Source: Paramecium tetraurelia (lineage: Eukaryota). From it: a stretch of DNA of 64,000 bases. The stretch lies in assembly GCA_000165425.1 (NCBI GenBank), contig CT868055.1, positions 1-64,000 on the forward strand, written 5' to 3'. The translations under genes and the position numbers were made by a program. The notes beneath the pieces are model-generated. The model was given only the letters and a program-made list of their open reading frames with translations, was not told where the DNA came from and searched no databases. Positions 1-64,000 of the stretch are shown here, one piece after another. Positions within the stretch are counted from its first letter, which is position 1. Each line of letters opens with the position of its first letter.

Positions 1-1090
1 AATTGCAGTTAATTTTTAATTCTATGTTAGAAATCGACTTTTTTATTGTATGATATCCATTTCCTGTAAAAATAACTTAATCACCAGTAAATTCAACTGA
101 AAACATAGGCCTAGGTAAACCTCTATATTCAAGTTTCGAAGAAAATCTTATAAAATTGCAGAGAATAGGCGAAAATACTTTTGTAAAAGATTTCAGCATT
201 CGAACTTTTCTATGGTAATTTGTAGTATATCCTGCCCCCCCTATAAATTGATATTGATTTAATTTTACAATCTTTTATCTAATATTTTGTACCAACACCA
301 TTGTTATCTATAACTACTAACCATTGTAATATATATGTATTCAGAAAATCCATACCGGAAAATGGATAAAACTCTACTCGATCTGCTTGATTAGGATCGT
401 ATACATTAGAATCATAATTTGAAAGCGCTAAAATTGTGTTAGATTAAATGAAGGCTTCATCAATTCCTAAAATAATTTAAAATCCAATAGAGGTTAAATT
501 TTCTGATTTTCCAGGAGAATAGGGGGAATATATTGAAACTATATTAGGAGGTGTTAAAATAACCTATTATAAAATGAAATTTTACTGATAATTAAACCTC
601 TGTAGACCCTTTCTAACTAAAACTTGTAAGTGTAACGAAAGAAGTATCACAATTTGCGTTTGCATAATAATAACTGAGGTTCTAAGGCGGAATCAAATTA
701 AACTAACTGATAACTTATATTCTTTGATCATCAACTGCAAACCACCTTATTTTGAACCTATAGCCTTTCTCATATTCACAGTACAATCGCATAGCAAAGT
801 CTATGATCTTCAATTATACACTTACTTGTTAATGTAATGTCTGTAATGCTAAAATTGAAACCAGAATCATTATAATTTTTACCCCAATGCATCTCTATCT
901 TCTCATGAGTGATAAACACTTGCGGAATATTTGCAAATGAGTCTGAGAATGTTATTGTTGCATCATATATTGATCCTTTACTACAATTAAAATCTGGTAC
1001 AACATCCTTGTTCCAATCTAGATAATAGTTACTATCATATTTTATTGTTGCCAGCCCTATTGGGAATATCAAAAATGTAATAATCAACAT
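1..1090 (-). CDS. Secreted H-type lectin domain protein, copy A (3' end runs off the window)
   Basis: Signal-peptide-like MLIITFLIFPIGLA, then ITFSDSFANIPQVFITHEKIEM..GFNFSITDITLT|NFAMRLYCE..YRFKIRWFAV, matching the H-type lectin pattern (F...F..PPQV...D...ITDIT..GF...W.A). Three tiny introns. Inverted near-copy of 14848-15934. Confidence 0.8.
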
Positions 1091-1273
1091 AATAAAATAA
1101 TAAATTGAAAAACTAATTAAACAATGTTTTAATAGAGCTTATTTAAGAAAGATAAATATAAAAATGGATGATATTCAGTTTTACAACATAGATTAAAAGC
1201 AAATTGTAAATAATGCAGTATAATGATGTTGAAAGATAAAGTAATTAAAATAAACAGAATAATAATAAAAAAA

Positions 1274-1394
1274 GGGTTGTCAACACGAGGACTTCCCAAG
1301 CGGTCCCCCACCTTAGTACTAACCTTGCCTTAAGCCGCTTAACTTCGGAGTTCGAATGGGATCCGGTGCTTTAGACTTAGTATGGCCGACAACC
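1274..1394 (-). rRNA. 5S rRNA gene, copy 1
   Basis: Reverse complement reads GGTTGTCGGCCATAC...GATCCCATTCGAACTCCGAAGTTAAGCG...AGTACTAAGGTGGGGGACCGCTTGGGAA...GACAACCC. The ends pair (helix I) and a T-run terminator follows. Confidence 0.97.
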
Positions 1395-2076
1395 ATTATT
1401 ACAATACAATTCCTTATTTATAACTCGTTGATTAGTGAGTTAATAAACTTTTATTTTTAATTATCACCTTATTTAATAAAATACTAAATTGCAAAAATTA
1501 AGATAATTTGATTGTCTTAAGTCTTATAAAAATTATATTAAAATTTATATAAGTTAACAAATATTATTATCTAAATTTGATCCAAAAGTCAGGCTATATT
1601 AGTCCTATTCAACTTATTTTCGTTTTAAGAATGACTTCATAGATTTATTTTTTCGTTCTTTGAAATAGATAGGGGGTCTCTTTTATTATATAAAATCTCT
1701 TAAGAAAAACACTTATACATAGTTTAGATTATATCTTACTAGAAGAATTCTAATAGATTTTTATATACTTGTATACATTAGAATTATGTTAAAGGCTTAC
1801 CCGTGTAAACAAAGCATATGGATATCCTATCTAACTTTTTGTATACAATTTTTTATTTATTTTTAAAGCTTCAGCCAAATTGATTGTGGATTCTAATCAT
1901 TTTATACACCCCATTATTTAGTTTACGATAAAGTTCTCTATCCTAAATAGGAGTATTGATTCTAATTAGAAAAAACCAAAATTCTATGTCATTATTACAA
2001 TTGCAATTCTTAAAATTTTTATGCTATATTTAATTAAAATTATTTATAAAAAATGAAATATTGTTGTCTAAATTGA

Positions 2077-2806
2077 TCATAACTTTTTTTGAAGATAGTA
2101 ACACAAGGTGTTTATATCATGCTTCATAAGATATTCGCTATTGACCCATCTATTTTTTGGAACAATACCTAAAATAGAATTAGATGATAGTATTACCATT
2201 GGGTCTCTTTTGCCACAATAGATAATACATTTTATGTCCTTTATCCTTTACTTGTACAGCTTGGCCAATCTTATCCAATAGATCTCCAAACTCAAATCCG
2301 CCTTCACATTGTAATTTGATTTCAGTGTTTTTCTGGGATTATTCTGATGTGGATTCTTAAATGATTTCAGAATCCTGCTATTAATTAGGTTACAAAGTCT
2401 TTTCATTCTATTAATTAGTAGTAATTAACTAGACTAATTCATCTTGTTATTTCTTCATTAGATCTATTTCTGACTTTAATTGATCTACCTAATTTTGTAA
2501 TATTTTTATTTGTTCTTATTGGTGTTAATGCTAATTCTATTTGGATTTGCTGGGCACTCCAATAAAATCCTCTAATTGAGGTGGTTCATCATTTTGGATA
2601 TGATAAAAATTCGATCCATTATTTTTAACATTTTCTTCAAATTGGTGCAAAAATTAAGTTAAATTTGGTATCTTGTCTGGTTTCTCCCAGGTGCAATCTC
2701 TGTTATTATAGCCTTGCCATTTGACAAGATAATATTTCTAGCCATTGTATTATTTATAATCAAGTATCTACTCTATAAAATACAATCCTCTCTTTTTTCT
2801 GGACAT
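2077..2806 (-). CDS. HP1-like protein (chromodomain, coiled coil, chromoshadow-like domain)
   Basis: MSRKKRGLYFIEQILDYKQYNGQKYYLVKWQGYNNRDCTWE is a chromodomain. C-terminal YYLLWQKRPNGIVPKNRWVNSEYLMKHDINTLCYYLQKKL* is chromoshadow-like. One intron. Confidence 0.88.
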
Positions 2807-2944
2807 CAATAAATTGGTATTTTTAAATTAATTTTCAATTTATATATATATTAATATGTAAATACTCAGATCATAAGGCTTTTATGATTAGATCACTAAA
2901 AAAATTAGTTTAAATATTTGTGAGTAATAAAAGTATTATATAAT

Positions 2945-3571
2945 TCATTAATTTCTTGAATAAATATTTGGTAATAAAGTTGGATTGTTGTGATGTCTTT
3001 GCATTCTTACATATTCATCGATTTCTAATGACATTTCTTCAGATTTCAACTTGTATCCTTCAAAATCCTCATCAATAAAATTGAAGTTTGGAGACGCAAG
3101 CTATTACTATTTGACTTAGCTCAATCGCTAAACCTGAGGAAACACAAATCGTTATCTCGCTACATGATCAGAAATTGACAAACCCCTGAGTTCCTTTGGC
3201 TTTTAATCCTTGCTTCTTTTGCTTACCTTAGCATTGGGATTGTTCAGAGGACTAGCATTGTTTTCAAGTAATTGATTTACTGATACATTTAGAGGGACTG
3301 AATTCTTTTTTTTTTGTAGCGCAATACTTCCAACTACTCTTTATTAATTGCTTAGTAATCCTGGAGATTATAATTGACTTGGAGATTATTATAAAAAGTG
3401 ATTGTATCTATGTTTGGATATAGATAACTTCTTCTTTCCACTCTTCACAGGTGATGAAATGAATGCATTTCTCAGTAAATTGTCCCTATCCAAATACTCA
3501 TCATACATCAATTCCTATACTATTTTTTGAACTGATCTATTTTAGAAATTATGGGGCAATTAAAAAGTCAT
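2945..3571 (-). CDS. Hypothetical protein (~200 aa)
   Basis: Open frame under code 6 from MTFQLPHNF to ..PNIYSRNQ*, one tiny intron. Confidence 0.6.
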
Positions 3572-3588
3572 AATATATATTTAATAAA

Positions 3589-5743
3589 TCAATTTCTTTT
3601 CTTATTGAGAAGTAATATGATGTTTGTTATATTGAATTTGGTTTTATAATCTTGGAATTCTACCATTTTATCGATCTCAAATAATGAATCAAGATCCTAA
3701 AAACAATTCTGCTGTTATGGGCTGCTAGCAATTATTGAACGTTTAATGATATTATCTGGACTAGTTAGATTTCGTAAGAAAGTGCTACTAATTATAGGTT
3801 CCGTCAACTTATCCGATATAATATCAGCCTATAAAATCTCCTTGTATAAATATTTTGTAGACGGTTGTTTAGTGAGTTGATCCACTCCAATATTGGCACT
3901 GCTGATATGTTCACTTGAGTTATCAGAGAAAGCTTCGAAACTATCAGAACTCTATTCAAATACATTGTTGTTACTCGTACCTTAATAGGTAATCTAATTC
4001 ATATTTTATGATCTTACCTACTAAAATATTGCAGATCTTGACTTTTTGGTCACCTTCCGATTATATCGAGGGTCTCTTTCCTGATAGATCTAATCATAAT
4101 TGAATCTCCTCTTAATATTGAAAGAGGAACAGTTAAAGGTAGGATGAAATGAATCACAAAAATAACATCTAAAATTCAACTTAGATGTATCATTGTTAAA
4201 TATTATGTCATCTTTTATCATCTGAAAAACTTCCTATATTATTATTGCAATGATACCCTTTCTTTCGATTGCTGCAAAATACTAATAAGAATTTGTTTCT
4301 CAATGAAAAAATACAGCACCTCTTTGGAATCGGTTTGCTCTAATTTTACTCTCCCTTGCTATTGATTGTTGATGATTTCAGTCAAACTTAATTCTATAAC
4401 TTTTTGGCTTAATAACTTAATGTGAAATCCCATAAATTCCGCATAAATGTTGCCATTAAGGATTATATATAACCCATCGATCTCCGTACTGCAGATCGAT
4501 TTATAACTTATAAGATAATCACATTTAAAGACTGGCTCTAAATCAAGGATCCATTTTGACTTATTAAATTTAAAGTGCTCGAGGATAAAAATTTAATTTT
4601 TGATAACTCTTGTTTGATCAGTTTCTGTTTCAGATAATTTGAAACCTTATTGATTCTTGACTCCTACTAAATTGTTTGATCTTCCTCCAGGATTTCAAAA
4701 ATTTTTGAGTAATGAATTATAATCAGCTTGCATCTGAAACATATGAGCTATGATTGAAGATAAAGTCGGAATGAGTCTAATAATTATTGATGTTTGGATT
4801 TTTCACTGGTACCCATTAATAGACACTTTAGTATGTATAAAATCAACCCTGCATTAAAAGTAACATTCAATATCATTAACAATTCATTTTCGACCTCCAT
4901 TTCTTCAACTTTCAATAATGATATGAAAAATGCTCTATAAATGGCTTCTTAATATGAAATAAATTCCTAGTTCCTCTCCTGATATTCTATTCTCCACATA
5001 CTACCAAATAGATGAAGTGAAAAATAGATACACGTTAGGATTTTGAAATATTGTTACTGTCTATGAATGATAAATGTAAAAATATACTCATAATTCAAGA
5101 AAGTAAGCAATTTACCAAAATATTTTGATTATTTTAAAATTTCCAACAAACAAGTAAATTGACAAGATCCCAAATGCTAATGAGTTTTCCATGATAGAAC
5201 AAATTGTATAAACTACCAGATTTATAACCTATACAACAGGTAGTTACCTCATCTAATGTTTTAGACTCTAGGAGTACAGTTTAAGTAAAAGTGAGACTAT
5301 TTCAAACGAGATAATCAAAATAGTAATTGCCACTTTTAATTGTGTTGATTTATATCTTTATAATTACAATGATCTTACTTATATTCTTCAAAATAAATGG
5401 ATGGTAAAATAAATGATAGGACTAGTAAAATTGATTTTATTAAATCAGAAAAAATAAATTTTGCTATCCAAAAATTTTCATTTCTCAATAGTTATTAGTC
5501 CCCGTCATTTTGTTTACAATTTTATTGCAATTCGGATAATTTTATTAGATTTTCAGGAATTTCATTCTTTTCACTCTCAGTATCACTGTATTTTCCTATC
5601 GAATGTTAGATCATTCGATCCGTTCCTTATTGCAATTTGTAATGGCTGGCATTGCAGGATTAAAATGAGGGCCAATTCATTGAAACATCATTTGAAGGAT
5701 ATTTAAGTGGTTTATTCCTTTCTAAAGAAATAATATTGTTCAT
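3589..5743 (-). CDS. Ciliate cation-channel family protein with degenerate cyclic-nucleotide-binding domain
   Basis: Hydrophobic N-terminal half, GLYIILNGNI (CNBD-like strand), FQMIKDDIIFNN..CYFCDSFH..C and terminal FEIDKMVEFQDYKTKFNITNII, typical of ciliate CNBD-channel paralogs. Start uncertain (5743 or 5840). Confidence 0.65.
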
Positions 5744-6129
5744 TTCTTGTTTTAAGTATAATATAATTACTCTGGATTATTCTCAAGAATTCCAAATTAA
5801 ATAATTATTAATCATATAGATATTTAATAAACCAATACATATGGCGAATTCTTTTATGTCAATTTTTGGCTCTGTTAATCGAAAAATAGTTTTTGTAAAT
5901 AAACCATTTATTAAAAAATATTACATTTGTTGTTGAAATTATATTTAAAATCAATTTTAACAAAATAATCAACTTAGAATTATTAGATTATCTAAATATT
6001 GATAAGTACAAAAGTATTAAATTCATATTTTTATAATTTATTCGTTTCTAACTTCATAATGTGCTAAAAAAAGATAATTTTATCACATCATCAAAAGTTT
6101 TGATGTTGAAAACATATTTAGTAAAAATC

Positions 6130-8282
6130 ATGTTGCAAGACGCTTACGATTTAGGTTAATAAAAATTAATATATCCTTAAGATAAGAAAATAGCATTAAA
6201 TTTTAGATCATTTTATTGTGAATATAACAATATTCATAAATCAAAATGAAAAATTTAGAATAAGAAAATGAAAAACTTCGAAAGGCTATAAAAGATAAAA
6301 AGCAACAAATATCTGAAGCAAATACGACGATACTACAATATCAAAATAGTATTGAAGAATATGATCAAGAAAAATAAACAATTATACAGGATATAAATGA
6401 GTTAATCAATAAAAAAGATAAAAATTTTGATAAGAGAATTAAGGGAATTATAGAAAGACTTCCTTGCTAGATAGAACAGAAAAGTTTATAATATTTGACA
6501 AAATCTATTATAAATAAAGGATTGAATGTGTTGAATGATCTGAATATTGCCTATAAGAATGCCTACAAAGAAGAATACAATAAGTCTTAAGATGCAAAAC
6601 CCTAACCCTTAATAGAATCATATTTTATAATTATACTTAAGCATAAGGATATTACGGATCTGTAGAAAGAGGAGACAATATTGAAGCCGAAGTTTTTATA
6701 TCAACTATGCAATTCAGGGTGGACATCAAAAGAAAGAGAAAGCTGGGTTGACTACTAAAAGGATATAATAACTCATTTCGATAATAATTATGTTGTTGTA
6801 GAAAGACTAGATGATATTTCAAAAATATAGAATTTAATTACTAAGTATAAAATCAAAAATAATTTAGGTGTCTAAATAAATAAGATGTGTTATAAGAAAA
6901 CTCTTTTATTTTTAATCTCCAAGGTTCATCATTTGATGAGTAGGTGCCAAAAAATATTGAATTGTTAGCAAGTGTTAACCCAAACAAATAATTGTTCGCC
7001 TTTGTCTAGGGTGTTGATGATTATATTACAAGTTTTTCAGATGAAGGGTTTTCTTATTGGCCGTGTAAAAAGTACTATTGTTTTTTGACATATTTTCCAA
7101 TCCCTGAAATATTTGATCAACTTTTAAAATTCGCATCCAGTATTTAAGTTTTATATCATATTTAGACTTAATTTAAGCATCTAGATTGGAGGCAATTATA
7201 AAATATTAAGACTATATAAATTAAAGATTGTAAATGACATTAGAGGAGAAAAATGAATATAACTAAAAAATATATTAGGATATAGATGCAGTTAATATTC
7301 ATTATGTATTTACAAATTTTAATTTTAGAGAGTAGAAAGTATTATGGAAGAGTGTATCAAATTATTAATGGGCTAATATCTCGATTTTGATAAACCAAGC
7401 ATAAATGTGGACTTGTAAAGTAAGTTACCTAATACCTTCAATGTTACACAAAAAACACTAATTTATTCCTTACCAATCTAATAAAGGAATATGAATATTC
7501 CTGAAAACCTTAAACAAATAAGGTATGAAATAGTAAAAAATAATAACATTAAATATGCTCATGTTGTGCAACAGATCTTCAACTTTGATACCTTTATTAA
7601 AATCTTTCAGGAGATCTTAAAAGAAGGAAATATTGTATTCTACTGCCAAAATCTCTATATTTTAACCTCTGTTTGTTACTTCTTTCATTAAATAATTTAT
7701 CCCTTCATATGGTTTGATGCAGCAATATACTATTCAAATCGAGAGAAATTAAACATATTGGTTGAAAAAGGTAGGTTTATAATAGGAATTAATACAACTT
7801 TTTATAATAATAAAGCAAACTAAAAAATAATTGAATCTAAAAATTTGATGATTGTAGATTTAAAAATCAAATAGGAAAAAGAGGGCTTCAAAGTTTAGCC
7901 GATCATACACTAAAATAAGCCTGGCAACATTGGGTTTTCAGTATTGACAAGGCAATTTTTTTAAATCAAATAACTTTTGAAAGATGAAAATGTTCCAGCT
8001 TCTATTTTCTAATATTGTATCGATGCAAATCAAGCCGCTAAATGTAGAGATTTCTTAGAATGCATGATGAAATTGATTTAGAATTGGTTGATTGACAGAA
8101 TTGTGCCAGATGCAGATCCCGATTTTACAATGGGCGGGTGGAATGATGGATTTATAAAATAAGTGGTTAAAAATAGGCTTAAGGATGATAAAGATATAGA
8201 CTTTATTTTGGAATATATTTACATTTCCAATTATTTTTAAAAGTATTTGAAATCGAAATACAATTATAATGATCCTAATTGA
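6130..8282 (+). CDS. DENN-domain protein with N-terminal coiled coil
   Basis: FIKIFQEILKEGNIVFYCQNLYILTSVCYFFHQIIYPFIW...FIIGI resembles the cDENN core. Start approximate. Confidence 0.7.
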
Positions 8283-8313
8283 ATATTAAAAATAATTAAT
8301 ATAAATATTAATA

Positions 8314-8646
8314 ATGAATTCTGAAAAAGATTTCCAATATGACATCCATGATGTATAAAATATTAAAACTGCCTTTTTGGATTTATAACAGGAAGAGAGC
8401 ACTGGATTTAAATTGGGATTAGGAGCTGCTATTTTCTCTTACTTTGCATTAAGAAGATTTACATATTTAAGGACAGGACCAAGGTATTGATATTGATTGC
8501 ACTATTTAAGATTCGTCGGATCAATGATCTTTGGCTCTTAAGTATATGGCTTCTACACCCATAGATCTAGAGCATATTATGATTATGTGGCTCAATAAGT
8601 AAATTTGCATGCATCCGAAGCAATTAATCAATGCCTTGGACATTGA
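8314..8646 (+). CDS. Small (~100 aa) two-helix membrane protein
   Basis: MNSEKDFQYD..GFKLGLGAAIFSYFALRR..FVGSMIFGSQVYGFY..CLGH*, one 27-nt intron. Confidence 0.7.
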
Positions 8647-8702
8647 CTATACGATCATTTATCAATATAAAATACAAAATAACATATCTATTGTATCCTG
8701 AA

Positions 8703-9622
8703 TCATAATAAAAACTCAAAGTCAGAATTCTTTATTCCATCTCCAAAATAAGCATATCCAAATGTATAGTCATTGTTATAAGTGACATAGCCTGGCCAAA
8801 TCAAATTCCTTAATGTTATCTGATTCTCATAATAAATAGAATTACATTTCTTTGTGTTGAATCTGCTTGCAAAGACCATTATTGATTAGGAGTGTCATCC
8901 ACTAAAGAGTCCAAGAAATCTTCCCTATACAGAGCCTCATCACGAGCTTTATGATACAATTTCAATTCTACCTATTAAGTCCTGCTTATCCTTCCTTGTG
9001 GGAACTCTAAAATGTTAATAATTTTTTAATTCAGCTTTCACTCCCTTAAATGCCTTTCTGATTAATTCGTGAGTAGGTGTCAAACGGTAGGATCCCACAG
9101 GTATTGATGCACAATTGAATTCAACCTACTAAACAACATAAGACAGTCTTTCTAATTCTGAAAAGTGTTTAGCTGGCAGTTACGCAGGGATGTCCAGAGA
9201 ATCCTCAAAATTGATCTCCTCTTCTGTCTTGAACACAATATGTTCATGCTAACCTGTAAAGGGCTCTCTTAAGTTGTCTGCTCTTGATGCATATTCTTCG
9301 TTATATTTTGGTAACTCAGCAAAGTGATAATTATTCGAACTAAATACATTCATCTCTAATTGCATACCTCCAATAGAATTTTTTTAATGGGAACTCGTAT
9401 TACCCTTTATATTGAATTCCCATCGCTATATAATAGTCTTTTTCTACTCCTTCCACTCTTCCCCAAAACAATACTTCATCAAATGTATAATGCTCTTGAA
9501 TCTTTAGAATTGCCAATTTTAGTTTTATTCTACCCTTAATATTTCAACCTATACCTTTCTTCCATATTCAAAGTCTACCCTATCTATTAAATGAATTTCA
9601 AGTCATTAAAGGAGATATCCAT
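8703..9622 (-). CDS. RSPH9: Radial spoke head protein 9
   Basis: LFWGRVEGVEKDYYIA, ELERLSYVV..ASIPVGSY, LRNLIWPGY..FGYAYFGDGIKNSD motifs. Confidence 0.9.
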
Positions 9623-9822
9623 TAAAATAAATAATAAAATATTATATAATATATTTAGTTTGTGAGAGCTTCAAGTGTTTTTAAGATAGCCTCTATGATG
9701 AATGATTAGTCATATCTTAGTTATCACACGGACTCATTAAGGAATGATTATATTGTATAGATTAAATTTGAGATATTTAGATTTGTTTTAATTACCGAAA
9801 AAGATTTGTATTAATAATTAAT

Positions 9823-10778
9823 ATGGCCACCAAAAGAAAGTATTTAAGGAATGTAGTTGATAACTAAAAGCCTGAAGAGAACGTCATCAGAGTGACAAAT
9901 CGTGTCTAATCATCAAACTATGTTAGAAGAGCTTTGTGGCTATTCTAAGGGACTCGTAAAGAAAATCAACCACCTGCCTTCGATACTGTAATTATAACTG
10001 CTATTGATAACGCTATTACAAAGGCGATTATTATATCTGAAGTTGTAAGAAGAAGAATAGCTGGCTTATACTAAATTAATACCATTAAATAGGTTGAAAT
10101 CAATGAAGTTTATGAACCACTGGAGGAAGGACTAGTGACTGTTAATGTTTCTAGAAAATTAGCATCTTTCTAGATTAAATTAACTAAGACACCAACTGAA
10201 CAAGAAAGAAAAGAACCAGGATTTCATGTAATGAATTAAAAATTATAATAAAGGAACTTTTACCACCTGATCAAATTTAAACAACTAGACCTGAAAGATA
10301 AAGATCTCCAAGAGGAAATAGAAGCAAATCAGATAACAGAAGAAATTACAGCAATAGAAGAGATGATAGAGATGACAATAGAGTTAATAGAAGAGATAAT
10401 AGAAGAGATAATAGAGATGATAATAGAAGAGATAATAGAGATGATAGAAGAGACAAAAGAGGTGATAGAAGAGATAACAGAGATAATAGAAGAGATAATA
10501 GAGATAACAGAGATAACAGAGATGATAGAAGAGATAACAGAGATAACAGAGATGATAGAAGAGATAATAGAGATAACAGGGATAACAGAGGTAACAGAGA
10601 TAATAGAGATAACAGAGATAATAGAGACAATAGAGATCATAGAGATAACAGAGACAATAGAGACAATAGAGATCATAGAGATAATAGAGAGAAGAGAGAT
10701 AATAGAGATAATAGAGAAAGAGATAACAAAGAAGGTGGCCAACAAAAAACAAGGGGTGGGGTTAAATAATAATAATGA
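9823..10778 (+). CDS. Alba/Rpp25-like nucleic-acid-binding protein with (RDN)n tail
   Basis: VIITAIDNAITKAIIISEVVRRRIAGLYQIN..EVYEPLEEGL..PGF is an Alba-domain pattern. One intron. Tail of RD[N/D/H] repeats. Confidence 0.88.
10355..10730 (+). repeat. Coding tandem repeat of AGAGATAAY (9/12-nt units; Arg-Asp-Asn)
   Basis: Directly visible. Variation falls mainly at third codon positions in the RDN frame. Confidence 0.95.
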
Positions 10779-10936
10779 GTTCATTAAAAAGATATAGCAG
10801 AATCACAGTCTCATCATTTCTCCCTTTCTCCTTTATTAACATTTAAACTAAATGTTTTAAATTACTTTCTCCTATTATATCTTAGAGTCTTAAAAATATA
10901 TAAAATGTATTAACATATGTGTTAATATATAATATC

Positions 10937-12502
10937 TCAAATACCTTTCTCTTTTTCTTTGGTTTCCTATTCTGACTTAATTTTGTCAATTAATTCATGA
11001 AATCTTTTTATTTTTTCAATATAGTCAAAGTAATCTCCTTTCTACCTCTTAAAGTTCACGCATATAATATTCTTCCTGGTTTCTAATTGTGCTATTTCAG
11101 CTTTCAGAATTGTTGGTGTTTCACTTTCAATTATTAACTATAATAATCTAAGAATACTTACACTAAACTCATATTTTTCTGATTCTTTCTAGATTTTTAA
11201 ATTATATTCATTATCCTCTAATTATTTTTTTAGCAAATCCATGAATAAATTTGGATTTATACTGATTAAATAACTATCAGATCTTATTAAATCAACCTAA
11301 AATTATATTAAAAAAAAATACAGGTATTAATTTTATAGAAATATTCTAAATTTACTCTATCTCCTAATTTTCTTATTCATCTGAATCTGATCTAAACTAC
11401 CCCAATCCTCCTTATACTAAAAATCACTATTATTATACATATTGATTTATCATTGCTGATAATATTTTTCCCTTTATTAATTTAGCGAGTTAAGGTTTCT
11501 TTTATAATGCATTATTCAATCTTTTTTTACTTTGAAGAAAACTCTCTAACCATCTCTTCTGTGAATTCAGAATTACACTAAGTCCATGGGTGATTATAAA
11601 CTTCACTTAAGGAGAGTCTATTTTTTGGACTATCTGTCAACATTCCTTGTATAAGGTCCCTAATGTAAATAGTTAAAATGATAAAAAACTTAAAGTCATC
11701 AGTGAAAGCAACATTTTGATTATCGATTTACATTAGTTTCCAGATTGCTTGGGGTGCAGTTTGAAATCCTGAAAAATTTGGATTTGTCTTCTCAGTGTTG
11801 GAGAATATAGGTCTTCCAACCATCAATATAAACAAGATCATTCCTAGTGCAAATATATCTTTGCTTTATTCATAATTGTTGTTCTCCTTAGCCCATGATG
11901 GAGACTCAAAAGCTATATACTGTTTAAGATTGTTTTTACAATATTTTTTTTTTCTTATCTAATTCAGTCCTAACTCTCCAATTTTAATGGTTTTAGCATC
12001 AGTAAAAAAAATGACTTCTGCTGTCAACTCTCCATGATATATTCCTTACTTATGAATTGAGATCAATCCTTTAAATTATTAGTTTTATTACCATCAACAA
12101 GTTATTTAAAATAGTGTCTGGCTTGTGCTTCATGAAATTTTCCTGTTTAGAATAAGTATTCAAACAGTTCCCCTCCCTTTGGATATTCATATATAACACA
12201 TGATCTAGACATTGTGGTGCTATTTTTTTTCTTATTGTCATTATATAAACTATACTGTGTAGATTCCTTCATTTCTAATTTATATGATCTTAAGAATGGA
12301 AGGATGCTCTAAGTTTTGGATAATTTATAATTGTTAAAGTTAATCTCTCAAGCTGACATCGAAAAAATTGAGCAAAAAGTATTGCCCTTGATTATTTTTC
12401 CCTATTTTCACTTTGTACTATTAATGATAGTCATCCTTGTACCTCCTTGCAACCAAAATAATGTTAAATCTCAAATTCATCATATTTTGCTTTTGTTTAC
12501 AT
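10937..12502 (-). CDS. CAMK/SNF1-like pseudokinase
   Basis: LEHPSILKI, YEYPKGGELFEYL..FHEAQARHYFKQL, DIFALGMILFILMVG are kinase-fold motifs. Catalytic motifs are replaced (HGELTAE for HRDLKPE, ELG for DFG). Confidence 0.85.
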
Positions 12503-12607
12503 TAGTTGTTTAAACAAAAATTATAAAATCAATAAAATTCTTTTCTTATTTCCCTCGCTTAATATCAAAAAATATATAATAAACTTTATATCGTCTCAAT
12601 AGTTACA

Positions 12608-13708
12608 ATGATGAATAATAAATTTAGAATTTATATTTTTAGTATTAAACATATATATAGGATTGTTAATTGATATAAATCAAGTTTCTAGTAATTAAAT
12701 TTTAGACTAAGGAACAAAACGAAAAATTAAGAGTTTTTAGACAGTTCTCAATAATATTGAATAAATTCTCTATAAGCAAATATTTTTTGCTATAAAGTAC
12801 TTAATTTAAATAATTTTTATCCTCGATCTTTCGGTTTCATGCAAAGACTATATAATTTTGAGGATGGTAGTGTATATGAGGGATAATGGTCGAATAATAA
12901 ATAGAATGGGCAAGGTAAATAGATCTATCCTGACAGCAGTTCTTATGATGGGAATTGGAGTAATGGCATGAAGAATGGGAAAGGAATTTACAATTTTTCT
13001 GATGGTAGTTAGTATTCTGGAATGTGGAAGGATGATCAAAAGCATGGTTTAGGGAAATATAAATATAAAGATGGGAGTTATTACGATGGAGAATGGCAAA
13101 AGAATGTTTAACAAGGAGATGGAAAGTTTGTCAATGTTGATAATAGCCAATATGAAGGGTAATGGGTTAACGGAAAGAAACATGGGCATGGCAGATACTA
13201 TTATGTTGATGGAAGCTTTTATGAAGGAAAATGGGAAAATGGTTAAAAGAATGGATTGGGAAAGATGTAATATAAAAATGGAAGTTTTTATAAAGGATTA
13301 TGGAAGAATGATCAAAAGAACGGAAAAGGAATCTATAAATAATTAGATCGAAGTTGTTATGAAGGGGAGTGGTTGAATAATAAGTAAAATGGTTTTGGTA
13401 AACAAACTTATTAAGATGGGAGTATTTATGAGGGGGATTGGATTGATGCTTAGAAAAATGGGAATGGCAAATATAAATATCCTGATGGTAGTTACTATAA
13501 TGGATAATGGAAGGATGGGTTCAAGCATGGGTTTGGAAAATATAAATTTACTGATGGCAGTTCATATGAAGGTGAATGGGTAAATAACGTACAACACGGA
13601 TAAGGAGTCTTCATATAGCAAGGAGTATTTTAAAAAGGCATTTGGTTTAATGGAATGTTAACCGATATTATTAGTTGTGTTACATCTAGAAATAGCATAG
13701 AACTTTGA
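12608..13708 (+). CDS. MORN-repeat protein
   Basis: About 11 repeats of DGSxYxGxWxNxxKxGxGKY (23 aa period). Start approximate. Confidence 0.9.
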
Positions 13709-13780
13709 TATTAAATAAATTAAATGCGCCTGCTCTGTATTCATTTTTAATATCAATTATTTTGTAATCTTTATTTATTT

Positions 13781-14358
13781 TCAAAATTGTAATTGTTTTT
13801 ATAAATGCTGGACTTGGTTATCAATATCTTTCTCAAAGTGTTTTAGAGATTACTCAATATATTAATTTTCTGCCACAATTCTGCTATATTCACTTTAGAA
13901 TTACTAATTCAATTGTTTCAGATTGTCTATTTACTCTATTTTGTCTATATATTTACAGTTTGATAATTTTCAAGAGCAGCATCTTAATCTTATGATTTCT
14001 TGGTCGCATCTCTTTGAGATTTGTATAATTCTAACAAAGGAATTCCTAGAACACATGAATACACAAATATATCTGCAAATAAATCAGAACCTACATTTAT
14101 TCAAATATTACCTTTAGTTAAGGCTGCTTCATCAGTCAAAGGTTTAAAAAACATTTCTTAACTTTTTATTCCAATAGATTTTCGATTTAAAAAAGTCTCA
14201 AAATTATGGTATTTGTTTCCTAGGAACACAAAGCTAGTTTTTATAAGACTTGGCTTTCTTGATCTATGCTTATTCAATGCGTATCTCTTAATTTAATTCG
14301 ACAAAGGTCTTGAGAATGTACGAATCAATAAAGAAGCTAATTTTTATATTGGAATCAT
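13781..14358 (-). CDS. OPA3: OPA3-like protein
   Basis: MIPIQKLASLLIRTFSRPLSNQIK..PLTDEAALTKGSDLFADIFVY..LLELYKS followed by a coiled coil. The 3' splice and end are approximate. Confidence 0.8.
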
Positions 14359-14517
14359 TTAGTATTTTTAATAACATAATTTTCATAAATAAATTTTAAA
14401 TCATATTATAATATATCATTATTCAAAAGAGAAAAAACTATTCATATACAAATATGAGTTATCAATACTTATTTCTTAACTTTAATTGTAGTAATTATAA
14501 TATTATTTAATAGGGAA

Positions 14518-14525
14518 TATAAATA
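14518..14525 (+). promoter_or_regulatory. TATA-like element at -28 of 5S (also 16517-16524 and 1415-1422 on minus)
   Basis: TATAAATAAGGAATTGTATTGTAATAAT is identical upstream of all three 5S copies. Copy 1 homology ends exactly at TATA. Confidence 0.75.
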
Positions 14526-14545
14526 AGGAATTGTATTGTAATAAT

Positions 14546-14666
14546 GGTTGTCGGCCATACTAAGTCTAAAGCACCGGATCCCATTCGAACTCCGAAGTTA
14601 AGCGACTTAAGGCGAGGTTAGTACTAACGTGGGGGACCGCTTGGGAAGTCCTCGTGTTGACAACCC
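14546..14666 (+). rRNA. 5S rRNA gene, copy 2
   Basis: Same 5S sequence, followed by a T7 terminator at 14667-14673. Confidence 0.97.
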
Positions 14667-14847
14667 TTTTTTTATTATTATTTTGCTTATTTTAATTAAA
14701 TTATCTTTAAACATCATTAAACTGCATTATTTACAATTTGCTTTTATCAATGTGTAAAACTGAATATCATCCATTTTTTAAAATTATCTTTCTTAAATAA
14801 GCTCATTTAAACATTGTTTAATTAGTGTATAAATTTATTATTTTATT

Positions 14848-16194
14848 ATGTTGATTATTACATTTCTGATATTCTCAATAGGGCTGGCAACAATAAAATA
14901 TGATAGTAACTATTATAATTAATGGAATTATAATGTTTAATCTGAATTTGTTTGTTGGGGAGGAGCCAGATTTGACGCAACAATAACATTCGCAGACACG
15001 TTTGCAAATATTCCCCAAGTTTTTATCACCCATGAGTTGATAGATATGGATTATAGATAGTTTATTACTTCTGGTTTCAATCTTAGCATTACAGACATTA
15101 CATTAACAAGTAAGTGTAAAATTTTTAATTATAGACTTTGTTATGCATTTGTACTGTGAATATGAGAGAGGATATAGATTCAAAATAAGGTGGTTTGCGG
15201 TTGATGATCAAAGAATATAAGTTATCAGTTAGTTTAATTTGATTCCGCTTAAGAACCTAAGTTATTATTATGCAAACGTAAATTGTGATACTTATTTCAT
15301 TACAATTACAAGTTTTAGTTAGATAGGGCCTACAGATGTTTAATTATCCGTAAAATTTAATTTTATAATAGGTTATTTTCACACCTCCTAATATAGTTTC
15401 CATACTTTCCCCCTATTCTCCTGGAAAATCAGAAAATTTAATCTCTCTTGGATTTTAAATTATTTTAGGAATTGATGAAGCCTTCATTTAATCTAACACG
15501 ATTTTAGCGCTTTCAAATTATGATTCTAATATATACGATCCTAATCAAGCAGATCGAGTAGAGTTTTATCCATTTTCCGGAATGGCATATGTCAATGATC
15601 ATTTGTTGTAATGGGTAGTAGTTATAGATAACAATGGTGTTGGTACAAAATATTAGATAAAAGATTGTAAAATTAAATCAATATCAATTTATAGGGGGGG
15701 CAGGATATACTACAAATTACCATAGAAAAGTTCGAATGCTGAAATCTTTTACAAAAGTCTTTTCGCCTATTCTCTGCAATTTTATAAGATTTTCTTCGAA
15801 ACTTGAATATAGAGGTTTACCTAGGCCTATGTTTTCAGTTGAATTTACTGGTGATTAAGTTATTTTTACAGGAAATGGATATCATACAATAAAAAAGTCG
15901 ATTTCTAACATAGAATTAAAAATTAACTGCAATTGTATCACTGGTAAAAAGATTAAAAGTAAATTGTTTAAATGTCAGAATTGTCCTGTAAATTAAAATA
16001 ATTATTAATTTGAACACTCTTGTTATGGAGCCATTAATTTATTATTTATTAATGCTCGATTTATAACTTAAACTACAGCCATTTAAGAATTATAAATTGA
16101 TATTACAGCTACAAGTTGTAAAATTACTTAATTAATCTACCATTAACAAAAATAAACCTATGTAATTGTTGATATATAAATCATTGATAGTTGA
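14848..16194 (+). CDS. Secreted H-type lectin domain protein, copy B (complete)
   Basis: MLIITFLIFSIGLA..ATITFADTFANIPQVFITHELIDMD..GFNLSITDITLT..RFKIRWFAV. Tiny introns. Ends ..IVDIQIIDS*. Confidence 0.82.
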
Positions 16195-16483
16195 ATAAAA
16201 ATATATGATTTAAATTAGGAATAACAATAATTTTTAATTTATACTGCATCATTGTTGTGCCTTTTTTACCTTCAAATAATTATAACATACAATTATTCTT
16301 AAATCTATAATATTCAAAATTTATTATGATCATATGAGCACATCATTGTTTTACAAAAATAACACTTAAAACAACATATTATGTTGGAATGTTCATTTTA
16401 TTTTATTTGAGAGTTTATCAATAATTCAGAATTAAATTGGTTTTTTTCTAGAAAACCAAATTCTTAAAATCTCCTATATTTTT

Positions 16484-16677
16484 ATTGTAGTAATTATAAT
16501 ATTATTTAATAGGGAATATAAATAAGGAATTGTATTGTAATAATGGTTGTCGGCCATACTAAGTCTAAAGCACCGGATCCCATTCGAACTCCGAAGTTAA
16601 GCGACTTAAGGCTAGGTTAGTACTAACGTGGGGGACCGCTTGGGAAGTCCTCGTGTTGACAACCCTTTTTTATTATT
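16484..16677 (+). repeat. Direct repeat of 14485-14679 (5S gene plus ~60-nt 5' flank), 1999-nt offset
   Basis: ATTGTAGTAATTATAATATTATTTAATAGGGAATATAAATAAGG... is identical in both. Homology ends 6 nt after the terminator. Confidence 0.95.
16545..16665 (+). rRNA. 5S rRNA gene, copy 3
   Basis: Same 5S sequence with a T6 terminator. Confidence 0.97.
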
Positions 16678-16805
16678 GCTCTAATAAATGGGATAATCAT
16701 ATTATTCAAAATTTTTAATATAAATTTATATTCAAATTATAAATTTAATAGTTTCATTAAATATTTGATAATAAAATATTAACCAAAATTTATTTTAAAA
16801 ATTAA

Positions 16806-17849
16806 TCAATAATTTAATTTCAATAATAAATAATCATTTTGATAAATGGAGAACCTATTACTATTCTGTTTGATCATCTATTCCAAGTATTCATTTCTTG
16901 GCAGATCTCTAATCCTCATCAAAATATCATAGTCATCAAGTTAAGAGAGAAGATCATACTCATAATCATCGATGTCATTCGAATTCTATAAAGAAAATCT
17001 TGAATAATTCATTATTATGTCATCAGCTAATTTTTATTCATCAGTGCGACCATCATACGGCAAGCAGTGTTGTAAGACACATTAGATATCTTCTTAATCA
17101 TGTACGAAATTATTTTCATAATCTTTGATTTTAGTGAAAATACAAATTTAGGAGGCATAACCATTCGTAAGGTCTCCAGATTTGTGTTGACCCACTCCCT
17201 CATAGATTGTTGAATAACGATATTTTGAAGCAAGAGCAGATGTCCATTCTAAAAATTCCTATTATGAAAACTCGAATTTGTGATCTGGGTGCCTCAAGAC
17301 AAACTTGGGGTTAAGCTATTTAAAATAGACATTGAAGTCAGAATTTGGAGTTGTAATGATAATTCTTTGAGGATTCAAATATCCAAATACATTTTCACAT
17401 AAGTCATCCAGTTATTCTAATTGCAAATGTTCTACCACCTCTATAAGTGTGATTAACTATATTTCGTATAATGAACAATACTTCAAAATTCATCTATTTG
17501 AGTTGTTTGTATTTCTTTAGAGCATTTCCATGGAACAATTTAATCCAACATTCTGATTTTCTATTTGATCTTAGACAGTCTTAGATCTGATCGTATACTA
17601 TGTTATCACTTCGATTAAAATGAAATTTTACCAAGCTTCTTTGAGAACTTCGAGATCTATGTCCAATCCAGCGATGAAATTGAAATCTAAGGAATGAGCT
17701 AATCTTTAAATAAATTTGCCATCATTGCATCCGATATCTAATGTTCTTTCCTTCTCTATATATTTATCCAGTTGTTGATGCCTTCTTTCCCATAGTCTCA
17801 TCCCCATATTGTCATAAAAAATATCATTTTCATAAGCTTTAATTTCCAT
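16806..17849 (-). CDS. HEN1: Small RNA 2'-O-methyltransferase Hen1
   Basis: LDIGCNDG (SAM binding), GLDID, IEVVEH, ITTPNSDFN, LRHPDHKFEF..EF..W, YEGVG: the Hen1 signature motifs in order. Confidence 0.93.
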
Positions 17850-18034
17850 TACTCCACTATTTAGTTAAGTTTATTTTAATAATAATTCCTGTAATTTATT
17901 ATCTGAACTATTAATGAGAAAAACCAAATCTCATTAGATTGAAATCCAATTTATCATTGTAATAATAAGGAGTAAAACAAGAATAAACAATGTTCTTTTA
18001 TTAGTAATGAACTGCTAACACACATAATTAAATA

Positions 18035-19035
18035 TCAATCAAATAAATCAAACGGGATAAATAATCCATAATAGGCAGCCAAAGTTCCACTCAGTACTTA
18101 ATCCTTATTTAAATTAAACTAATTATTGATTAAAGATAGATACTCTTCCAGATTGAATTTATTTCAAGACATTCATCAATAACAATGTGTATGGCATCAA
18201 GACTATTAAACTAAGTATCATTGGAACAAAAATGATAGCAAAAGGCAAGACACATAGGAACTCACAAAATAAGACCTCTATAAAATTTAACGTGAAAATT
18301 ACTTTAAAATCTGAATTCCTTGTTTTCTATTAGGATATATATTAACAAAATAATGGTAACTATGAAATTAGCGAATAATGGGATCACTATGAATATGCCA
18401 ACGATAAAAGAACCTAAATTTATTTGTATTATTAAAATACTTGGCAAATCGCTATTAGGACCTGAAGAAGAGGCTCTTAAGATAAAAAAGAAAATTAAGG
18501 TATATGCAAAGATAGATCCAAAGTAAAATAGAAGTGCTAATCCTGACTAATTAATGTATTATGATTTATTTACTTATCTAAATCTTTCCATTGATCCCAA
18601 TTTTACTAAAACAATCAATAAAATAACACTTGCAGAAATGCAATAAGGATATGAACTTCGGTGTTCATAAAATAATTTTGAAAACGACACTTACATCACA
18701 AATAAGAATAAGACAAATAAGAAGGTCCATAATGTGAACATTCCCAAAATGCTGCTTAAAAAGAACTTTTAAGTTAAGAAATCTTAGTCTTTCAATAATT
18801 TGGAGTAGACCGGTTGAAGTGGCTAATCGAGGTTGTAATAATTTGGTTGATTATTATTGATTTATTATGAATATGGGAGTATGACTTATTGATACTGTTG
18901 AAAATTAGGATTCTGTTGTGGCAAAACTGGTATGTATTTAATGTCTTCTTGGGTATTCTAGAATAATTAGGGCTGTGCATGGTCCCTCTATTCAGGAGAT
19001 TGAATATCAAATTATGGATATTTAACTTATTACAT
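18035..19035 (-). CDS. Multi-pass membrane protein, possibly Bax-inhibitor-1/lifeguard-like
   Basis: Q/P/Y-rich N-terminus, about 7 hydrophobic segments, ends FNLNKDQVLSGTLAAYYGLF. Family call is tentative. Confidence 0.55.
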
Positions 19036-19060
19036 AAATTTATAATGAAACAATAACAAT

Positions 19061-20455
19061 TCAAGTATAATAATAATTTTTGATCGCTGTTAACACAATG
19101 CAGAATGCTTTCTATACAGCTTTCTTATTATTATTTTATACTAGTGATATATAATAAAATCATGCTTTGCCTTAAGTGAAAATTTTGACAAATTCTTCAA
19201 AGCTAAATCTCAGCATCTTAGTCTCTTTAATAAATAAGAAAGCGTCATAGCCGCATGATTATCCCTCCATCAATAGATATGGATAAGCCAAGAGTAAGTT
19301 AGCTTTGGATATCAACAGTTTGTTTGGTTGAGGTTCTCGATTCAGTAAACATTTAAAGATTGTTAAGAAATTAATAGTTTATCTCCTGGTTATTTTGTAA
19401 TCCATTTGAATTTTGTCAATATTTACATTCTTCATAAAATATCTACCCTTAAAATTCGTTTTTAATTGAAAAGGACTACTAACTGAGGATATTTCTATGC
19501 TTCGAGATGAGGGTATGAACAAATTGGAGCATTCAACTTGCTCTTAGATTTATTATTGCAAATCCTCAGGATTGGTGATATTTTCCTATAAGATTTATTT
19601 TTCAATGGATTGTCTTGTCCTCGTTTTGATGTTTAATCTAATTAATTTATTTTATTTTTAGGAATAGTTAGATTTGCCATTCATCTCCTTATTCAATTGT
19701 TCAAAGATCTGCACTTTGGTTTTCTGCTTTTCAGTGTCCAACATAGCAAAGGCTGTATCGATCTCATGATCATCCAGATCAATTTTGGGTTGTACATTTT
19801 GTATGTATGGTAGTTTGTTAATATTCATGGTAAAGTATTATTTTATTGTGCTTTTGTTATTAAAAAAGAAGTCAAAGATTTGAGAGGAGTTTTAGAATTA
19901 TGAGATATCTTGATATAGTGAGTCGAGTAAGTTCATTTGAAAGGAACCATTAAATTAATTGTAATGAGCAATCATTTTCCAGAAATCAAAACTGTTATTT
20001 ATATAAAATACTTTCTAATTTGGCAAGTGAAAATTTTTAATCTGAGTGCCATCTAGAGTCCAAATTTTTGGAGTGGATTTTAAATTCAAAAGGGTTTTAA
20101 GATGCATGGATTGTTCAATAAAATCTGAAATGAGCTCATTTTCATTGTCAATTTTTGAATACAGTGGAATGTAATACTTAAATACTTTGAAATTGTTAAT
20201 AATGAAAACTTCTTAAAAACCTTGTTTCTTGTTAATTCCTTTATCAATTATTTTGTGTCTCACATATTTGATCAATCTCTCTGATTTCCATTGATCCTAG
20301 TAGGATAATTTATGGAAATAATTTGATTTATTGGATTCTGTTACTTGTCTTCTTGGGGTATGAAAAACGGTGGGGGAATTGGCAATGTTGTTTTACTCAA
20401 CTTGGAAGGATGTAGCAATTTTCAAACGAGGAACGCTGTTAAATCTTTTATTCAT
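19061..20455 (-). CDS. Hypothetical protein (~460 aa)
   Basis: Long open frame under code 6 starting MNKDLNSVPRLKI. No family recognised. Confidence 0.6.
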
Positions 20456-20645
20456 TTATTAAATAATTAATATATTATTTTAAGTGCATATGATAATTAG
20501 AAACCTAAGGGGTTGTTGTTATTAAATGCATAGAATTGTTGTAAAAATAATTTATCGACCAATTATGATCAACATCCATTAATTATTTATAAATTAGAGA
20601 ATAATAATATTAATATCATTATAATATCATATAGATCATATTTAA

Positions 20646-21109
20646 TCAATTATTATGTTATTCTTGCTAAAGAATAGATTTTCTTTTAGAATTTTCCTCA
20701 ACGATTTATTTGACCTGACTCTTCTTTCTCATTTAATCTCGTTTAACAAACTCATCTACTTTACGAAATTATACCCAAGCCTTGCCTTCCATCAGATTGT
20801 CCAACTACATCTTTAAATGATTGAGTGTACCTCTTCAAAAATCTCTTTGTCCGAATATCCACTCTTCTTGACTATTTCCCAGAAGGCCATCCACTCATCC
20901 TCAGTAATCTGGCCACTTTTATCAAAATCAACTGCATTAAACAATGCTTGAGTATTCACTTTGGCAAAATTGGTTTTCCAAAACTTTTGAGTTTCATCCT
21001 TGTCAATAGAACCAGAATTATTGACATCAATTTTCTTGAAAATCTCTAATGCCTTTTATCTTAATTGAGGCGACAAACCTTAAGATTGTTTTTGAGCTCC
21101 ACAACCCAT
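20646..21109 (-). CDS. Small N-acylated EF-hand protein
   Basis: MGCG start, two EF loops DVNNSGSIDKDE and DFDKSGQITEDE, one intron. Confidence 0.88.
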
Positions 21110-21128
21110 TATAATAATTAATTAAGTA

Positions 21129-22321
21129 ATGGAATTCTTTGTAATTCTTACCCTCCTGTTCTTGGTGATAGGTGCCTCCTTGTACTTGTTAGTCTGCGTA
21201 GATCCCAACTCCCCAGGATTGCTGGGGATGATGAACAGATTCGTATTCAACACCATCCCAGCGATATTCAAGTAAATTCAAGAGTATTACCTAGGAAAAT
21301 ATTGGGAGAACGCATCTTCAAAGTATTTTCAAGAGGAATAGATTATTTCTTCTATTCAAACCATCCCCTAGTTTAAATATTCTATGTATTGGTCGCAGTG
21401 GGAGGCTATTTGGTTTATCTGTACTTTGGATTTCTTGAATTATTCAATAACAACCCTTTAGTATCCCACCTCGACACAGCAATCGGATCAACAATGGCAC
21501 TCTTTTGTTTCTACTCCTTCTTTCAAGCATGTCGATACAAACCAGGAATAATAAATAAGGAGAACAACAAAGAGTATGTCAATTAATACAAGGAGTACTA
21601 TGACAATGTGGTGTATTTGAAAGAGAATCATTGCAAAACGTGCAACATCATCAAACCAGCAAGAAGCAAACATTGCCGAGTGTGCAATGTGTGTGTTAGT
21701 CGCTTTGACCATCACTGTGTATGGATCAGATAATGTGTTGGGTAAAAGAATTACAAGTACTTTGTCAAATTCATCATCACCCATGCCATCCTCTGTGATT
21801 ATGGAGCTTATTTGGGTTTCCGTTGCTTATGGGGAATCATCATAAAAGAGAAACTCCTAGAAGCACAATTCAGGTAATTTATTGATGTTCAATGTAGAGA
21901 TCCTGTGACAAAGTAGAGATTGTAAGCCACTTGGGGAATCATAGCACAATATTTGTTCTACAAAAACACCATGTACATTTTCATTGTCATTCTGTGTATC
22001 GTAATGGGCATTGCATTGACATGCTTTGCTCTTTACCATCTCTATATGATTGGATAGGATACCACTACTAATGAAAGAATGAAGAGAAGTGATTTCTTGA
22101 ATTTCTTTGATGAAGAGACTGAACGTTTAGAAAAGCAACTTAAAGATGCACAAACTCCAGAGGATATTAAGTAGGCGACTACTAAATTGGAATAAGTCAA
22201 ACAATGTCAATAAAAGATCATCACAACCAAATCTATAGGAATTTGGAGGGGATTGAAAAGTGTGTTTAATGAACCAGATGATTTGGATTAGAACCCTAAA
22301 GTTAAAAATAAAAAAAGATGA
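21129..22321 (+). CDS. DHHC palmitoyltransferase
   Basis: [37 protein letters not shown] and a TTNE motif. Confidence 0.95.
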
Positions 22322-22934
22322 TGAATTAATAATGTGTGTGTTCTAAGCATTCAATTACATATTTTTTATTGATGTCCTTGAGTGTGGAGATTCAAAAATA
22401 TTTTTAATTTAGTCTTTTAGTAATCTTAATTGAAAATGAAAATAGTTGAGAATCTCTCATTAATTTTAATGAAGTTTTCATCTATAGAGTTTATAGTCAG
22501 CAAATTTGTTCACACTTTTAATATCAAATCTAATTATGCAATGTAATTTATTCTAATTAATTATTTCATTTTTAAATAAATATAATAATATTAAACATAA
22601 AATACAATGCTGCTCTAGCCTATAAAAATAAATTAATGTAGTCAACATCTTGATTATTGAATTAATTATAATAAATTATTTTTAATAATAAAATGATTCT
22701 ACTACCATGATAGTATTGGAGACCATATTATACGTACCTTAATTATCATGAATAATGAAATTGATTGCATTGTAATATTAATAAGTGATGAAAGAGTGAC
22801 CATTTTTATATGATCTTAAGACACTGTAATAAATTATTTGGTGTAAGATATTACTTTAATCTATAAGAGTTAAATATATTATAATTTAATTACATTAATT
22901 ATAGATTTTATTTTTATTAAATAATTATTTATTT

Positions 22935-23378
22935 ATGGGTTGTTCTATTCCATTTGTTTACAATACTTCAGTTGATACCAATTAATCGTTTTCATTTGAT
23001 GATCTCTTGGAAAGTGAAGTATCTTTAGATTAAATTCACGATGAAATCGCATTCTTAAGAATAAATGTGGAAAAATAAAAATAGATCTATCCTGAGGACT
23101 ATAGAACTGAAGTAACACCGTTGGCTAATTCCAATTACATTCAATTGATACCTATAAGTAAATCAGATACTAAATCTAAGAGGCCTTGTTTAAAACAATA
23201 ATTGACAACGCTACCGGCACCACTCACTTAAGATGTAAATCCTAAGAGAGTTCATTTTGTTGAAATTTAATCGAAACAAACAAATTAGTGCAGGGGAGGA
23301 AGGAAGAAAAGTAAGAACAAACGTTAGAGAAAGTCCGAAGAAATTCAGGAGCATATCAACTTAGATGACATATTTTGA
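22935..23378 (+). CDS. Small N-acylated protein with RVxF motif
   Basis: Intronless 147-codon frame MGCSIPF...KRPCLK...KRVHF...LDDIF*. Confidence 0.7.
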
Positions 23379-23425
23379 TCTTAATTGTCCCTATATTTAT
23401 TCTTAGTACATAAAATATATACATA

Positions 23426-25376
23426 TCATAACAATTAGTACAGTTTGTCAATTTGAACTTCGAATGAGTTGTCTTCATTGAGCAATGAGGGTAATACATG
23501 ATTTTTCTACTCTTGGTCTATCAAGTTGGTCACTGTCACAACTTGTATCCGTTCTTCATCAATTTTAAAGATTTCAACATATGAAACCTTTTTACCTAGG
23601 TTTTCTCAATTTTAATACATAATAATTCGTTTTTCTTTAAATATGTCAAGTATTCCTTCGAAGTATCTTTCACGAACTCCACTGTGAAAGACACTTTGCT
23701 CTCACTTTTTTCCTTGATGGAAAACTTACTAAAAAATACAAAAGTTTGGAATGAGGATTTAATGCTCCAAACAGAAGTCTCCAAGGCTATGAAATTGTTT
23801 TCGTCTATAGTCTCGAAGATTTCAAACTTCTTGAATGAATTTCTCCACTATTTCTATTCAGTAAATAGTTTGTAAACTTTCTCAATTGATGAGCATTTGA
23901 GGATGTAAGAGTTCTTGATGATCTATCCTTGTAAATGAAGTAGAGTGCAATTTCTATACTCTAAACCAAATAGATTGTATGATTACATTTGACGAGTTTC
24001 CATTCATAGTTTAGATTCAATATTTTGATCAAAAAATCTGAAGTGTTGTCATCTTCCAGTAGAATCATGTCTTTGGAAGAGAACTTCCTTATGGTTTCTT
24101 GTGTGGTGGCAGGAGTGATGTTTTCATCAGAGGAATCCAAAGTTTTGTTGCTTTCTAGAGTTTACTTTTGGGATTTGTAGGTTTAATAAATTGCTAATAC
24201 TTCGTCATCTTCAATTAGGAATTTGATGATTCGTTGATCCAATAAGGGGTTGCCTTCCAAATAGCGATAGAGCAAGAGCAGAGCATTCTTATAACACTTG
24301 TTTTATTGGTTATCTTTGATGTGATTTTGGAGTTTCATTTGTTTGATTTGTTTCATGTTCAATTCTGAGAAGGCTTTGAGGGTGACTTCGGCGACTTGGG
24401 TTAGTAAGAGATTTAATTACATGGATTGTACTCGAATTCCAGCAATTTACTTAAGAAAGAAAGTAGGCAATTACATTGTATATGAGAATCTGAATCACTC
24501 GATACCATTTGGGTCAATCCAAGGATGTCCTTGTCCTTGTCTCCAACAAATAAGTACTGTATGATGTTGTACGATAAATATTGGAGTTTGCCATACAAAT
24601 AGTTTTCGAGTTAGCTGGGTGTAATAGAATTAAATGGGGATACTGTATAATTTTGACTCTGTCTTCTTTGTGACTGTTGAGTTTGTGAAGGTAGCAGATC
24701 ACAGCCTTTTCAATGTCGTTGGTTGGCTGATGCTTCTACAGTTCTGGTTCGAGGAGAGAGTCCAAATTAAATTGATCGCTGCTGAGACCGTGCAATTTGA
24801 TATTGTCAAATCCCCTTCTCAAAAATTGTTGAAGGATTTCAATGAACTCCAAAAATTCGACAGGTTTCAATTGATCTAGGGAGGATAGTATGGTTTATAA
24901 AAATTCTTATAATTTAGTCCATAGTTTTACTTTGCAATGATTTTCTTCTTTCTTGGACCACCTCACTTTTATTGGATTTAAACAACTTTTTCTGGGGAAA
25001 CTCAAAAAATTCGAATTTAGGTTTTAACTAGAATAGCCGAATTAGATACTTATTCGTAGAGCTGAAGAAATTACTTGTACCTTCGTTGAATTTGGTAGTC
25101 GAAGTAGTCTGTGGTGATTTTGATCACGTAGTGGACTATGTGTTTTTTGTGGAGTGAGAAATTGTCCTTTTCTTTGGTGATGGAAACTATTTCGATGTTC
25201 TTAATGACCTGATGGGTAAAAATCAACTCATATACACTCTTTTCAATTTTATAATAATATTTTTTTACCTCATCCTGGAGTTGGCTAGTAACCGAATGAA
25301 CTCTCTTCAACGACAGGGGAGAAGCCTTCTACTAGGGATCTTGATCTTGAAACGAATATTGTCGTTTGGGAAGCAT
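23426..25376 (-). CDS. PX-domain protein
   Basis: HIVHYVIKI..IQRRYKQFLQLY..FP.KK..ERRKSLQ matches the PX pattern, followed by a long helical C-terminus. Confidence 0.75.
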
Positions 25377-25494
25377 GCCAATTAGTTTAGAATTACAATT
25401 AATATCTAAAAATACTCAATCTGATTGGTATTATATATACTGCTATTAATTGAATAAATAATATGCAATTTAATAATGTGCATATTATTATAAA

Positions 25495-25590
25495 AATAGC
25501 CGTTCAACTTGGCTTCCGATCTGTCTTAACCGACCCAATTACTCACCTTCAACAGCCCATCGTCGTTGAAATCAGGTTCTACGAATAAAT
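25495..25590 (-). ncRNA. Candidate structured ncRNA, unidentified
   Basis: An 87-nt island at ~48% GC (hand count) in a very AT-rich spacer, with two hairpins and a T-run at the minus-strand 3' end. Confidence 0.35.
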
Positions 25591-25767
25591 GTACGAATAA
25601 ATTTAATTCCAATTTGTATGCAATTGCAATTCAATATATTTTAATAATAATATTGATGTTTTTTGCCTTGAAAGATTTACATAAATGTTTTAAGAGTAAT
25701 TCGTCATTTAGTACTATTTAAAACATATATCAATCATCAAATTTTTGTAATATTTTAAAAAAAAAAA

Positions 25768-27112
25768 ATGCTAACAACTGAGGTTAGTGCCACGTCTAAC
25801 CAAAATCAAACAAAAGATCCTTCAGAACTTGTTTTAGAGGTTCGTTTTTAATTTAATAATTTATCAAAGTTTACTCATCCATGGACCGATCATGATGAAG
25901 AACAACTCAAACAATTGTTCCTTATTCATTAGGGCAATTGGAAATCTATCAGCCTACAATTGAATGGCCCAACTCCCTTAGAATGCATGATGAAATGGCA
26001 GAGGCTACATCCTGATCAAGTATATTGGATCTCTTAATTTAAGACTCTCGCAAGACAATTATGGTCACCAGAGGAAGACGAATAATTAAGGGACCTAGTG
26101 CAAAAGTACGGAAAAAAATGGAGTAAGATATGCACAGTGATGAATTGGAGAACTGGAAAACAAGTCAGAGAACGGTATCTAAACCAATTGCAAGGCCACA
26201 TTAACAGTGAGAAATGGACAGAGTAGGAAGACAGGATGATTTTAAAATTGTACAAAAAGTATGGAACGAAATGGAGTTACATATCCAGTTTCCTTAATGG
26301 CAGACCCGTATAAATCAATTGTCAATATTTTTACATAGGAAAACATGGTAAAAAATCGGTTTTATGCCAATTTGAAAAGAAGATTCCAATCTGATCTGGA
26401 GAATTCAGAAGAAGACCAATGTCAGGACTCTCAGGATTCCTTCAATGTTACCAAATACAAGAAGAAGAAGAAGCTCAAACCCTGTAGATTCATCAGCGAT
26501 TCCATTCAGATCAAGAAATCTTAGCTCCAAAATGTGAGATCTGAAATCTTCAAACGAATCACCAGGTCCAAGAACAGGGATCCCTTGCAAGATCAAATTA
26601 AGGAAGAGAATGTTCAGGACCCCCTTAATTTAAACGAAGAGCCAGTCAATCAAAAGCAGGAATAAGACAACCATTTGATTTCACACTAAAAAGTAGGTGT
26701 AAAAGAAGAAATGGCATCTAATGTAGATTAGATACCGTGCAATCCTCATATGTTATTCGAATATTAATCAAGATTTTAAGCTCTATAATAACTTGACTAA
26801 GGAACAATAGAGCTTGGATTAAATTAATACTAACAATAATAATTATTATAATCATAATAATTATTATATTGCTATCCAAAACTAAATGACACTCAAATCA
26901 ATTTCTAATTGTGTTAGAAATGTAGTAAATGCGAGAATACAATCGACTAAACTCAGTTGTATTCTTTTCAAGATATTAATCAATTGTTTAAATTGTTTTA
27001 GTATCAAATGTTTATGCAAAATCAACCTTTGCTGAATTAAAAGGCGGAAGTTGATATGTCATAAATTGGGAATCAATAACAATAGCAATATAAAAGCCAT
27101 ATATTGCAGTGA
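25768..27112 (+). CDS. Three-repeat Myb transcription factor with Q-rich tail
   Basis: WTDHDEEQL..W, WSPEEDEQL..YGKKW..RTGKQVRERY, WTEQEDRMI..YGTKW..GRPENMVKNRF. Three introns. Confidence 0.92.
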
Positions 27113-27566
27113 CATTTCATTATTGGAACACAAGGACCAATGAAAATGTTAAACATATATCATCCATTACAAAACCCCAACATTCATCCTAATTACATCA
27201 ATCTTACATTAAAGTATCTCTTATTATTGAATCCCTGACTCTCTCATTCGAACGTCTGAATCCCCCTTGAAAAATAAGGGAAAAAAAATAAAATCAATAA
27301 AATCTACTCGTATGTCTTGTATTAATAAATAATATAAGAATTTTAAAGCCATTTCTAATAATTTCACAAATTAATTAAATTTCCAATTTGCTCTTAATAT
27401 GATATTTTTTTAAACATACATTCTGAATTGTATCCATGATTCTTCTTGTTCTCGACCACAAGATCGAATAGAGTATATAGTATATATGACTCTTTAATTT
27501 GATTTTGACGATTTGAGGAAGAACCATCTGAATAATGAATGTATAAATAATGTTTAAAAAATATAC

Positions 27567-27920
27567 TCATATCGAAGTCTGAGTTGGTTTGGGGTGTAAG
27601 GTTTTTGAATTCACGAATTCGCCAGCGATTTTTGTGACTACTCGAAAACTTACACTTTCCTTGGTTATGGTTCTGTACAAACATCTTTTTGTCGAATCGA
27701 TGCCTTATGAATTTTTGATCATATTATTTCGGTGGTAAAGGAAAATGGATTTTGCAGCTGAATACTTGATATTCAGTTGGGAGGCTGCCTAAAAATAGAA
27801 TGAAGAGTTTACGTGTTTTATTTTGAAGCCTTTGCGACAAATCAAGTGAATTAGGGTCTGTTTGATGTCGGAAGACAACTTATGATATGAGGTTTTGGGT
27901 TTTTTGGAACCTTATTTCAT
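27567..27920 (-). CDS. Small HTH (homeodomain-like/psq-like) protein, family member 1
   Basis: MKQGSKKPKTSYHKLSSDIKQTLIHLICRKGFKIKH|AASQLNIKYSAAKSIF..KRC..VVTKIAG. One 24-nt intron. Confidence 0.8.
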
Positions 27921-28076
27921 AATGAATCTTCTTCGAGAGTGCGAATCGAATAAAATTAATTCTGAATAATTCAATTTCATAATAATGATTCCTTTTTTAA
28001 AATCTTGAAATTCATTATTTTTTATTGAGGCTAGTGAAACAGGAATTAATTTCGAATATTATTAGTTACATAATTA

Positions 28077-31000
28077 ATGTCATAAAAGTAAAGGCCAAAG
28101 TAGTTGGACCCCATCAAACGGGTGAAGGAAACAGGCCCGTTCGACTCGGGAAGCCCCTTGTCCTTCATAAACTCGATGTGGTAACAGCAACCATCAGAAG
28201 CCAAAAGGAAGCAGCAGAAGAAAGTTACTTAAATTTAAAAAAAGCTGGAATACGATATCCAGGAGGCTCTAAAACAAACCGATTACGATGAAAGTTCATT
28301 TTCAAAATAAACATAGGAAACATCCTGCACAGAGCGTGTCTTGATTAGCAAATCAAACAGATCAAAGACATAATTGAAGATTTGGTCGCTAAGAAGGACG
28401 ATGTCGCTCTCCAGGAATGCCTAGTAAAGTAAGACAAATTTCACTGCTAACCCTTGTTGTTGTGTTGCATTAAGCCGAAAACCTTGGAATCCGATTAGAT
28501 TAGAATGTTGTGCATTCAATTTTTATTGAACCCTTGCAAAGAGAAACCACATATCAAGGCAGATGTGAATTGCTTCAATCCAAGAACATTGTGGACTTGC
28601 TTGCATTGGGCAGCATACTATGGTGACAAGGATAGTGTGGAAGTCCTACTCGAAAATAACATCCATGTTTTCTTGCCAGATTACAAGGGACAATACGCAG
28701 TGGATTTGGCAGGTAAGAATAAGTACGAGGAGGTGGTGACTCTAATCATAATGCGGAGTATTGAAATATTGGATTATCTGAAATATGGAAGTTAATAAAA
28801 GTACAAGGCTTACATTGAGAGTCTCACTCCAGACCTTCTGAAACACTTGAATAACCCATTGTTTTTATGCAAATTGATATATTGGTCAGCCTTGTATGAG
28901 GTGGACAGCAAGAACTCAACCTTATTGTAATTCAAAAGAGCCTATTCCTTTTTCCCATTGTAAATGTAATTTCATCTATGTTTAGTAAGTCTTTGAAAAT
29001 GAAGACTGCCTTGCATGCAGCATGTTAGAGTCACAAAGGCAATGAAGATTTTTTGAATGAAGCATTCCGTGTTTTTGAGGAGACCATGTTTGGATTCAGC
29101 AATGACGATTTGACTAAGATCATTCCTCAGAAGAAGCCAACACTTCAAATGAACAGTGTATTTGTGTTTTCTGAGGAGGATCTTAAGAAATACAGGGACG
29201 ATTTTCAGAAGGAAGTCTTGCTATTGGCAGAGTGGGAGAAGGAAGTGTTGAATAAACTGAAGATAATCAAGAATTACACTTAATAAAAGTAGAGGTAGAA
29301 ATACTATAACGATTTTTATGCGATCTATGTGAATCAGTAAGATGCTTACGGTAATTCACCTTTGCATGTTGCATCCATAAAGGCATTTCAAAAAGGAATC
29401 AACATTTTGATGGAGAAATAGGCTAATATGGAATTGGAGAACAATGAAGTATTTAAAGCAAGGGAATTGACACAAGATGAGAATGTTCTGGTGTTGTACA
29501 AAGATAAATTGCAGAGCATCACAAGTGAAGCCATATTAAATGAACTGAATCAAACAATAATCCAGTAGTTGATGGGCATATTTAAGAAGGATGCTTACGA
29601 TGATCAATTGCGTTTGCGAAATGCTTTGGCTCCTTGTAAGTCATAGTTATAATATTCTTAGTGTCCAAGAACGGGGATTCTCATTACTATAAATTGATCA
29701 CAGAACTTAACTCATACTCGTAGAATCTGTTTGTGCCAGATTTTATTATTCGTGCGAGTATCAAAGCAGAGAATCTGAATTCAGACACTTTGGAGACAGC
29801 CCCAGCCTTCTTTGACTTGAAGGATTAGGACTGTGCTGAGTTGATAAGATTGAACTTTTACATATCGTTGTTGTTGAATGCGAATTTCGAAGTGTATCTA
29901 ATGAAATCGCAATTCCAACAGGGATTCTATTACATAATGTTGCAGCACAACGAGAAGAACTTGGAGGATCAAGCTGACTTGATGAATCTATAGATGAAGT
30001 TGATGGATTCTTACGATTTGGAAGAGTTTGAGAAGGTGTTCTAGAATCTATATGAACCCTTCCGATCGAGACAGAAACAGCAAATCATAGAGAAGCATTT
30101 GACTCAAATTAAAGACTTGAATGAGTAGATCAATTCTGGGATCATAGAGGCATACTATAGAATGCATAAGACAGGAGGTATCAATAAGATAAAGGAGAGA
30201 TGGTTGGTGAACAACAAGTGGTATCTCCCAACTCCAATAAATCAGATATCTGAGTATTTGATGGAGGGTGAGAATCAGAATTTCAGTTCGATTACAATAT
30301 TGAGATTGTATTTCGGTGAGAAGATCTCCTTTTACTTCGCCTGGAAATCCTACATTACTTGTGCGTTGATGGTGTTGGCAATTCCTGGAGCAGCAATCCA
30401 AATATACATTTTGGTCACAGGTGATTACTTCCCATCGATACTTCCATTTTGGGTTTGTTATGTTTGTTTATGGTCAACATTGCAGGTCGAATTTTGGAAG
30501 CGGAAAACCTCAGAAATCACGACAAGATGGGGATGCTTGGATTTGTTAGATTCCAAAGACAAGGGTGAAGTGCGTAGAGGATTCCAAGGTTACGAGGAAA
30601 TCTATCAAGTGACTGGAGAGTTGACTAAGCATCAAAAGAAAACTGAGACATTTCTCAAGGTGGTTTTGTCAGTGTTGGTGGTGTTGATCTTTTTGACACT
30701 CTGTGTGTTGATATTCGTTGGAGTGAACCTCATGGTCAAGAGATTTGAAGGGTAAATAATTATAACCACTGGACTCAATATCATTTAGGGAGTCGGAATA
30801 TTCATCCTCAATTTGGTGTACAATCACATAGTCATGTTTTTTGCCCAATATGAAAATCACAAGTATCAGGAAGACTACGAGTAATCCATCATCTACAAGA
30901 ACTCAGCATTCACCTTGTTGAATTCCTATCTCTGTATTTTCTATGCTGCCTTTGTGAACAACAAAAGTTTTCTGGATCTGTTTATCTAATTAGTACCGGT

Positions 31001-32978
31001 CTTAATTACGAAGCAAGTGTAATTCGCAGCCCTTAAGGTGTTACTGCCTAGAGTACAGTACGATTACTATGAGAAGTAATACTTCAAATAGCAATAACTG
31101 AATATACAGAGACAAGGGCAATTGAATAGAAACAAGGAGGGGTTTAAGGACAAGGTGGAGACGCTGTATGAAGCAATCTTCAAAGAGAAGAAGTACACGA
31201 TAGAGACTTGTAAAAGGGCAGTGTTGAAAATCCATGAGAAGGGGAAGCCACCCACATTGGAGATGAATTTGGATGCAGATCAAGTGGAGTTGAATAATTT
31301 AAAGTTGAATTACGAAGGAACTCTGGGGTATTTCATGGAGGGAATCATTGATTTGGGTTATATCACATTGTTTGCCGCAGCCTTCCCAATTGGGCCAGCG
31401 ATTGCAGTGGTGGCTAATGTGGCTGAGATCAGGACCAAATTGATATCGTTTCTGGAAGTCTACAAAAGACCTGAGTGTTAGAGATGTGCTGGTATTGGAG
31501 ATTGGTTGAACATTATGTAATGGATGGGAATGGGTTGTGTATTCTCGAATTTTGCTTTGTTGTACGTGAAATATAAGGTAGAGACAGTTGGAGTGATCTA
31601 CGGGTACAATGGGTCGGATCAGGATATTACTATTTGGTTGTTCTTCTTGACTATTGCGATCATACTGATCATCAAGTTAGCATTTCAGTGGTTGATTCCA
31701 GATAAACCGTAATGGGTGTTGAATGAATTGCAGAACATCTAGGAGAAACAACATGTGAATACTGGGCAGAGAGAGGCATTGAAGAAAACAAAGGTGGAGA
31801 TCCAGAAGAAGCAGGATAGGTTGAATTAGAGAAAGAAAGAGTATCTAGAGGCCAAGTAGAATTGCACTTAGAAGATGTAGGCTAAAATCAGCACAAAAAT
31901 AGAGAAGGAAACCAAGATCGAGAGATTTCAAAAATAGGAGGAATCAGAAAAGTTGTTGGCCAAATAGGGAGTCATTCAGAAGGTAACGGAAATAGAGATT
32001 AAACCGGAAATGGTCACTCAGATAAGAATAGGGTTGTTGAGGCAGAAGTTCATTGAGATCCAACATTTCCTGCTTTAATAGAGAATCAGACAGATAGATC
32101 AAGCCAGGACCAGAAACATTTTCCTTTGTTAGGAATGCTCATTAGTGGAGGCAGTGTTTGATTGTGAGGATTGCGATGAAAGTCAATGTTAAGAATGTTT
32201 TCGTAAAGTGCATACGAAAATGAAGAACATCACCACTCATGAGGTGATGTTGTTGAAATCTGCAAAATATTATGACCATGAATTGTTGAGTCGATTGCAA
32301 GTGAAGCGAAAGGTCAAAGTGGACAACAAGAGTAACTTACAAGTGAAGTTAAACCAATAATAACAGTAGGAGGGGGAATTTAAACCGAAGAGATGGCAGA
32401 AATTACAAAACTTCTGTTTTCCAACCACTACTTCTTCCTTGGCCTACAATTCATTACCCACTATATTCAACTATTTGAAGCGTGAGTATTTGGACAATTT
32501 GAATTTGGACAGAATAGAATTAAATAGTTTTTATAGATTCAGGAGAGAATAGGAGAAATTCATCATGTACGAAAGTGAGAATATCAATAAGATCTTGGAG
32601 ATGGAGGAGTTAAATTTAGAAGAGAAGTTGTGGTTGAATAGAATTGGGTTTCTATGTTTTAAGAAGAATGCCAAATTAGAATACTTCTGTGAATTGGTTA
32701 GGAAATTGCAGAATAGCAATATAGAGAGTAAGTTAAAATTGGTGTTGGATCTGGCAGATGTGGACAACGATGAGTTAATTACAAAGCATGAAATCGAAGC
32801 TATTTTTGTGCCCTCCATTGTCCAAGATTGTGAAGGGAAATTCTCACTTTAATCTACCATTGAAAACATATTCAACAAACCATTGAGTAAACAAAAGGCG
32901 ATGGAAGTTCTATTGAATTAGATTAATTCAGATGAATAATTTAAGGAGTTCTTCCAACAACTAACTCAATGCGAATGA
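28077..32978 (+). CDS. Giant anoctamin/TMEM16 with ankyrin repeats, B-box and EF-hand
   Basis: Ankyrin: TCLHWAAYYG, GNSPLHVA. Anoctamin: YFGEKISFYFAW, ENHKY, GYITLFAAAFPIGP..NVAEIR, GIGDW, IPDKP.WV. B-box: CQEC..CEDC..CQECF..VH..H. EF loop: DVDNDELITKHE. Confidence 0.88.
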
Positions 32979-33015
32979 ATTAATATATATATAAATATTG
33001 ATATACTATATAAAA

Positions 33016-35119
33016 ATGAATAAGTTGTAATAATATACGGATGTCTATTCGTTTGAACCTGATTTGGATCAAGTTTTGATCGAAATAATACCAGACATGA
33101 TTGAGTCAGTGGCTGATCTCAACGAAACCTAGATTCAAGATAGATTGGCCACAAAGAGGGTGAGTTCAAAAACTAAGACTGTTACTTTCAATGGAATGTT
33201 GTTGATTTTGTTGATCTTCTTGGTTCTAACAATAGTGAGATGGTTAATGAACAAAATTGATGTGAGATTGTTGAAATACATGCTGAAGTAATTTGAGATA
33301 ATCATACAATTTTAGAGACTCAGCATTGATGTTGCCAATGGTTTTCATCATCTTGGTGTTCAACTACTTGTTGAGCAGCTCTGTAAAGCAGAATTTGAAC
33401 ATCTATGGAGTCCTCTATTATGTGGATCTGGATAAGTTCTTGATGCAAATAGTGACCTTCATCATTGTATGGTTCGGAGTAGGCATAGTCTTCACCTTCT
33501 TGTGGCAACATCAGAGTGCTATCAATGATGAGTTCGAGCAATTGGATGCTGAATAAACGCATAGGCTCTACGAGAACATGTACTTGTACAACGATTCAAA
33601 CACCTACATAATACAGGAGAAGGTGCAGTACCATTCAATCAGATAGCAATTCATACAACCCACTGACATTCCAGTGATAAATCCCAGGATTTTGAGGAAG
33701 GATTTCAACTTTGCTCAGTACTTGAACCTGAACCAACGTAAAATCTATACATAAATCTTAAGAATCAACTCGTTCAGCATCATCCCAATTATCCTCTGCA
33801 TGTTTCTTACATATGTGTTCTCCTCTATCATCATCACTGTTCTCTTGCTCCTGTATTATTGGGTGTAAAAATCAAACCTCTATTAAATCTACACTAAGAT
33901 TGATGCTCCATATTAATACAATCCTACGCCATTGTAATATCGTGGGATTCAAGCACCACCTTACATCAATTTACCATTGCAAAAGAACAAGTCCAGATTA
34001 AAGTAGGTTATTGGATCACCACAATTCAATTTAAGATTACTTCACTCCTTCATCTTCATCTAAATATTTTGGTTTGCTTGGCTATTCTATGCTCATCGAG
34101 TCAATAATTCAATCCTCGAACACACTTGGTTATCAATTTTCGTATCCATCGCCTCAGTCAATGTGACAATCCTGACTCCCATGATCGTTAAGGTGTTGAC
34201 TTACACTCATTTAATAGCAGACCCATATAAAGTTTGCGTTGAATTGCAATACAATAGACAGTCATTGTTGGAGAAGGTATCACATTATCTTCGATTTTGT
34301 AATCGTAAGGAAGATGAATAGCACAGTCATAATGATGTAAATCAATAAGATGAAGTTAAGGAGCAAGAATAGGAGTAGGATCAAGAATAAGATTAAAATC
34401 AAGAGAAAGATCAGTACTCTCTGACTGTTGGGTAGTAATAACTTATTAAATATGCATTCACATGTCTTATCAATAATGAAAAAGAAAAGTATGTGAAGTA
34501 AGCTGTAGAACAATATAAAAAGTAATTGATCGAGAATCCCAATCTATTGCAAGTGCCAATCGATTCAGAAGAGGAAGAGGATTTAGAACTGGAGTTGGAT
34601 GAGCAATCGGGATCATAGGAGGAGGATCAGGAAGATTAATCGCAAAATAGACAACAATAACAGAATGCGAATCAACAACAAGGATAACCCAAAGATATCA
34701 ATGAGGCCTTGAAAGAATACGAACAGAAGATCGTGGCCAAGTTAACAGAGAGCAGCAGCATTAATGTTAACCAATTGAATGATCTGAAGAAGTATGTGGA
34801 TTGCAATTTACCTCTCTGGTACATGGTCCTGATGGTGGACAAGTATTTCAAATTGAACAACCCTCTCGTGGATACCATCAGGTATAATGATCTCTGCAAT
34901 TACTCTGGGTTCAATCAATACGTTCTTGAGACGGGAGACATGTACCCGCAGTAGATTGAAGTTATGACACTTACACAATTGAAGGAGTACCTCATGAGTT
35001 TCTTCACTGAGTAGGAGGCGGAGGAGGTGACGATGGAGTACAGCTTTTAGGAATAGATGGTGAATTTTGAATAGTTTTACTAATTCATTGAGAATAACAT
35101 TGTTTTGTTCCCAAAGTGA
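33016..35119 (+). CDS. Multi-pass membrane protein, possibly MLO-like, with degenerate C-terminal EF-hands
   Basis: About 7 hydrophobic segments, loop RQQFI..DFNFAQYL resembling the MLO F.F.KY motif, acidic linker. Family call is tentative. Confidence 0.55.
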
Positions 35120-35189
35120 ATTATAACATATGATACATTATTATTATATATTATAACAATATCTGATGATTATTTAAATTATAACTTTG

Positions 35190-35578
35190 ATGACAACCAA
35201 TCAATATTAGTTGCTCATTTATGATGACGATTTCGTGCAGTTATATTCTTCAATTATCAAGGTAGGAACCCCATTCAGGACGAATCCTCCCTTGAATATC
35301 TCATGACCATTTGTCTCCAGCAATCCAATGCTACCCAGGACAAGAAACCCTGCTATTAGAAGCAGACCTTCACCAAAGACGAAGACAAGGAGATCCTCAA
35401 GTACGTAATGTAATACGGGCCAAATTTTAATAAGATTGTCAAATATTTCCCTGGCAAAACCATGAATATGATCAAGAATCGTTATTATAAGAAACTTCGA
35501 TATCTGAAATCGGAATTGGATGTTGACAATGAATTCGACTCCATGAGCAACAATACTAAAATTAAAAAAAGTCATTGA
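35190..35578 (+). CDS. Small single-repeat Myb protein
   Basis: FTKDEDKEILKYVMQYGPNFNKIVKYFPGKTMNMIKNRYYKKLR. One intron. Confidence 0.85.
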
Positions 35579-35649
35579 AATTTTTACTTTTTATATTAAT
35601 AAATTCAATTATATAAATATATATATTTAATTTGTTGTAAATTTTAACT

Positions 35650-37094
35650 ATGTCCAGAAACACAATTAAAAAGACAGTCAAAAAAATCAAAAAGCCCAAA
35701 CCCACCAACACCAAACAAAACAACAAATAAAAAATCGTTGATGATGAATCAATCGATTCAGAATACTTGGATGAATTGGAAAATCAAAAGCCCCAATAAA
35801 TTTCAGATAGAAGTGACAGTGAAATTGATGAAACCGAAGACAATAGAAGATTGAGATTGGCTAAATAAATATTGTAACAAACCAAACAAGAATTGAAATC
35901 CAAAAACGATGACTTTTTTCAAGATCATCATGACATTCACATGAATGATGAAGACAAAAGATTAAATGTAGCCCTACTAGAGAAAGTAACTCATCAACCT
36001 AATCTTAGTTTGCTGAAAAACACACCATCTATCAATCATAAATCCAAAAATTCGATCGTCAATTCAATCGAGAAATCTACAAAGGTCATCTTCGAGCCAT
36101 CACTTGCACTTAAGTGGATGAATTCGCTTAACACATGTATTCCTGTTCCAAAGATTCGAGCATCATCAAATGTAATTCACAATCAATTAAGTTTTCAGGG
36201 GACCTAGAAACCAAGAAGAAGGAATTCATCTAGAGAGAAGTAGGTAAACACGGAGATGGCCATTACGATGAAGTCCTTTCCATTTCCCTCAATTTCGATG
36301 GCAAAATCTTGGCTAGTGCTGGCAAGGATCACTCCATCAAATTGTGGGATACTACATCCAATAAATTGATCGAAACACTCAAACATCATAAAGCTCCCAT
36401 TTATGGCGTGAAATTCGGATACAACTCCAATAATCTATGCAGTATCTCTTGCGATAGAACCTTCATCCAATGGGACGCAGCCTAACGAGCTTATATTGAC
36501 ACATTGTAATATTTACAAGTAATTTATAAGTTTTGGACATAGCACAGAAGCAAATGACATCGATTGCTTTAATGCTGATGACTTCTTGAGTTTGCGGCTA
36601 TGATAGATAAATGATTCAATGGAAAACTAAGTCAGGTGGACAACTTCTATACAGTGGACACGAATAATCCATCGATTGCATCAGGGCTATAACTCTGGAC
36701 ACCTTTGCTACTGGTTCAGTCGATGCCAATGTCAATTTGTGGAATGTCAAAAAAAGGAAGCCTCTATTTGAACTCCACAAACCTCATGGCGACAGATGGA
36801 TAACTGCGCTGGTAATTGTTTTTATCCATGTGTAGGGAACCGTTTACAATAGTGACCTTCTGGTTTCGGGATCCTATGATGACAATCTGAACATCTACAA
36901 GGTCACGAACAAGGACATTACAAAAGTCAGGTCTTTGCAGAGTGTAAGAATTTTTAGAAATAATTTAGTTTGGAATCGTTAATCACATCAATGTGTTTGA
37001 TAATAAGATCCTCACTGTTGAGAGTCAGGAACATCGTTTGGGGAGGTGGGTTACTTCAACGAAAAGCAAAAATTTAATTGTGTTGTATTTATGA
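35650..37094 (+). CDS. RRP9: U3 snoRNP WD40 protein Rrp9/U3-55K (apparent +1 frameshift near 36592)
   Basis: ETEDNRRLRLAK, WD repeats, AYIDT.FGH, GHEQSIDC, LWNVKKRKP, QEHRLGRW. Confidence 0.88.
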
Positions 37095-37404
37095 TTAATT
37101 ATTTTCTTATATATATATAAGTTTTAATAAGTTTAATGAACAATAGCTAAAAATCATCGTTAATTACACAACATTAAATTTACACTCATTACATTTTCAT
37201 AAACCTAAATTTTATGAAATTATTTGTTTTCACTTCTTTGCCTATTCTGCTTTGCATAAATGTGGCTTTTGTTTAACGGATTTTCCATTTCAAATTTCAC
37301 TTTTCATTTATTTAAATTAATATACGATGTCTCTCAATTCTTAAGACGGATCATTCCTTATTGTCTTTTTATTTTATTTTATATTTACATACCAGATCTT
37401 TTCA

Positions 37405-37752
37405 ATGACTAAAAATGCTGAAAAGCAATTTAACTATCGAGCCTATGTGAAAGTTTCGGCTAAGCAAAAGCTCTAGTTAATAGCTCTAGTATTTGGGGAA
37501 GAATGGAAGATTAAGAAAGTACTTATTCTTACTACCAGTTAGGCAGCTTCGTTCCTCTTTATAAACTACGCCTCAGCCAAAAGTATCATTTTAAAACACA
37601 GAAAAAACTCGATACTCAAAAAAATGCCTTTGATTCCCGAGGTCAGGAGGTGCCATTACAAAACAATGAAAAATGGGAATCATAATTACAACATCCTGTG
37701 TCTGAAAGGAGGAATATTTCAAAACCTATTAGAAAATCTCTCTCAGAAATGA
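37405..37752 (+). CDS. Small HTH protein, family member 2
   Basis: RAYVKVSAKQKLQLIALVFGEEWKIKK|AASFLFINYASAKSII..RRC..ILCLKGG. Confidence 0.8.
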
Positions 37753-38880
37753 AGTCCCTATATATATGTATTTAATTTTCATATATCATTTTGTTCTTCT
37801 CTCCACATTCTAAGAAATAATTTGGAATTCTTTATTTAGAACAAAAAATTCAGTTTACTTTAGACCTCCCCTCCTCAAATCTCGATTAGTAGTAACTCTA
37901 AATACCCTTCAAATAAGCTTTAATGTCTTCATTTTTAGTATTAACCACTTAAGCGAGCCACAATTATTGTTTAAATTGTTTGCAGAGGCATCCCCTCAAA
38001 ACACATCGGATGTTTGGATGCCGTCCCAAACTGCATAAAATTACCTTTTTTTCAACAAAAACCATTTTCCTAAGGCACTTTTCTCAGGCACGTTGTTACA
38101 TAATTTCACAATTTTAAACTAATTAGTCCTTTAGTCGATCCCATTTGCAAAACTTCAAACCACCCTATTGCTGCGATTTTTGGAGGCTGTCTATCTGAAA
38201 TTTTGAAGTTTACCATTATTATTCAAAAGGGAATGTTGGCAATCATCGGGGGGAATACAATAATTTAATATAAACTAATAAAGGTTCAATCCTAATAACA
38301 TTCTTTTTTTTGTAAGAAAAAGAATATTACTCTTCTACCATGAGGAGACAAATAAATTCCAAAGTACAAATTTAGTGTTATTTGTAATCACACAGGTGAA
38401 GTTAGCTTTGAATGGATAAATTTAGAAAAGGTTACTTTTTCTATTTTCCTTGATTCATTAATTTTAGTTTGATTCAGAACAATCACAATCTCCATAAATT
38501 GATCACACTCAATTTTACACTAGATTACTGCTTAAAAGGCCTTGAAAAGTTGGGTTGAAATATTTATGATCATCTCGTAATTATCTCAGGATTTGTTTAG
38601 GAAATACTCACTATGTAGTTTGAGTGCTCGCACTTAATGGAGTCTCTTTGGAATGCGTCAGCACGATTTCGGGTTACATTCAACAAAATTGTAAATAAAT
38701 GTGGTAACTAAGAATAATTGTAAATTATTAAATAGAGCAAACAAATAATATTAAACATGTAGTAAATCTTTAATTAATAAATTATGTGTTTATCAAATAT
38801 GAAATATCTTGTTTACAAATTATATATATATAACCAGGGATAATCCTTTGATTATATTAATTTAAATAGTAATCAGGCAG

Positions 38881-39223
38881 ATGGAGGCTAAGGTTAATAA
38901 AGTCCGCGCCTATTGCAAAGTCTCAAAGTCTAAATAAGAGGAGCTCCTAAATCTCGTTTACAAAGACGAATGCAGAATCAATTATGTAGAGATATCCATT
39001 CATTGTTTAGGCTGCTGATTTGTTAAATATCAATTATGCCACTGCCAAAAACATAGTACTAAAGTTCAAGAAAACTCACCTTTTGAGAAAGTCTGGCAAT
39101 ATCTCCGAATCCAAGAGATGCAATTATAAATTAATTGGAGAATCGAAGGACCAAACAAATTCAGTAAACACAAAAGGGGGATTGGTGGCTGAAGGCCTAA
39201 AGAAATTTGTCTAGAAATTTTGA
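38881..39223 (+). CDS. Small HTH protein, family member 3
   Basis: RAYCKVSKSKQEELLNLVYKDECRINY|AADLLNINYATAKNIV..KRC..VNTKGG. Confidence 0.82.
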
Positions 39224-39403
39224 TTTTTTAATTATAATTTTATAAACCTCAATATCATACGAATGGAAATAATGCTATTTATAATGAACACATGTGAGAT
39301 TGGGGATAAGAAACTAGAATATTTTGGGAATGATCAAATCAGAATGATTATTAAATATAATAATAAAATAATTAAACCATATTACTGATTAATTTTGGAT
39401 TAT

Positions 39404-42400
39404 TCACTCCTTAAATTGATTGGATAGGAATTCTAACTTGCTTTTAATCTCTGAAAATTAAGGAGGTCTAAATACTAACTCATTATCCTTGTATTCAACG
39501 TAGGATGTCAGCAATTTGATTGCCACGTCCTTGCTCTTCATGATTAATTCTTAGTACTAAAAATTACAAGAGAATGCATTACTTATTACTTAGGGATTTC
39601 AATCATCTTTTTTTCAAAGTCTTCCAGATTCCAACAAATTAACATGAGTCGTTTCGATTTGTATTCGCCAGACAATACAATGAATTGCTGGTCGCTGCAA
39701 AGATTGTCAATGTAAAGAGAAGCCGAAGTTGATAATTGGCCATGTTGGTCTTTCCATTACTTAAGAGTTTATTTGTAATCTCTGAAATTGATTAATCGTT
39801 TCCTATTTCTGAATTGATGTTGTATAGGTCGTATTCCCTTTTCAAGAAATAGAATGCAATTTTAGTAATGGTGTCTTTGAATGTCCTTTTTGTCAATGGC
39901 AAGGAATATAAATTTATCTTTGACAATCAGAGTCCTTTTACTCAATTCATTGGCTATTACTTTCCTGTCCTTTTGATGGGTTAGCTGTTATGCATCTTCA
40001 CTTGACAATTCCCATTCAATATTAAAGGTGCCATCATTATCTCTATCCTTTTTATCCAGGGACATGGCAGCAACTTAAAAGAGGGACTCAAAATGATTTT
40101 CAACAGCATCAGCAGGGTCATCCTATATTTTGGTGACTCTTTTTTCTAGTACACTAATTTTCATTAAGAACTTCTGCTTTCCAAAATATACTATCTTTTT
40201 GGCTAATATGATTTGGCTATCAGGTTTGAATTTACTTTGAACTTGGTCTTGAACTTCTATTTTTCCAGTTTCCACTTAAATCAAAGAAGGATTAATCTTC
40301 TAGACATTAATTAGGACATTTCCTTATTTATCCACTTTAACAGCATCAATAATTGAGTCACTTATGGTTTTCATTGCTATCTTATCATCCTAATGCAAAT
40401 AAGGGTACAGTTTCTTAAAATCACTCAATTCAACCGAAATTTGGACAGTGTTCTACAATTCCTAAACAACCGATTTCTATTTGACTTGACCTGTATAAAC
40501 GACATTGTAAATGGTTTCAGAGTAAAATTCAGATTGAGTTTATTAATAGTGATTGACAATTTCATTCTTTTCAGCCCTTTAAATTTCTAATCTTAATCCA
40601 GGACTCTTACTATCGCTTATTTCCTTAGGTTATTCAATTTCTTAAACAGTTTTGAATTGATTGCTCTCAAACTAGAGCAAATCGTCTTTGATGAAAACTA
40701 GGTTGAGAATATACTCCGCTATCTTATTGGATCCAATATTGACCATCTCGGTGGAATCTAAGATGTGGATTCCTCTGTATCTATTGCGTTTGTTGTGGTA
40801 TGAAATCAGATCAACGGTGATTTGAGTTTCATATCCTTAGAGAAGTTTGTACATGTTAACAATATAGTACTCATCCTGGATTACTTTGAAACTCCTATTG
40901 AATTTCTTACCGATCTACCTCACAAGTGACTTATCCGTACATTAAACTTTGAGATTGTAGATCTGCATATCTTTTCTTGTTTTGTAATGCACTTAGAGTT
41001 TGGTGATAGCTTGAATCATACTGTAAAATTGAGTATCATTCTTTTTCTTCTATTAGATATCCTTCAATTCAGTAACTTTGAATTCATTTTCAAAAGAAAT
41101 TTCGAAGGGAGTCTCCACTCTAATGACACGAATGATATATTCAATTAGAGGTTTATACATCTACTCATAATAATTTTGCAGATGCACTCCTTTGTTTTCA
41201 ATCCACTTGTCTTTGACATTGGCAAACTCTTTTTGATCGAGTGTTTAATCAAGCAGATTCAAAAAGTAGACTTTCTTTACTTTAGTATCGACTATGTTAC
41301 CATTGCCATCAATTTCATTCAATTAATGAAATACAATCTTGATTTGATATTGAGTCAAGAAGAACATAATTTTTATATATTTATTGTCCTTCTGGATGTA
41401 ACGATGCATCAAAAAGATATTTTTCTCACTTCTCTTTCTGTACTGCATGTAATACTTAAATTGTGACTTTATTTTGAGGGCTCTCTGAATTCTGAGAGCA
41501 AATAAATCCTTGAATATTTTGCTTAGGGAGGGTTTGATCCTTAAGAAATCTGTTGAATGATTTTCATAGATAACTAAATTGTCATCCAGGTAGTTCATGA
41601 GGGGAGTCAAGATCTTGCAGATCTTTTGAGGAGGACTATTCTTAAACACCTTCATCAGTCGATTATTCTCAAAATCCCTTGCAGGTATTATGTGAGTCTT
41701 AAACATTTCTGGAAAGTCATCGTAATACACAGTGAATATTAATTATTGATCACTCAAATTAATCAAGTATTCGTGAATTCTATCCATGCATCTCTTTGAT
41801 CTCAACACTACTGCCTAATACTTATTCTCAATCAAATTCTCATACATAGACTTACTCTTATTCAAATTGATAAAGACATCCACCAAATTGTAGATCTCCC
41901 CTTCCACATTCTCCATATTGGGCTTACGATGCTGTCTTGCCTTCCATATCTCCTACTCTATCAACAATTATTCCTGGGCTCTGAAATCACTTACAAAATT
42001 CAATGCTCCATCATCTATTTGCAGATACTTAACAACACTCTGACTCAAATTCTACTTCAAGAACTCCATCTCCACTTCCCCGTTTAAAACACTGAGAATA
42101 TCAATATTGCATCCCAAACTCACATTCAATTCCGTCTTCCCTTCCACTTCCAATTGATTAGTCTACTTGTTGAATATGATTCTCACTAGAATTCTTTGTG
42201 AACTCACCACACAATACTCTTAAAACATTAAGATGCGAGATTCCTTCTCCTTCTGAATTCTTCTATTCTCTTCATCCTTGATTTGCTGTTCCTTCAATTT
42301 CCTCTCCTATTCCTCCTCTGCTTTCCTCTACTCCCTTTGATCATATTCATCTTTTCTCAATTACAAGAAATCCAAATTGTATTGTCCCTCTTCCAATCCT

Positions 42401-45276
42401 CCATATCCATAATCACTGATGTATTTGAACTCACGAACATAGTTAGAAATAGACTCCTAATCATAGCATTTAACATCAGTTTAATTCATCAGACCATTGT
42501 AGTAACCACGTCTCCAACTTGAATAATTACTTCTTATAAACAAAGTGGCCAAATACTGATTGCTTCTCTTCTTATTCTTCATCTACTTCGGCTTAACCTT
42601 CTCCAAGATATTGATATCAGTCTCAACATTCGAGTCTTGAATCCATGCTTTTCTCATATGCGAATTCCACAATTTTCTAGCCTGCAAGGTATCATCCTTC
42701 TTCTCTGAAGTTTTAGATTGATCATAATCCTATTCATTAAGTAACATCCCCTACACCTCCATCAGATTTCTCACATCAAATCTTAAAGATCCCTTAATCT
42801 ACAGCACTTTACCAATCGTCATCATTCTCTACCCGATCATTGTCAATTCACCAACAGACATCTCACTATACAATGGCTATTTGTATGGATGGATGTAATC
42901 AGAAGGGAACTTATGTTCCAAAGACCTAACATCTATACTAATCGATTATTCATTTGTGACCTAATCGACTATCAACGAGAAATTCATAAAGAATGCTCTG
43001 GCAGGAGACTCCCCAGACACAACTACTTTCTTTACTAGACTGGTGCATTTGACTTCATTCTTGTAAAACTAGAACTACCTTGTGTTCTTCTTGATCATGT
43101 ATTCCTTTTAACACAAGTGTTGTCTGATAGACTTTTGAATCACCCTCACACAACTCTCGATTTGAGAGAAGGAGAATTGCTTCTTCTTTTGTGTTGCCTC
43201 CATCTCTTTGTGAATCCAATACTACCCCTCTTCTGTGTAGGTTAGAGTGTCCCCCTGGATTTAGTAAATATCAAAGAAGTTCTCTCTGCATGGATATCCC
43301 AATTATTTAGTAATCAATGGACTGATTTTGAATTTATTCGTTATTTGCCATTTACGATCGTAGATCACCTTGCCAAATATCTCATCCTTATCATTGATAA
43401 AGACTTGACAATACCCTGACTTGAAACTCAGTCCAAACTACCCTTTGATGTGTCTTCTCCTATTCACTTTGAATCTCATCGTGTTTATTGCATTTCTTGC
43501 TTTAAATTAACTTTATAAGAATGTAATCAATTGCAAATGATTACCAATTTTGTGCATAACCTCCAGTTTTTATTTCTATTACTCCTAAATCACTTGGTAC
43601 ATGTCACTATAAGCAAAGTCTGTGAAACCTGCAATCTGCAAATTATTTTATTCATCCATATACACTAAATCCTCAAACTGTATCTTTGTCAAGTATTTCA
43701 CAACGTGAATTCTGTCCAGCTTCAAGTTATAAGAGTGCTCAGCGATCGAAATAAAGGATTGGCTGGTCTTGCAACAATATTGAATCACTTAAAGATGAGC
43801 TTGATTCGGCTCAATTTCAGCCTACAACGCATCCTAAAACTCGACTATACGAGCAAACATATAGAAGAAGTCCTTCTCGTTGATCTCAATTATGAAGGGT
43901 TTTAACAGTGCCCTATCACATTTCTTCTTGGCATATGCCTACAATTTAAACTAAAACTTCTACTCATTCCAAGTCAATTGGAACAAAAACAATTTATTTT
44001 AAATCTTATCAGAAACCTACTTAACATGGAATGTAATTAATCTCTTTCTGATTAGATTCTCTGATTTTTATGATTGATTTACAAACCTTTTGATTGCAAT
44101 ACACTTTCTAATGTGTCTTTGTATGAGAATTGCACTCAAAAATTATTTTTTAGGAAAAATCGTTCTTCTCTTGATGTCCAACAGTTGATACGCTATCTCT
44201 CTGAATTTTCTCTAAATCCTCAAACCTCTAAACCACTTCTGAATCTTCCTTATGAGTTCCTCCAATCTCTCCTAAAGTCTCCTTCGCTTTTCTTCCCTCC
44301 TCAAAATTTCTAATTTCTTTTAAGCTGCCTTCCTTCTCCAATGATTCTGTAATTTGACAATCGCTTGAATTGGATACACGATCTAATCCTTGGTTTTTTT
44401 GATTTCAAAAACTCTAGCTTCAAATTTCAATTGCAACTCACTCATCAGAAATTTGATCCTCAGTTCCTTTGATTTCTTCTCTTCAATCACTGATATTTGA
44501 TTGGTCTACGCGATCTATTAATCGTGGTTTTCCTCTTCGGAACTGCTCCAATCAAACTTTTCGTTCTTTTGCTCAGTCTTTTCTTCGACCACAGATTTCT
44601 CTTCCTTTTCCTCCTTGGGTTCATTGACTTTGTTTTTCTTGATCACGAAGGTTTTCTTTTTGGGCTGCTGTTATTGTGGTGATAGCAGTTATTGTTATAA
44701 TTTCTATTCATCCAATGCATCGCTCAATTATTTTATGGACTACTTTTGAGGGTTCCCTCTGAAATAGAACGTTTTCAATTTCGGTTCACTTTTTACAAAT
44801 GATAATGGTTTTGGCGATGCTAGCACTATTTTCCTAGGTGTTTTTTCTGTAACTTGCATCGTCTCTTATCCAGCCTTCTTATATGCCATCACTTAGTAGC
44901 GTTACACATCCTTGCTACTGTTAAAGTTTTTGTATACATGAGTAAAGTGTGTCTTGTAATGTCCTCTGCCCATTAGAGAATCAATATTGGAAGTTCGGAT
45001 TTCCCAGAGCTTTCCTGTAATCTCAAGGCGAAATTGCAAATCCTGTCCATTATACCCTTAAAATCAAAAAGGGGACTATCATAACCGTGTTAGACCTTCA
45101 TACGTTCGATATCTAAATAATGAAAATCAAATGATTAAACATTCTTTGAACTTCGACAAAGCAGGAATCACTTAAAGACCAGACAACAGTCGATCAGCTT
45201 CCTCATACAGTCTCTGATTGACTTGATCCGACTTTTTCAGAGTAGTGGCACTTGAAACTCTCAATAATCTACTCAT
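39404..45276 (-). CDS. Very large hypothetical protein (~1900 aa) with coiled coils and IQ-like motifs
   Basis: Coding-like open frame under code 6 in the segments translated. VRVIQKSIRQHL and ALRIQRALK are IQ-like. Not checked end to end. Confidence 0.65.
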
Positions 45277-45304
45277 ATTTTATATAAATATTTTATAAAT
45301 GTAA

Positions 45305-48293
45305 TCATGAAAATGGCATTTGATAACTTGCATTATACGGTGTGTTTGGATAATTTGGAGGTACTTGCTATTACTGCTAGAAAGGCATCTAACCAAAAGG
45401 ACCTTATTACTAGGACTATCCAAAAGGACCAGATTGAGGTTCTCCTTACGATCCAAACGGTCCTTATGGCTATCCAAATGGAACCTATTATTAAGGTTGA
45501 CCGAATGGAGTCTACGATTGCTATGGTTAACCATATGGGACCTGCGATTATTGTGGTTAACCAAATGGAACCTATGATTATGATTGTTGTGGCTAGCCAA
45601 ACGGTCCTGAAGATCCAAAAGGCCCAGCTTAGGTACCAGTCCTAGATTAATTGCCAGGTTGTTATTAATTGAAATTGGATTAGGGTTAGAATGGAATCTA
45701 GGAGGATTAAGCAAGTTGTGGCTAAAAGAGTCCTTGAGCTTGAATCGATTATTGGAAGCGACTGAGTGTTTGTTTAGCTTGGATATTAAATATAATGTCT
45801 TCTTGTTCTCTATTTTTAATTTTGATTTCATCTTATAGTTTTTTGGCTTCAATAAAATTAAGATCTCCTTCTCTCTCCCAAACATAGACAAGTATGGGAT
45901 GCTCATCTCCAAAACCAGCAACTGCAATCATGTGATAGCCTTAGTTCCAAGCCACGTCAGCTACTGGACCAATCACACTAAATTAAAATAAATCGGTGGG
46001 TAAGGTTTGTGTTAGATTACTCCAGAGATGGGGTTTACCATCTTCACTCCCTGATAGAACGTAATCTCCCTTTGGACTGGAGACACTTCGACAGGCTATT
46101 TTGACAGATTGAGACCCAAAGAAACGATTGTTGACTGTGCCATATATCACTTCATGATCATGAAACTTGCCATCTCCAGACTTAAAATCAACAATTCTAA
46201 GGCAGTTATCTCTAGTGTGAATTAAGAGATCTTGGCATTCTGGAGGCATCAATTATATTGAATTAATTGCATTCCCACTAATTTCTTGAATCACTATCAA
46301 ACTTAATCTCCTGGCTATATAACTACCACCAGAGAGATTGATGTCAAAAAAGTGAATATTTCCCAAGGAATCTCCAACATACAAACATTTGACACCATCA
46401 TACACTATGCAATTGGGATGTCTGTGATTGCCCAGATTATCAAATTGATCAAAGGAGATGCCATCATATGAAATAATTTCCTACTGAATGGGTTCATCAA
46501 TTATTTGTAATGATTGATTAGACTCAAATTGCCATATACGCATTCTGCTATCGAAACAACATGTGGCCACCACTGGCATCTTGTTATCCATCAAAAACAA
46601 ACCAGCATAAACAAAAGAGGGATGTTGGAGTTAACAGATTTACAGCAAGTCCGAATCTTCTTCATTCACTATATCTCCTGAATGTTGAGGTACACTCCAG
46701 ACTTTGGCTGTGTAATCACTTGACACCGTAATTAAATATTGTGAATTCGATGAGAATTGCAACTCATGAATGATATTCCTATGACCTTTATATGTTGCAA
46801 AATGTTAACCGGTCTCTACATCAAATAATTTTATTATAGTTTTTGAATTCCTATAAGTACATGCACAAGCCAAGTAATTCCCAAATTTATTGAAGGTCAG
46901 TCTATAGCATCCCAAAGGAGCACTGGCGAATTTATAAGCTATTTTATCTGGAATGTGATCTTCCTTATCTCCAAGGTAACGACGTCTTCTTAAATTGATC
47001 TTCTCTTAATCAGTGATCTCCTCCACTCTCTACTCAATCACCTTCTCCATCACCACAGAGTGTTTCACCTTCTCCTTTGCCTCTTCATCTCCTCTCTCCA
47101 CCTCAAATACACTGGTGCTTTGACTCTTCCCGTATATCTCGATGAATTAGGGCTTGGCTTCAGTTCCCAAATACACATTCAAAACTGCATCATACTCAAC
47201 TTTATCAAGCCAAAGGAAATCAAAATACACCAATGGAATTGATTCTCTTCTGCTGACTGATTTCAATTTACTCGTATCAAACAAATACTTGTACAACTGT
47301 ATCTTACTTATGCCCAAATGCAATCTGCATAACCCATTAGGTCTTGCATATCCCCAAGCAATTCTATAGAAGTTATCTGAATCCAAGAACTCACTATTGT
47401 GCTACTATAAATAAATAGGATGAAAATCTAGAAGTTCAAACAAAATTATCGTATCTGACTTATAGAACTCATCAGCTGGAATATTAATCAGTATTTCCTC
47501 ATTCCACTATGCTCTACTATTGGTTGCCATACGCATATCGCAGAAATTCGTAGAAAAAGCAGTTAGCAACTCTAACTCACATGTAACTCTCTCCCTCTCT
47601 CCATCCACGATGTTCGTTATGCAATTGCTTTCATAATTGTACACGGCATTCGTGAACTCTCTTGGTTAATTGTCCTCATTTTTTGGCTTATACAAATAGC
47701 ATCCATTTTTGATATTGATCACATGCATCCTTATGAATGGATGCTGAATGTTCGTATCCATCTGTAATTAGGATGTCCCAATTATCTTCACTACCACAGT
47801 CTACACTATCAGTGAAATATAATACTCTATCGGGTGTAATCTGGGCTTTATCTTTCTCACTCATTGAAAATGGGTTCACAATTTATTCATATTCTAGCTT
47901 ATTCAATAGATCCACGAAAGTGCGTCTAGGCGGATCGCAATGGAGCAGTCTATTGATTCTGGCTCCGATTCGGTCTCCCAAAGAGAAACAATTATAAATC
48001 AGATCATCATTCATAAAGTTGGTGTATGTCATTCCACTGTCATGATTGGGTGCAGGTTACAATTTCTATGATCGTAAATACTCAAACAATTACTTCTTCT
48101 TCATCCATTTCCTATGCTTCTTGCTGATCGAAATTTGAATTTGCAAAGTCAACCTTCTTCTCTGCTGGCTATGACAGTTGCTAATACCCTCCAAAAGGCA
48201 TTTCACCTTCTCCAACTCTCTTTTGCTATAAGGCTGAAATAATAATTGTCAAAATCTACGTGGCAATTATCTAGGAATATTTGAACGTGACAT
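45305..48293 (-). CDS. AHI1: Jouberin/AHI1-like (C2-like plus WD40) with PFGQ-repeat tail
   Basis: HPFIRMHVI, WNEEILIN, ILFELLDF, RIAWGY, then GCYRLTF..YLACAC, GHRNIIHEL, SSDYTAKVW, QHPSFVY. Confidence 0.82.
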
Positions 48294-49197
48294 AGTTATA
48301 AATATTAATTTTATTTATTTTATTATTCTCTCATTTTGCATTATACCCAACTATAATTTCATTTATTTTACTTAATTTGAATTTATATTAAATAATTATA
48401 TACATATATGAAGGAGGCTCATAGGGATTCTTGTAAATATCATTATTAAAACAATATATTATATGATAATTATGCTTATATATAGTAAACAACCATTGAC
48501 ATTAACATGTATTTTAATTCAATATGTATTTCATCCAAAATATTGTTCCTAATTTTTTAAGCTATTTACTATGTTCTAAGAATTCTTATTAAAATTACAT
48601 AATTAACACTCTTCCCCTCATGTTCATAAATTGCAAATTCAATTGAATCTAATATATAACTCTTTTATATAGCTTTGAAATAATATGCAATTTATATTGA
48701 ATTTTTATTATCATCAGTTATTCTGTCAAATTCAATTATTTATATACATAGACTATACCCGATAAATAATATCTATTGTATATAATAATTAATAGTTTAA
48801 AGAATATTGAGAATTAATCCATATTAAGTAAATTTCTTTAATTTGTTTAAAACTCAGCCTTTTAACCATCATATAACATCATAACTAAAATAGGCTTAAT
48901 TTATTAAAAACTGGTAATAATTGTATTATTTCTAAATTTTACTAAAATTAAAATTATTGCAATGAAATTATAATGTTTAAGAATAGAAGCAATTTAGAAT
49001 CGTAATAGCATTTCTTTTCAAGCAACTAGTATATTTCTAAATTTAGATACTAAATTTAGATAATTTATTATATTTAGTTCATAATACTTTTTGTTTAACT
49101 AATTTAACAATTGGAAGATTACAAGCACTTCTAAGTACATATATATGTATTAATGAAATTCTTTATGTTTTATTTAAATTATTTGTGAAAAATAATG

Positions 49198-50197
49198 TCA
49201 AACTAATCTGCCTGCATAGATTCCACCTTCAATTCCAACATGATTGGATCCTCTTAAGATTTTGAATAATCCATTTTCTCCCCATCCTTCATTCCAGGAG
49301 TTGACTACTAACCAATATGGAACGTTTTTCTCGACACCCCAACCAATAATTTTGACAGCATGTCCTCCCAAATTAGCTCCAGCGACATTTTGATATACTC
49401 CAGATTTGTAAGTCAAAAAGTCTTCATAGACGGTGAATGATGCCTAGAATGAAAGATGTTAATACTTCTACTGGACCGAATGTCATGATTTCGTTTTAGA
49501 TTTGCTCCACCTTTGATGAGACTGAATAAGAGTCAATGGATCTGATCTTGTCTGAGTCATAGTTTCTTCCAGATTGAGCAGTGCAGGACTTAACACAGGC
49601 GGGTGTTGGTTATGAATCTCCGCATGGTCCATACTTGCCATCATCAACATGATGATCACATGGAGGGAAGGTATATGGTCTACACCAGGAATTGTCACCG
49701 AAAAGATCACCTGTGACGAGTCCCTTGTTCTTGAAGTAGTTCCAAGCACCACTTGGGAATCCACCATTGCATCCCATTCCGCAAGTGATTCCACAGCAAG
49801 TTAACAAGTCTTCGGTTGAGATTCTGGTTTGCTTTCCAGTGGCAATGCACAATCTGTCACTCATGGCTTCAGCAGCTCCAAAGGCCCAACATGAGCCACA
49901 TGTAGATTAATCTCTGACCTCCTTGATGGATTCACAATTAGGCCATTGTTGTCTGGCGTCGAAACTCTCTGGGATTTCTAAATTCTCGAATTGAACTGTT
50001 GACTCTGGTAATTTCATAAAATCTGGTTCATCCAAGAATGTTCCCATCTGAGTTTTCAATGTGGCTTCATTGAATTATTCCCATCTCTAATTGTGTCCTG
50101 AAACCCAAGTTGATTGTTGAGAGTTGACAAAATCATAAAAAGTTTAAGATTGGAATCTCAAACCCAACGCTGACGTAATTAATGTAATGATAAACAT
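49198..50197 (-). CDS. CTSB: Cathepsin B
   Basis: [10 protein letters not shown], occluding loop [21 protein letters not shown]. Signal peptide and one intron. Confidence 0.96.
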
Positions 50198-50224
50198 TCA
50201 CTATTATTAATATTATTTTGTAGA

Positions 50225-50289
50225 ATAAATTGGGTGCGAACTTAAAAGGCACTTCATCTCATCACTAACATTAATTCTGCAGAAGGATC
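50225..50289 (-). ncRNA. Candidate U13/snR45-like box C snoRNA (box D not found)
   Basis: Minus strand reads GATCCTTCTGCAG (antisense to the conserved 18S 3' end), 11 nt, GTGATGA (box C), then a GTGC..GCAC stem. Confidence 0.4.
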
Positions 50290-50516
50290 CCTACAATTTG
50301 TAAGCACGACTAATTTCTGAATTATTTTATGATTTAATTATAGAAATGTGTTTAACTTGATAATCCAACTAATTAATCTCAAATTATTGGTGATATTCAG
50401 GATATGGTGATGAATTAAGGTGAAATTCAATGTCAACATAAGATGTAAGTAATTAGCTGGAGATCATTTATTAAATTTGCTTATTATATTATTAAATTAT
50501 ATTTGAGCACTGTAAA

Positions 50517-51827
50517 ATGTTCAGAGGTTGTCAATTTCTTCAATTACCTTACGGCTATTTTTCAAAAATTGATTAAAATTAAAGAGAAAAGAAATATAAA
50601 ATTAATCAAACAACGCACATTTGCGAAACAAAACTTCTGAAGGAAACCAAAAGCACTACGGAAATTGGTAAACAATTTGATAGCATCCTGAATCTCTACA
50701 AAATTTAATTTATTGTAATAAATACAGATGATTGTTAATTTGATAGATTGATTTTATAGACTCATATAAGGTTTTATTGTTAGAGCGATTCATATTTGTA
50801 ACTTGGATTGGCTGAGAAAATTTATGGTAAATGTTATAAAACTTTGTTTGATTCTGATAAAAATCCTAGATTTTTAATTTCTGAAGGGTTATTCACAATA
50901 AATCTTGTAAAGTAAGAGTACATCTTGGATGGAGAGGGGATCGAGTATTGTGGTAAGTCGGAATTTATTAAGAATTAAGGAGTGTTTATTTAGGGTGTAT
51001 TCTAAGAGCCAAGAAGGGAGAGGAAGGCAGCTTTCCAATCCTTAGAAGAAGATTTTTAACCAAGGAAGAGGTCTATCATTATAAGTGATGAAAGTAATGA
51101 GATAATCAGAAGTAAATCTTTTGATTATGATAATAAAATGCTTAAGGGAATTTAATAGGTCAATCAAATTCAAATCCAATACAACTAGTAACTACGGGAA
51201 CAGGATTTCAATATATTACTCAGAAATTCAAAGGAATGGTTGACTTCTAGTTTGCTGAATTCAGTTGTTGAATATTTTAATTGGAAGAGTGAAATAAAAG
51301 TAAATTAGTTGCCCCTGAAGGAGAGACTGAAAATACCGAGGGTCTTGTTCATCCCCAGTGATGTGACGACTTCGTTCGGAGAGTATGAGGACAAAACCAC
51401 TTACATGAAAAAAGCGAAGGGATTATTATAAACATAGTTGCTATACTACAAGGAACTCAATTATGAGATGAAGCAGGTTTATGCTAAGATAGGTTTTCCA
51501 GTCAATGTCAATAATGCTCATTGGGTGTTCCTATTGTTTGATTTAAGAAAAGAGTAGATACTGTTGTATGATTCTCTGTCATCTACGTCAATTAAGAAGT
51601 GCAGGCCAAGTGCGTTGACTAAGGCTATTGGGAGCTTTCTGAATTTGAATGTTGGGGAGTGCAAAATCGTGAACTATGTTAAGTAGAGGGATAGTTATTC
51701 TTGCGGATATTTTGTTTCTTCGTTTATGGAATTTGAATACAAATTGTAGTTTAAACAAAATTACAAGTATTGTTATGATTAAAATAAAATGAAAACCAAA
51801 ATTAGAAAGATATTGAAGTAAGCTTGA
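50517..51827 (+). CDS. Ulp1/SENP-type (C48) protease
   Basis: WLTSSLLN, FPVNVNNAHW, YDSL, QRDSYSCG: the H-D-Q-C catalytic residues are present. Confidence 0.88.
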
Positions 51828-51974
51828 TTGTTTGTATATTATATTTATTAATTGCTTGTTGTGAGTCTCCGCTATTCTCCAGGCATAGTAGTTAACAACA
51901 TTGTTTTAAAAATGATTGAACTATAAAAATGATATATTAAAATTAAAGTTTTAGTCCATTTATAAATTAGTTTG

Positions 51975-54900
51975 ATGGGAATAACCTGCAGCAAATCGAA
52001 AAAGGGACAAGAAGCCTTAATCTAAAACTAAATTAAAATGGCAGTTCAAGAAGATGAGATTCTCAATTAAGTTGAATATAATTAGGCACTCAGCGAAGAT
52101 CAAGAAGATTCCAACCAGGAATAAATCTAAAAACCTGACCTCCCTTTAATGAATAGTAGCTCAAAAAAGGCTGCTAGTCGATCTGATGAGGAGGAGGGCG
52201 AGAAATAAAAAAAAAAGACAGGTAAGAAAAAACCGGCCCAAAGAAGAGATGATAATTATTTGAAAATCATCGAGTACTCAGATCTAAAAATACAAGCCTA
52301 TATTCTTTCATCAAAGGAGGAAGACATAACAACATCTTACGAGTTGACAATAACATTTTCATACTAAGATTATCAGTATAGTGTTAACTGTAAAGCTGTA
52401 ATTCTTTGTGAACCCAAATAACCCTTTACTTTAAGTCCAATTAAATTCGAAGATGCTATAAGTAACAGTTAATTTCCCCCCTTCTTCCTTGTCGACACTT
52501 ATTTCAATGTGGACTTATAGTTAAACTCGAACTTATAGTCTTTCAATTAATTGCTAGAGGTAAAACGGAATACATAAGCTGAGAAGAAAGATGAAGACAG
52601 TCCCCATCAATTTACTAAGAGACAGAGCAAGATAGCAAATACTTAGGTATTGAATGGGGCACCGACTAAGCCAAAGAGGAGGAAGAAACGAGAAGCAGCT
52701 GAAATGATGGAATTGATCCATGTATTTGATTTCGAGTGCTCTCCTCGTTTGAATCAAATCTTGGTGTCTCTTATGATTCAACAATACAGCCATAAAATCA
52801 CCAAATACTTAATCACCATTAATGACGTTTACTTTATCTTTAATGAGAAACCCTCTCTTGACAAGTAGGAAGTTCATAGAATCCTCATTTTTTATGAACA
52901 TTTCGATTATAGTCTGTCAGAACTGAGTGAATATCTACATACTCAGAAACTGCAATTGTCTCACATCTGTCATCTCTAGCTCTCATTAAATTTACTGTAA
53001 ATCTTGTATTACACCTATACGTCTTATCTCTACAGATTGAATATTACGTTGAATACAGTGTTCTGGGTCAGCAAGGTCAAGAAATTCAAGTTGTAAACCT
53101 TTGGGAGAATATAGAATTTATTGGATTTGGATGGTAAGGATTTTTATTAGAAATTTAAAACGGCTAATGAGGGCAAAATCAATGTATTTTATAGAGATTT
53201 TGATAGAGACTTTGGAGCTGTCTTAGACATCATAGCCTACTTTAAGGATTTAAGTAAGGAGATATCCTAAATCAAGAAGATGAGAAGGAAGAGAAAGAAC
53301 TTGCCTGAAGGAGAGACCTATTATAGCAAGTACATCATTATGTATGACGAACTCTTCGCAGATAATGTCGATTCCTTATTTTTGGGGTTGGTAAGATTGA
53401 AATTCTTTGATAACAATTCATTTGATTAGATACTTGAGGAGATAAAATCAATCATAGTGACTATAGACAAATTGATAAAGCAAGAGACTGCAAAAATTGA
53501 ATCAGATAAATTGGAAAAAGAATAAGAAATATAAGAATAATAGCAGTAGGCATCATAACATGTGATTGAAGTGAAATTAGAGGATGACGAGGATGAGGAA
53601 GAACTACATAAATTGCAGTCATTTAATTTCGCCTTGGAGAGAAAAAAGAAAAAGGACTTGACTCAAGAACAGTACTTGTATTACTAGATGATTTACTCAT
53701 CTCTCTTCTATAACTAAAATTTTAATATGGTGTGTGATTAATTTTTGGAGATTACTAAGAATCAAACATTGATAGCTTATGCTCAACTTCATTACTCTAT
53801 TTGGAGAAAGCTAAGTTCAGTGGTTAAGGAGGGATACAGTTTGGAATAGTAGACAACATTACTTTCGATCTCTAAGAATGTGACATAACTGACTTTGTCG
53901 TAGGATTCATTTCATTACTATCTTTTGTTAGAGTTGATCACTAAGATTAGAGATAAACCATTCAATATCATAAATCATTTGAAAGCCTTGGTGTAGGAGT
54001 AAAACTTTAAGCGAAAACGGCAAGTGAAGCCAAAACTGAGTAGAAATCAAAAGTTCAATGGGATAATTGAAATGCGTAAAGCAATCTTCTTAGATTTGTT
54101 CTTTATTGATCATTACGTCAGTGATCATCAATATCACAAGGCAATTTATTTGATGCAATTTGATTTGTCGTCTTAATTGAAATTCAACCTGAAAAACTAT
54201 ATGCTCTATACTCAGTCGCTCTTTTTGAATGGATTGTTGTGCGAAAAGACTCTCTAGTCAGTATCAGCAATGCTGAATTTGGAAATCTCAAAATTGTTGT
54301 ACGATTAGTTCTTTCCCAATACAAAGATCGTTTACATTGAGGATGAGACTCAACGGTAAGTGACAAAGGAGTAGATGGACAGTGCAAAATAATACACTTC
54401 AAAAATTATTCATTATGATAATCAAGCATGTGAGAATATGAATGTGCTTGATTTTCATTTGGGAAAGGTGTATTTCTCAATTCATGATAAGGAGAACGCG
54501 TTGAAATGTTTAAGGAAGGTAAAAAAAGCCAGACAAAAGAAATTTGATATTTTATCTGATGAAGTCATCGAAGTGATCATTGAAATATTGCGAATATTGG
54601 TGGAACAGGATGATAGTGGGGCAGCGGCAGAAATCTGTTATGAGTATCAATAGAAATTCAAGGAACAATACAAAAAAAATGCCTTTTTTAAATCAAGGTA
54701 CATTGCTCGTTTATAATTGATCATGGGAGCAATATTCGAATAAAATGGGATGTTGTTGAGTTCGTTGAGGTACTTCTAAAAGGCCAATAAAACATTCAAT
54801 TAATCGAGGTCCAATTCTTACATCTTGCAGATTCATATTAGAATGAGGATAATGAAGTTGATATCGGCCATTAAGAACAAGGCACTCTCACTAAACTCAA

Positions 54901-56149
54901 TCAATAAAGGACAGACGAAGCAATTCAATTACTAGACAGGATACATGTCAGAAACTGTGAAGCCTTACTTTAACAATTAGTTTCTGAGACAAGCAATAGA
55001 GGAGAAGTAGGCTTAAGTCAATTAAGTCATTTTTAACAATTTGCTTAAGATATATTCATTATTTCGCCACCAAGAGTACGATAAGGTGTAAGACAAATTA
55101 AATAGGTTGCACAATGTGCTCAAAAAGAGGAAGGTCGATGAATGTTATGGATATACTCTGCAGAAAATAGGAATCTATAATGCAACTCATAGTAGTTATG
55201 TTTAAGCAATCAATTATTTGAAACTGGCTACTGAAATCCACGAAAGATTCCTGATATTCCCTTTGAAGGAAATAAGACAGTTACGATGTCAAATTCTGAT
55301 CCTTCATTGTTGGATCCAGTTGGAGAAGAAGAAGGAGTACCAAGATCAATTGAATTACATAGATTCATTAGTCACATCAATCAATGAGATGCTTTCTTGG
55401 AGTAATATCCCATATAAACCTATAACGAACAAGTTCACAGTTTTGTCATTGAAACTTGGCAAACAAATTATATATCAATTAGATGAGATGAGTCAAATAA
55501 TCGAGAAATTCCAAAAGACCAGATATAAACTAATTGAACATCTGTCAAATCCATCTAAGTTGAAGTCAGTGGCAGCCAAGTACTTAAAGCACCTTATCAA
55601 AGCCACTGAGAAGGAGCAAATTAAAAAAAAAAGTCATAGTGATTCCAGGTAATCCTGTCTATTTGGTCTGTTGAGTCGACAGAATGTGAGACCCAAAAAA
55701 GTGGCAGCGATTGTTGCACAAAACAAATCTAACACTTAAACTGAATTCGAGTATTAGGAAACTCAAAAGTAAGGAATTTATATTAATATCCCCTTAGATC
55801 AACCAATACAAGGAGAAGCAATCTAAAACACAGAGAAAATACGAGTTTTTAGTTTACATCCGAGAAATCTCACTAAATCATTCAGTAATTGGAAGGTGCA
55901 TAAACACAGAAATCCTAATTCTTGGAGGATAATTTGGAAACGGAAAGAAATGGCAATTTGCACATTTCGTATAATATCAAGGAGAACACCAATACAAAGT
56001 GCAGTACTGGTATGCCGTCGATGGCTTAATTGAATATGACACCAATCAGTGAAATGTCCAAATTATCACAGAAATCGCCAAAGTAAAAGGGAAACAAAGA
56101 TTAAAAGAAACTTAAAATTAACCCATTTTAAAAGATTACTCGAAAATGA
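51975..56149 (+). CDS. Large N-acylated protein with degenerate kinase-like domain and TPR-like repeats, paralog 1
   Basis: MGITC start, IFYEHFDYSL..YRLNITLNTVF..FKLQTFG, helical repeats, ends KINPFQKITRK*. Confidence 0.75.
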
Positions 56150-56333
56150 ACTAATATTTTATAATATATATTTCCTATATAATGTCATGAATCGATTGTC
56201 CAAAGTCAAAATTAAATGATCAGAGAGGATTTTCAGTTAGAAAAGATATTGATTTCGAAGATTTTTAAAAAGTCTTTATAAAATGTCATATTATTTAATA
56301 TTTCAATATATAAATAAATTTAAAAACCGTAAA

Positions 56334-59300
56334 ATGGGAGCCTGCTTTGCGAAAAAAGCTGACAGAGAAGCTGGGATAAAGTAACAGATCGAAAAAACTA
56401 TTATCGAATAACAGAAACTTAAAGAAGAGGAGGAGGAAATCCAGTTCAATTAAGGAAATAAGGACTACTCAACTAAGCGATCAATGCATGCAGTTTAAAC
56501 CACTATGTACACGAATCAGGAGAAACAAGATGAGGGAATGACTGAGATAATTTAAGAAGAAGAAAAACAAACAGAAAAACCTGCTAAGAAGGCCAAGTCT
56601 AAACCTACCAAAGACGATATCAATTATTACAAGAAATATGAGCATGTCTTGCATTTGAAGGCAATCATTGTAGAGCTGGTTAAGAATCAGGTCAGTCATT
56701 ACTATTCCTTGATGATGAGAGTAGATTATAAGGATTATATTGGAGAAGTGAAAATGAATGGGATCTTAATTACCTAGAGCGACTTTCATCATTTCAACAT
56801 ACTCCCCCAAAAATTCAGTGATGCAAATCAATACTCAAGGTTCTCTACTTTCTTCTCCAATGACAATTATTTTAATGCAGATAAGGATAGCGTTAACAAT
56901 TTTAATGCATTTGAAAAACTCTTACCAGTGGAAAGATTAGTAAGAATGAGGTAGGCAGAAAAGAGATTTCGCAGGAAGTAGACTATTTTTGCAGAAAAAG
57001 AATCTCCATCCCCAGTTAAGAATAAATTGGAATTCATTGATTCTAAACAGTAAGAAATGCTGGAAGTCATCACAATTGTGGACATTGAAGAATAAGAGAG
57101 ATTCTAATGTCTCTTATTCCATATTCTAGTACAATAACAATTTCCAGAGCTCAACCATTACCTAGTTTTCATACAGAATACTACCTTTCTCTTTGATAGA
57201 CCCCCGTAGTTTGATGCTCCAAATATCTATCGAATTGCATTATTCTATGATAGATTGGATTTTTCATTGAAGGATTTGCAAGCAGTCCTAACTAAGGAAA
57301 ATAAAGAACTATCACCTCATTTGCATAGAAAACTAGCACTCAATTTACTTCAGATAATACATAATTGCTATTCAAGATATATTTTTCGACTTAATTTTAC
57401 ACTTTCCACTATCTTTTATTGTGCAAAGAGTAGAGTGTTTAAATTGGAATCCTTTGGTAGGTTGAAGAGTATGATTCCCTTCCATAACAATCAAGATATG
57501 TTATTGAAGAGTGTCGAAGAGAAAAAGATTACAGCTTTTAGAAAAGCGTTAAAAAGAGATTTATTCGCCGTTTGTGATTTGATTATTTACTTTAAAAGAA
57601 TTGAGTAGACCCCTTTAAGATCAATACAAGCATTGAGAAAAAAGTTCTTAAAGGTTATAGATGGAGGGAATGATACTTAGGAATAGAATGATAGTTACAT
57701 ACACATGGCAGAGGAGCGGTTTAGTCATAATTCGGATCAGTATTTATTTGAATTTGTGAAAATGGTTCTCTTTACAACAAAAATTGATTCAACAGAAAAA
57801 ATAATGCAAAATCTTCTATCCATAATTGAATCTTTGTCAAAGCAAATATCTAGTTATGAATTCAAATTAGAATTTCAAGAGGATGATAAACACAAACAAG
57901 CTGAGAGTCCCAAAAAGAATGAACAAGTTGATGTTATCAATTTGGAGGAGATCAATTTAAGTCAATCTGATTTATCTAATGAAGAAAACACTAATGAAAA
58001 TTATTTGTAATCTTTTGATATCGATTTCTAAAAATAATACCAGAGTCTTGCAAAAAATAAGGAGCAATTAAGCGAAGCAGAATCAATCTATAAAGATATT
58101 CTGTATCAATCACTCTTTTATCATAATGAAATTTACTTGGATGAATTAAATAAAAAATTAAATGTTTAGAGTCTAAACAAATTGCAACAAACTTAGATTA
58201 TTGTTTTAAATGCCTTTAGTAAAATCAAGATGATGAAAGACGATTCATGGGAAGTCAAGTCTCAACAATTATCACAATTCGTGGAAGAAGCCATCCTTAT
58301 CATGAATAGTATCAATGAAGATAGTTATGATAACTTTCACATTTCAATGTTGTTTCAAATATTATCCATTTCGTAAAGGAAACCTTTAGTTATCTTAAAT
58401 TAGTTGTAGAGATGCATGACAAAGTAACTAGAATTGAAATTGAAGTTAAACAACAAATTTAGAGGGAAAAATGCCCCAAAAGGGTTGATTGAACAAAAGA
58501 AGTATGTCATGGTGTAAACTATGTATGCTCAATCCTATTTGAATTCCAATCATTACTTTGAAGCCATTACAAAAATCTAGAAAATAGTCGGTTTTTAGTT
58601 GAAGAACTTTACCACTACTTCTCTATTATATGGATATTCATTGATGATCAGTGGAGAAATTGCTAGATTGAGCTCTCAACCTTTATCAGCAATGCTTAAC
58701 TTAGAGATGAGTTTAGCCATTTATAATTAGTATTTCCCAGAATCCATCATATAAGCAACTTCAATAGAGGAGAATAATTAATAAGGAAAATTAAAAAAAG
58801 AGACTGATATTTTATAGGATGTTACAGTATAATTGTAAGAAAGAAAGTTTGAAAATCTATCTACTAGTAATTTGGCCAAAGTGGAATTTCTACTTGGGAT
58901 GAGTTACTTTGACTCTCAAGATTAAGAAAATGCTTTGAAAAGATTGAGAAGAGCATAGAAATTAATGATGCGATCTTATGGCATTTTTGCGGATGAAGTT
59001 ATTTCGTTGGTTTTATATCAACTCAACATTTATGTGTTGCAGGATGATGTTGGTTCTGTCATGAAAATTGCAATCAAATATTCATCAGAAATGAGTAAAC
59101 AATACAAATTGGGTAAATAATTCAAAAGGAAATGCATTGCTAAATTGTAGTTTATTATTGGGTGTATATTTCAATTTTGTGGATCCTATTTGAGTGCCTT
59201 GAGATTTATAGAGAGGTCAAATAGAACTTTGTCTAATGCTAAGCTCAACAATTTTGTAATTTAATCGCATTACCAAGCTAAAAAGATGATTATTATCGAA

Positions 59301-60488
59301 TAGGTTAAAAAGGCCTTTCGTAAAATTAAATGTAAGCAATCATTAAGAGGTTAAATGGATTTGAATTCATTTTAGAGTCTACATGAAGTATTAGGTTCAG
59401 CATTTTAAAATTAGTTCTTCTGCTAACCTATCAAATATCATGCCTCTGTTCTCTTCAAAAAGTACAGTAAATACATCTTGTAAGTCCAAGGGTTGATTAG
59501 GATTGGTGAGAACGATAAAGCCATCCATCAAATCGAAGAGTTATTAAAGCTAGCATCAAAAGTCAAAAAGGATGAACTTTATGCCTATTTGAAGGATAAA
59601 TTAGTCTTAATTACGATAGAGTCTACTTAAGCAAAAGATTAAATCTAGAACGTTTAGAGACTGATTGAAATTCATGATAGGTATTTGTAATTCCCATATA
59701 AACAAATATACAAATTGAGATCTCTTATTATTTTGATAAGCCTATTTGCAATGACAAGGGATCTTAAAAAATTTAATGAAACCTAATCTTAAATAGATGA
59801 CTTCATTTAAGAAATTTATTAAATATTTAATTGGTAAGTAGCTGCTCCTACTGATCATACTGTAAATTAAGCCAAATTTGAAAGGTTGAAGAATAGAAAC
59901 AAAGTAAATCTACTGTTTCAAATTCAATAAATCATGGATTTAATTTAATATTTTTATACAATCAGAAAGAAGTTATTTAATTCATTTGACAATTAATAAC
60001 AATTAAAAGAAGTTGGATCATAAGTTTTAAAGCGATTAACTGGATAACCAAAGCCTATTTTCTTGAAATATTTTGACAGGAAATAAGAATGCTTATATGG
60101 TGTATAATCCTAAATCAAAATTAAAAATACAGAAAAGGAGAATGATTTCATCAAATTGCATGAGAATGAAAATAAGATTGAAGTTCCTAAATAACCTGAA
60201 TAAGCGGAGGAATAAAGTAATCACAAATTAGTATTTGATTTAAGAAGTTATGAGGAGATCGCCTTATCTCGAAATACTTAGAGAAAAAAATCTCATCATC
60301 ATGAAAAGCAATAGTCCTAAGATCTATAAATTGAAAAAAAGGAAATATCAGAAATTAAAGAAATAAAGAAATCAAAGCATAAAAGAAATGTAACTGAAGT
60401 TACAGCAGCAACCTTAAATACGAATAAAAAGAAACAGACTCATAAATTAAACCCCTTTGAAACCACAATTAAATCCTCTAAGAAATGA
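56334..60488 (+). CDS. Tandem paralog 2 of the preceding gene
   Basis: MGAC start, LFYDRLDFSL..FRLNFTLSTIF..FKLESFG. Shares SAMLNLE, ENALK.LR and KLNPF with paralog 1. Confidence 0.78.
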
Positions 60489-61302
60489 CATTATTTTATA
60501 TGTGAATTTTCTTACCTTTGATATTTATTGAATATGATTAAAGAGAATCTTTAGATTTATTCACATTTCCTTTTTTATTTAAATATTCAAAATATTATTC
60601 TTTTAAAACATCTCCTTTCTTCTTGTATCTTTGAATTAAAATACCTTTTTTATATATATTACAACTTCCTTTAAGTTTTCAAATCCTATAAGTTTACAAC
60701 TGTCATTCAGTATAAAATTATCAGAAATTGATTTTTAATAATATTTTTTTTAACATAAAACTCAATAAATGATTTTGATTATTTTATTGAGAAGTATATA
60801 AAATCAATATATTTTCTTATCTAATTTAATTTTGGCTAAATGATGATCTCTAATATTTCAAAGAGTACAATCACTCTAAATCAGTTCAAAAAGTGTTACT
60901 GCAGAAATTTACTATTACCATTATTTTTCTCTTGAAATATTTTTGTAAAAGCCTTCCAAGATGATTTTTTATTCTTTCCATTATTAATTACTATATAATT
61001 GAACTTTTATGATTTTCCAATTAATGAAAGCCAAAGGAAAAATGTGTCCAAAATGATCTCTTTACAGGTATTTACAAGTATTCTTAATTAAAGTCAATTA
61101 CTCCTATTAATTCTTTATTATTATCAAATTATTCTTAATTCATTAAGTGATTTGTTATCTAAAATTTAAATGGAATGTAATTTCCATATTTAAAATTTAC
61201 TCAGATAAGCAGTTTACAAAAGGAAACACATGGGATACAAATCAGACTTGAATTGATAATGAAAATCGAGAGACTACAACATATTCAATAAAGTTAATAA
61301 AT

Positions 61303-61684
61303 TCATTAAGGTATTGATGTTATCATATATTAAGAATCATTTCGAATTTCATACTAAAACAATATTTTAGAAGTGACATGGCTTCCTCCCACACTTGATA
61401 TTATTGTTATCGAGCTTTTATACTTAATTATGGGAACTATTTGGCATTCATTTTATTAAGTAATGTTGACTTTCTATTTGATGATATTTTTTCGGTGATA
61501 AATAATGATTGATTTGGCTGCTGGGTACTTGATATTGAGTCTTTTTGCTGCCTTGAAGATTTTTGAATGAATATATTACATGTTTTATTTTAAAACCCTT
61601 AATAAATACTAATTGTATGAGAGAGTTTCTCAAATAGGAAGGCACTTTTTCATAGGGTCTGCAAGCAATAAATTATTATTTCAT
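61303..61684 (-). CDS. Small HTH protein, family member 4
   Basis: RPYEKVPSYLRNSLIQLVFIKGFKIKH|AAKRLNIKYPAAKSII..EC..IISSVGG. Confidence 0.82.
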
Positions 61685-63085
61685 TAAATATTAAATCACT
61701 CTTTAGATATTTCAATATTTTAAAATGTCAGGTTATACCTAAAATAGAAGAATTGAATCTTCCAAAGAACATTGATTCTGGACAATTAAACCAATGTTGC
61801 TTATGATTTTGACATTCTATTTTTGATATCAATTAAAATTTACCAAATTGAAGGCTATATATAAAATTGTCATGATCTAAACATACAAACTATAATTTAT
61901 TTAGGATATAAGTTTTTAATTATTTTCAGTAATTTTTATATGTAAAAATTAATTTTATAAATAAACTCTGTAAAAATATGTAAACTCTTATATTCTGATT
62001 TTTGAATAATGAATACCTAAAATAAACAAAAACTTAAACTATGATGTTAACTTTATCGAAATTAGTTGATCTCTTTTAGAATTATTCATAGATGGATTAC
62101 TTAGACGAATTGATGTATGAATATCTAATGAAATGAAAAATTTATGAAATTCTTCTTTTTTTTATCTATAATGTTCTTATCTCCATTTTATATTAGATTG
62201 AATTGAGAACTTTAAATATTTGAGATTGAAATAATTACAAAGTTTTTAAATTAATCATTAATAATCTGAACTTAAAATCGATTAATAAGATTTCAGCTAG
62301 ATTATATGAATAATAATCATTAGATTAGCTTTATTTTAATAATTTATTTCTATTAAATTTATGCGAAGTTTGCATTAATTATGGATTTATTAATAATTAA
62401 TTTTTATTAAAAATAATGTTTTGGAATTGTAATAGATAATACAAATTGTTTTACATATAATTAATCAAGTTTGATGAAATTTGGATTTGAGATAAACAAA
62501 AATGAATGAGAAATTTCTTTTCAATAGTAAGTTTTTTTATTTTATAAACTTTTAATTGTAACATTTAATAATGATTAATTAATATTCATATATAAATGAA
62601 TAATTGAAAATGATTAATATTGCTTTCTTTTTCCTAATACTCTGTTAAATATATACTATCTTATGTTTATTAAATTTTATCTTTATATATGGGTTTCTCT
62701 TGTGGTGTGAAACAATTGTTAAATAATAGAAATTATTACTGTTTAGAATGATCAATAAATATTTTTCTCTTGGATGCTGAAAAAATTTGTGTCCTTTTCT
62801 GTACAAATTAATTAGTTTTGCACGATTGCTTTGTGATGTCACTAATAAATAAAAAATTGGTTATAATGCAAATATAAGGAATTTTCTGAATTGATATGAA
62901 TTGAAGTCAATATTCTTAGGTTTGGCTAAGTTAAATGGGGAGGGAAGTGTGCGAGTTATCATTAATAAAATTCAGAAATGGACAACCTATTAAAATTAAA
63001 CTCATATTTTTGAAAAAAGTTATGTAAATTCCAGAGTTGGTTGGTTAATAATTGAAGTTATTCATATAATAACTTAGAAATAAAA

Positions 63086-63435
63086 TCATTCTTAATTCAT
63101 GGTGGGGTATTCAAATTGGAGTTGTCCAACTACATCTCCTCCTAGTTTCGATACAATATTGAATTTGCACTTTTTTGATGAAAGTGGTGCAATCTTACAT
63201 TCTAATTTGGAATTGATTTAAATTTTGGACCTCATAACATTGTTCCTATAGTAAATTATGTAAGTTTTGGCAGCGGCATATTTAAGCTTTAATTTTTTTG
63301 CTGCCTAAACAGAATTATTATATAAAATACGGCCTTTATCTTAAAGCCTAGAAGGCAAACTAATTTCAAGAGTTTTTTTTTCTATTCATCAGATATCTTT
63401 TAATAGGTTCGAGAATTTCTGATATTTTTCTTCAT
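63086..63435 (-). CDS. Small HTH protein, family member 5
   Basis: RTYQKISDEQKKKLLKLVCLLGFKIKA|AAKKLKLKYAAAKTYI..EC..IVSKLGG. An alternative in-frame ATG lies near 63507. Confidence 0.82.
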
Positions 63436-63841
63436 TTATTTTCTCAGGATTTAAATAAAATTTAATTTTTAGCTACTTGATAATTAATTATCATTTATAA
63501 TATCCATTAAAATCTCAGTTTAAAAAAGAGATTTAATTAGTATAGTATTTATTTTCCAAGAATTCAAATAAATTCTCTAATTTTAAATTTCAATATTACT
63601 TTGCAAACTCCTTATTTCTTAACAACTGATATTAAGTCTTTTTTTAGTTTTAAGACTATTTTGGGTTTGTTAAGTTCTCCCTTTTTGAAAATTAAAGGAC
63701 AGAAACCACAAATGATCATAAAAGCAGCGTAGATAATATGATGTCTATTATTGATATTAACAATAGAGTTTAAAATGAGGAAATTAATAAGATGCAACAA
63801 TTGAATGTATTTCTTTATGATAAATGATATTATTTGCTAAT

Positions 63842-64000
63842 TCATAATTTGTTTTTGTAAATAGCTAATCCTTTGGCTCTGAGTTCTTATTCCCATTCAC
63901 GTGCTTCTTTTTCATAAAGATCTTTGAGCATACAATTTCTCCTTTTCTTCAATTCTTAATAAGCATTTTCGACTTCTTTAGAATAGCTACACATATTAAC
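63842..64000 (-). CDS. 3' end of a CFAP141/C1orf189-like small ciliary protein (partial)
   Basis: ELKKRRNCMLKDLYEKEAREWEQELRAKGLAIYKNKL* resembles the C-terminus of that family. Confidence 0.55.

What the first reader, a model, noticed from the sequence alone, without database searches (positions are those of the whole stretch)
14485..16677. 5S rRNA gene plus H-type lectin gene cassette, duplicated as a unit and bracketed by 5S direct repeats
Seen: in both lectin copies a 5S gene lies ~180 nt upstream of the ATG in the same orientation, with the spacer conserved (1091-1273 vs 14667-14847). Copy B sits between two 5S genes 1999 nt apart that share ~60 nt of 5' flank. Homology with copy A stops at the 5S TATA element, so the duplicated unit begins at the Pol III promoter. 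Known: 5S genes are linked to other multigene families in several eukaryotes. Inference: dispersed 5S genes may act as recombination anchors that amplify, move or excise (~2-kb circle) a surface-lectin gene, or as a Pol III insulator or promoter aid. I do not recall this linkage being described.
Basis: partly seen in the sequence, partly recalled or inferred. Interest (0 to 1): 0.8.

Follow-up and report, generated by a model that had tools for sequence, protein, structure and literature searches.

The report
5S-anchored lectin pair, co-evolving by conversion
Two copies of a sugar-binding protein gene in Paramecium each sit just behind a 5S ribosomal RNA gene and have long exchanged sequence with each other, probably helped by the near-identical 5S genes; this is a local case of a mechanism known from fission yeasts, not a mobile cassette that spreads the gene family.

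Summary
In detail: there are three intact 5S genes and two H-type lectin genes, and copy B lies between 192-nt direct repeats 1999 nt apart. It is not a family-wide cassette: only 2 of 44 H-lectin hits lie within 40 kb of a 5S gene, and only 3 of 26 5S genes lie beside a lectin. Nor is it a recent duplication or an assembly artefact. Independent runs hold both copies. P. octaurelia and P. primaurelia have lectins at both sites. The copies are homogenised within each species but keep ortholog-specific variable patches in the lectin domain. The 13-kb segment between the inverted copies is flipped relative to three ohnologous scaffolds and four other species. Neighbouring 5S genes elsewhere in the genome also share flanks, one with a tract ending at the same TATA box. 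A second 5S-gene-5S bracket (C102) has a clean single-5S ohnolog. Best reading: dispersed 5S genes anchor local non-allelic recombination, as described for fission-yeast wtf genes. Circles, excision, and insulator or promoter roles are not shown. My searches found no report of this in ciliates.

The parts
1..1090 (-). H-type lectin gene, copy A (exons 826-1090, 586-800, 269-563, 1-240); 3' end cut by the contig start
   Evidence: open frame of 338 codons; A-type letters also in runs X4 and X5
1091..1274 (-). Spacer between the 5S terminator and the ATG, copy A
   Evidence: 91-95% identical to copy B per 100 columns
1275..1393 (-). 5S rRNA gene A: the old 5S next to the chromodomain gene, kept at the same place on C678, C43 and C671
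1394..1422 (-). 5S promoter-proximal 29 nt with the TATA box (1415-1422); left limit of A/B homology
2041..2806 (-). Chromodomain gene used as a synteny marker; next to the lectin and HEN1 in other species (3' limit approximate)
   Evidence: PF00385; accessions
1423..14517 (.). 13-kb segment between the inverted copies, reversed relative to ohnologous scaffolds and to other species
14352..14517 (+). Distal 5' flank of 5S B1, homologous to the 5' flank of the 5S at G000:C65:2223 and not to copy A
   Evidence: 73% over 222 columns; score 135 against a shuffle maximum of 55
14481..14672 (+). First direct repeat (about 66 nt of flank, 5S gene, T-run)
14518..14525 (+). TATA box at -29; junction of the chimeric B1 promoter
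14547..14665 (+). 5S rRNA gene B1
14666..14847 (+). T-run terminator and spacer up to the lectin ATG
14848..16194 (+). H-type lectin gene, copy B (exons 14848-15109, 15135-15349, 15372-15666, 15695-16194; 423 aa)
   Evidence: spliced contig in run X17; all-beta model, pLDDT 89.6
14914..15095 (+). Variable patch in the lectin domain (codons 23-82): 25 residue-changing against 5 silent-only codon differences between A and B
15616..15934 (+). Near-identical tract between A and B (1 difference in 319 nt, up to the contig end); the inversion crossover lies here or further 3'
16195..16479 (+). Lectin 3' flank; a diverged homologous version exists in run X4, taken to be the unassembled end of copy A
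   Evidence: tables 3, 5, 5c and 8
16480..16671 (+). Second direct repeat, containing 5S rRNA gene B2 (16546-16664)
16797..17811 (-). HEN1 small-RNA 2'-O-methyltransferase gene (single copy; synteny marker outside the repeat)

Best explanation
This is an old, local pair of secreted H-type lectin genes tied to dispersed 5S genes and maintained by non-allelic recombination in cis. (1) Shown: the home site is chromodomain gene - lectin - HEN1, with a 5S beside the chromodomain gene on four ohnologous scaffolds. (2) Shown from protein trees and accession order: a second copy about a dozen genes away already existed before P. tetraurelia and P. octaurelia split; P. primaurelia has both sites too. 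(3) Inferred: that copy was written onto another 5S locus by a recombination or conversion tract that used the 5S gene as homology and ended at the TATA box. This gives B1 a chimeric promoter. B2 is a partial copy or conversion product of B1. (4) Shown: the two genes are homogenised within each species, apart from variable patches in the lectin modules; that these patches set sugar specificity is inferred. (5) Inferred, well supported: a crossover between the inverted copies, 3' of 15615, flipped the 13 kb between them in this lineage. The 5S genes act as passive homology anchors; no recombinase is encoded in the unit.
For: Concerted evolution: tetA and tetB are identical at 76 of 76 C-terminal residues against 61-62 of 76 to P. 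octaurelia, but share only 50 of 75 in the N-terminal domain. Among four-way informative sites, 31 group by species, 7 group by site (tetA=oct511, tetB=oct543) and 0 are crossed. The N-terminal tree joins tetA with oct511 (92/94); the middle part groups by species (81/86, 96/94, 95/95). Gene order by accession: octaurelia HEN1 9507, lectins 9509 and 9511, chromo 9513/9515, far lectin 9543; primaurelia 4837, 4838/4839, 4840, far lectin 4853; sonneborni 7443, 7444, 7446 and 8152, 8153 (lectin remnant), 8155. Inversion: window 2041-10724 runs backwards on C678, C43 and C671 while the large-scale order of 19000-63600 runs forwards. 5S anchoring: 3' flanks are shared over at least 20 nt in 5 of 12 same-scaffold 5S pairs against 3 of 313 other pairs; without C72, either flank is shared in 5 of 9 against 20 of 313. 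C671:208791 has a promoter whose distal part matches C671:231160 and whose proximal 29 nt match C671:202185. All three C671 5S genes carry C19T+G59A, and their C43 ohnologs do not. C102 has 5S-MaoC gene-5S where ohnolog C657 has one 5S at the same spacing to both neighbours. Both lectin copies are real: X4 and X5 hold A-type and B-type contigs side by side (16 against 2 differences over 15219-15431).
Against: I could not read DNA of the other species, so 5S adjacency there is untested, and gene order rests on accession numbers being sequential along contigs (an assumption). The left edge at the TATA box is partly expected anyway, because 26 of 26 5S genes have the box there. The C65 5S may derive from B1 rather than mark a pre-existing 5S at the B1 site; it is not syntenic with the window. 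The 1.3-kb lectin gene supplies more homology than the 119-nt 5S, so present-day conversion and the inversion need not involve the 5S at all. The thresholds were set after viewing the flanks and the pairs are not independent, so its P values are indicative only; recent local duplication of 5S genes would also give shared flanks. The direction of the C102/C657 event (gain or loss) is unresolved.
Confidence: 0.6

Rival explanations
1. Ordinary old inverted segmental duplication. The 5S gene travelled as a passenger, and the TATA-box edge is simply where unconstrained flank has decayed; the lectin genes convert each other without help from the 5S.
For: The linkage is confined to 2 of 44 H-lectin hits and 2 of 17 exon-4 homologues. 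One adjacency by chance has an expectation of about 0.06. The lectin-HEN1-chromo linkage is present on both ohnologous contigs of P. sonneborni, so its absence on C678 is a loss rather than an insertion on C72.
Against: The 182-nt spacer is 91-95% identical while similarity drops to background immediately 5' of the TATA box. B1's distal flank matches another 5S locus (score 135 against a shuffle maximum of 55). The same TATA-box junction recurs at C671:208791, where there is no lectin.
Confidence: 0.25
2. A mobile or excisable 5S-lectin cassette: recombination between B1 and B2 releases a 1999-bp circle that re-integrates at other 5S genes, or copy number varies in the macronucleus.
For: B1 and B2 are 99% identical direct repeats of 192 nt. 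P. octaurelia and P. primaurelia each have a second, partial lectin model in tandem between HEN1 and the chromodomain gene, as unequal crossing-over would give. C102/C657 has the form of a filled and an empty site. Run X1 shows no A-type letters.
Against: No lectin follows any of the other 23 of 26 5S genes. There are only 2 DNA-level copies in the assembly. The two-site arrangement has been stable across at least three species. X1 lacks the distal copy A, not the bracketed copy B, which fits loss of a chromosome end better than excision.
Confidence: 0.08
3. The inversion (not the duplication) is an assembly error: the assembler crossed between the near-identical 3' halves of the two lectin genes.
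For: The contig begins inside the near-identical tract. In X4 a stretch of about 775 nt is collapsed at roughly twice the flanking depth. All other species and ohnologs examined have the opposite order.
Against: X1 gives one unbroken 1867-nt contig (14647-16513; 3 differences, 0 gaps) that joins the B-type 5' part to the reference-type 3' flank, as assembled. There is no N gap in the window.
Confidence: 0.2
4. The 5S gene is kept upstream because it insulates the lectin gene or helps its promoter.
For: Spacing and spacer are conserved in both copies, and at least one copy is transcribed and spliced.
Against: At least 15 family members of the same architecture do without a 5S gene. Conversion alone explains the spacer's similarity. 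I have no expression test.
Confidence: 0.07

Closest known systems
wtf genes and dispersed 5S rDNA in Schizosaccharomyces octosporus and S. osmophilus (PMC9562144; passages and section 10 read)
   Same: A protein gene beside or between direct dispersed 5S genes; syntenic sites with a single 5S; non-allelic gene conversion; the same two proposed routes (ectopic conversion, circle integration).
   Different: There 87% and 79% of wtf genes and 93% and 55% of 5S genes are associated. Here it is 2 of 44 and 3 of 26, all within 17 kb of one scaffold, and the passenger is a secreted lectin, not a meiotic driver.
Gene conversion between paralogs in the Paramecium aurelia complex (PMC11334263; passages read)
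   Same: Conversion makes duplicates look younger than they are; the review notes a few segmental inversions.
   Different: The passage concerns whole-genome duplicates. This pair is an inverted cis duplicate 13 kb apart, with a 5S boundary and an inversion whose ends lie in the pair.
5S genes linked to tandem multigene families such as histone, spliced-leader and snRNA repeats (recalled, not checked in a paper)
   Same: A 5S gene in fixed orientation beside an unrelated gene.
   Different: Those linkages are built into the repeat unit of a whole family; here only two members are linked.
Starship and other elements that insert at 5S rDNA (search listings only; details recalled)
   Same: 5S genes as preferred sites of sequence gain.
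   Different: The 2-kb unit holds only a lectin gene, no recombinase, and occurs twice.
H-type lectins: discoidin I (2w94), Helix pomatia agglutinin (2ccv), SLL-2 (3wmp)
   Same: Residues 16-115 match by Pfam (E 2.7e-13) and by fold (Z 6.2, rmsd 2.4, 93 aligned; Z 5.5, rmsd 2.0, 87 aligned).
   Different: The model's residues 16-278 best match single-chain beta-sandwich trimers (Z 6.6, rmsd 4.3, 222 aligned; a weak score), which suggests three modules in one chain plus a C-terminal Ig-like domain. Sugar binding is untested.

Membership tests
5S rRNA gene (RF00001) | Full-length match above the gathering score | tested here: met
   105.6-110.2 bits against 38, model positions 1-120, for 3 of 3
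5S rRNA gene (RF00001) | T-run terminator and upstream TATA-like box | tested here: met
   T-run after all three; box at -29 in 26 of 26 genes
5S rRNA gene (RF00001) | Each copy transcribed by Pol III | not testable with these tools
   Only contigs were available; they do not separate the copies
H-type lectin (PF09458) | Domain above the curated cut-off and H-type fold | tested here: met
   50.3 bits against 24; fold match to discoidin I and HPA
H-type lectin (PF09458) | Gal/GalNAc binding at a trimer interface (recalled) | not tested
   Binding residues were not mapped on the model
Surface-anchored lectin | Transmembrane helix or GPI signal | tested here: inconclusive
   The model shows one N-terminal helix (2-12) and ends in a beta strand; no dedicated predictor was run
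wtf-type 5S-associated gene family | Most family members adjacent to 5S genes | tested here: not met
   2 of 44 H_lectin hits and 2 of 17 exon-4 homologues; the next nearest is 42 kb away; counts are lower bounds
wtf-type 5S-associated gene family | A large share of 5S genes occupied | tested here: not met
   3 of 26
wtf-type 5S-associated gene family | Gene flanked by direct 5S repeats | tested here: met
   Copy B; also the MaoC-like gene on C102
wtf-type 5S-associated gene family | Syntenic site with one 5S and no passenger, showing gain at a pre-existing 5S | tested here: inconclusive
   The form is met on C678, C43, C671 and C657, but the sonneborni remnant favours loss on C678 and the polarity on C102 is unknown
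wtf-type 5S-associated gene family | Non-allelic gene conversion among copies | tested here: met
wtf-type 5S-associated gene family | Extrachromosomal circles (proposed in PMC9562144) | not testable with these tools
   Contigs break at the 192-nt repeat; all 24 runs listed were kept as contigs
5S-targeting transposable element | Encoded recombinase or transposase within the unit | tested here: not met
   The unit between B1 and B2 holds one gene, and only H_lectin passes a Pfam cut-off
5S linkage to a tandem multigene family | 5S is part of the repeat unit of the whole family | tested here: not met

The most novel reading that the evidence does not exclude
Dispersed 5S genes are working cis-recombination anchors in Paramecium. 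They build 5S-gene-5S brackets, remove or add the bracketed gene in one step (C102 against C657), and here help keep an inverted lectin pair that shuffles ligand-binding patches and lets the 13 kb between the copies flip. Orientation and lectin copy number would then vary among strains or macronuclei, which gives a testable one-step route for gene loss after whole-genome duplication.
Probability: 0.2. Interest if true: 0.7.

Novelty: new member of a known kind. Interest (0 to 1): 0.42.

Why it matters
It would extend 5S-anchored non-allelic recombination from fission yeasts to a ciliate. [quoted passage not shown] It shows that 92% identity here does not mean a recent duplication, and it marks an inversion next to the single HEN1 gene. 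It does not reveal a new mobile element or a family-wide amplification system.

Tried and rejected
Family-wide linkage: rejected. I compared the positions of all 44 H_lectin hits with the 26 5S genes, and read the DNA around the 30 best hits; a 5S gene was found only beside the two window copies. Loose end at 16396 in X4 and X5: first read as the end of copy A, then rejected, because it is a chance match of about 22 nt to an unrelated gene at G000:C674:140516. Joints 14423->16536 and 14423->14537 are not counted as excision: the shorter side is 28 letters, and they probably come from the C65 5S flank. Joint 14170->16700 (side 28) is unexplained and probably an AT-rich chance match. X1's lower depth on the cassette (55 against 66-88) is not counted, because contig depth is no copy number. 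No remnant of the lectin or HEN1 was found at the ohnologous 5S sites. C65 as the ohnolog of the window's distal part: no syntenic genes in C65:1-30000, though its 5S lies on a 1.8-kb piece between two gaps and its proximal promoter best matches C678's (17 of 21; 46 of 325 pairs reach 17). The MaoC-like protein was not in the collection as an exact sequence, and C672 and C17 did not settle the polarity. Foldseek gave no match at E<=0.001. There are no tRNA genes and no telomere repeats in the window. The protein atlas did not answer. Literature: searches returned 0 papers; the listings of searches showed no title or abstract start on a Paramecium 5S-lectin linkage. Subscription papers, and supplements that I did not open, may describe these loci.

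Full report
1. Observation. The window is the first 64 kb of G000:C72 in a 72.1-Mb, 697-contig ciliate genome; its chromodomain protein is identical to a record labelled Paramecium tetraurelia. Rfam finds three full-length 5S genes: A 1275-1393(-), B1 14547-14665(+) and B2 16546-16664(+). B1 and B2 lie in 192-nt direct repeats, 99% identical and 1999 nt apart. Positions 1-1422 are an inverted copy of 14518-15934 at 91.7%, and the edge is the first base of the TATA box at -29. Copy B has four exons and encodes 423 aa. Copy A is open but cut by the contig start, with its ATG at 1090. A spliced contig in run X17, whose RNA status is a guess by the tool, covers 15200-16088 with 50 letters of gaps, matching introns 2 and 3.

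2. It is not a family-wide cassette. The genome has 26 5S matches, 44 H_lectin matches and 17 homologues of exon 4; these counts are lower bounds. Only the two window lectins lie near a 5S gene, and the next nearest is 42 kb away. A profile of the lectin found nothing in the 1.5-kb flanks of the other 23 5S genes. At DNA level there are two copies. About 0.06 such adjacencies are expected by chance, so one ancestral adjacency needs no special cause.

3. Both copies are real. I laid 4 of 24 listed runs, all of them contigs, on 12000-20000. X4 and X5 hold A-type and B-type contigs side by side. In X4 the near-identical part collapses at depth 167 against 72-92 for the flanks, and a diverged version of the 3' flank (16182, 16203, and 33 other letters in place of 16237-16313) merges again before 16370. 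In X5 one contig runs unbroken from 15407 to 16513. I infer, without proof, that copy A continues to the same flank and is followed by a further 5S gene outside the assembly. X1 gives one 1867-nt B-type contig and no A-type letters, so A appears absent or minor in that sample; loss of a macronuclear chromosome end is my guess. Excision cannot be seen in such data, because contigs break at the 192-nt repeat.

4. The pair is old and evolves in concert. Relatives of 421-424 aa occur in P. octaurelia, primaurelia and sonneborni. By accession order, which I assume follows gene order, octaurelia has HEN1 (CAD8209507), lectins 9509 (partial) and 9511, chromodomain 9513/9515 and a far lectin 9543. Primaurelia has 4837, 4838 (partial), 4839, 4840 and a far lectin 4853. 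Sonneborni has 7443, 7444, 7446, and on a second contig 8152, a lectin remnant 8153, and 8155. Pentaurelia has HEN1 1746/1748 and chromodomain 1742, with the gene between them not identified. Within each species the C-terminal parts are nearly identical (76 of 76, 79 of 80, 79 of 80), against 61-66 of 76-80 between tetraurelia and octaurelia. The N-terminal domains of A and B share only 50 of 75 residues. Of the four-way informative sites, 31 group by species, 7 by site and 0 are crossed. Trees agree for the N-terminal part (tetA with oct511, 92/94, below the tool's starred level) and the middle part (by species); the C-terminal tree is poorly resolved. Codons 23-82 differ at 25 residues against 5 silent-only codons, and codons 246-342 at 0 against 1. 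This is the pattern of gene conversion with protected or diversifying patches; no formal selection test was run.

5. The segment between the copies is inverted. On the ohnologous scaffolds C678, C43 and C671 the genes of window 2041-10724 run backwards, end at a 5S gene, and continue into genes of window 19000 onwards. In four other species the chromodomain gene is next to HEN1; here the two are 14 kb apart. Each N-terminal type stays with its own upstream neighbours, so the crossover lies 3' of the last diagnostic cluster (15615), in the lectin or beyond it, not in the upstream 5S genes. An assembly error is possible because the contig starts inside the near-identical tract. X1 joins the B-type 5' part to the reference 3' flank, which favours the assembled order. 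I put the error at about 0.2.

6. Do the 5S genes act as anchors? A TATA-like box lies at -29 in 26 of 26 genes, so the edge is where 5S homology ends by default. Four further results point to real exchange. (a) B1's promoter is chimeric: -194 to -22 resembles the 5S at C65:2223 (score 135 against a shuffle maximum of 55), while -29 to -1 equals copy A at 29 of 30 positions. (b) C671:208791 is chimeric at the same box, with no lectin nearby, and all three C671 genes share two substitutions that their C43 ohnologs lack. (c) Same-scaffold 5S pairs share at least 20 nt of 3' flank in 5 of 12 cases against 3 of 313 for other pairs; leaving out C72, either flank is shared in 5 of 9 against 20 of 313 (thresholds chosen after viewing the data, pairs not independent). 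(d) C102 has two direct 5S genes 1714 nt apart around a single-copy MaoC-like gene, and its ohnolog C657 has one 5S at matching distances from both neighbours. Against this: the C65 gene may derive from B1; the polarity on C102 is unknown; the sonneborni remnant shows that C678 lost the lectin, along with HEN1, which lies outside the bracket; and the lectin gene itself offers ten times more homology than the 5S gene.

7. The protein. An AlphaFold2 model from 37 sequences (pLDDT 89.6) is all-beta after an N-terminal helix and has no C-terminal anchor helix, so 'secreted' is likelier than 'surface-anchored'. Residues 16-115 match discoidin I and Helix agglutinin. Residues 16-278 match single-chain beta-sandwich trimers weakly (best Z 6.6). 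A profile search gave 63 representatives at E<=0.001; the named ones I looked up were Paramecium.

8. What is known. PMC9562144 (passages and section 10 read; supplements not opened) reports 72 of 83 and 33 of 42 wtf genes associated with dispersed 5S genes, and proposes ectopic conversion or circle integration at pre-existing 5S genes. PMC11334263 (passages) notes widespread conversion between whole-genome duplicates and few inversions in the aurelia complex. PMC10066578 (passages) states that one Hen1 homologue is encoded. PMC1557398 (passages) counts 174 5S genes in Tetrahymena. Searches showed no report of this locus or of 5S-anchored exchange in Paramecium, within a library that lacks most subscription papers.

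9. Verdict. The feature is real. It works like the wtf/5S case but fails that system's family-wide criteria. Best explanation (0.6): an old inverted lectin pair whose boundary was set by 5S-anchored recombination, kept alike by conversion, with a lineage-specific inversion between the copies. Novelty: new member of a known kind. Interest 0.42.

Noticed in passing
G000:C102:197409-199241 (L015, L016, L109) against C657:209034 (L011): A second 5S-gene-5S bracket, 1714 nt, around a single-copy, apparently intronless MaoC-like dehydratase gene (PF01575, E 9.5e-19); the ohnologous site has one 5S with both neighbours at the same spacing.
   Followed up: partly
G000:C671:202185, 208791, 231160 and C43:43335, 49024: 5S genes on one scaffold share substitutions and 27-30 nt of flank; C671:208791 has a chimeric promoter with the junction at the TATA box.
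   Followed up: partly
G000:C65:2209-2536 (L018, L030): A non-syntenic 5S gene that shares about 190 nt of 5' flank with B1, on a 1.8-kb piece between two assembly gaps; possibly a displaced ohnolog of B1. C65:1-1292 is duplicated on the small scaffold C448.
   Followed up: partly
window 16797-17811 (-): The single HEN1 small-RNA methyltransferase gene ends about 130 nt from 5S B2, next to an inversion boundary.
   Followed up: partly
window 15405-15406: All four runs laid carry A-type letters here on otherwise B-type contigs: a small conversion tract that differs between strains, or a reference error.
   Followed up: no
window 1-1422; run X1: Run X1 shows no trace of copy A, while X4 and X5 have it: possible macronuclear or strain variation at the scaffold end.
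   Followed up: no
window 14848-16194: The model suggests three H-type-like modules in one chain (a pseudo-trimer) plus an Ig-like domain; the family has at least 17 members in this genome.
   Followed up: partly
window 9798-10778 (+): A gene with a long Arg-Asp repeat tail (9- and 12-nt tandem units at about 10330-10750); its N-terminal part looks Alba-like (recalled, not tested).
   Followed up: no
window 25697-27809 against C43:55359-60540 and C671:212464-217525: A second, smaller inversion relative to the intermediate ohnologs, with no 5S gene at its ends in the window.
   Followed up: no

What the first reader, a model, noticed from the sequence alone, without database searches (positions are those of the whole stretch)
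14917..15620. Hypervariable patches in otherwise near-identical lectin paralogs
Seen: the copies differ mainly in three short coding blocks. Block 1 is LDWNKDVVPDFNCSKGSIY vs NQWNYNVQSEFVCWGGARF. Block 2 is KIEMHWGKNYND vs LIDMDYRQ-FIT, with a one-codon indel. Block 3 is MDFLNTYILQWL vs MAYVNDHLLQWV. W, C and G anchors are kept. By contrast the ~320 nt following block 3, including an intron, differ by one synonymous base, and the non-coding spacer is better conserved than these blocks. Inference: diversifying selection or segmental gene conversion at ligand-binding loops, as in variable recognition receptors (prey, symbiont or self recognition).
Basis: partly seen in the sequence, partly recalled or inferred. 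Interest (0 to 1): 0.78.

Follow-up and report, generated by a model that had tools for sequence, protein, structure and literature searches.

The report
Lectin twins kept different at tips
Two old duplicate genes of a Paramecium secreted lectin-like protein keep copying sequence onto each other except at three loops on the predicted binding face, a known route to new binding specificity, seen here in an unstudied ciliate protein family.

Summary
Two Paramecium genes form a 1.4-kb inverted repeat; they differ at 29 of 42 residues in the three blocks and 21 of 295 elsewhere. The interpretation needs turning round. P. octaurelia has the same pair. Outside the blocks, copies group by species (30 sites to 1); inside, by paralogue (6 to 1). 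The duplication therefore probably predates speciation, gene conversion homogenises the framework, and the blocks are islands it fails to erase (the Teshima-Innan pattern, as in red/green opsins). Copy A carries the derived type. No donor cassettes were found, and dN/dS in the blocks (about 1.2) is not significantly above 1. AlphaFold2 (pLDDT 90) predicts a secreted protein with three beta-sandwiches packed as a single-chain pseudo-trimer plus a fourth domain. Domain 1 is an H-type lectin domain; domain 3 probably is. Strand topology puts all three blocks on the end where H-type lectins bind ligand, but the canonical Arg is missing, so GalNAc binding is not implied. Equivalent loops in a control pair are conserved, arguing against mere floppiness. 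The ligand is untested. Earlier scan notes describe similar patterns only in bacterial genomes. Verdict: new variant of a known kind.

The parts
14848..16194 (+). Copy B gene (ancestral type), 423 aa in code 6; exons 14848-15109, 15135-15349, 15372-15666, 15695-16194
   Evidence: RNA-guess contig X17 has 75 gap bases = 25+22+28 and X18 has 50 = 22+28
1..1090 (-). Copy A gene (derived type), 338 codons, cut by the contig start; exons 1090-826, 800-586, 563-269, 240-1
   Evidence: annotated as P0008 with different, probably wrong, intron choices
14917..14973 (+). Block 1 of B: loop between strands 1 and 2 of domain 1, with the conserved Cys36
15037..15069 (+). Block 2 of B: strand 3-4 hairpin of domain 1, aligned with HPA Asp55-Arg63
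15582..15617 (+). Block 3 of B: the equivalent hairpin of domain 3; Gln stands where 10 of 16 distant paralogues have Arg
15293..15337 (+). Minor cluster of differences, codons 141-155, strand 3 and hairpin of domain 2 (6 replacements)
965..1021 (-). Block 1 of A
866..901 (-). Block 2 of A (one codon longer than in B)
318..353 (-). Block 3 of A
15618..15934 (+). Near-identical tract after block 3 (matches A 1-317): one synonymous difference; most recent conversion tract, or partly an assembly effect at the contig end
15110..15134 (+). Intron 1 of B; 6 of 25 bases differ from A (introns 2 and 3: 1 of 22, 0 of 28)
14547..14665 (+). 5S rRNA gene inside the right repeat arm, 182 nt upstream of B
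   Evidence: Rfam RF00001
1275..1393 (-). 5S rRNA gene inside the left repeat arm, upstream of A
16546..16664 (+). Third 5S rRNA gene; with 14547-14665 it brackets B as a 199-nt direct repeat (98.5%)
1423..14517 (.). 13-kb spacer between the inverted arms; its left part runs opposite to the sister scaffold C678, relative to the genes right of B

Best explanation
A and B are old duplicates of a secreted Paramecium H-lectin-domain protein. They arose before P. tetraurelia and P. octaurelia split and lie as the arms of an inverted repeat. Gene conversion between them keeps overwriting the framework within each species. Conversion across the three blocks is selected against, because these loops sit on the binding end of a single-chain pseudo-trimer and set what each copy binds. 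B keeps the ancestral specificity and A carries a derived one. The blocks also keep changing faster than the framework, which suggests episodic selection for new ligands. Shown: the sequence pattern, the switch in tree shape, the fold of domain 1, and (as a prediction) the four-domain build. Inferred: conversion as the cause, selection as the reason for the islands, the three blocks sharing one face, and any ligand. The most likely ligands are surface glycans of bacteria met in feeding; a peptide or protein ligand is about as open.
For: Four-sequence test (tetA, tetB, octA = P0007, octB = P0014): 31 sites group by species, 30 of them outside the blocks; 7 group by paralogue, 6 inside; 0 give the third grouping (7 vs 0, p=0.016). 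AU test: the species tree is rejected in the blocks (p=0.021) and the strict paralogue tree outside (p=1e-45). Independent check: blocks defined in tetraurelia predict where the octaurelia pair differs, 22 of 43 against 26 of 381 (p=2e-12). At the 6 in-block paralogue sites primaurelia has the B residue 6 of 6 times. Silent divergence is higher in the blocks, 3 of 9 against 14 of 268 unchanged-residue codons (p=0.013). P. octaurelia P0010 is a natural chimera: B-type at 3 of 3 diagnostic sites in residues 92-97, A-type at 23 of 23 from residue 150 on. The spacer is inverted relative to the sister scaffold. Model pLDDT 90.4, pTM 0.86; its best structural matches over residues 16-278 are single-chain trimers, and domain 1 matches HPA and discoidin. 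Control: the homologous loops in another tetraurelia-octaurelia pair differ at only 4 of 38 and 5 of 38 sites, against 19 of 42 and 19 of 43 here (p=0.001 and 0.003).
Against: Only 7 paralogue-type sites, one of which (71) depends on gap placement. Among sites where tetA and tetB differ, paralogue-type sites are not significantly enriched in the blocks (6 of 29 vs 1 of 21, p=0.22), and the runs test gives p=0.07. The longest silent-identical run is not significant (p=0.31). The primaurelia pair is 98% identical with no enrichment in the blocks (2 of 43 vs 8 of 381). No DNA of other species was available, so all cross-species tests are on proteins. Synteny across species is inferred only from shared contig length and close accession numbers. 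Domain 3 as an H-lectin fold is only suggestive. The canonical Arg is absent from domains 1 and 3. Distances between blocks were not measured, as no coordinates were returned.
Confidence: 0.7

Rival explanations
1. Neutral version: the duplicates are old and converted, but the blocks are just tolerant surface loops. They drift fast, and once diverged they block further conversion mechanically. No change of function is involved.
For: dN/dS in the blocks is about 1 (pN 0.41, pS 0.37; p=0.81). The blocks are loops and are somewhat less conserved across the whole family (0.34 vs 0.42 top-residue frequency, p=0.02). Intron 1 is also diverged.
Against: The same loops are conserved in other orthologue pairs: 4 of 38, 5 of 38, 1 of 39, 2 of 39, 0 of 38 differences. 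A-type residues have been kept in two species while the rest turned over.
Confidence: 0.13
2. Recent, independent duplications in each species followed by strong diversifying selection on the blocks, with convergence to similar A-type residues.
For: The framework groups by species. Orthologues also diverge faster in the blocks (19 of 43 vs 55 of 295; 19 of 42 vs 63 of 381).
Against: It needs 7 convergent sites with none of the third pattern, raised silent divergence in the blocks, and the same multi-copy layout arising in three species.
Confidence: 0.1
3. Cassette-type variation: the blocks are pasted in by segmental conversion from a library of donor sequences, as in antigenic variation.
For: Sharp block edges; at least 44 H-lectin matches in the genome; a chimeric copy in octaurelia.
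Against: Block 1 of B matches only itself, and the block 1-2 stretch of A matches only A and B. The nearest other paralogues are 29-43% identical. Block types are stable across species. Block 3 was not searched alone, and germline-limited DNA is not in this assembly.
Confidence: 0.04
4. Copy A is an assembly artefact or an allele of B.
For: A lies at an unfinished contig end, and its missing 3' part was not found elsewhere in the assembly. One DNA-run contig spans all of B unbroken.
Against: A has its own upstream flank, and an A-type gene exists in octaurelia beside a B-type gene. An artefact could at most explain part of the near-identity in the last 317 nt; the octaurelia pair is also 92 of 96 identical there.
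Confidence: 0.03

Closest known systems
Neofunctionalisation under gene conversion (Teshima-Innan signature): human red/green opsins; Drosophila CG18281/CG17637 (PMC3924837 and PMC2588116, passages read)
   Same: Old duplicates; many sites shared within species, with paralogue-shared sites concentrated in local peaks of divergence.
   Different: Here there are three peaks that are far apart in sequence but predicted to share one face; orthologues also diverge fast inside the peaks; no functional difference has been shown.
H-type lectins: Helix pomatia agglutinin (2ccv), discoidin I/II (2w94), SLL-2 (3wmp); Pfam PF09458
   Same: Domain 1 passes the Pfam cut-off, aligns by profile (E 4e-8 to 6e-4) and by structure (Z 5.1-5.8; rmsd 2.3-2.5 for HPA and discoidin). 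The variable loops are at the pocket end.
   Different: Known members are homotrimers with three equal sites. This protein is predicted to hold three unequal domains in one chain plus a 140-aa Cys-containing fourth domain. Domain 1 lacks the residues aligned with HPA Arg63 and Trp83.
CofB of enterotoxigenic E. coli (PMC6048534, passages read)
   Same: An H-type lectin fold with altered pocket loops.
   Different: CofB binds a peptide and not GalNAc; it shows that the fold alone does not fix the ligand. No homology to this protein was tested.
Single-chain pseudo-trimers: PCSK9 C-terminal domain, perforin-like APC-beta domain, engineered single-chain C1q
   Same: Three beta-sandwiches around a pseudo-threefold axis (Z 5.0-7.0, 180-219 residues aligned).
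   Different: rmsd 4-5 and 4-8% identity: a shared arrangement only, not homology.

Membership tests
H-type lectin | PF09458 domain above the curated cut-off | tested here: met
   50.3 bits against 24, residues 44-112; exon 1 of both copies passes
H-type lectin | Six-stranded beta-sandwich like HPA/discoidin, domain 1 | tested here: met
   Z 5.8, rmsd 2.5, 93 residues to 2w94; Z 5.1, rmsd 2.3, 87 residues to 2ccv; Foldseek probability 1.00 to SLL-2
H-type lectin | Same fold in domains 2 and 3 | tested here: inconclusive
   Domain 3 alone: HPA/HAA at Foldseek ranks 2-4 with the highest probability (0.47-0.66) and TM (0.48-0.52) but E 1.3-1.7; discoidin Z 3.8, rank 41 of 50; no profile match. 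Domain 1 vs 2: E 0.006, probability 2.5%
H-type lectin | Canonical pocket residues (HPA Arg63, Trp83, Tyr89; role recalled for HPA, DscA W235/Y241 from the preprint) | tested here: not met
   Domain 1: Arg position is Gly, Trp position is Glu, Tyr kept. Domain 3: Trp kept, Arg position Gln; distant paralogues have Arg in 10 of 16 and Trp in 9 of 16. Hence filed as an H-lectin-domain protein, not as a GalNAc lectin
H-type lectin | Homotrimer with sites between protomers | not tested
   The model suggests an intrachain pseudo-trimer instead; oligomers were not predicted
H-type lectin | Binds Gal/GalNAc | not testable with these tools
   Needs a glycan array
Duplicates neofunctionalised under gene conversion | Duplication older than speciation | tested here: met
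   7 paralogue-type vs 0 third-type sites; AU p=0.021 in the blocks; moderate strength, proteins only
Duplicates neofunctionalised under gene conversion | Abundant within-species shared sites in the surroundings | tested here: met
   30 of 31 such sites lie outside the blocks
Duplicates neofunctionalised under gene conversion | Paralogue-type sites clustered in the peaks | tested here: inconclusive
   Fisher p=1.7e-5 is partly circular; stricter tests give p=0.22 and 0.07; the peaks do recur in octaurelia
Duplicates neofunctionalised under gene conversion | Functional difference mapped to the peak | not testable with these tools
   Needs binding assays with block swaps
Cassette-based antigenic variation | Library of donor segments for the variable blocks | tested here: not met
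   None for blocks 1-2 in this assembly; germline DNA not available
Cell-surface recognition receptor | Transmembrane segment or hydrophobic anchor tail | tested here: not met
   The best hydropathy windows are the N-terminal signal (1.68); internal maximum 1.31; the C-terminus is a beta-strand in the model

The most novel reading that the evidence does not exclude
The locus is a small recombining recognition module. Each chain carries three unequal binding sites, and recombination between the repeat arms shuffles domain 1 against domain 3 to make new composite faces (as in octaurelia P0010). Copy A may also be kept in only part of the somatic genome copies, so that clones could differ heritably in which ligands they recognise.
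Probability: 0.12. Interest if true: 0.75.

Novelty: new variant of a known kind. Interest (0 to 1): 0.48.

Why it matters
How ciliates tell food, symbionts and self apart is poorly known at the molecular level (own knowledge). This pair points to about 40 residues, picked out by evolution in two species, as the specificity determinants of a large Paramecium family (at least 44 domain matches in this genome) for which my searches found no paper. It gives a direct experiment: swap three loops and assay binding. The predicted single-chain pseudo-trimer would be a new build for H-type lectin domains. The evolutionary mechanism itself is textbook.

Tried and rejected
Donor cassettes: none found for blocks 1-2. 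The missing 3' end of A: not found elsewhere in the assembly. DNA of relatives for dN/dS: the metagenome scan confirmed none of 587 candidates, and a profile search added no new close relatives. Positive selection by dN/dS: not significant. Silent-run test for conversion: p=0.31. Profile similarity between domains 1 and 3: none. ESM Atlas: scores 0.80-0.84, leads only, with H_lectin clusters among them. Whole-model Foldseek: nothing at E<=0.001. A lectin beside the syntenic 5S in three paralogous regions (C678, C671, C43; 80 kb fetched): none by tblastn, best E 0.28. General 5S-lectin linkage: rejected from the two coordinate lists. Read cover of copy A: in run X1 the bins over 1-1120 show depth 7.7-9.6 against 63-143 in the bins from 1681 to 9520, and no spliced A contig is listed in X17 or X18, but these are contigs and the table was cut, so this shows neither absence nor silence. 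X20 (another organism) gave depth under 3 in the two bins that lie wholly inside B. Literature: searches found no paper on this family; the library lacks most subscription journals; no supplements were read. The HPA structure paper was not held and a search for its residue numbers found nothing useful.

Full report
Setting. The window is the start of contig C72 of a 72-Mb, 697-contig genome. It reads in the ciliate code (table 6) with introns of 22-28 nt, and the database names the annotated product of one copy as a Paramecium tetraurelia protein. The finding lies in copy B (gene 14848-16194, +). Copy A (1090 to 1, -) is its partner in a 1.4-kb inverted repeat, 91.7% identical, that also holds a 5S rRNA gene in each arm. 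A is cut by the contig start, and its missing end was not found elsewhere. My exon model of B gives 423 aa. Contigs from two runs guessed to be RNA carry gaps of 75 and 50 bases over B, matching introns of 25+22+28 and 22+28, so B is spliced as modelled. The database version P0006 has a shorter first intron and two more residues.

Observation. The blocks differ at 29 of 42 residues against 21 of 295 elsewhere, and at 51 of 126 bases against 38 of 885. The clustering exceeds permutation (p=0.00085). The 96 codons and intron after block 3 differ by one synonymous base. The spacer upstream differs at 13 of 181 bases. Not noted before: a smaller cluster at codons 141-155, and intron 1 with 6 of 25 differences.

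Relatives change the reading. Searches returned close relatives from P. octaurelia (P0007, P0010, P0014, on contigs of one length), P. primaurelia (P0009, P0012, P0013, likewise) and P. sonneborni (P0011). In the alignment P0007 shares the block types of A and P0014 those of B, while outside the blocks the two copies of each species resemble each other. Of 38 informative sites among the four, 31 group by species (30 outside the blocks), 7 by paralogue (6 inside), none the third way. Likelihood tests on six sequences reject the species tree for the 43 block columns (AU p=0.021) and reject the four alternative trees for the 295 other columns (p from 3e-4 to 1e-50). Because the blocks were defined from the tetraurelia pair, the Fisher test (p=1.7e-5) is partly circular. 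Stricter versions are not significant (6 of 29 vs 1 of 21, p=0.22; runs test p=0.07). A non-circular check is strong: the octaurelia pair differs at 22 of 43 block residues and 26 of 381 others. At the six in-block paralogue sites primaurelia has the B residue every time, so A is the derived type. The two full primaurelia copies are 98% identical and both B-like, with no enrichment in the blocks (2 of 43 vs 8 of 381), though 6 of their 10 differences fall at residues 231-246.

Signs of recombination. P0010 is B-type at residues 92-97 and identical to P0007 from there on, a chimera if the assembly is right. Against the sister scaffold C678, window 2041-7176 runs in reverse while 19153-27920 runs forward, which is what a crossover between the arms would give; misassembly is not excluded. 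Silent divergence is uneven: 3 of 9 unchanged-residue codons differ in the blocks, 13 of 175 in the framework up to block 3, 1 of 93 after it (p=0.013 and 0.039), though the longest silent-identical run is not significant (p=0.31). Gout et al. state that conversion is common among Paramecium paralogues and single-gene duplications rare (PMC10195154, passages).

Selection or tolerance. In the blocks pN is 0.41 and pS 0.37 (dN/dS about 1.2, p=0.81); outside, pN 0.033 and pS 0.080 (p=0.004). So dN/dS does not show positive selection. Orthologues do diverge faster in the blocks (19 of 43 vs 55 of 295; 19 of 42 vs 63 of 381). In a control subfamily with a tetraurelia-octaurelia comparison, the homologous loops differ at only 4 of 38 and 5 of 38 sites (p=0.001, 0.003), and three primaurelia-pentaurelia pairs show 1 of 39, 2 of 39 and 0 of 38. 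Some other paralogue pairs show the same excess as here (P0015/P0021 27 of 39 vs 92 of 356), others do not (P0016/P0027 p=0.09; P0024/P0039 p=0.29). The loops are thus not simply free to drift; they tend to be conserved within a lineage and to change between paralogues, as specificity-setting residues do.

The protein. Pfam H_lectin covers residues 44-112 only. The family has 50 representatives at 50% identity; of the ten I looked up, nine are named Paramecium and one is unnamed. The genome has at least 44 H_lectin matches. AlphaFold2 on a 41-sequence alignment gives pLDDT 90.4 and pTM 0.86, with a signal helix, three sandwiches (about 16-114, 115-197, 198-281) and a fourth domain (284-425). 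The best structural matches over 16-278 are single-chain trimers (C1q head Z 6.7, adiponectin 6.4, PCSK9 C-terminal domain 6.0; rmsd 4.2-4.6), middling scores that speak only for the arrangement; domain 1 matches discoidin I (Z 5.8, rmsd 2.5) and HPA (Z 5.1, rmsd 2.3). Domain 3 folded alone (pLDDT 78) has HPA and HAA as its most probable Foldseek matches (TM about 0.5, E 1.3-1.7) but nothing clear by VIA-align, so its assignment is likely, not shown. There is no membrane segment: the protein is probably secreted or luminal.

Where the blocks sit. Block 1 is the loop between strands 1 and 2 of domain 1. Block 2 is the strand 3-4 hairpin, aligned with HPA Asp55-Arg63. Block 3 is the same hairpin of domain 3, and codons 151-155 that of domain 2. 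With up-and-down strands and five-residue linkers, these loops should all point the same way; this is inferred from topology, since no coordinates were returned. Discoidins bind sugar in a groove between neighbouring H-type domains, using W235/Y241 (bioRxiv 10.64898/2026.06.18.733164, passages), and HPA has its sites at the end of each trimer (PMC8431231, passages). That Arg63, Trp83, His84 and Tyr89 form the HPA pocket is recalled; the paper was not held. Domain 1 keeps only the Tyr; domain 3 keeps the Trp and has Gln for Arg, where 10 of 16 distant paralogues have Arg. GalNAc binding is therefore not implied. CofB shows the fold can switch to a peptide ligand (PMC6048534, passages).

Mechanism. 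Most likely (0.7): duplication before the tetraurelia-octaurelia split; change of the binding face in A; continued conversion between the arms that homogenises the rest; loss of conversions that would erase the face. This is the pattern described by Teshima and Innan and applied to opsins and Drosophila transporters (PMC3924837, PMC2588116, passages). Rivals: tolerant loops without functional change (0.13), recent duplication with convergence (0.10), donor cassettes (0.04; none found), artefact (0.03).

Novelty. The process is known. Searches for Paramecium or ciliate H-type lectins returned no study of this family; the hits I read concern Toxoplasma (PMC9670195, passages), Acanthamoeba (PMC11377244, passages) and a Paramecium transcriptome without the word lectin in its main text (PMC5814942). 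Other listed papers were seen as listings only, and no supplements were read. Earlier scan notes had nothing on this genome or sequence and similar patterns only in bacterial genomes. New here are the ciliate example, replicated in two species, and the predicted single-chain pseudo-trimer. Verdict: real, new variant of a known kind, interest 0.48.

Noticed in passing
window 1-2117: In DNA run X1 one contig spans all of copy B unbroken (14717-16513, depth 59), although A shares long identical stretches, and contig depth falls from 63 (2088-8772) to 19 (1465-2117) towards the contig start. This hints that A is rare in that run's somatic DNA; contig depth cannot prove it.
   Followed up: partly
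window 15405-15406: Runs X1, X17 and X18 all read two other letters here, giving B the Tyr codon that A and the relatives have: a strain difference or an assembly error.
   Followed up: partly
window 14481-16677: Copy B is bracketed by two direct 5S repeats (199 nt, 98.5%). The syntenic 5S on C678, C671 and C43 has no lectin gene beside it in the stretches fetched. The genome has at least 26 dispersed 5S genes.
   Followed up: partly
window 1423-14517: The spacer between the inverted arms is flipped relative to the sister scaffold C678: true inversion, flip-flop or misassembly.
   Followed up: partly
window 849-882 and 241-268 (-): The public annotation of copy A (P0008) appears to splice out part of block 2 and read through intron 3, so its sequence departs from all relatives there.
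   Followed up: yes
window 16809-17930 (-): A gene with methyltransferase-like motifs that resembles the small-RNA methylase HEN1 (recalled); the two unspliced frames gave no Pfam match.
   Followed up: partly
window 12761-13705 (+): MORN-repeat protein (Pfam E 2e-65).
   Followed up: yes
window 4491-4520: Run X1 differs from the assembly at six bases and a 2-base gap in this short stretch; not examined.
   Followed up: no
window 39541-45063 (-): An intron-free frame of 1841 codons in code 6; not identified.
   Followed up: no
proteins P0031, P0070, P0069: A second same-scaffold pair of this family in P. tetraurelia (93% identical) shows no excess of differences in the homologous loops (1 of 38).
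   Followed up: yes
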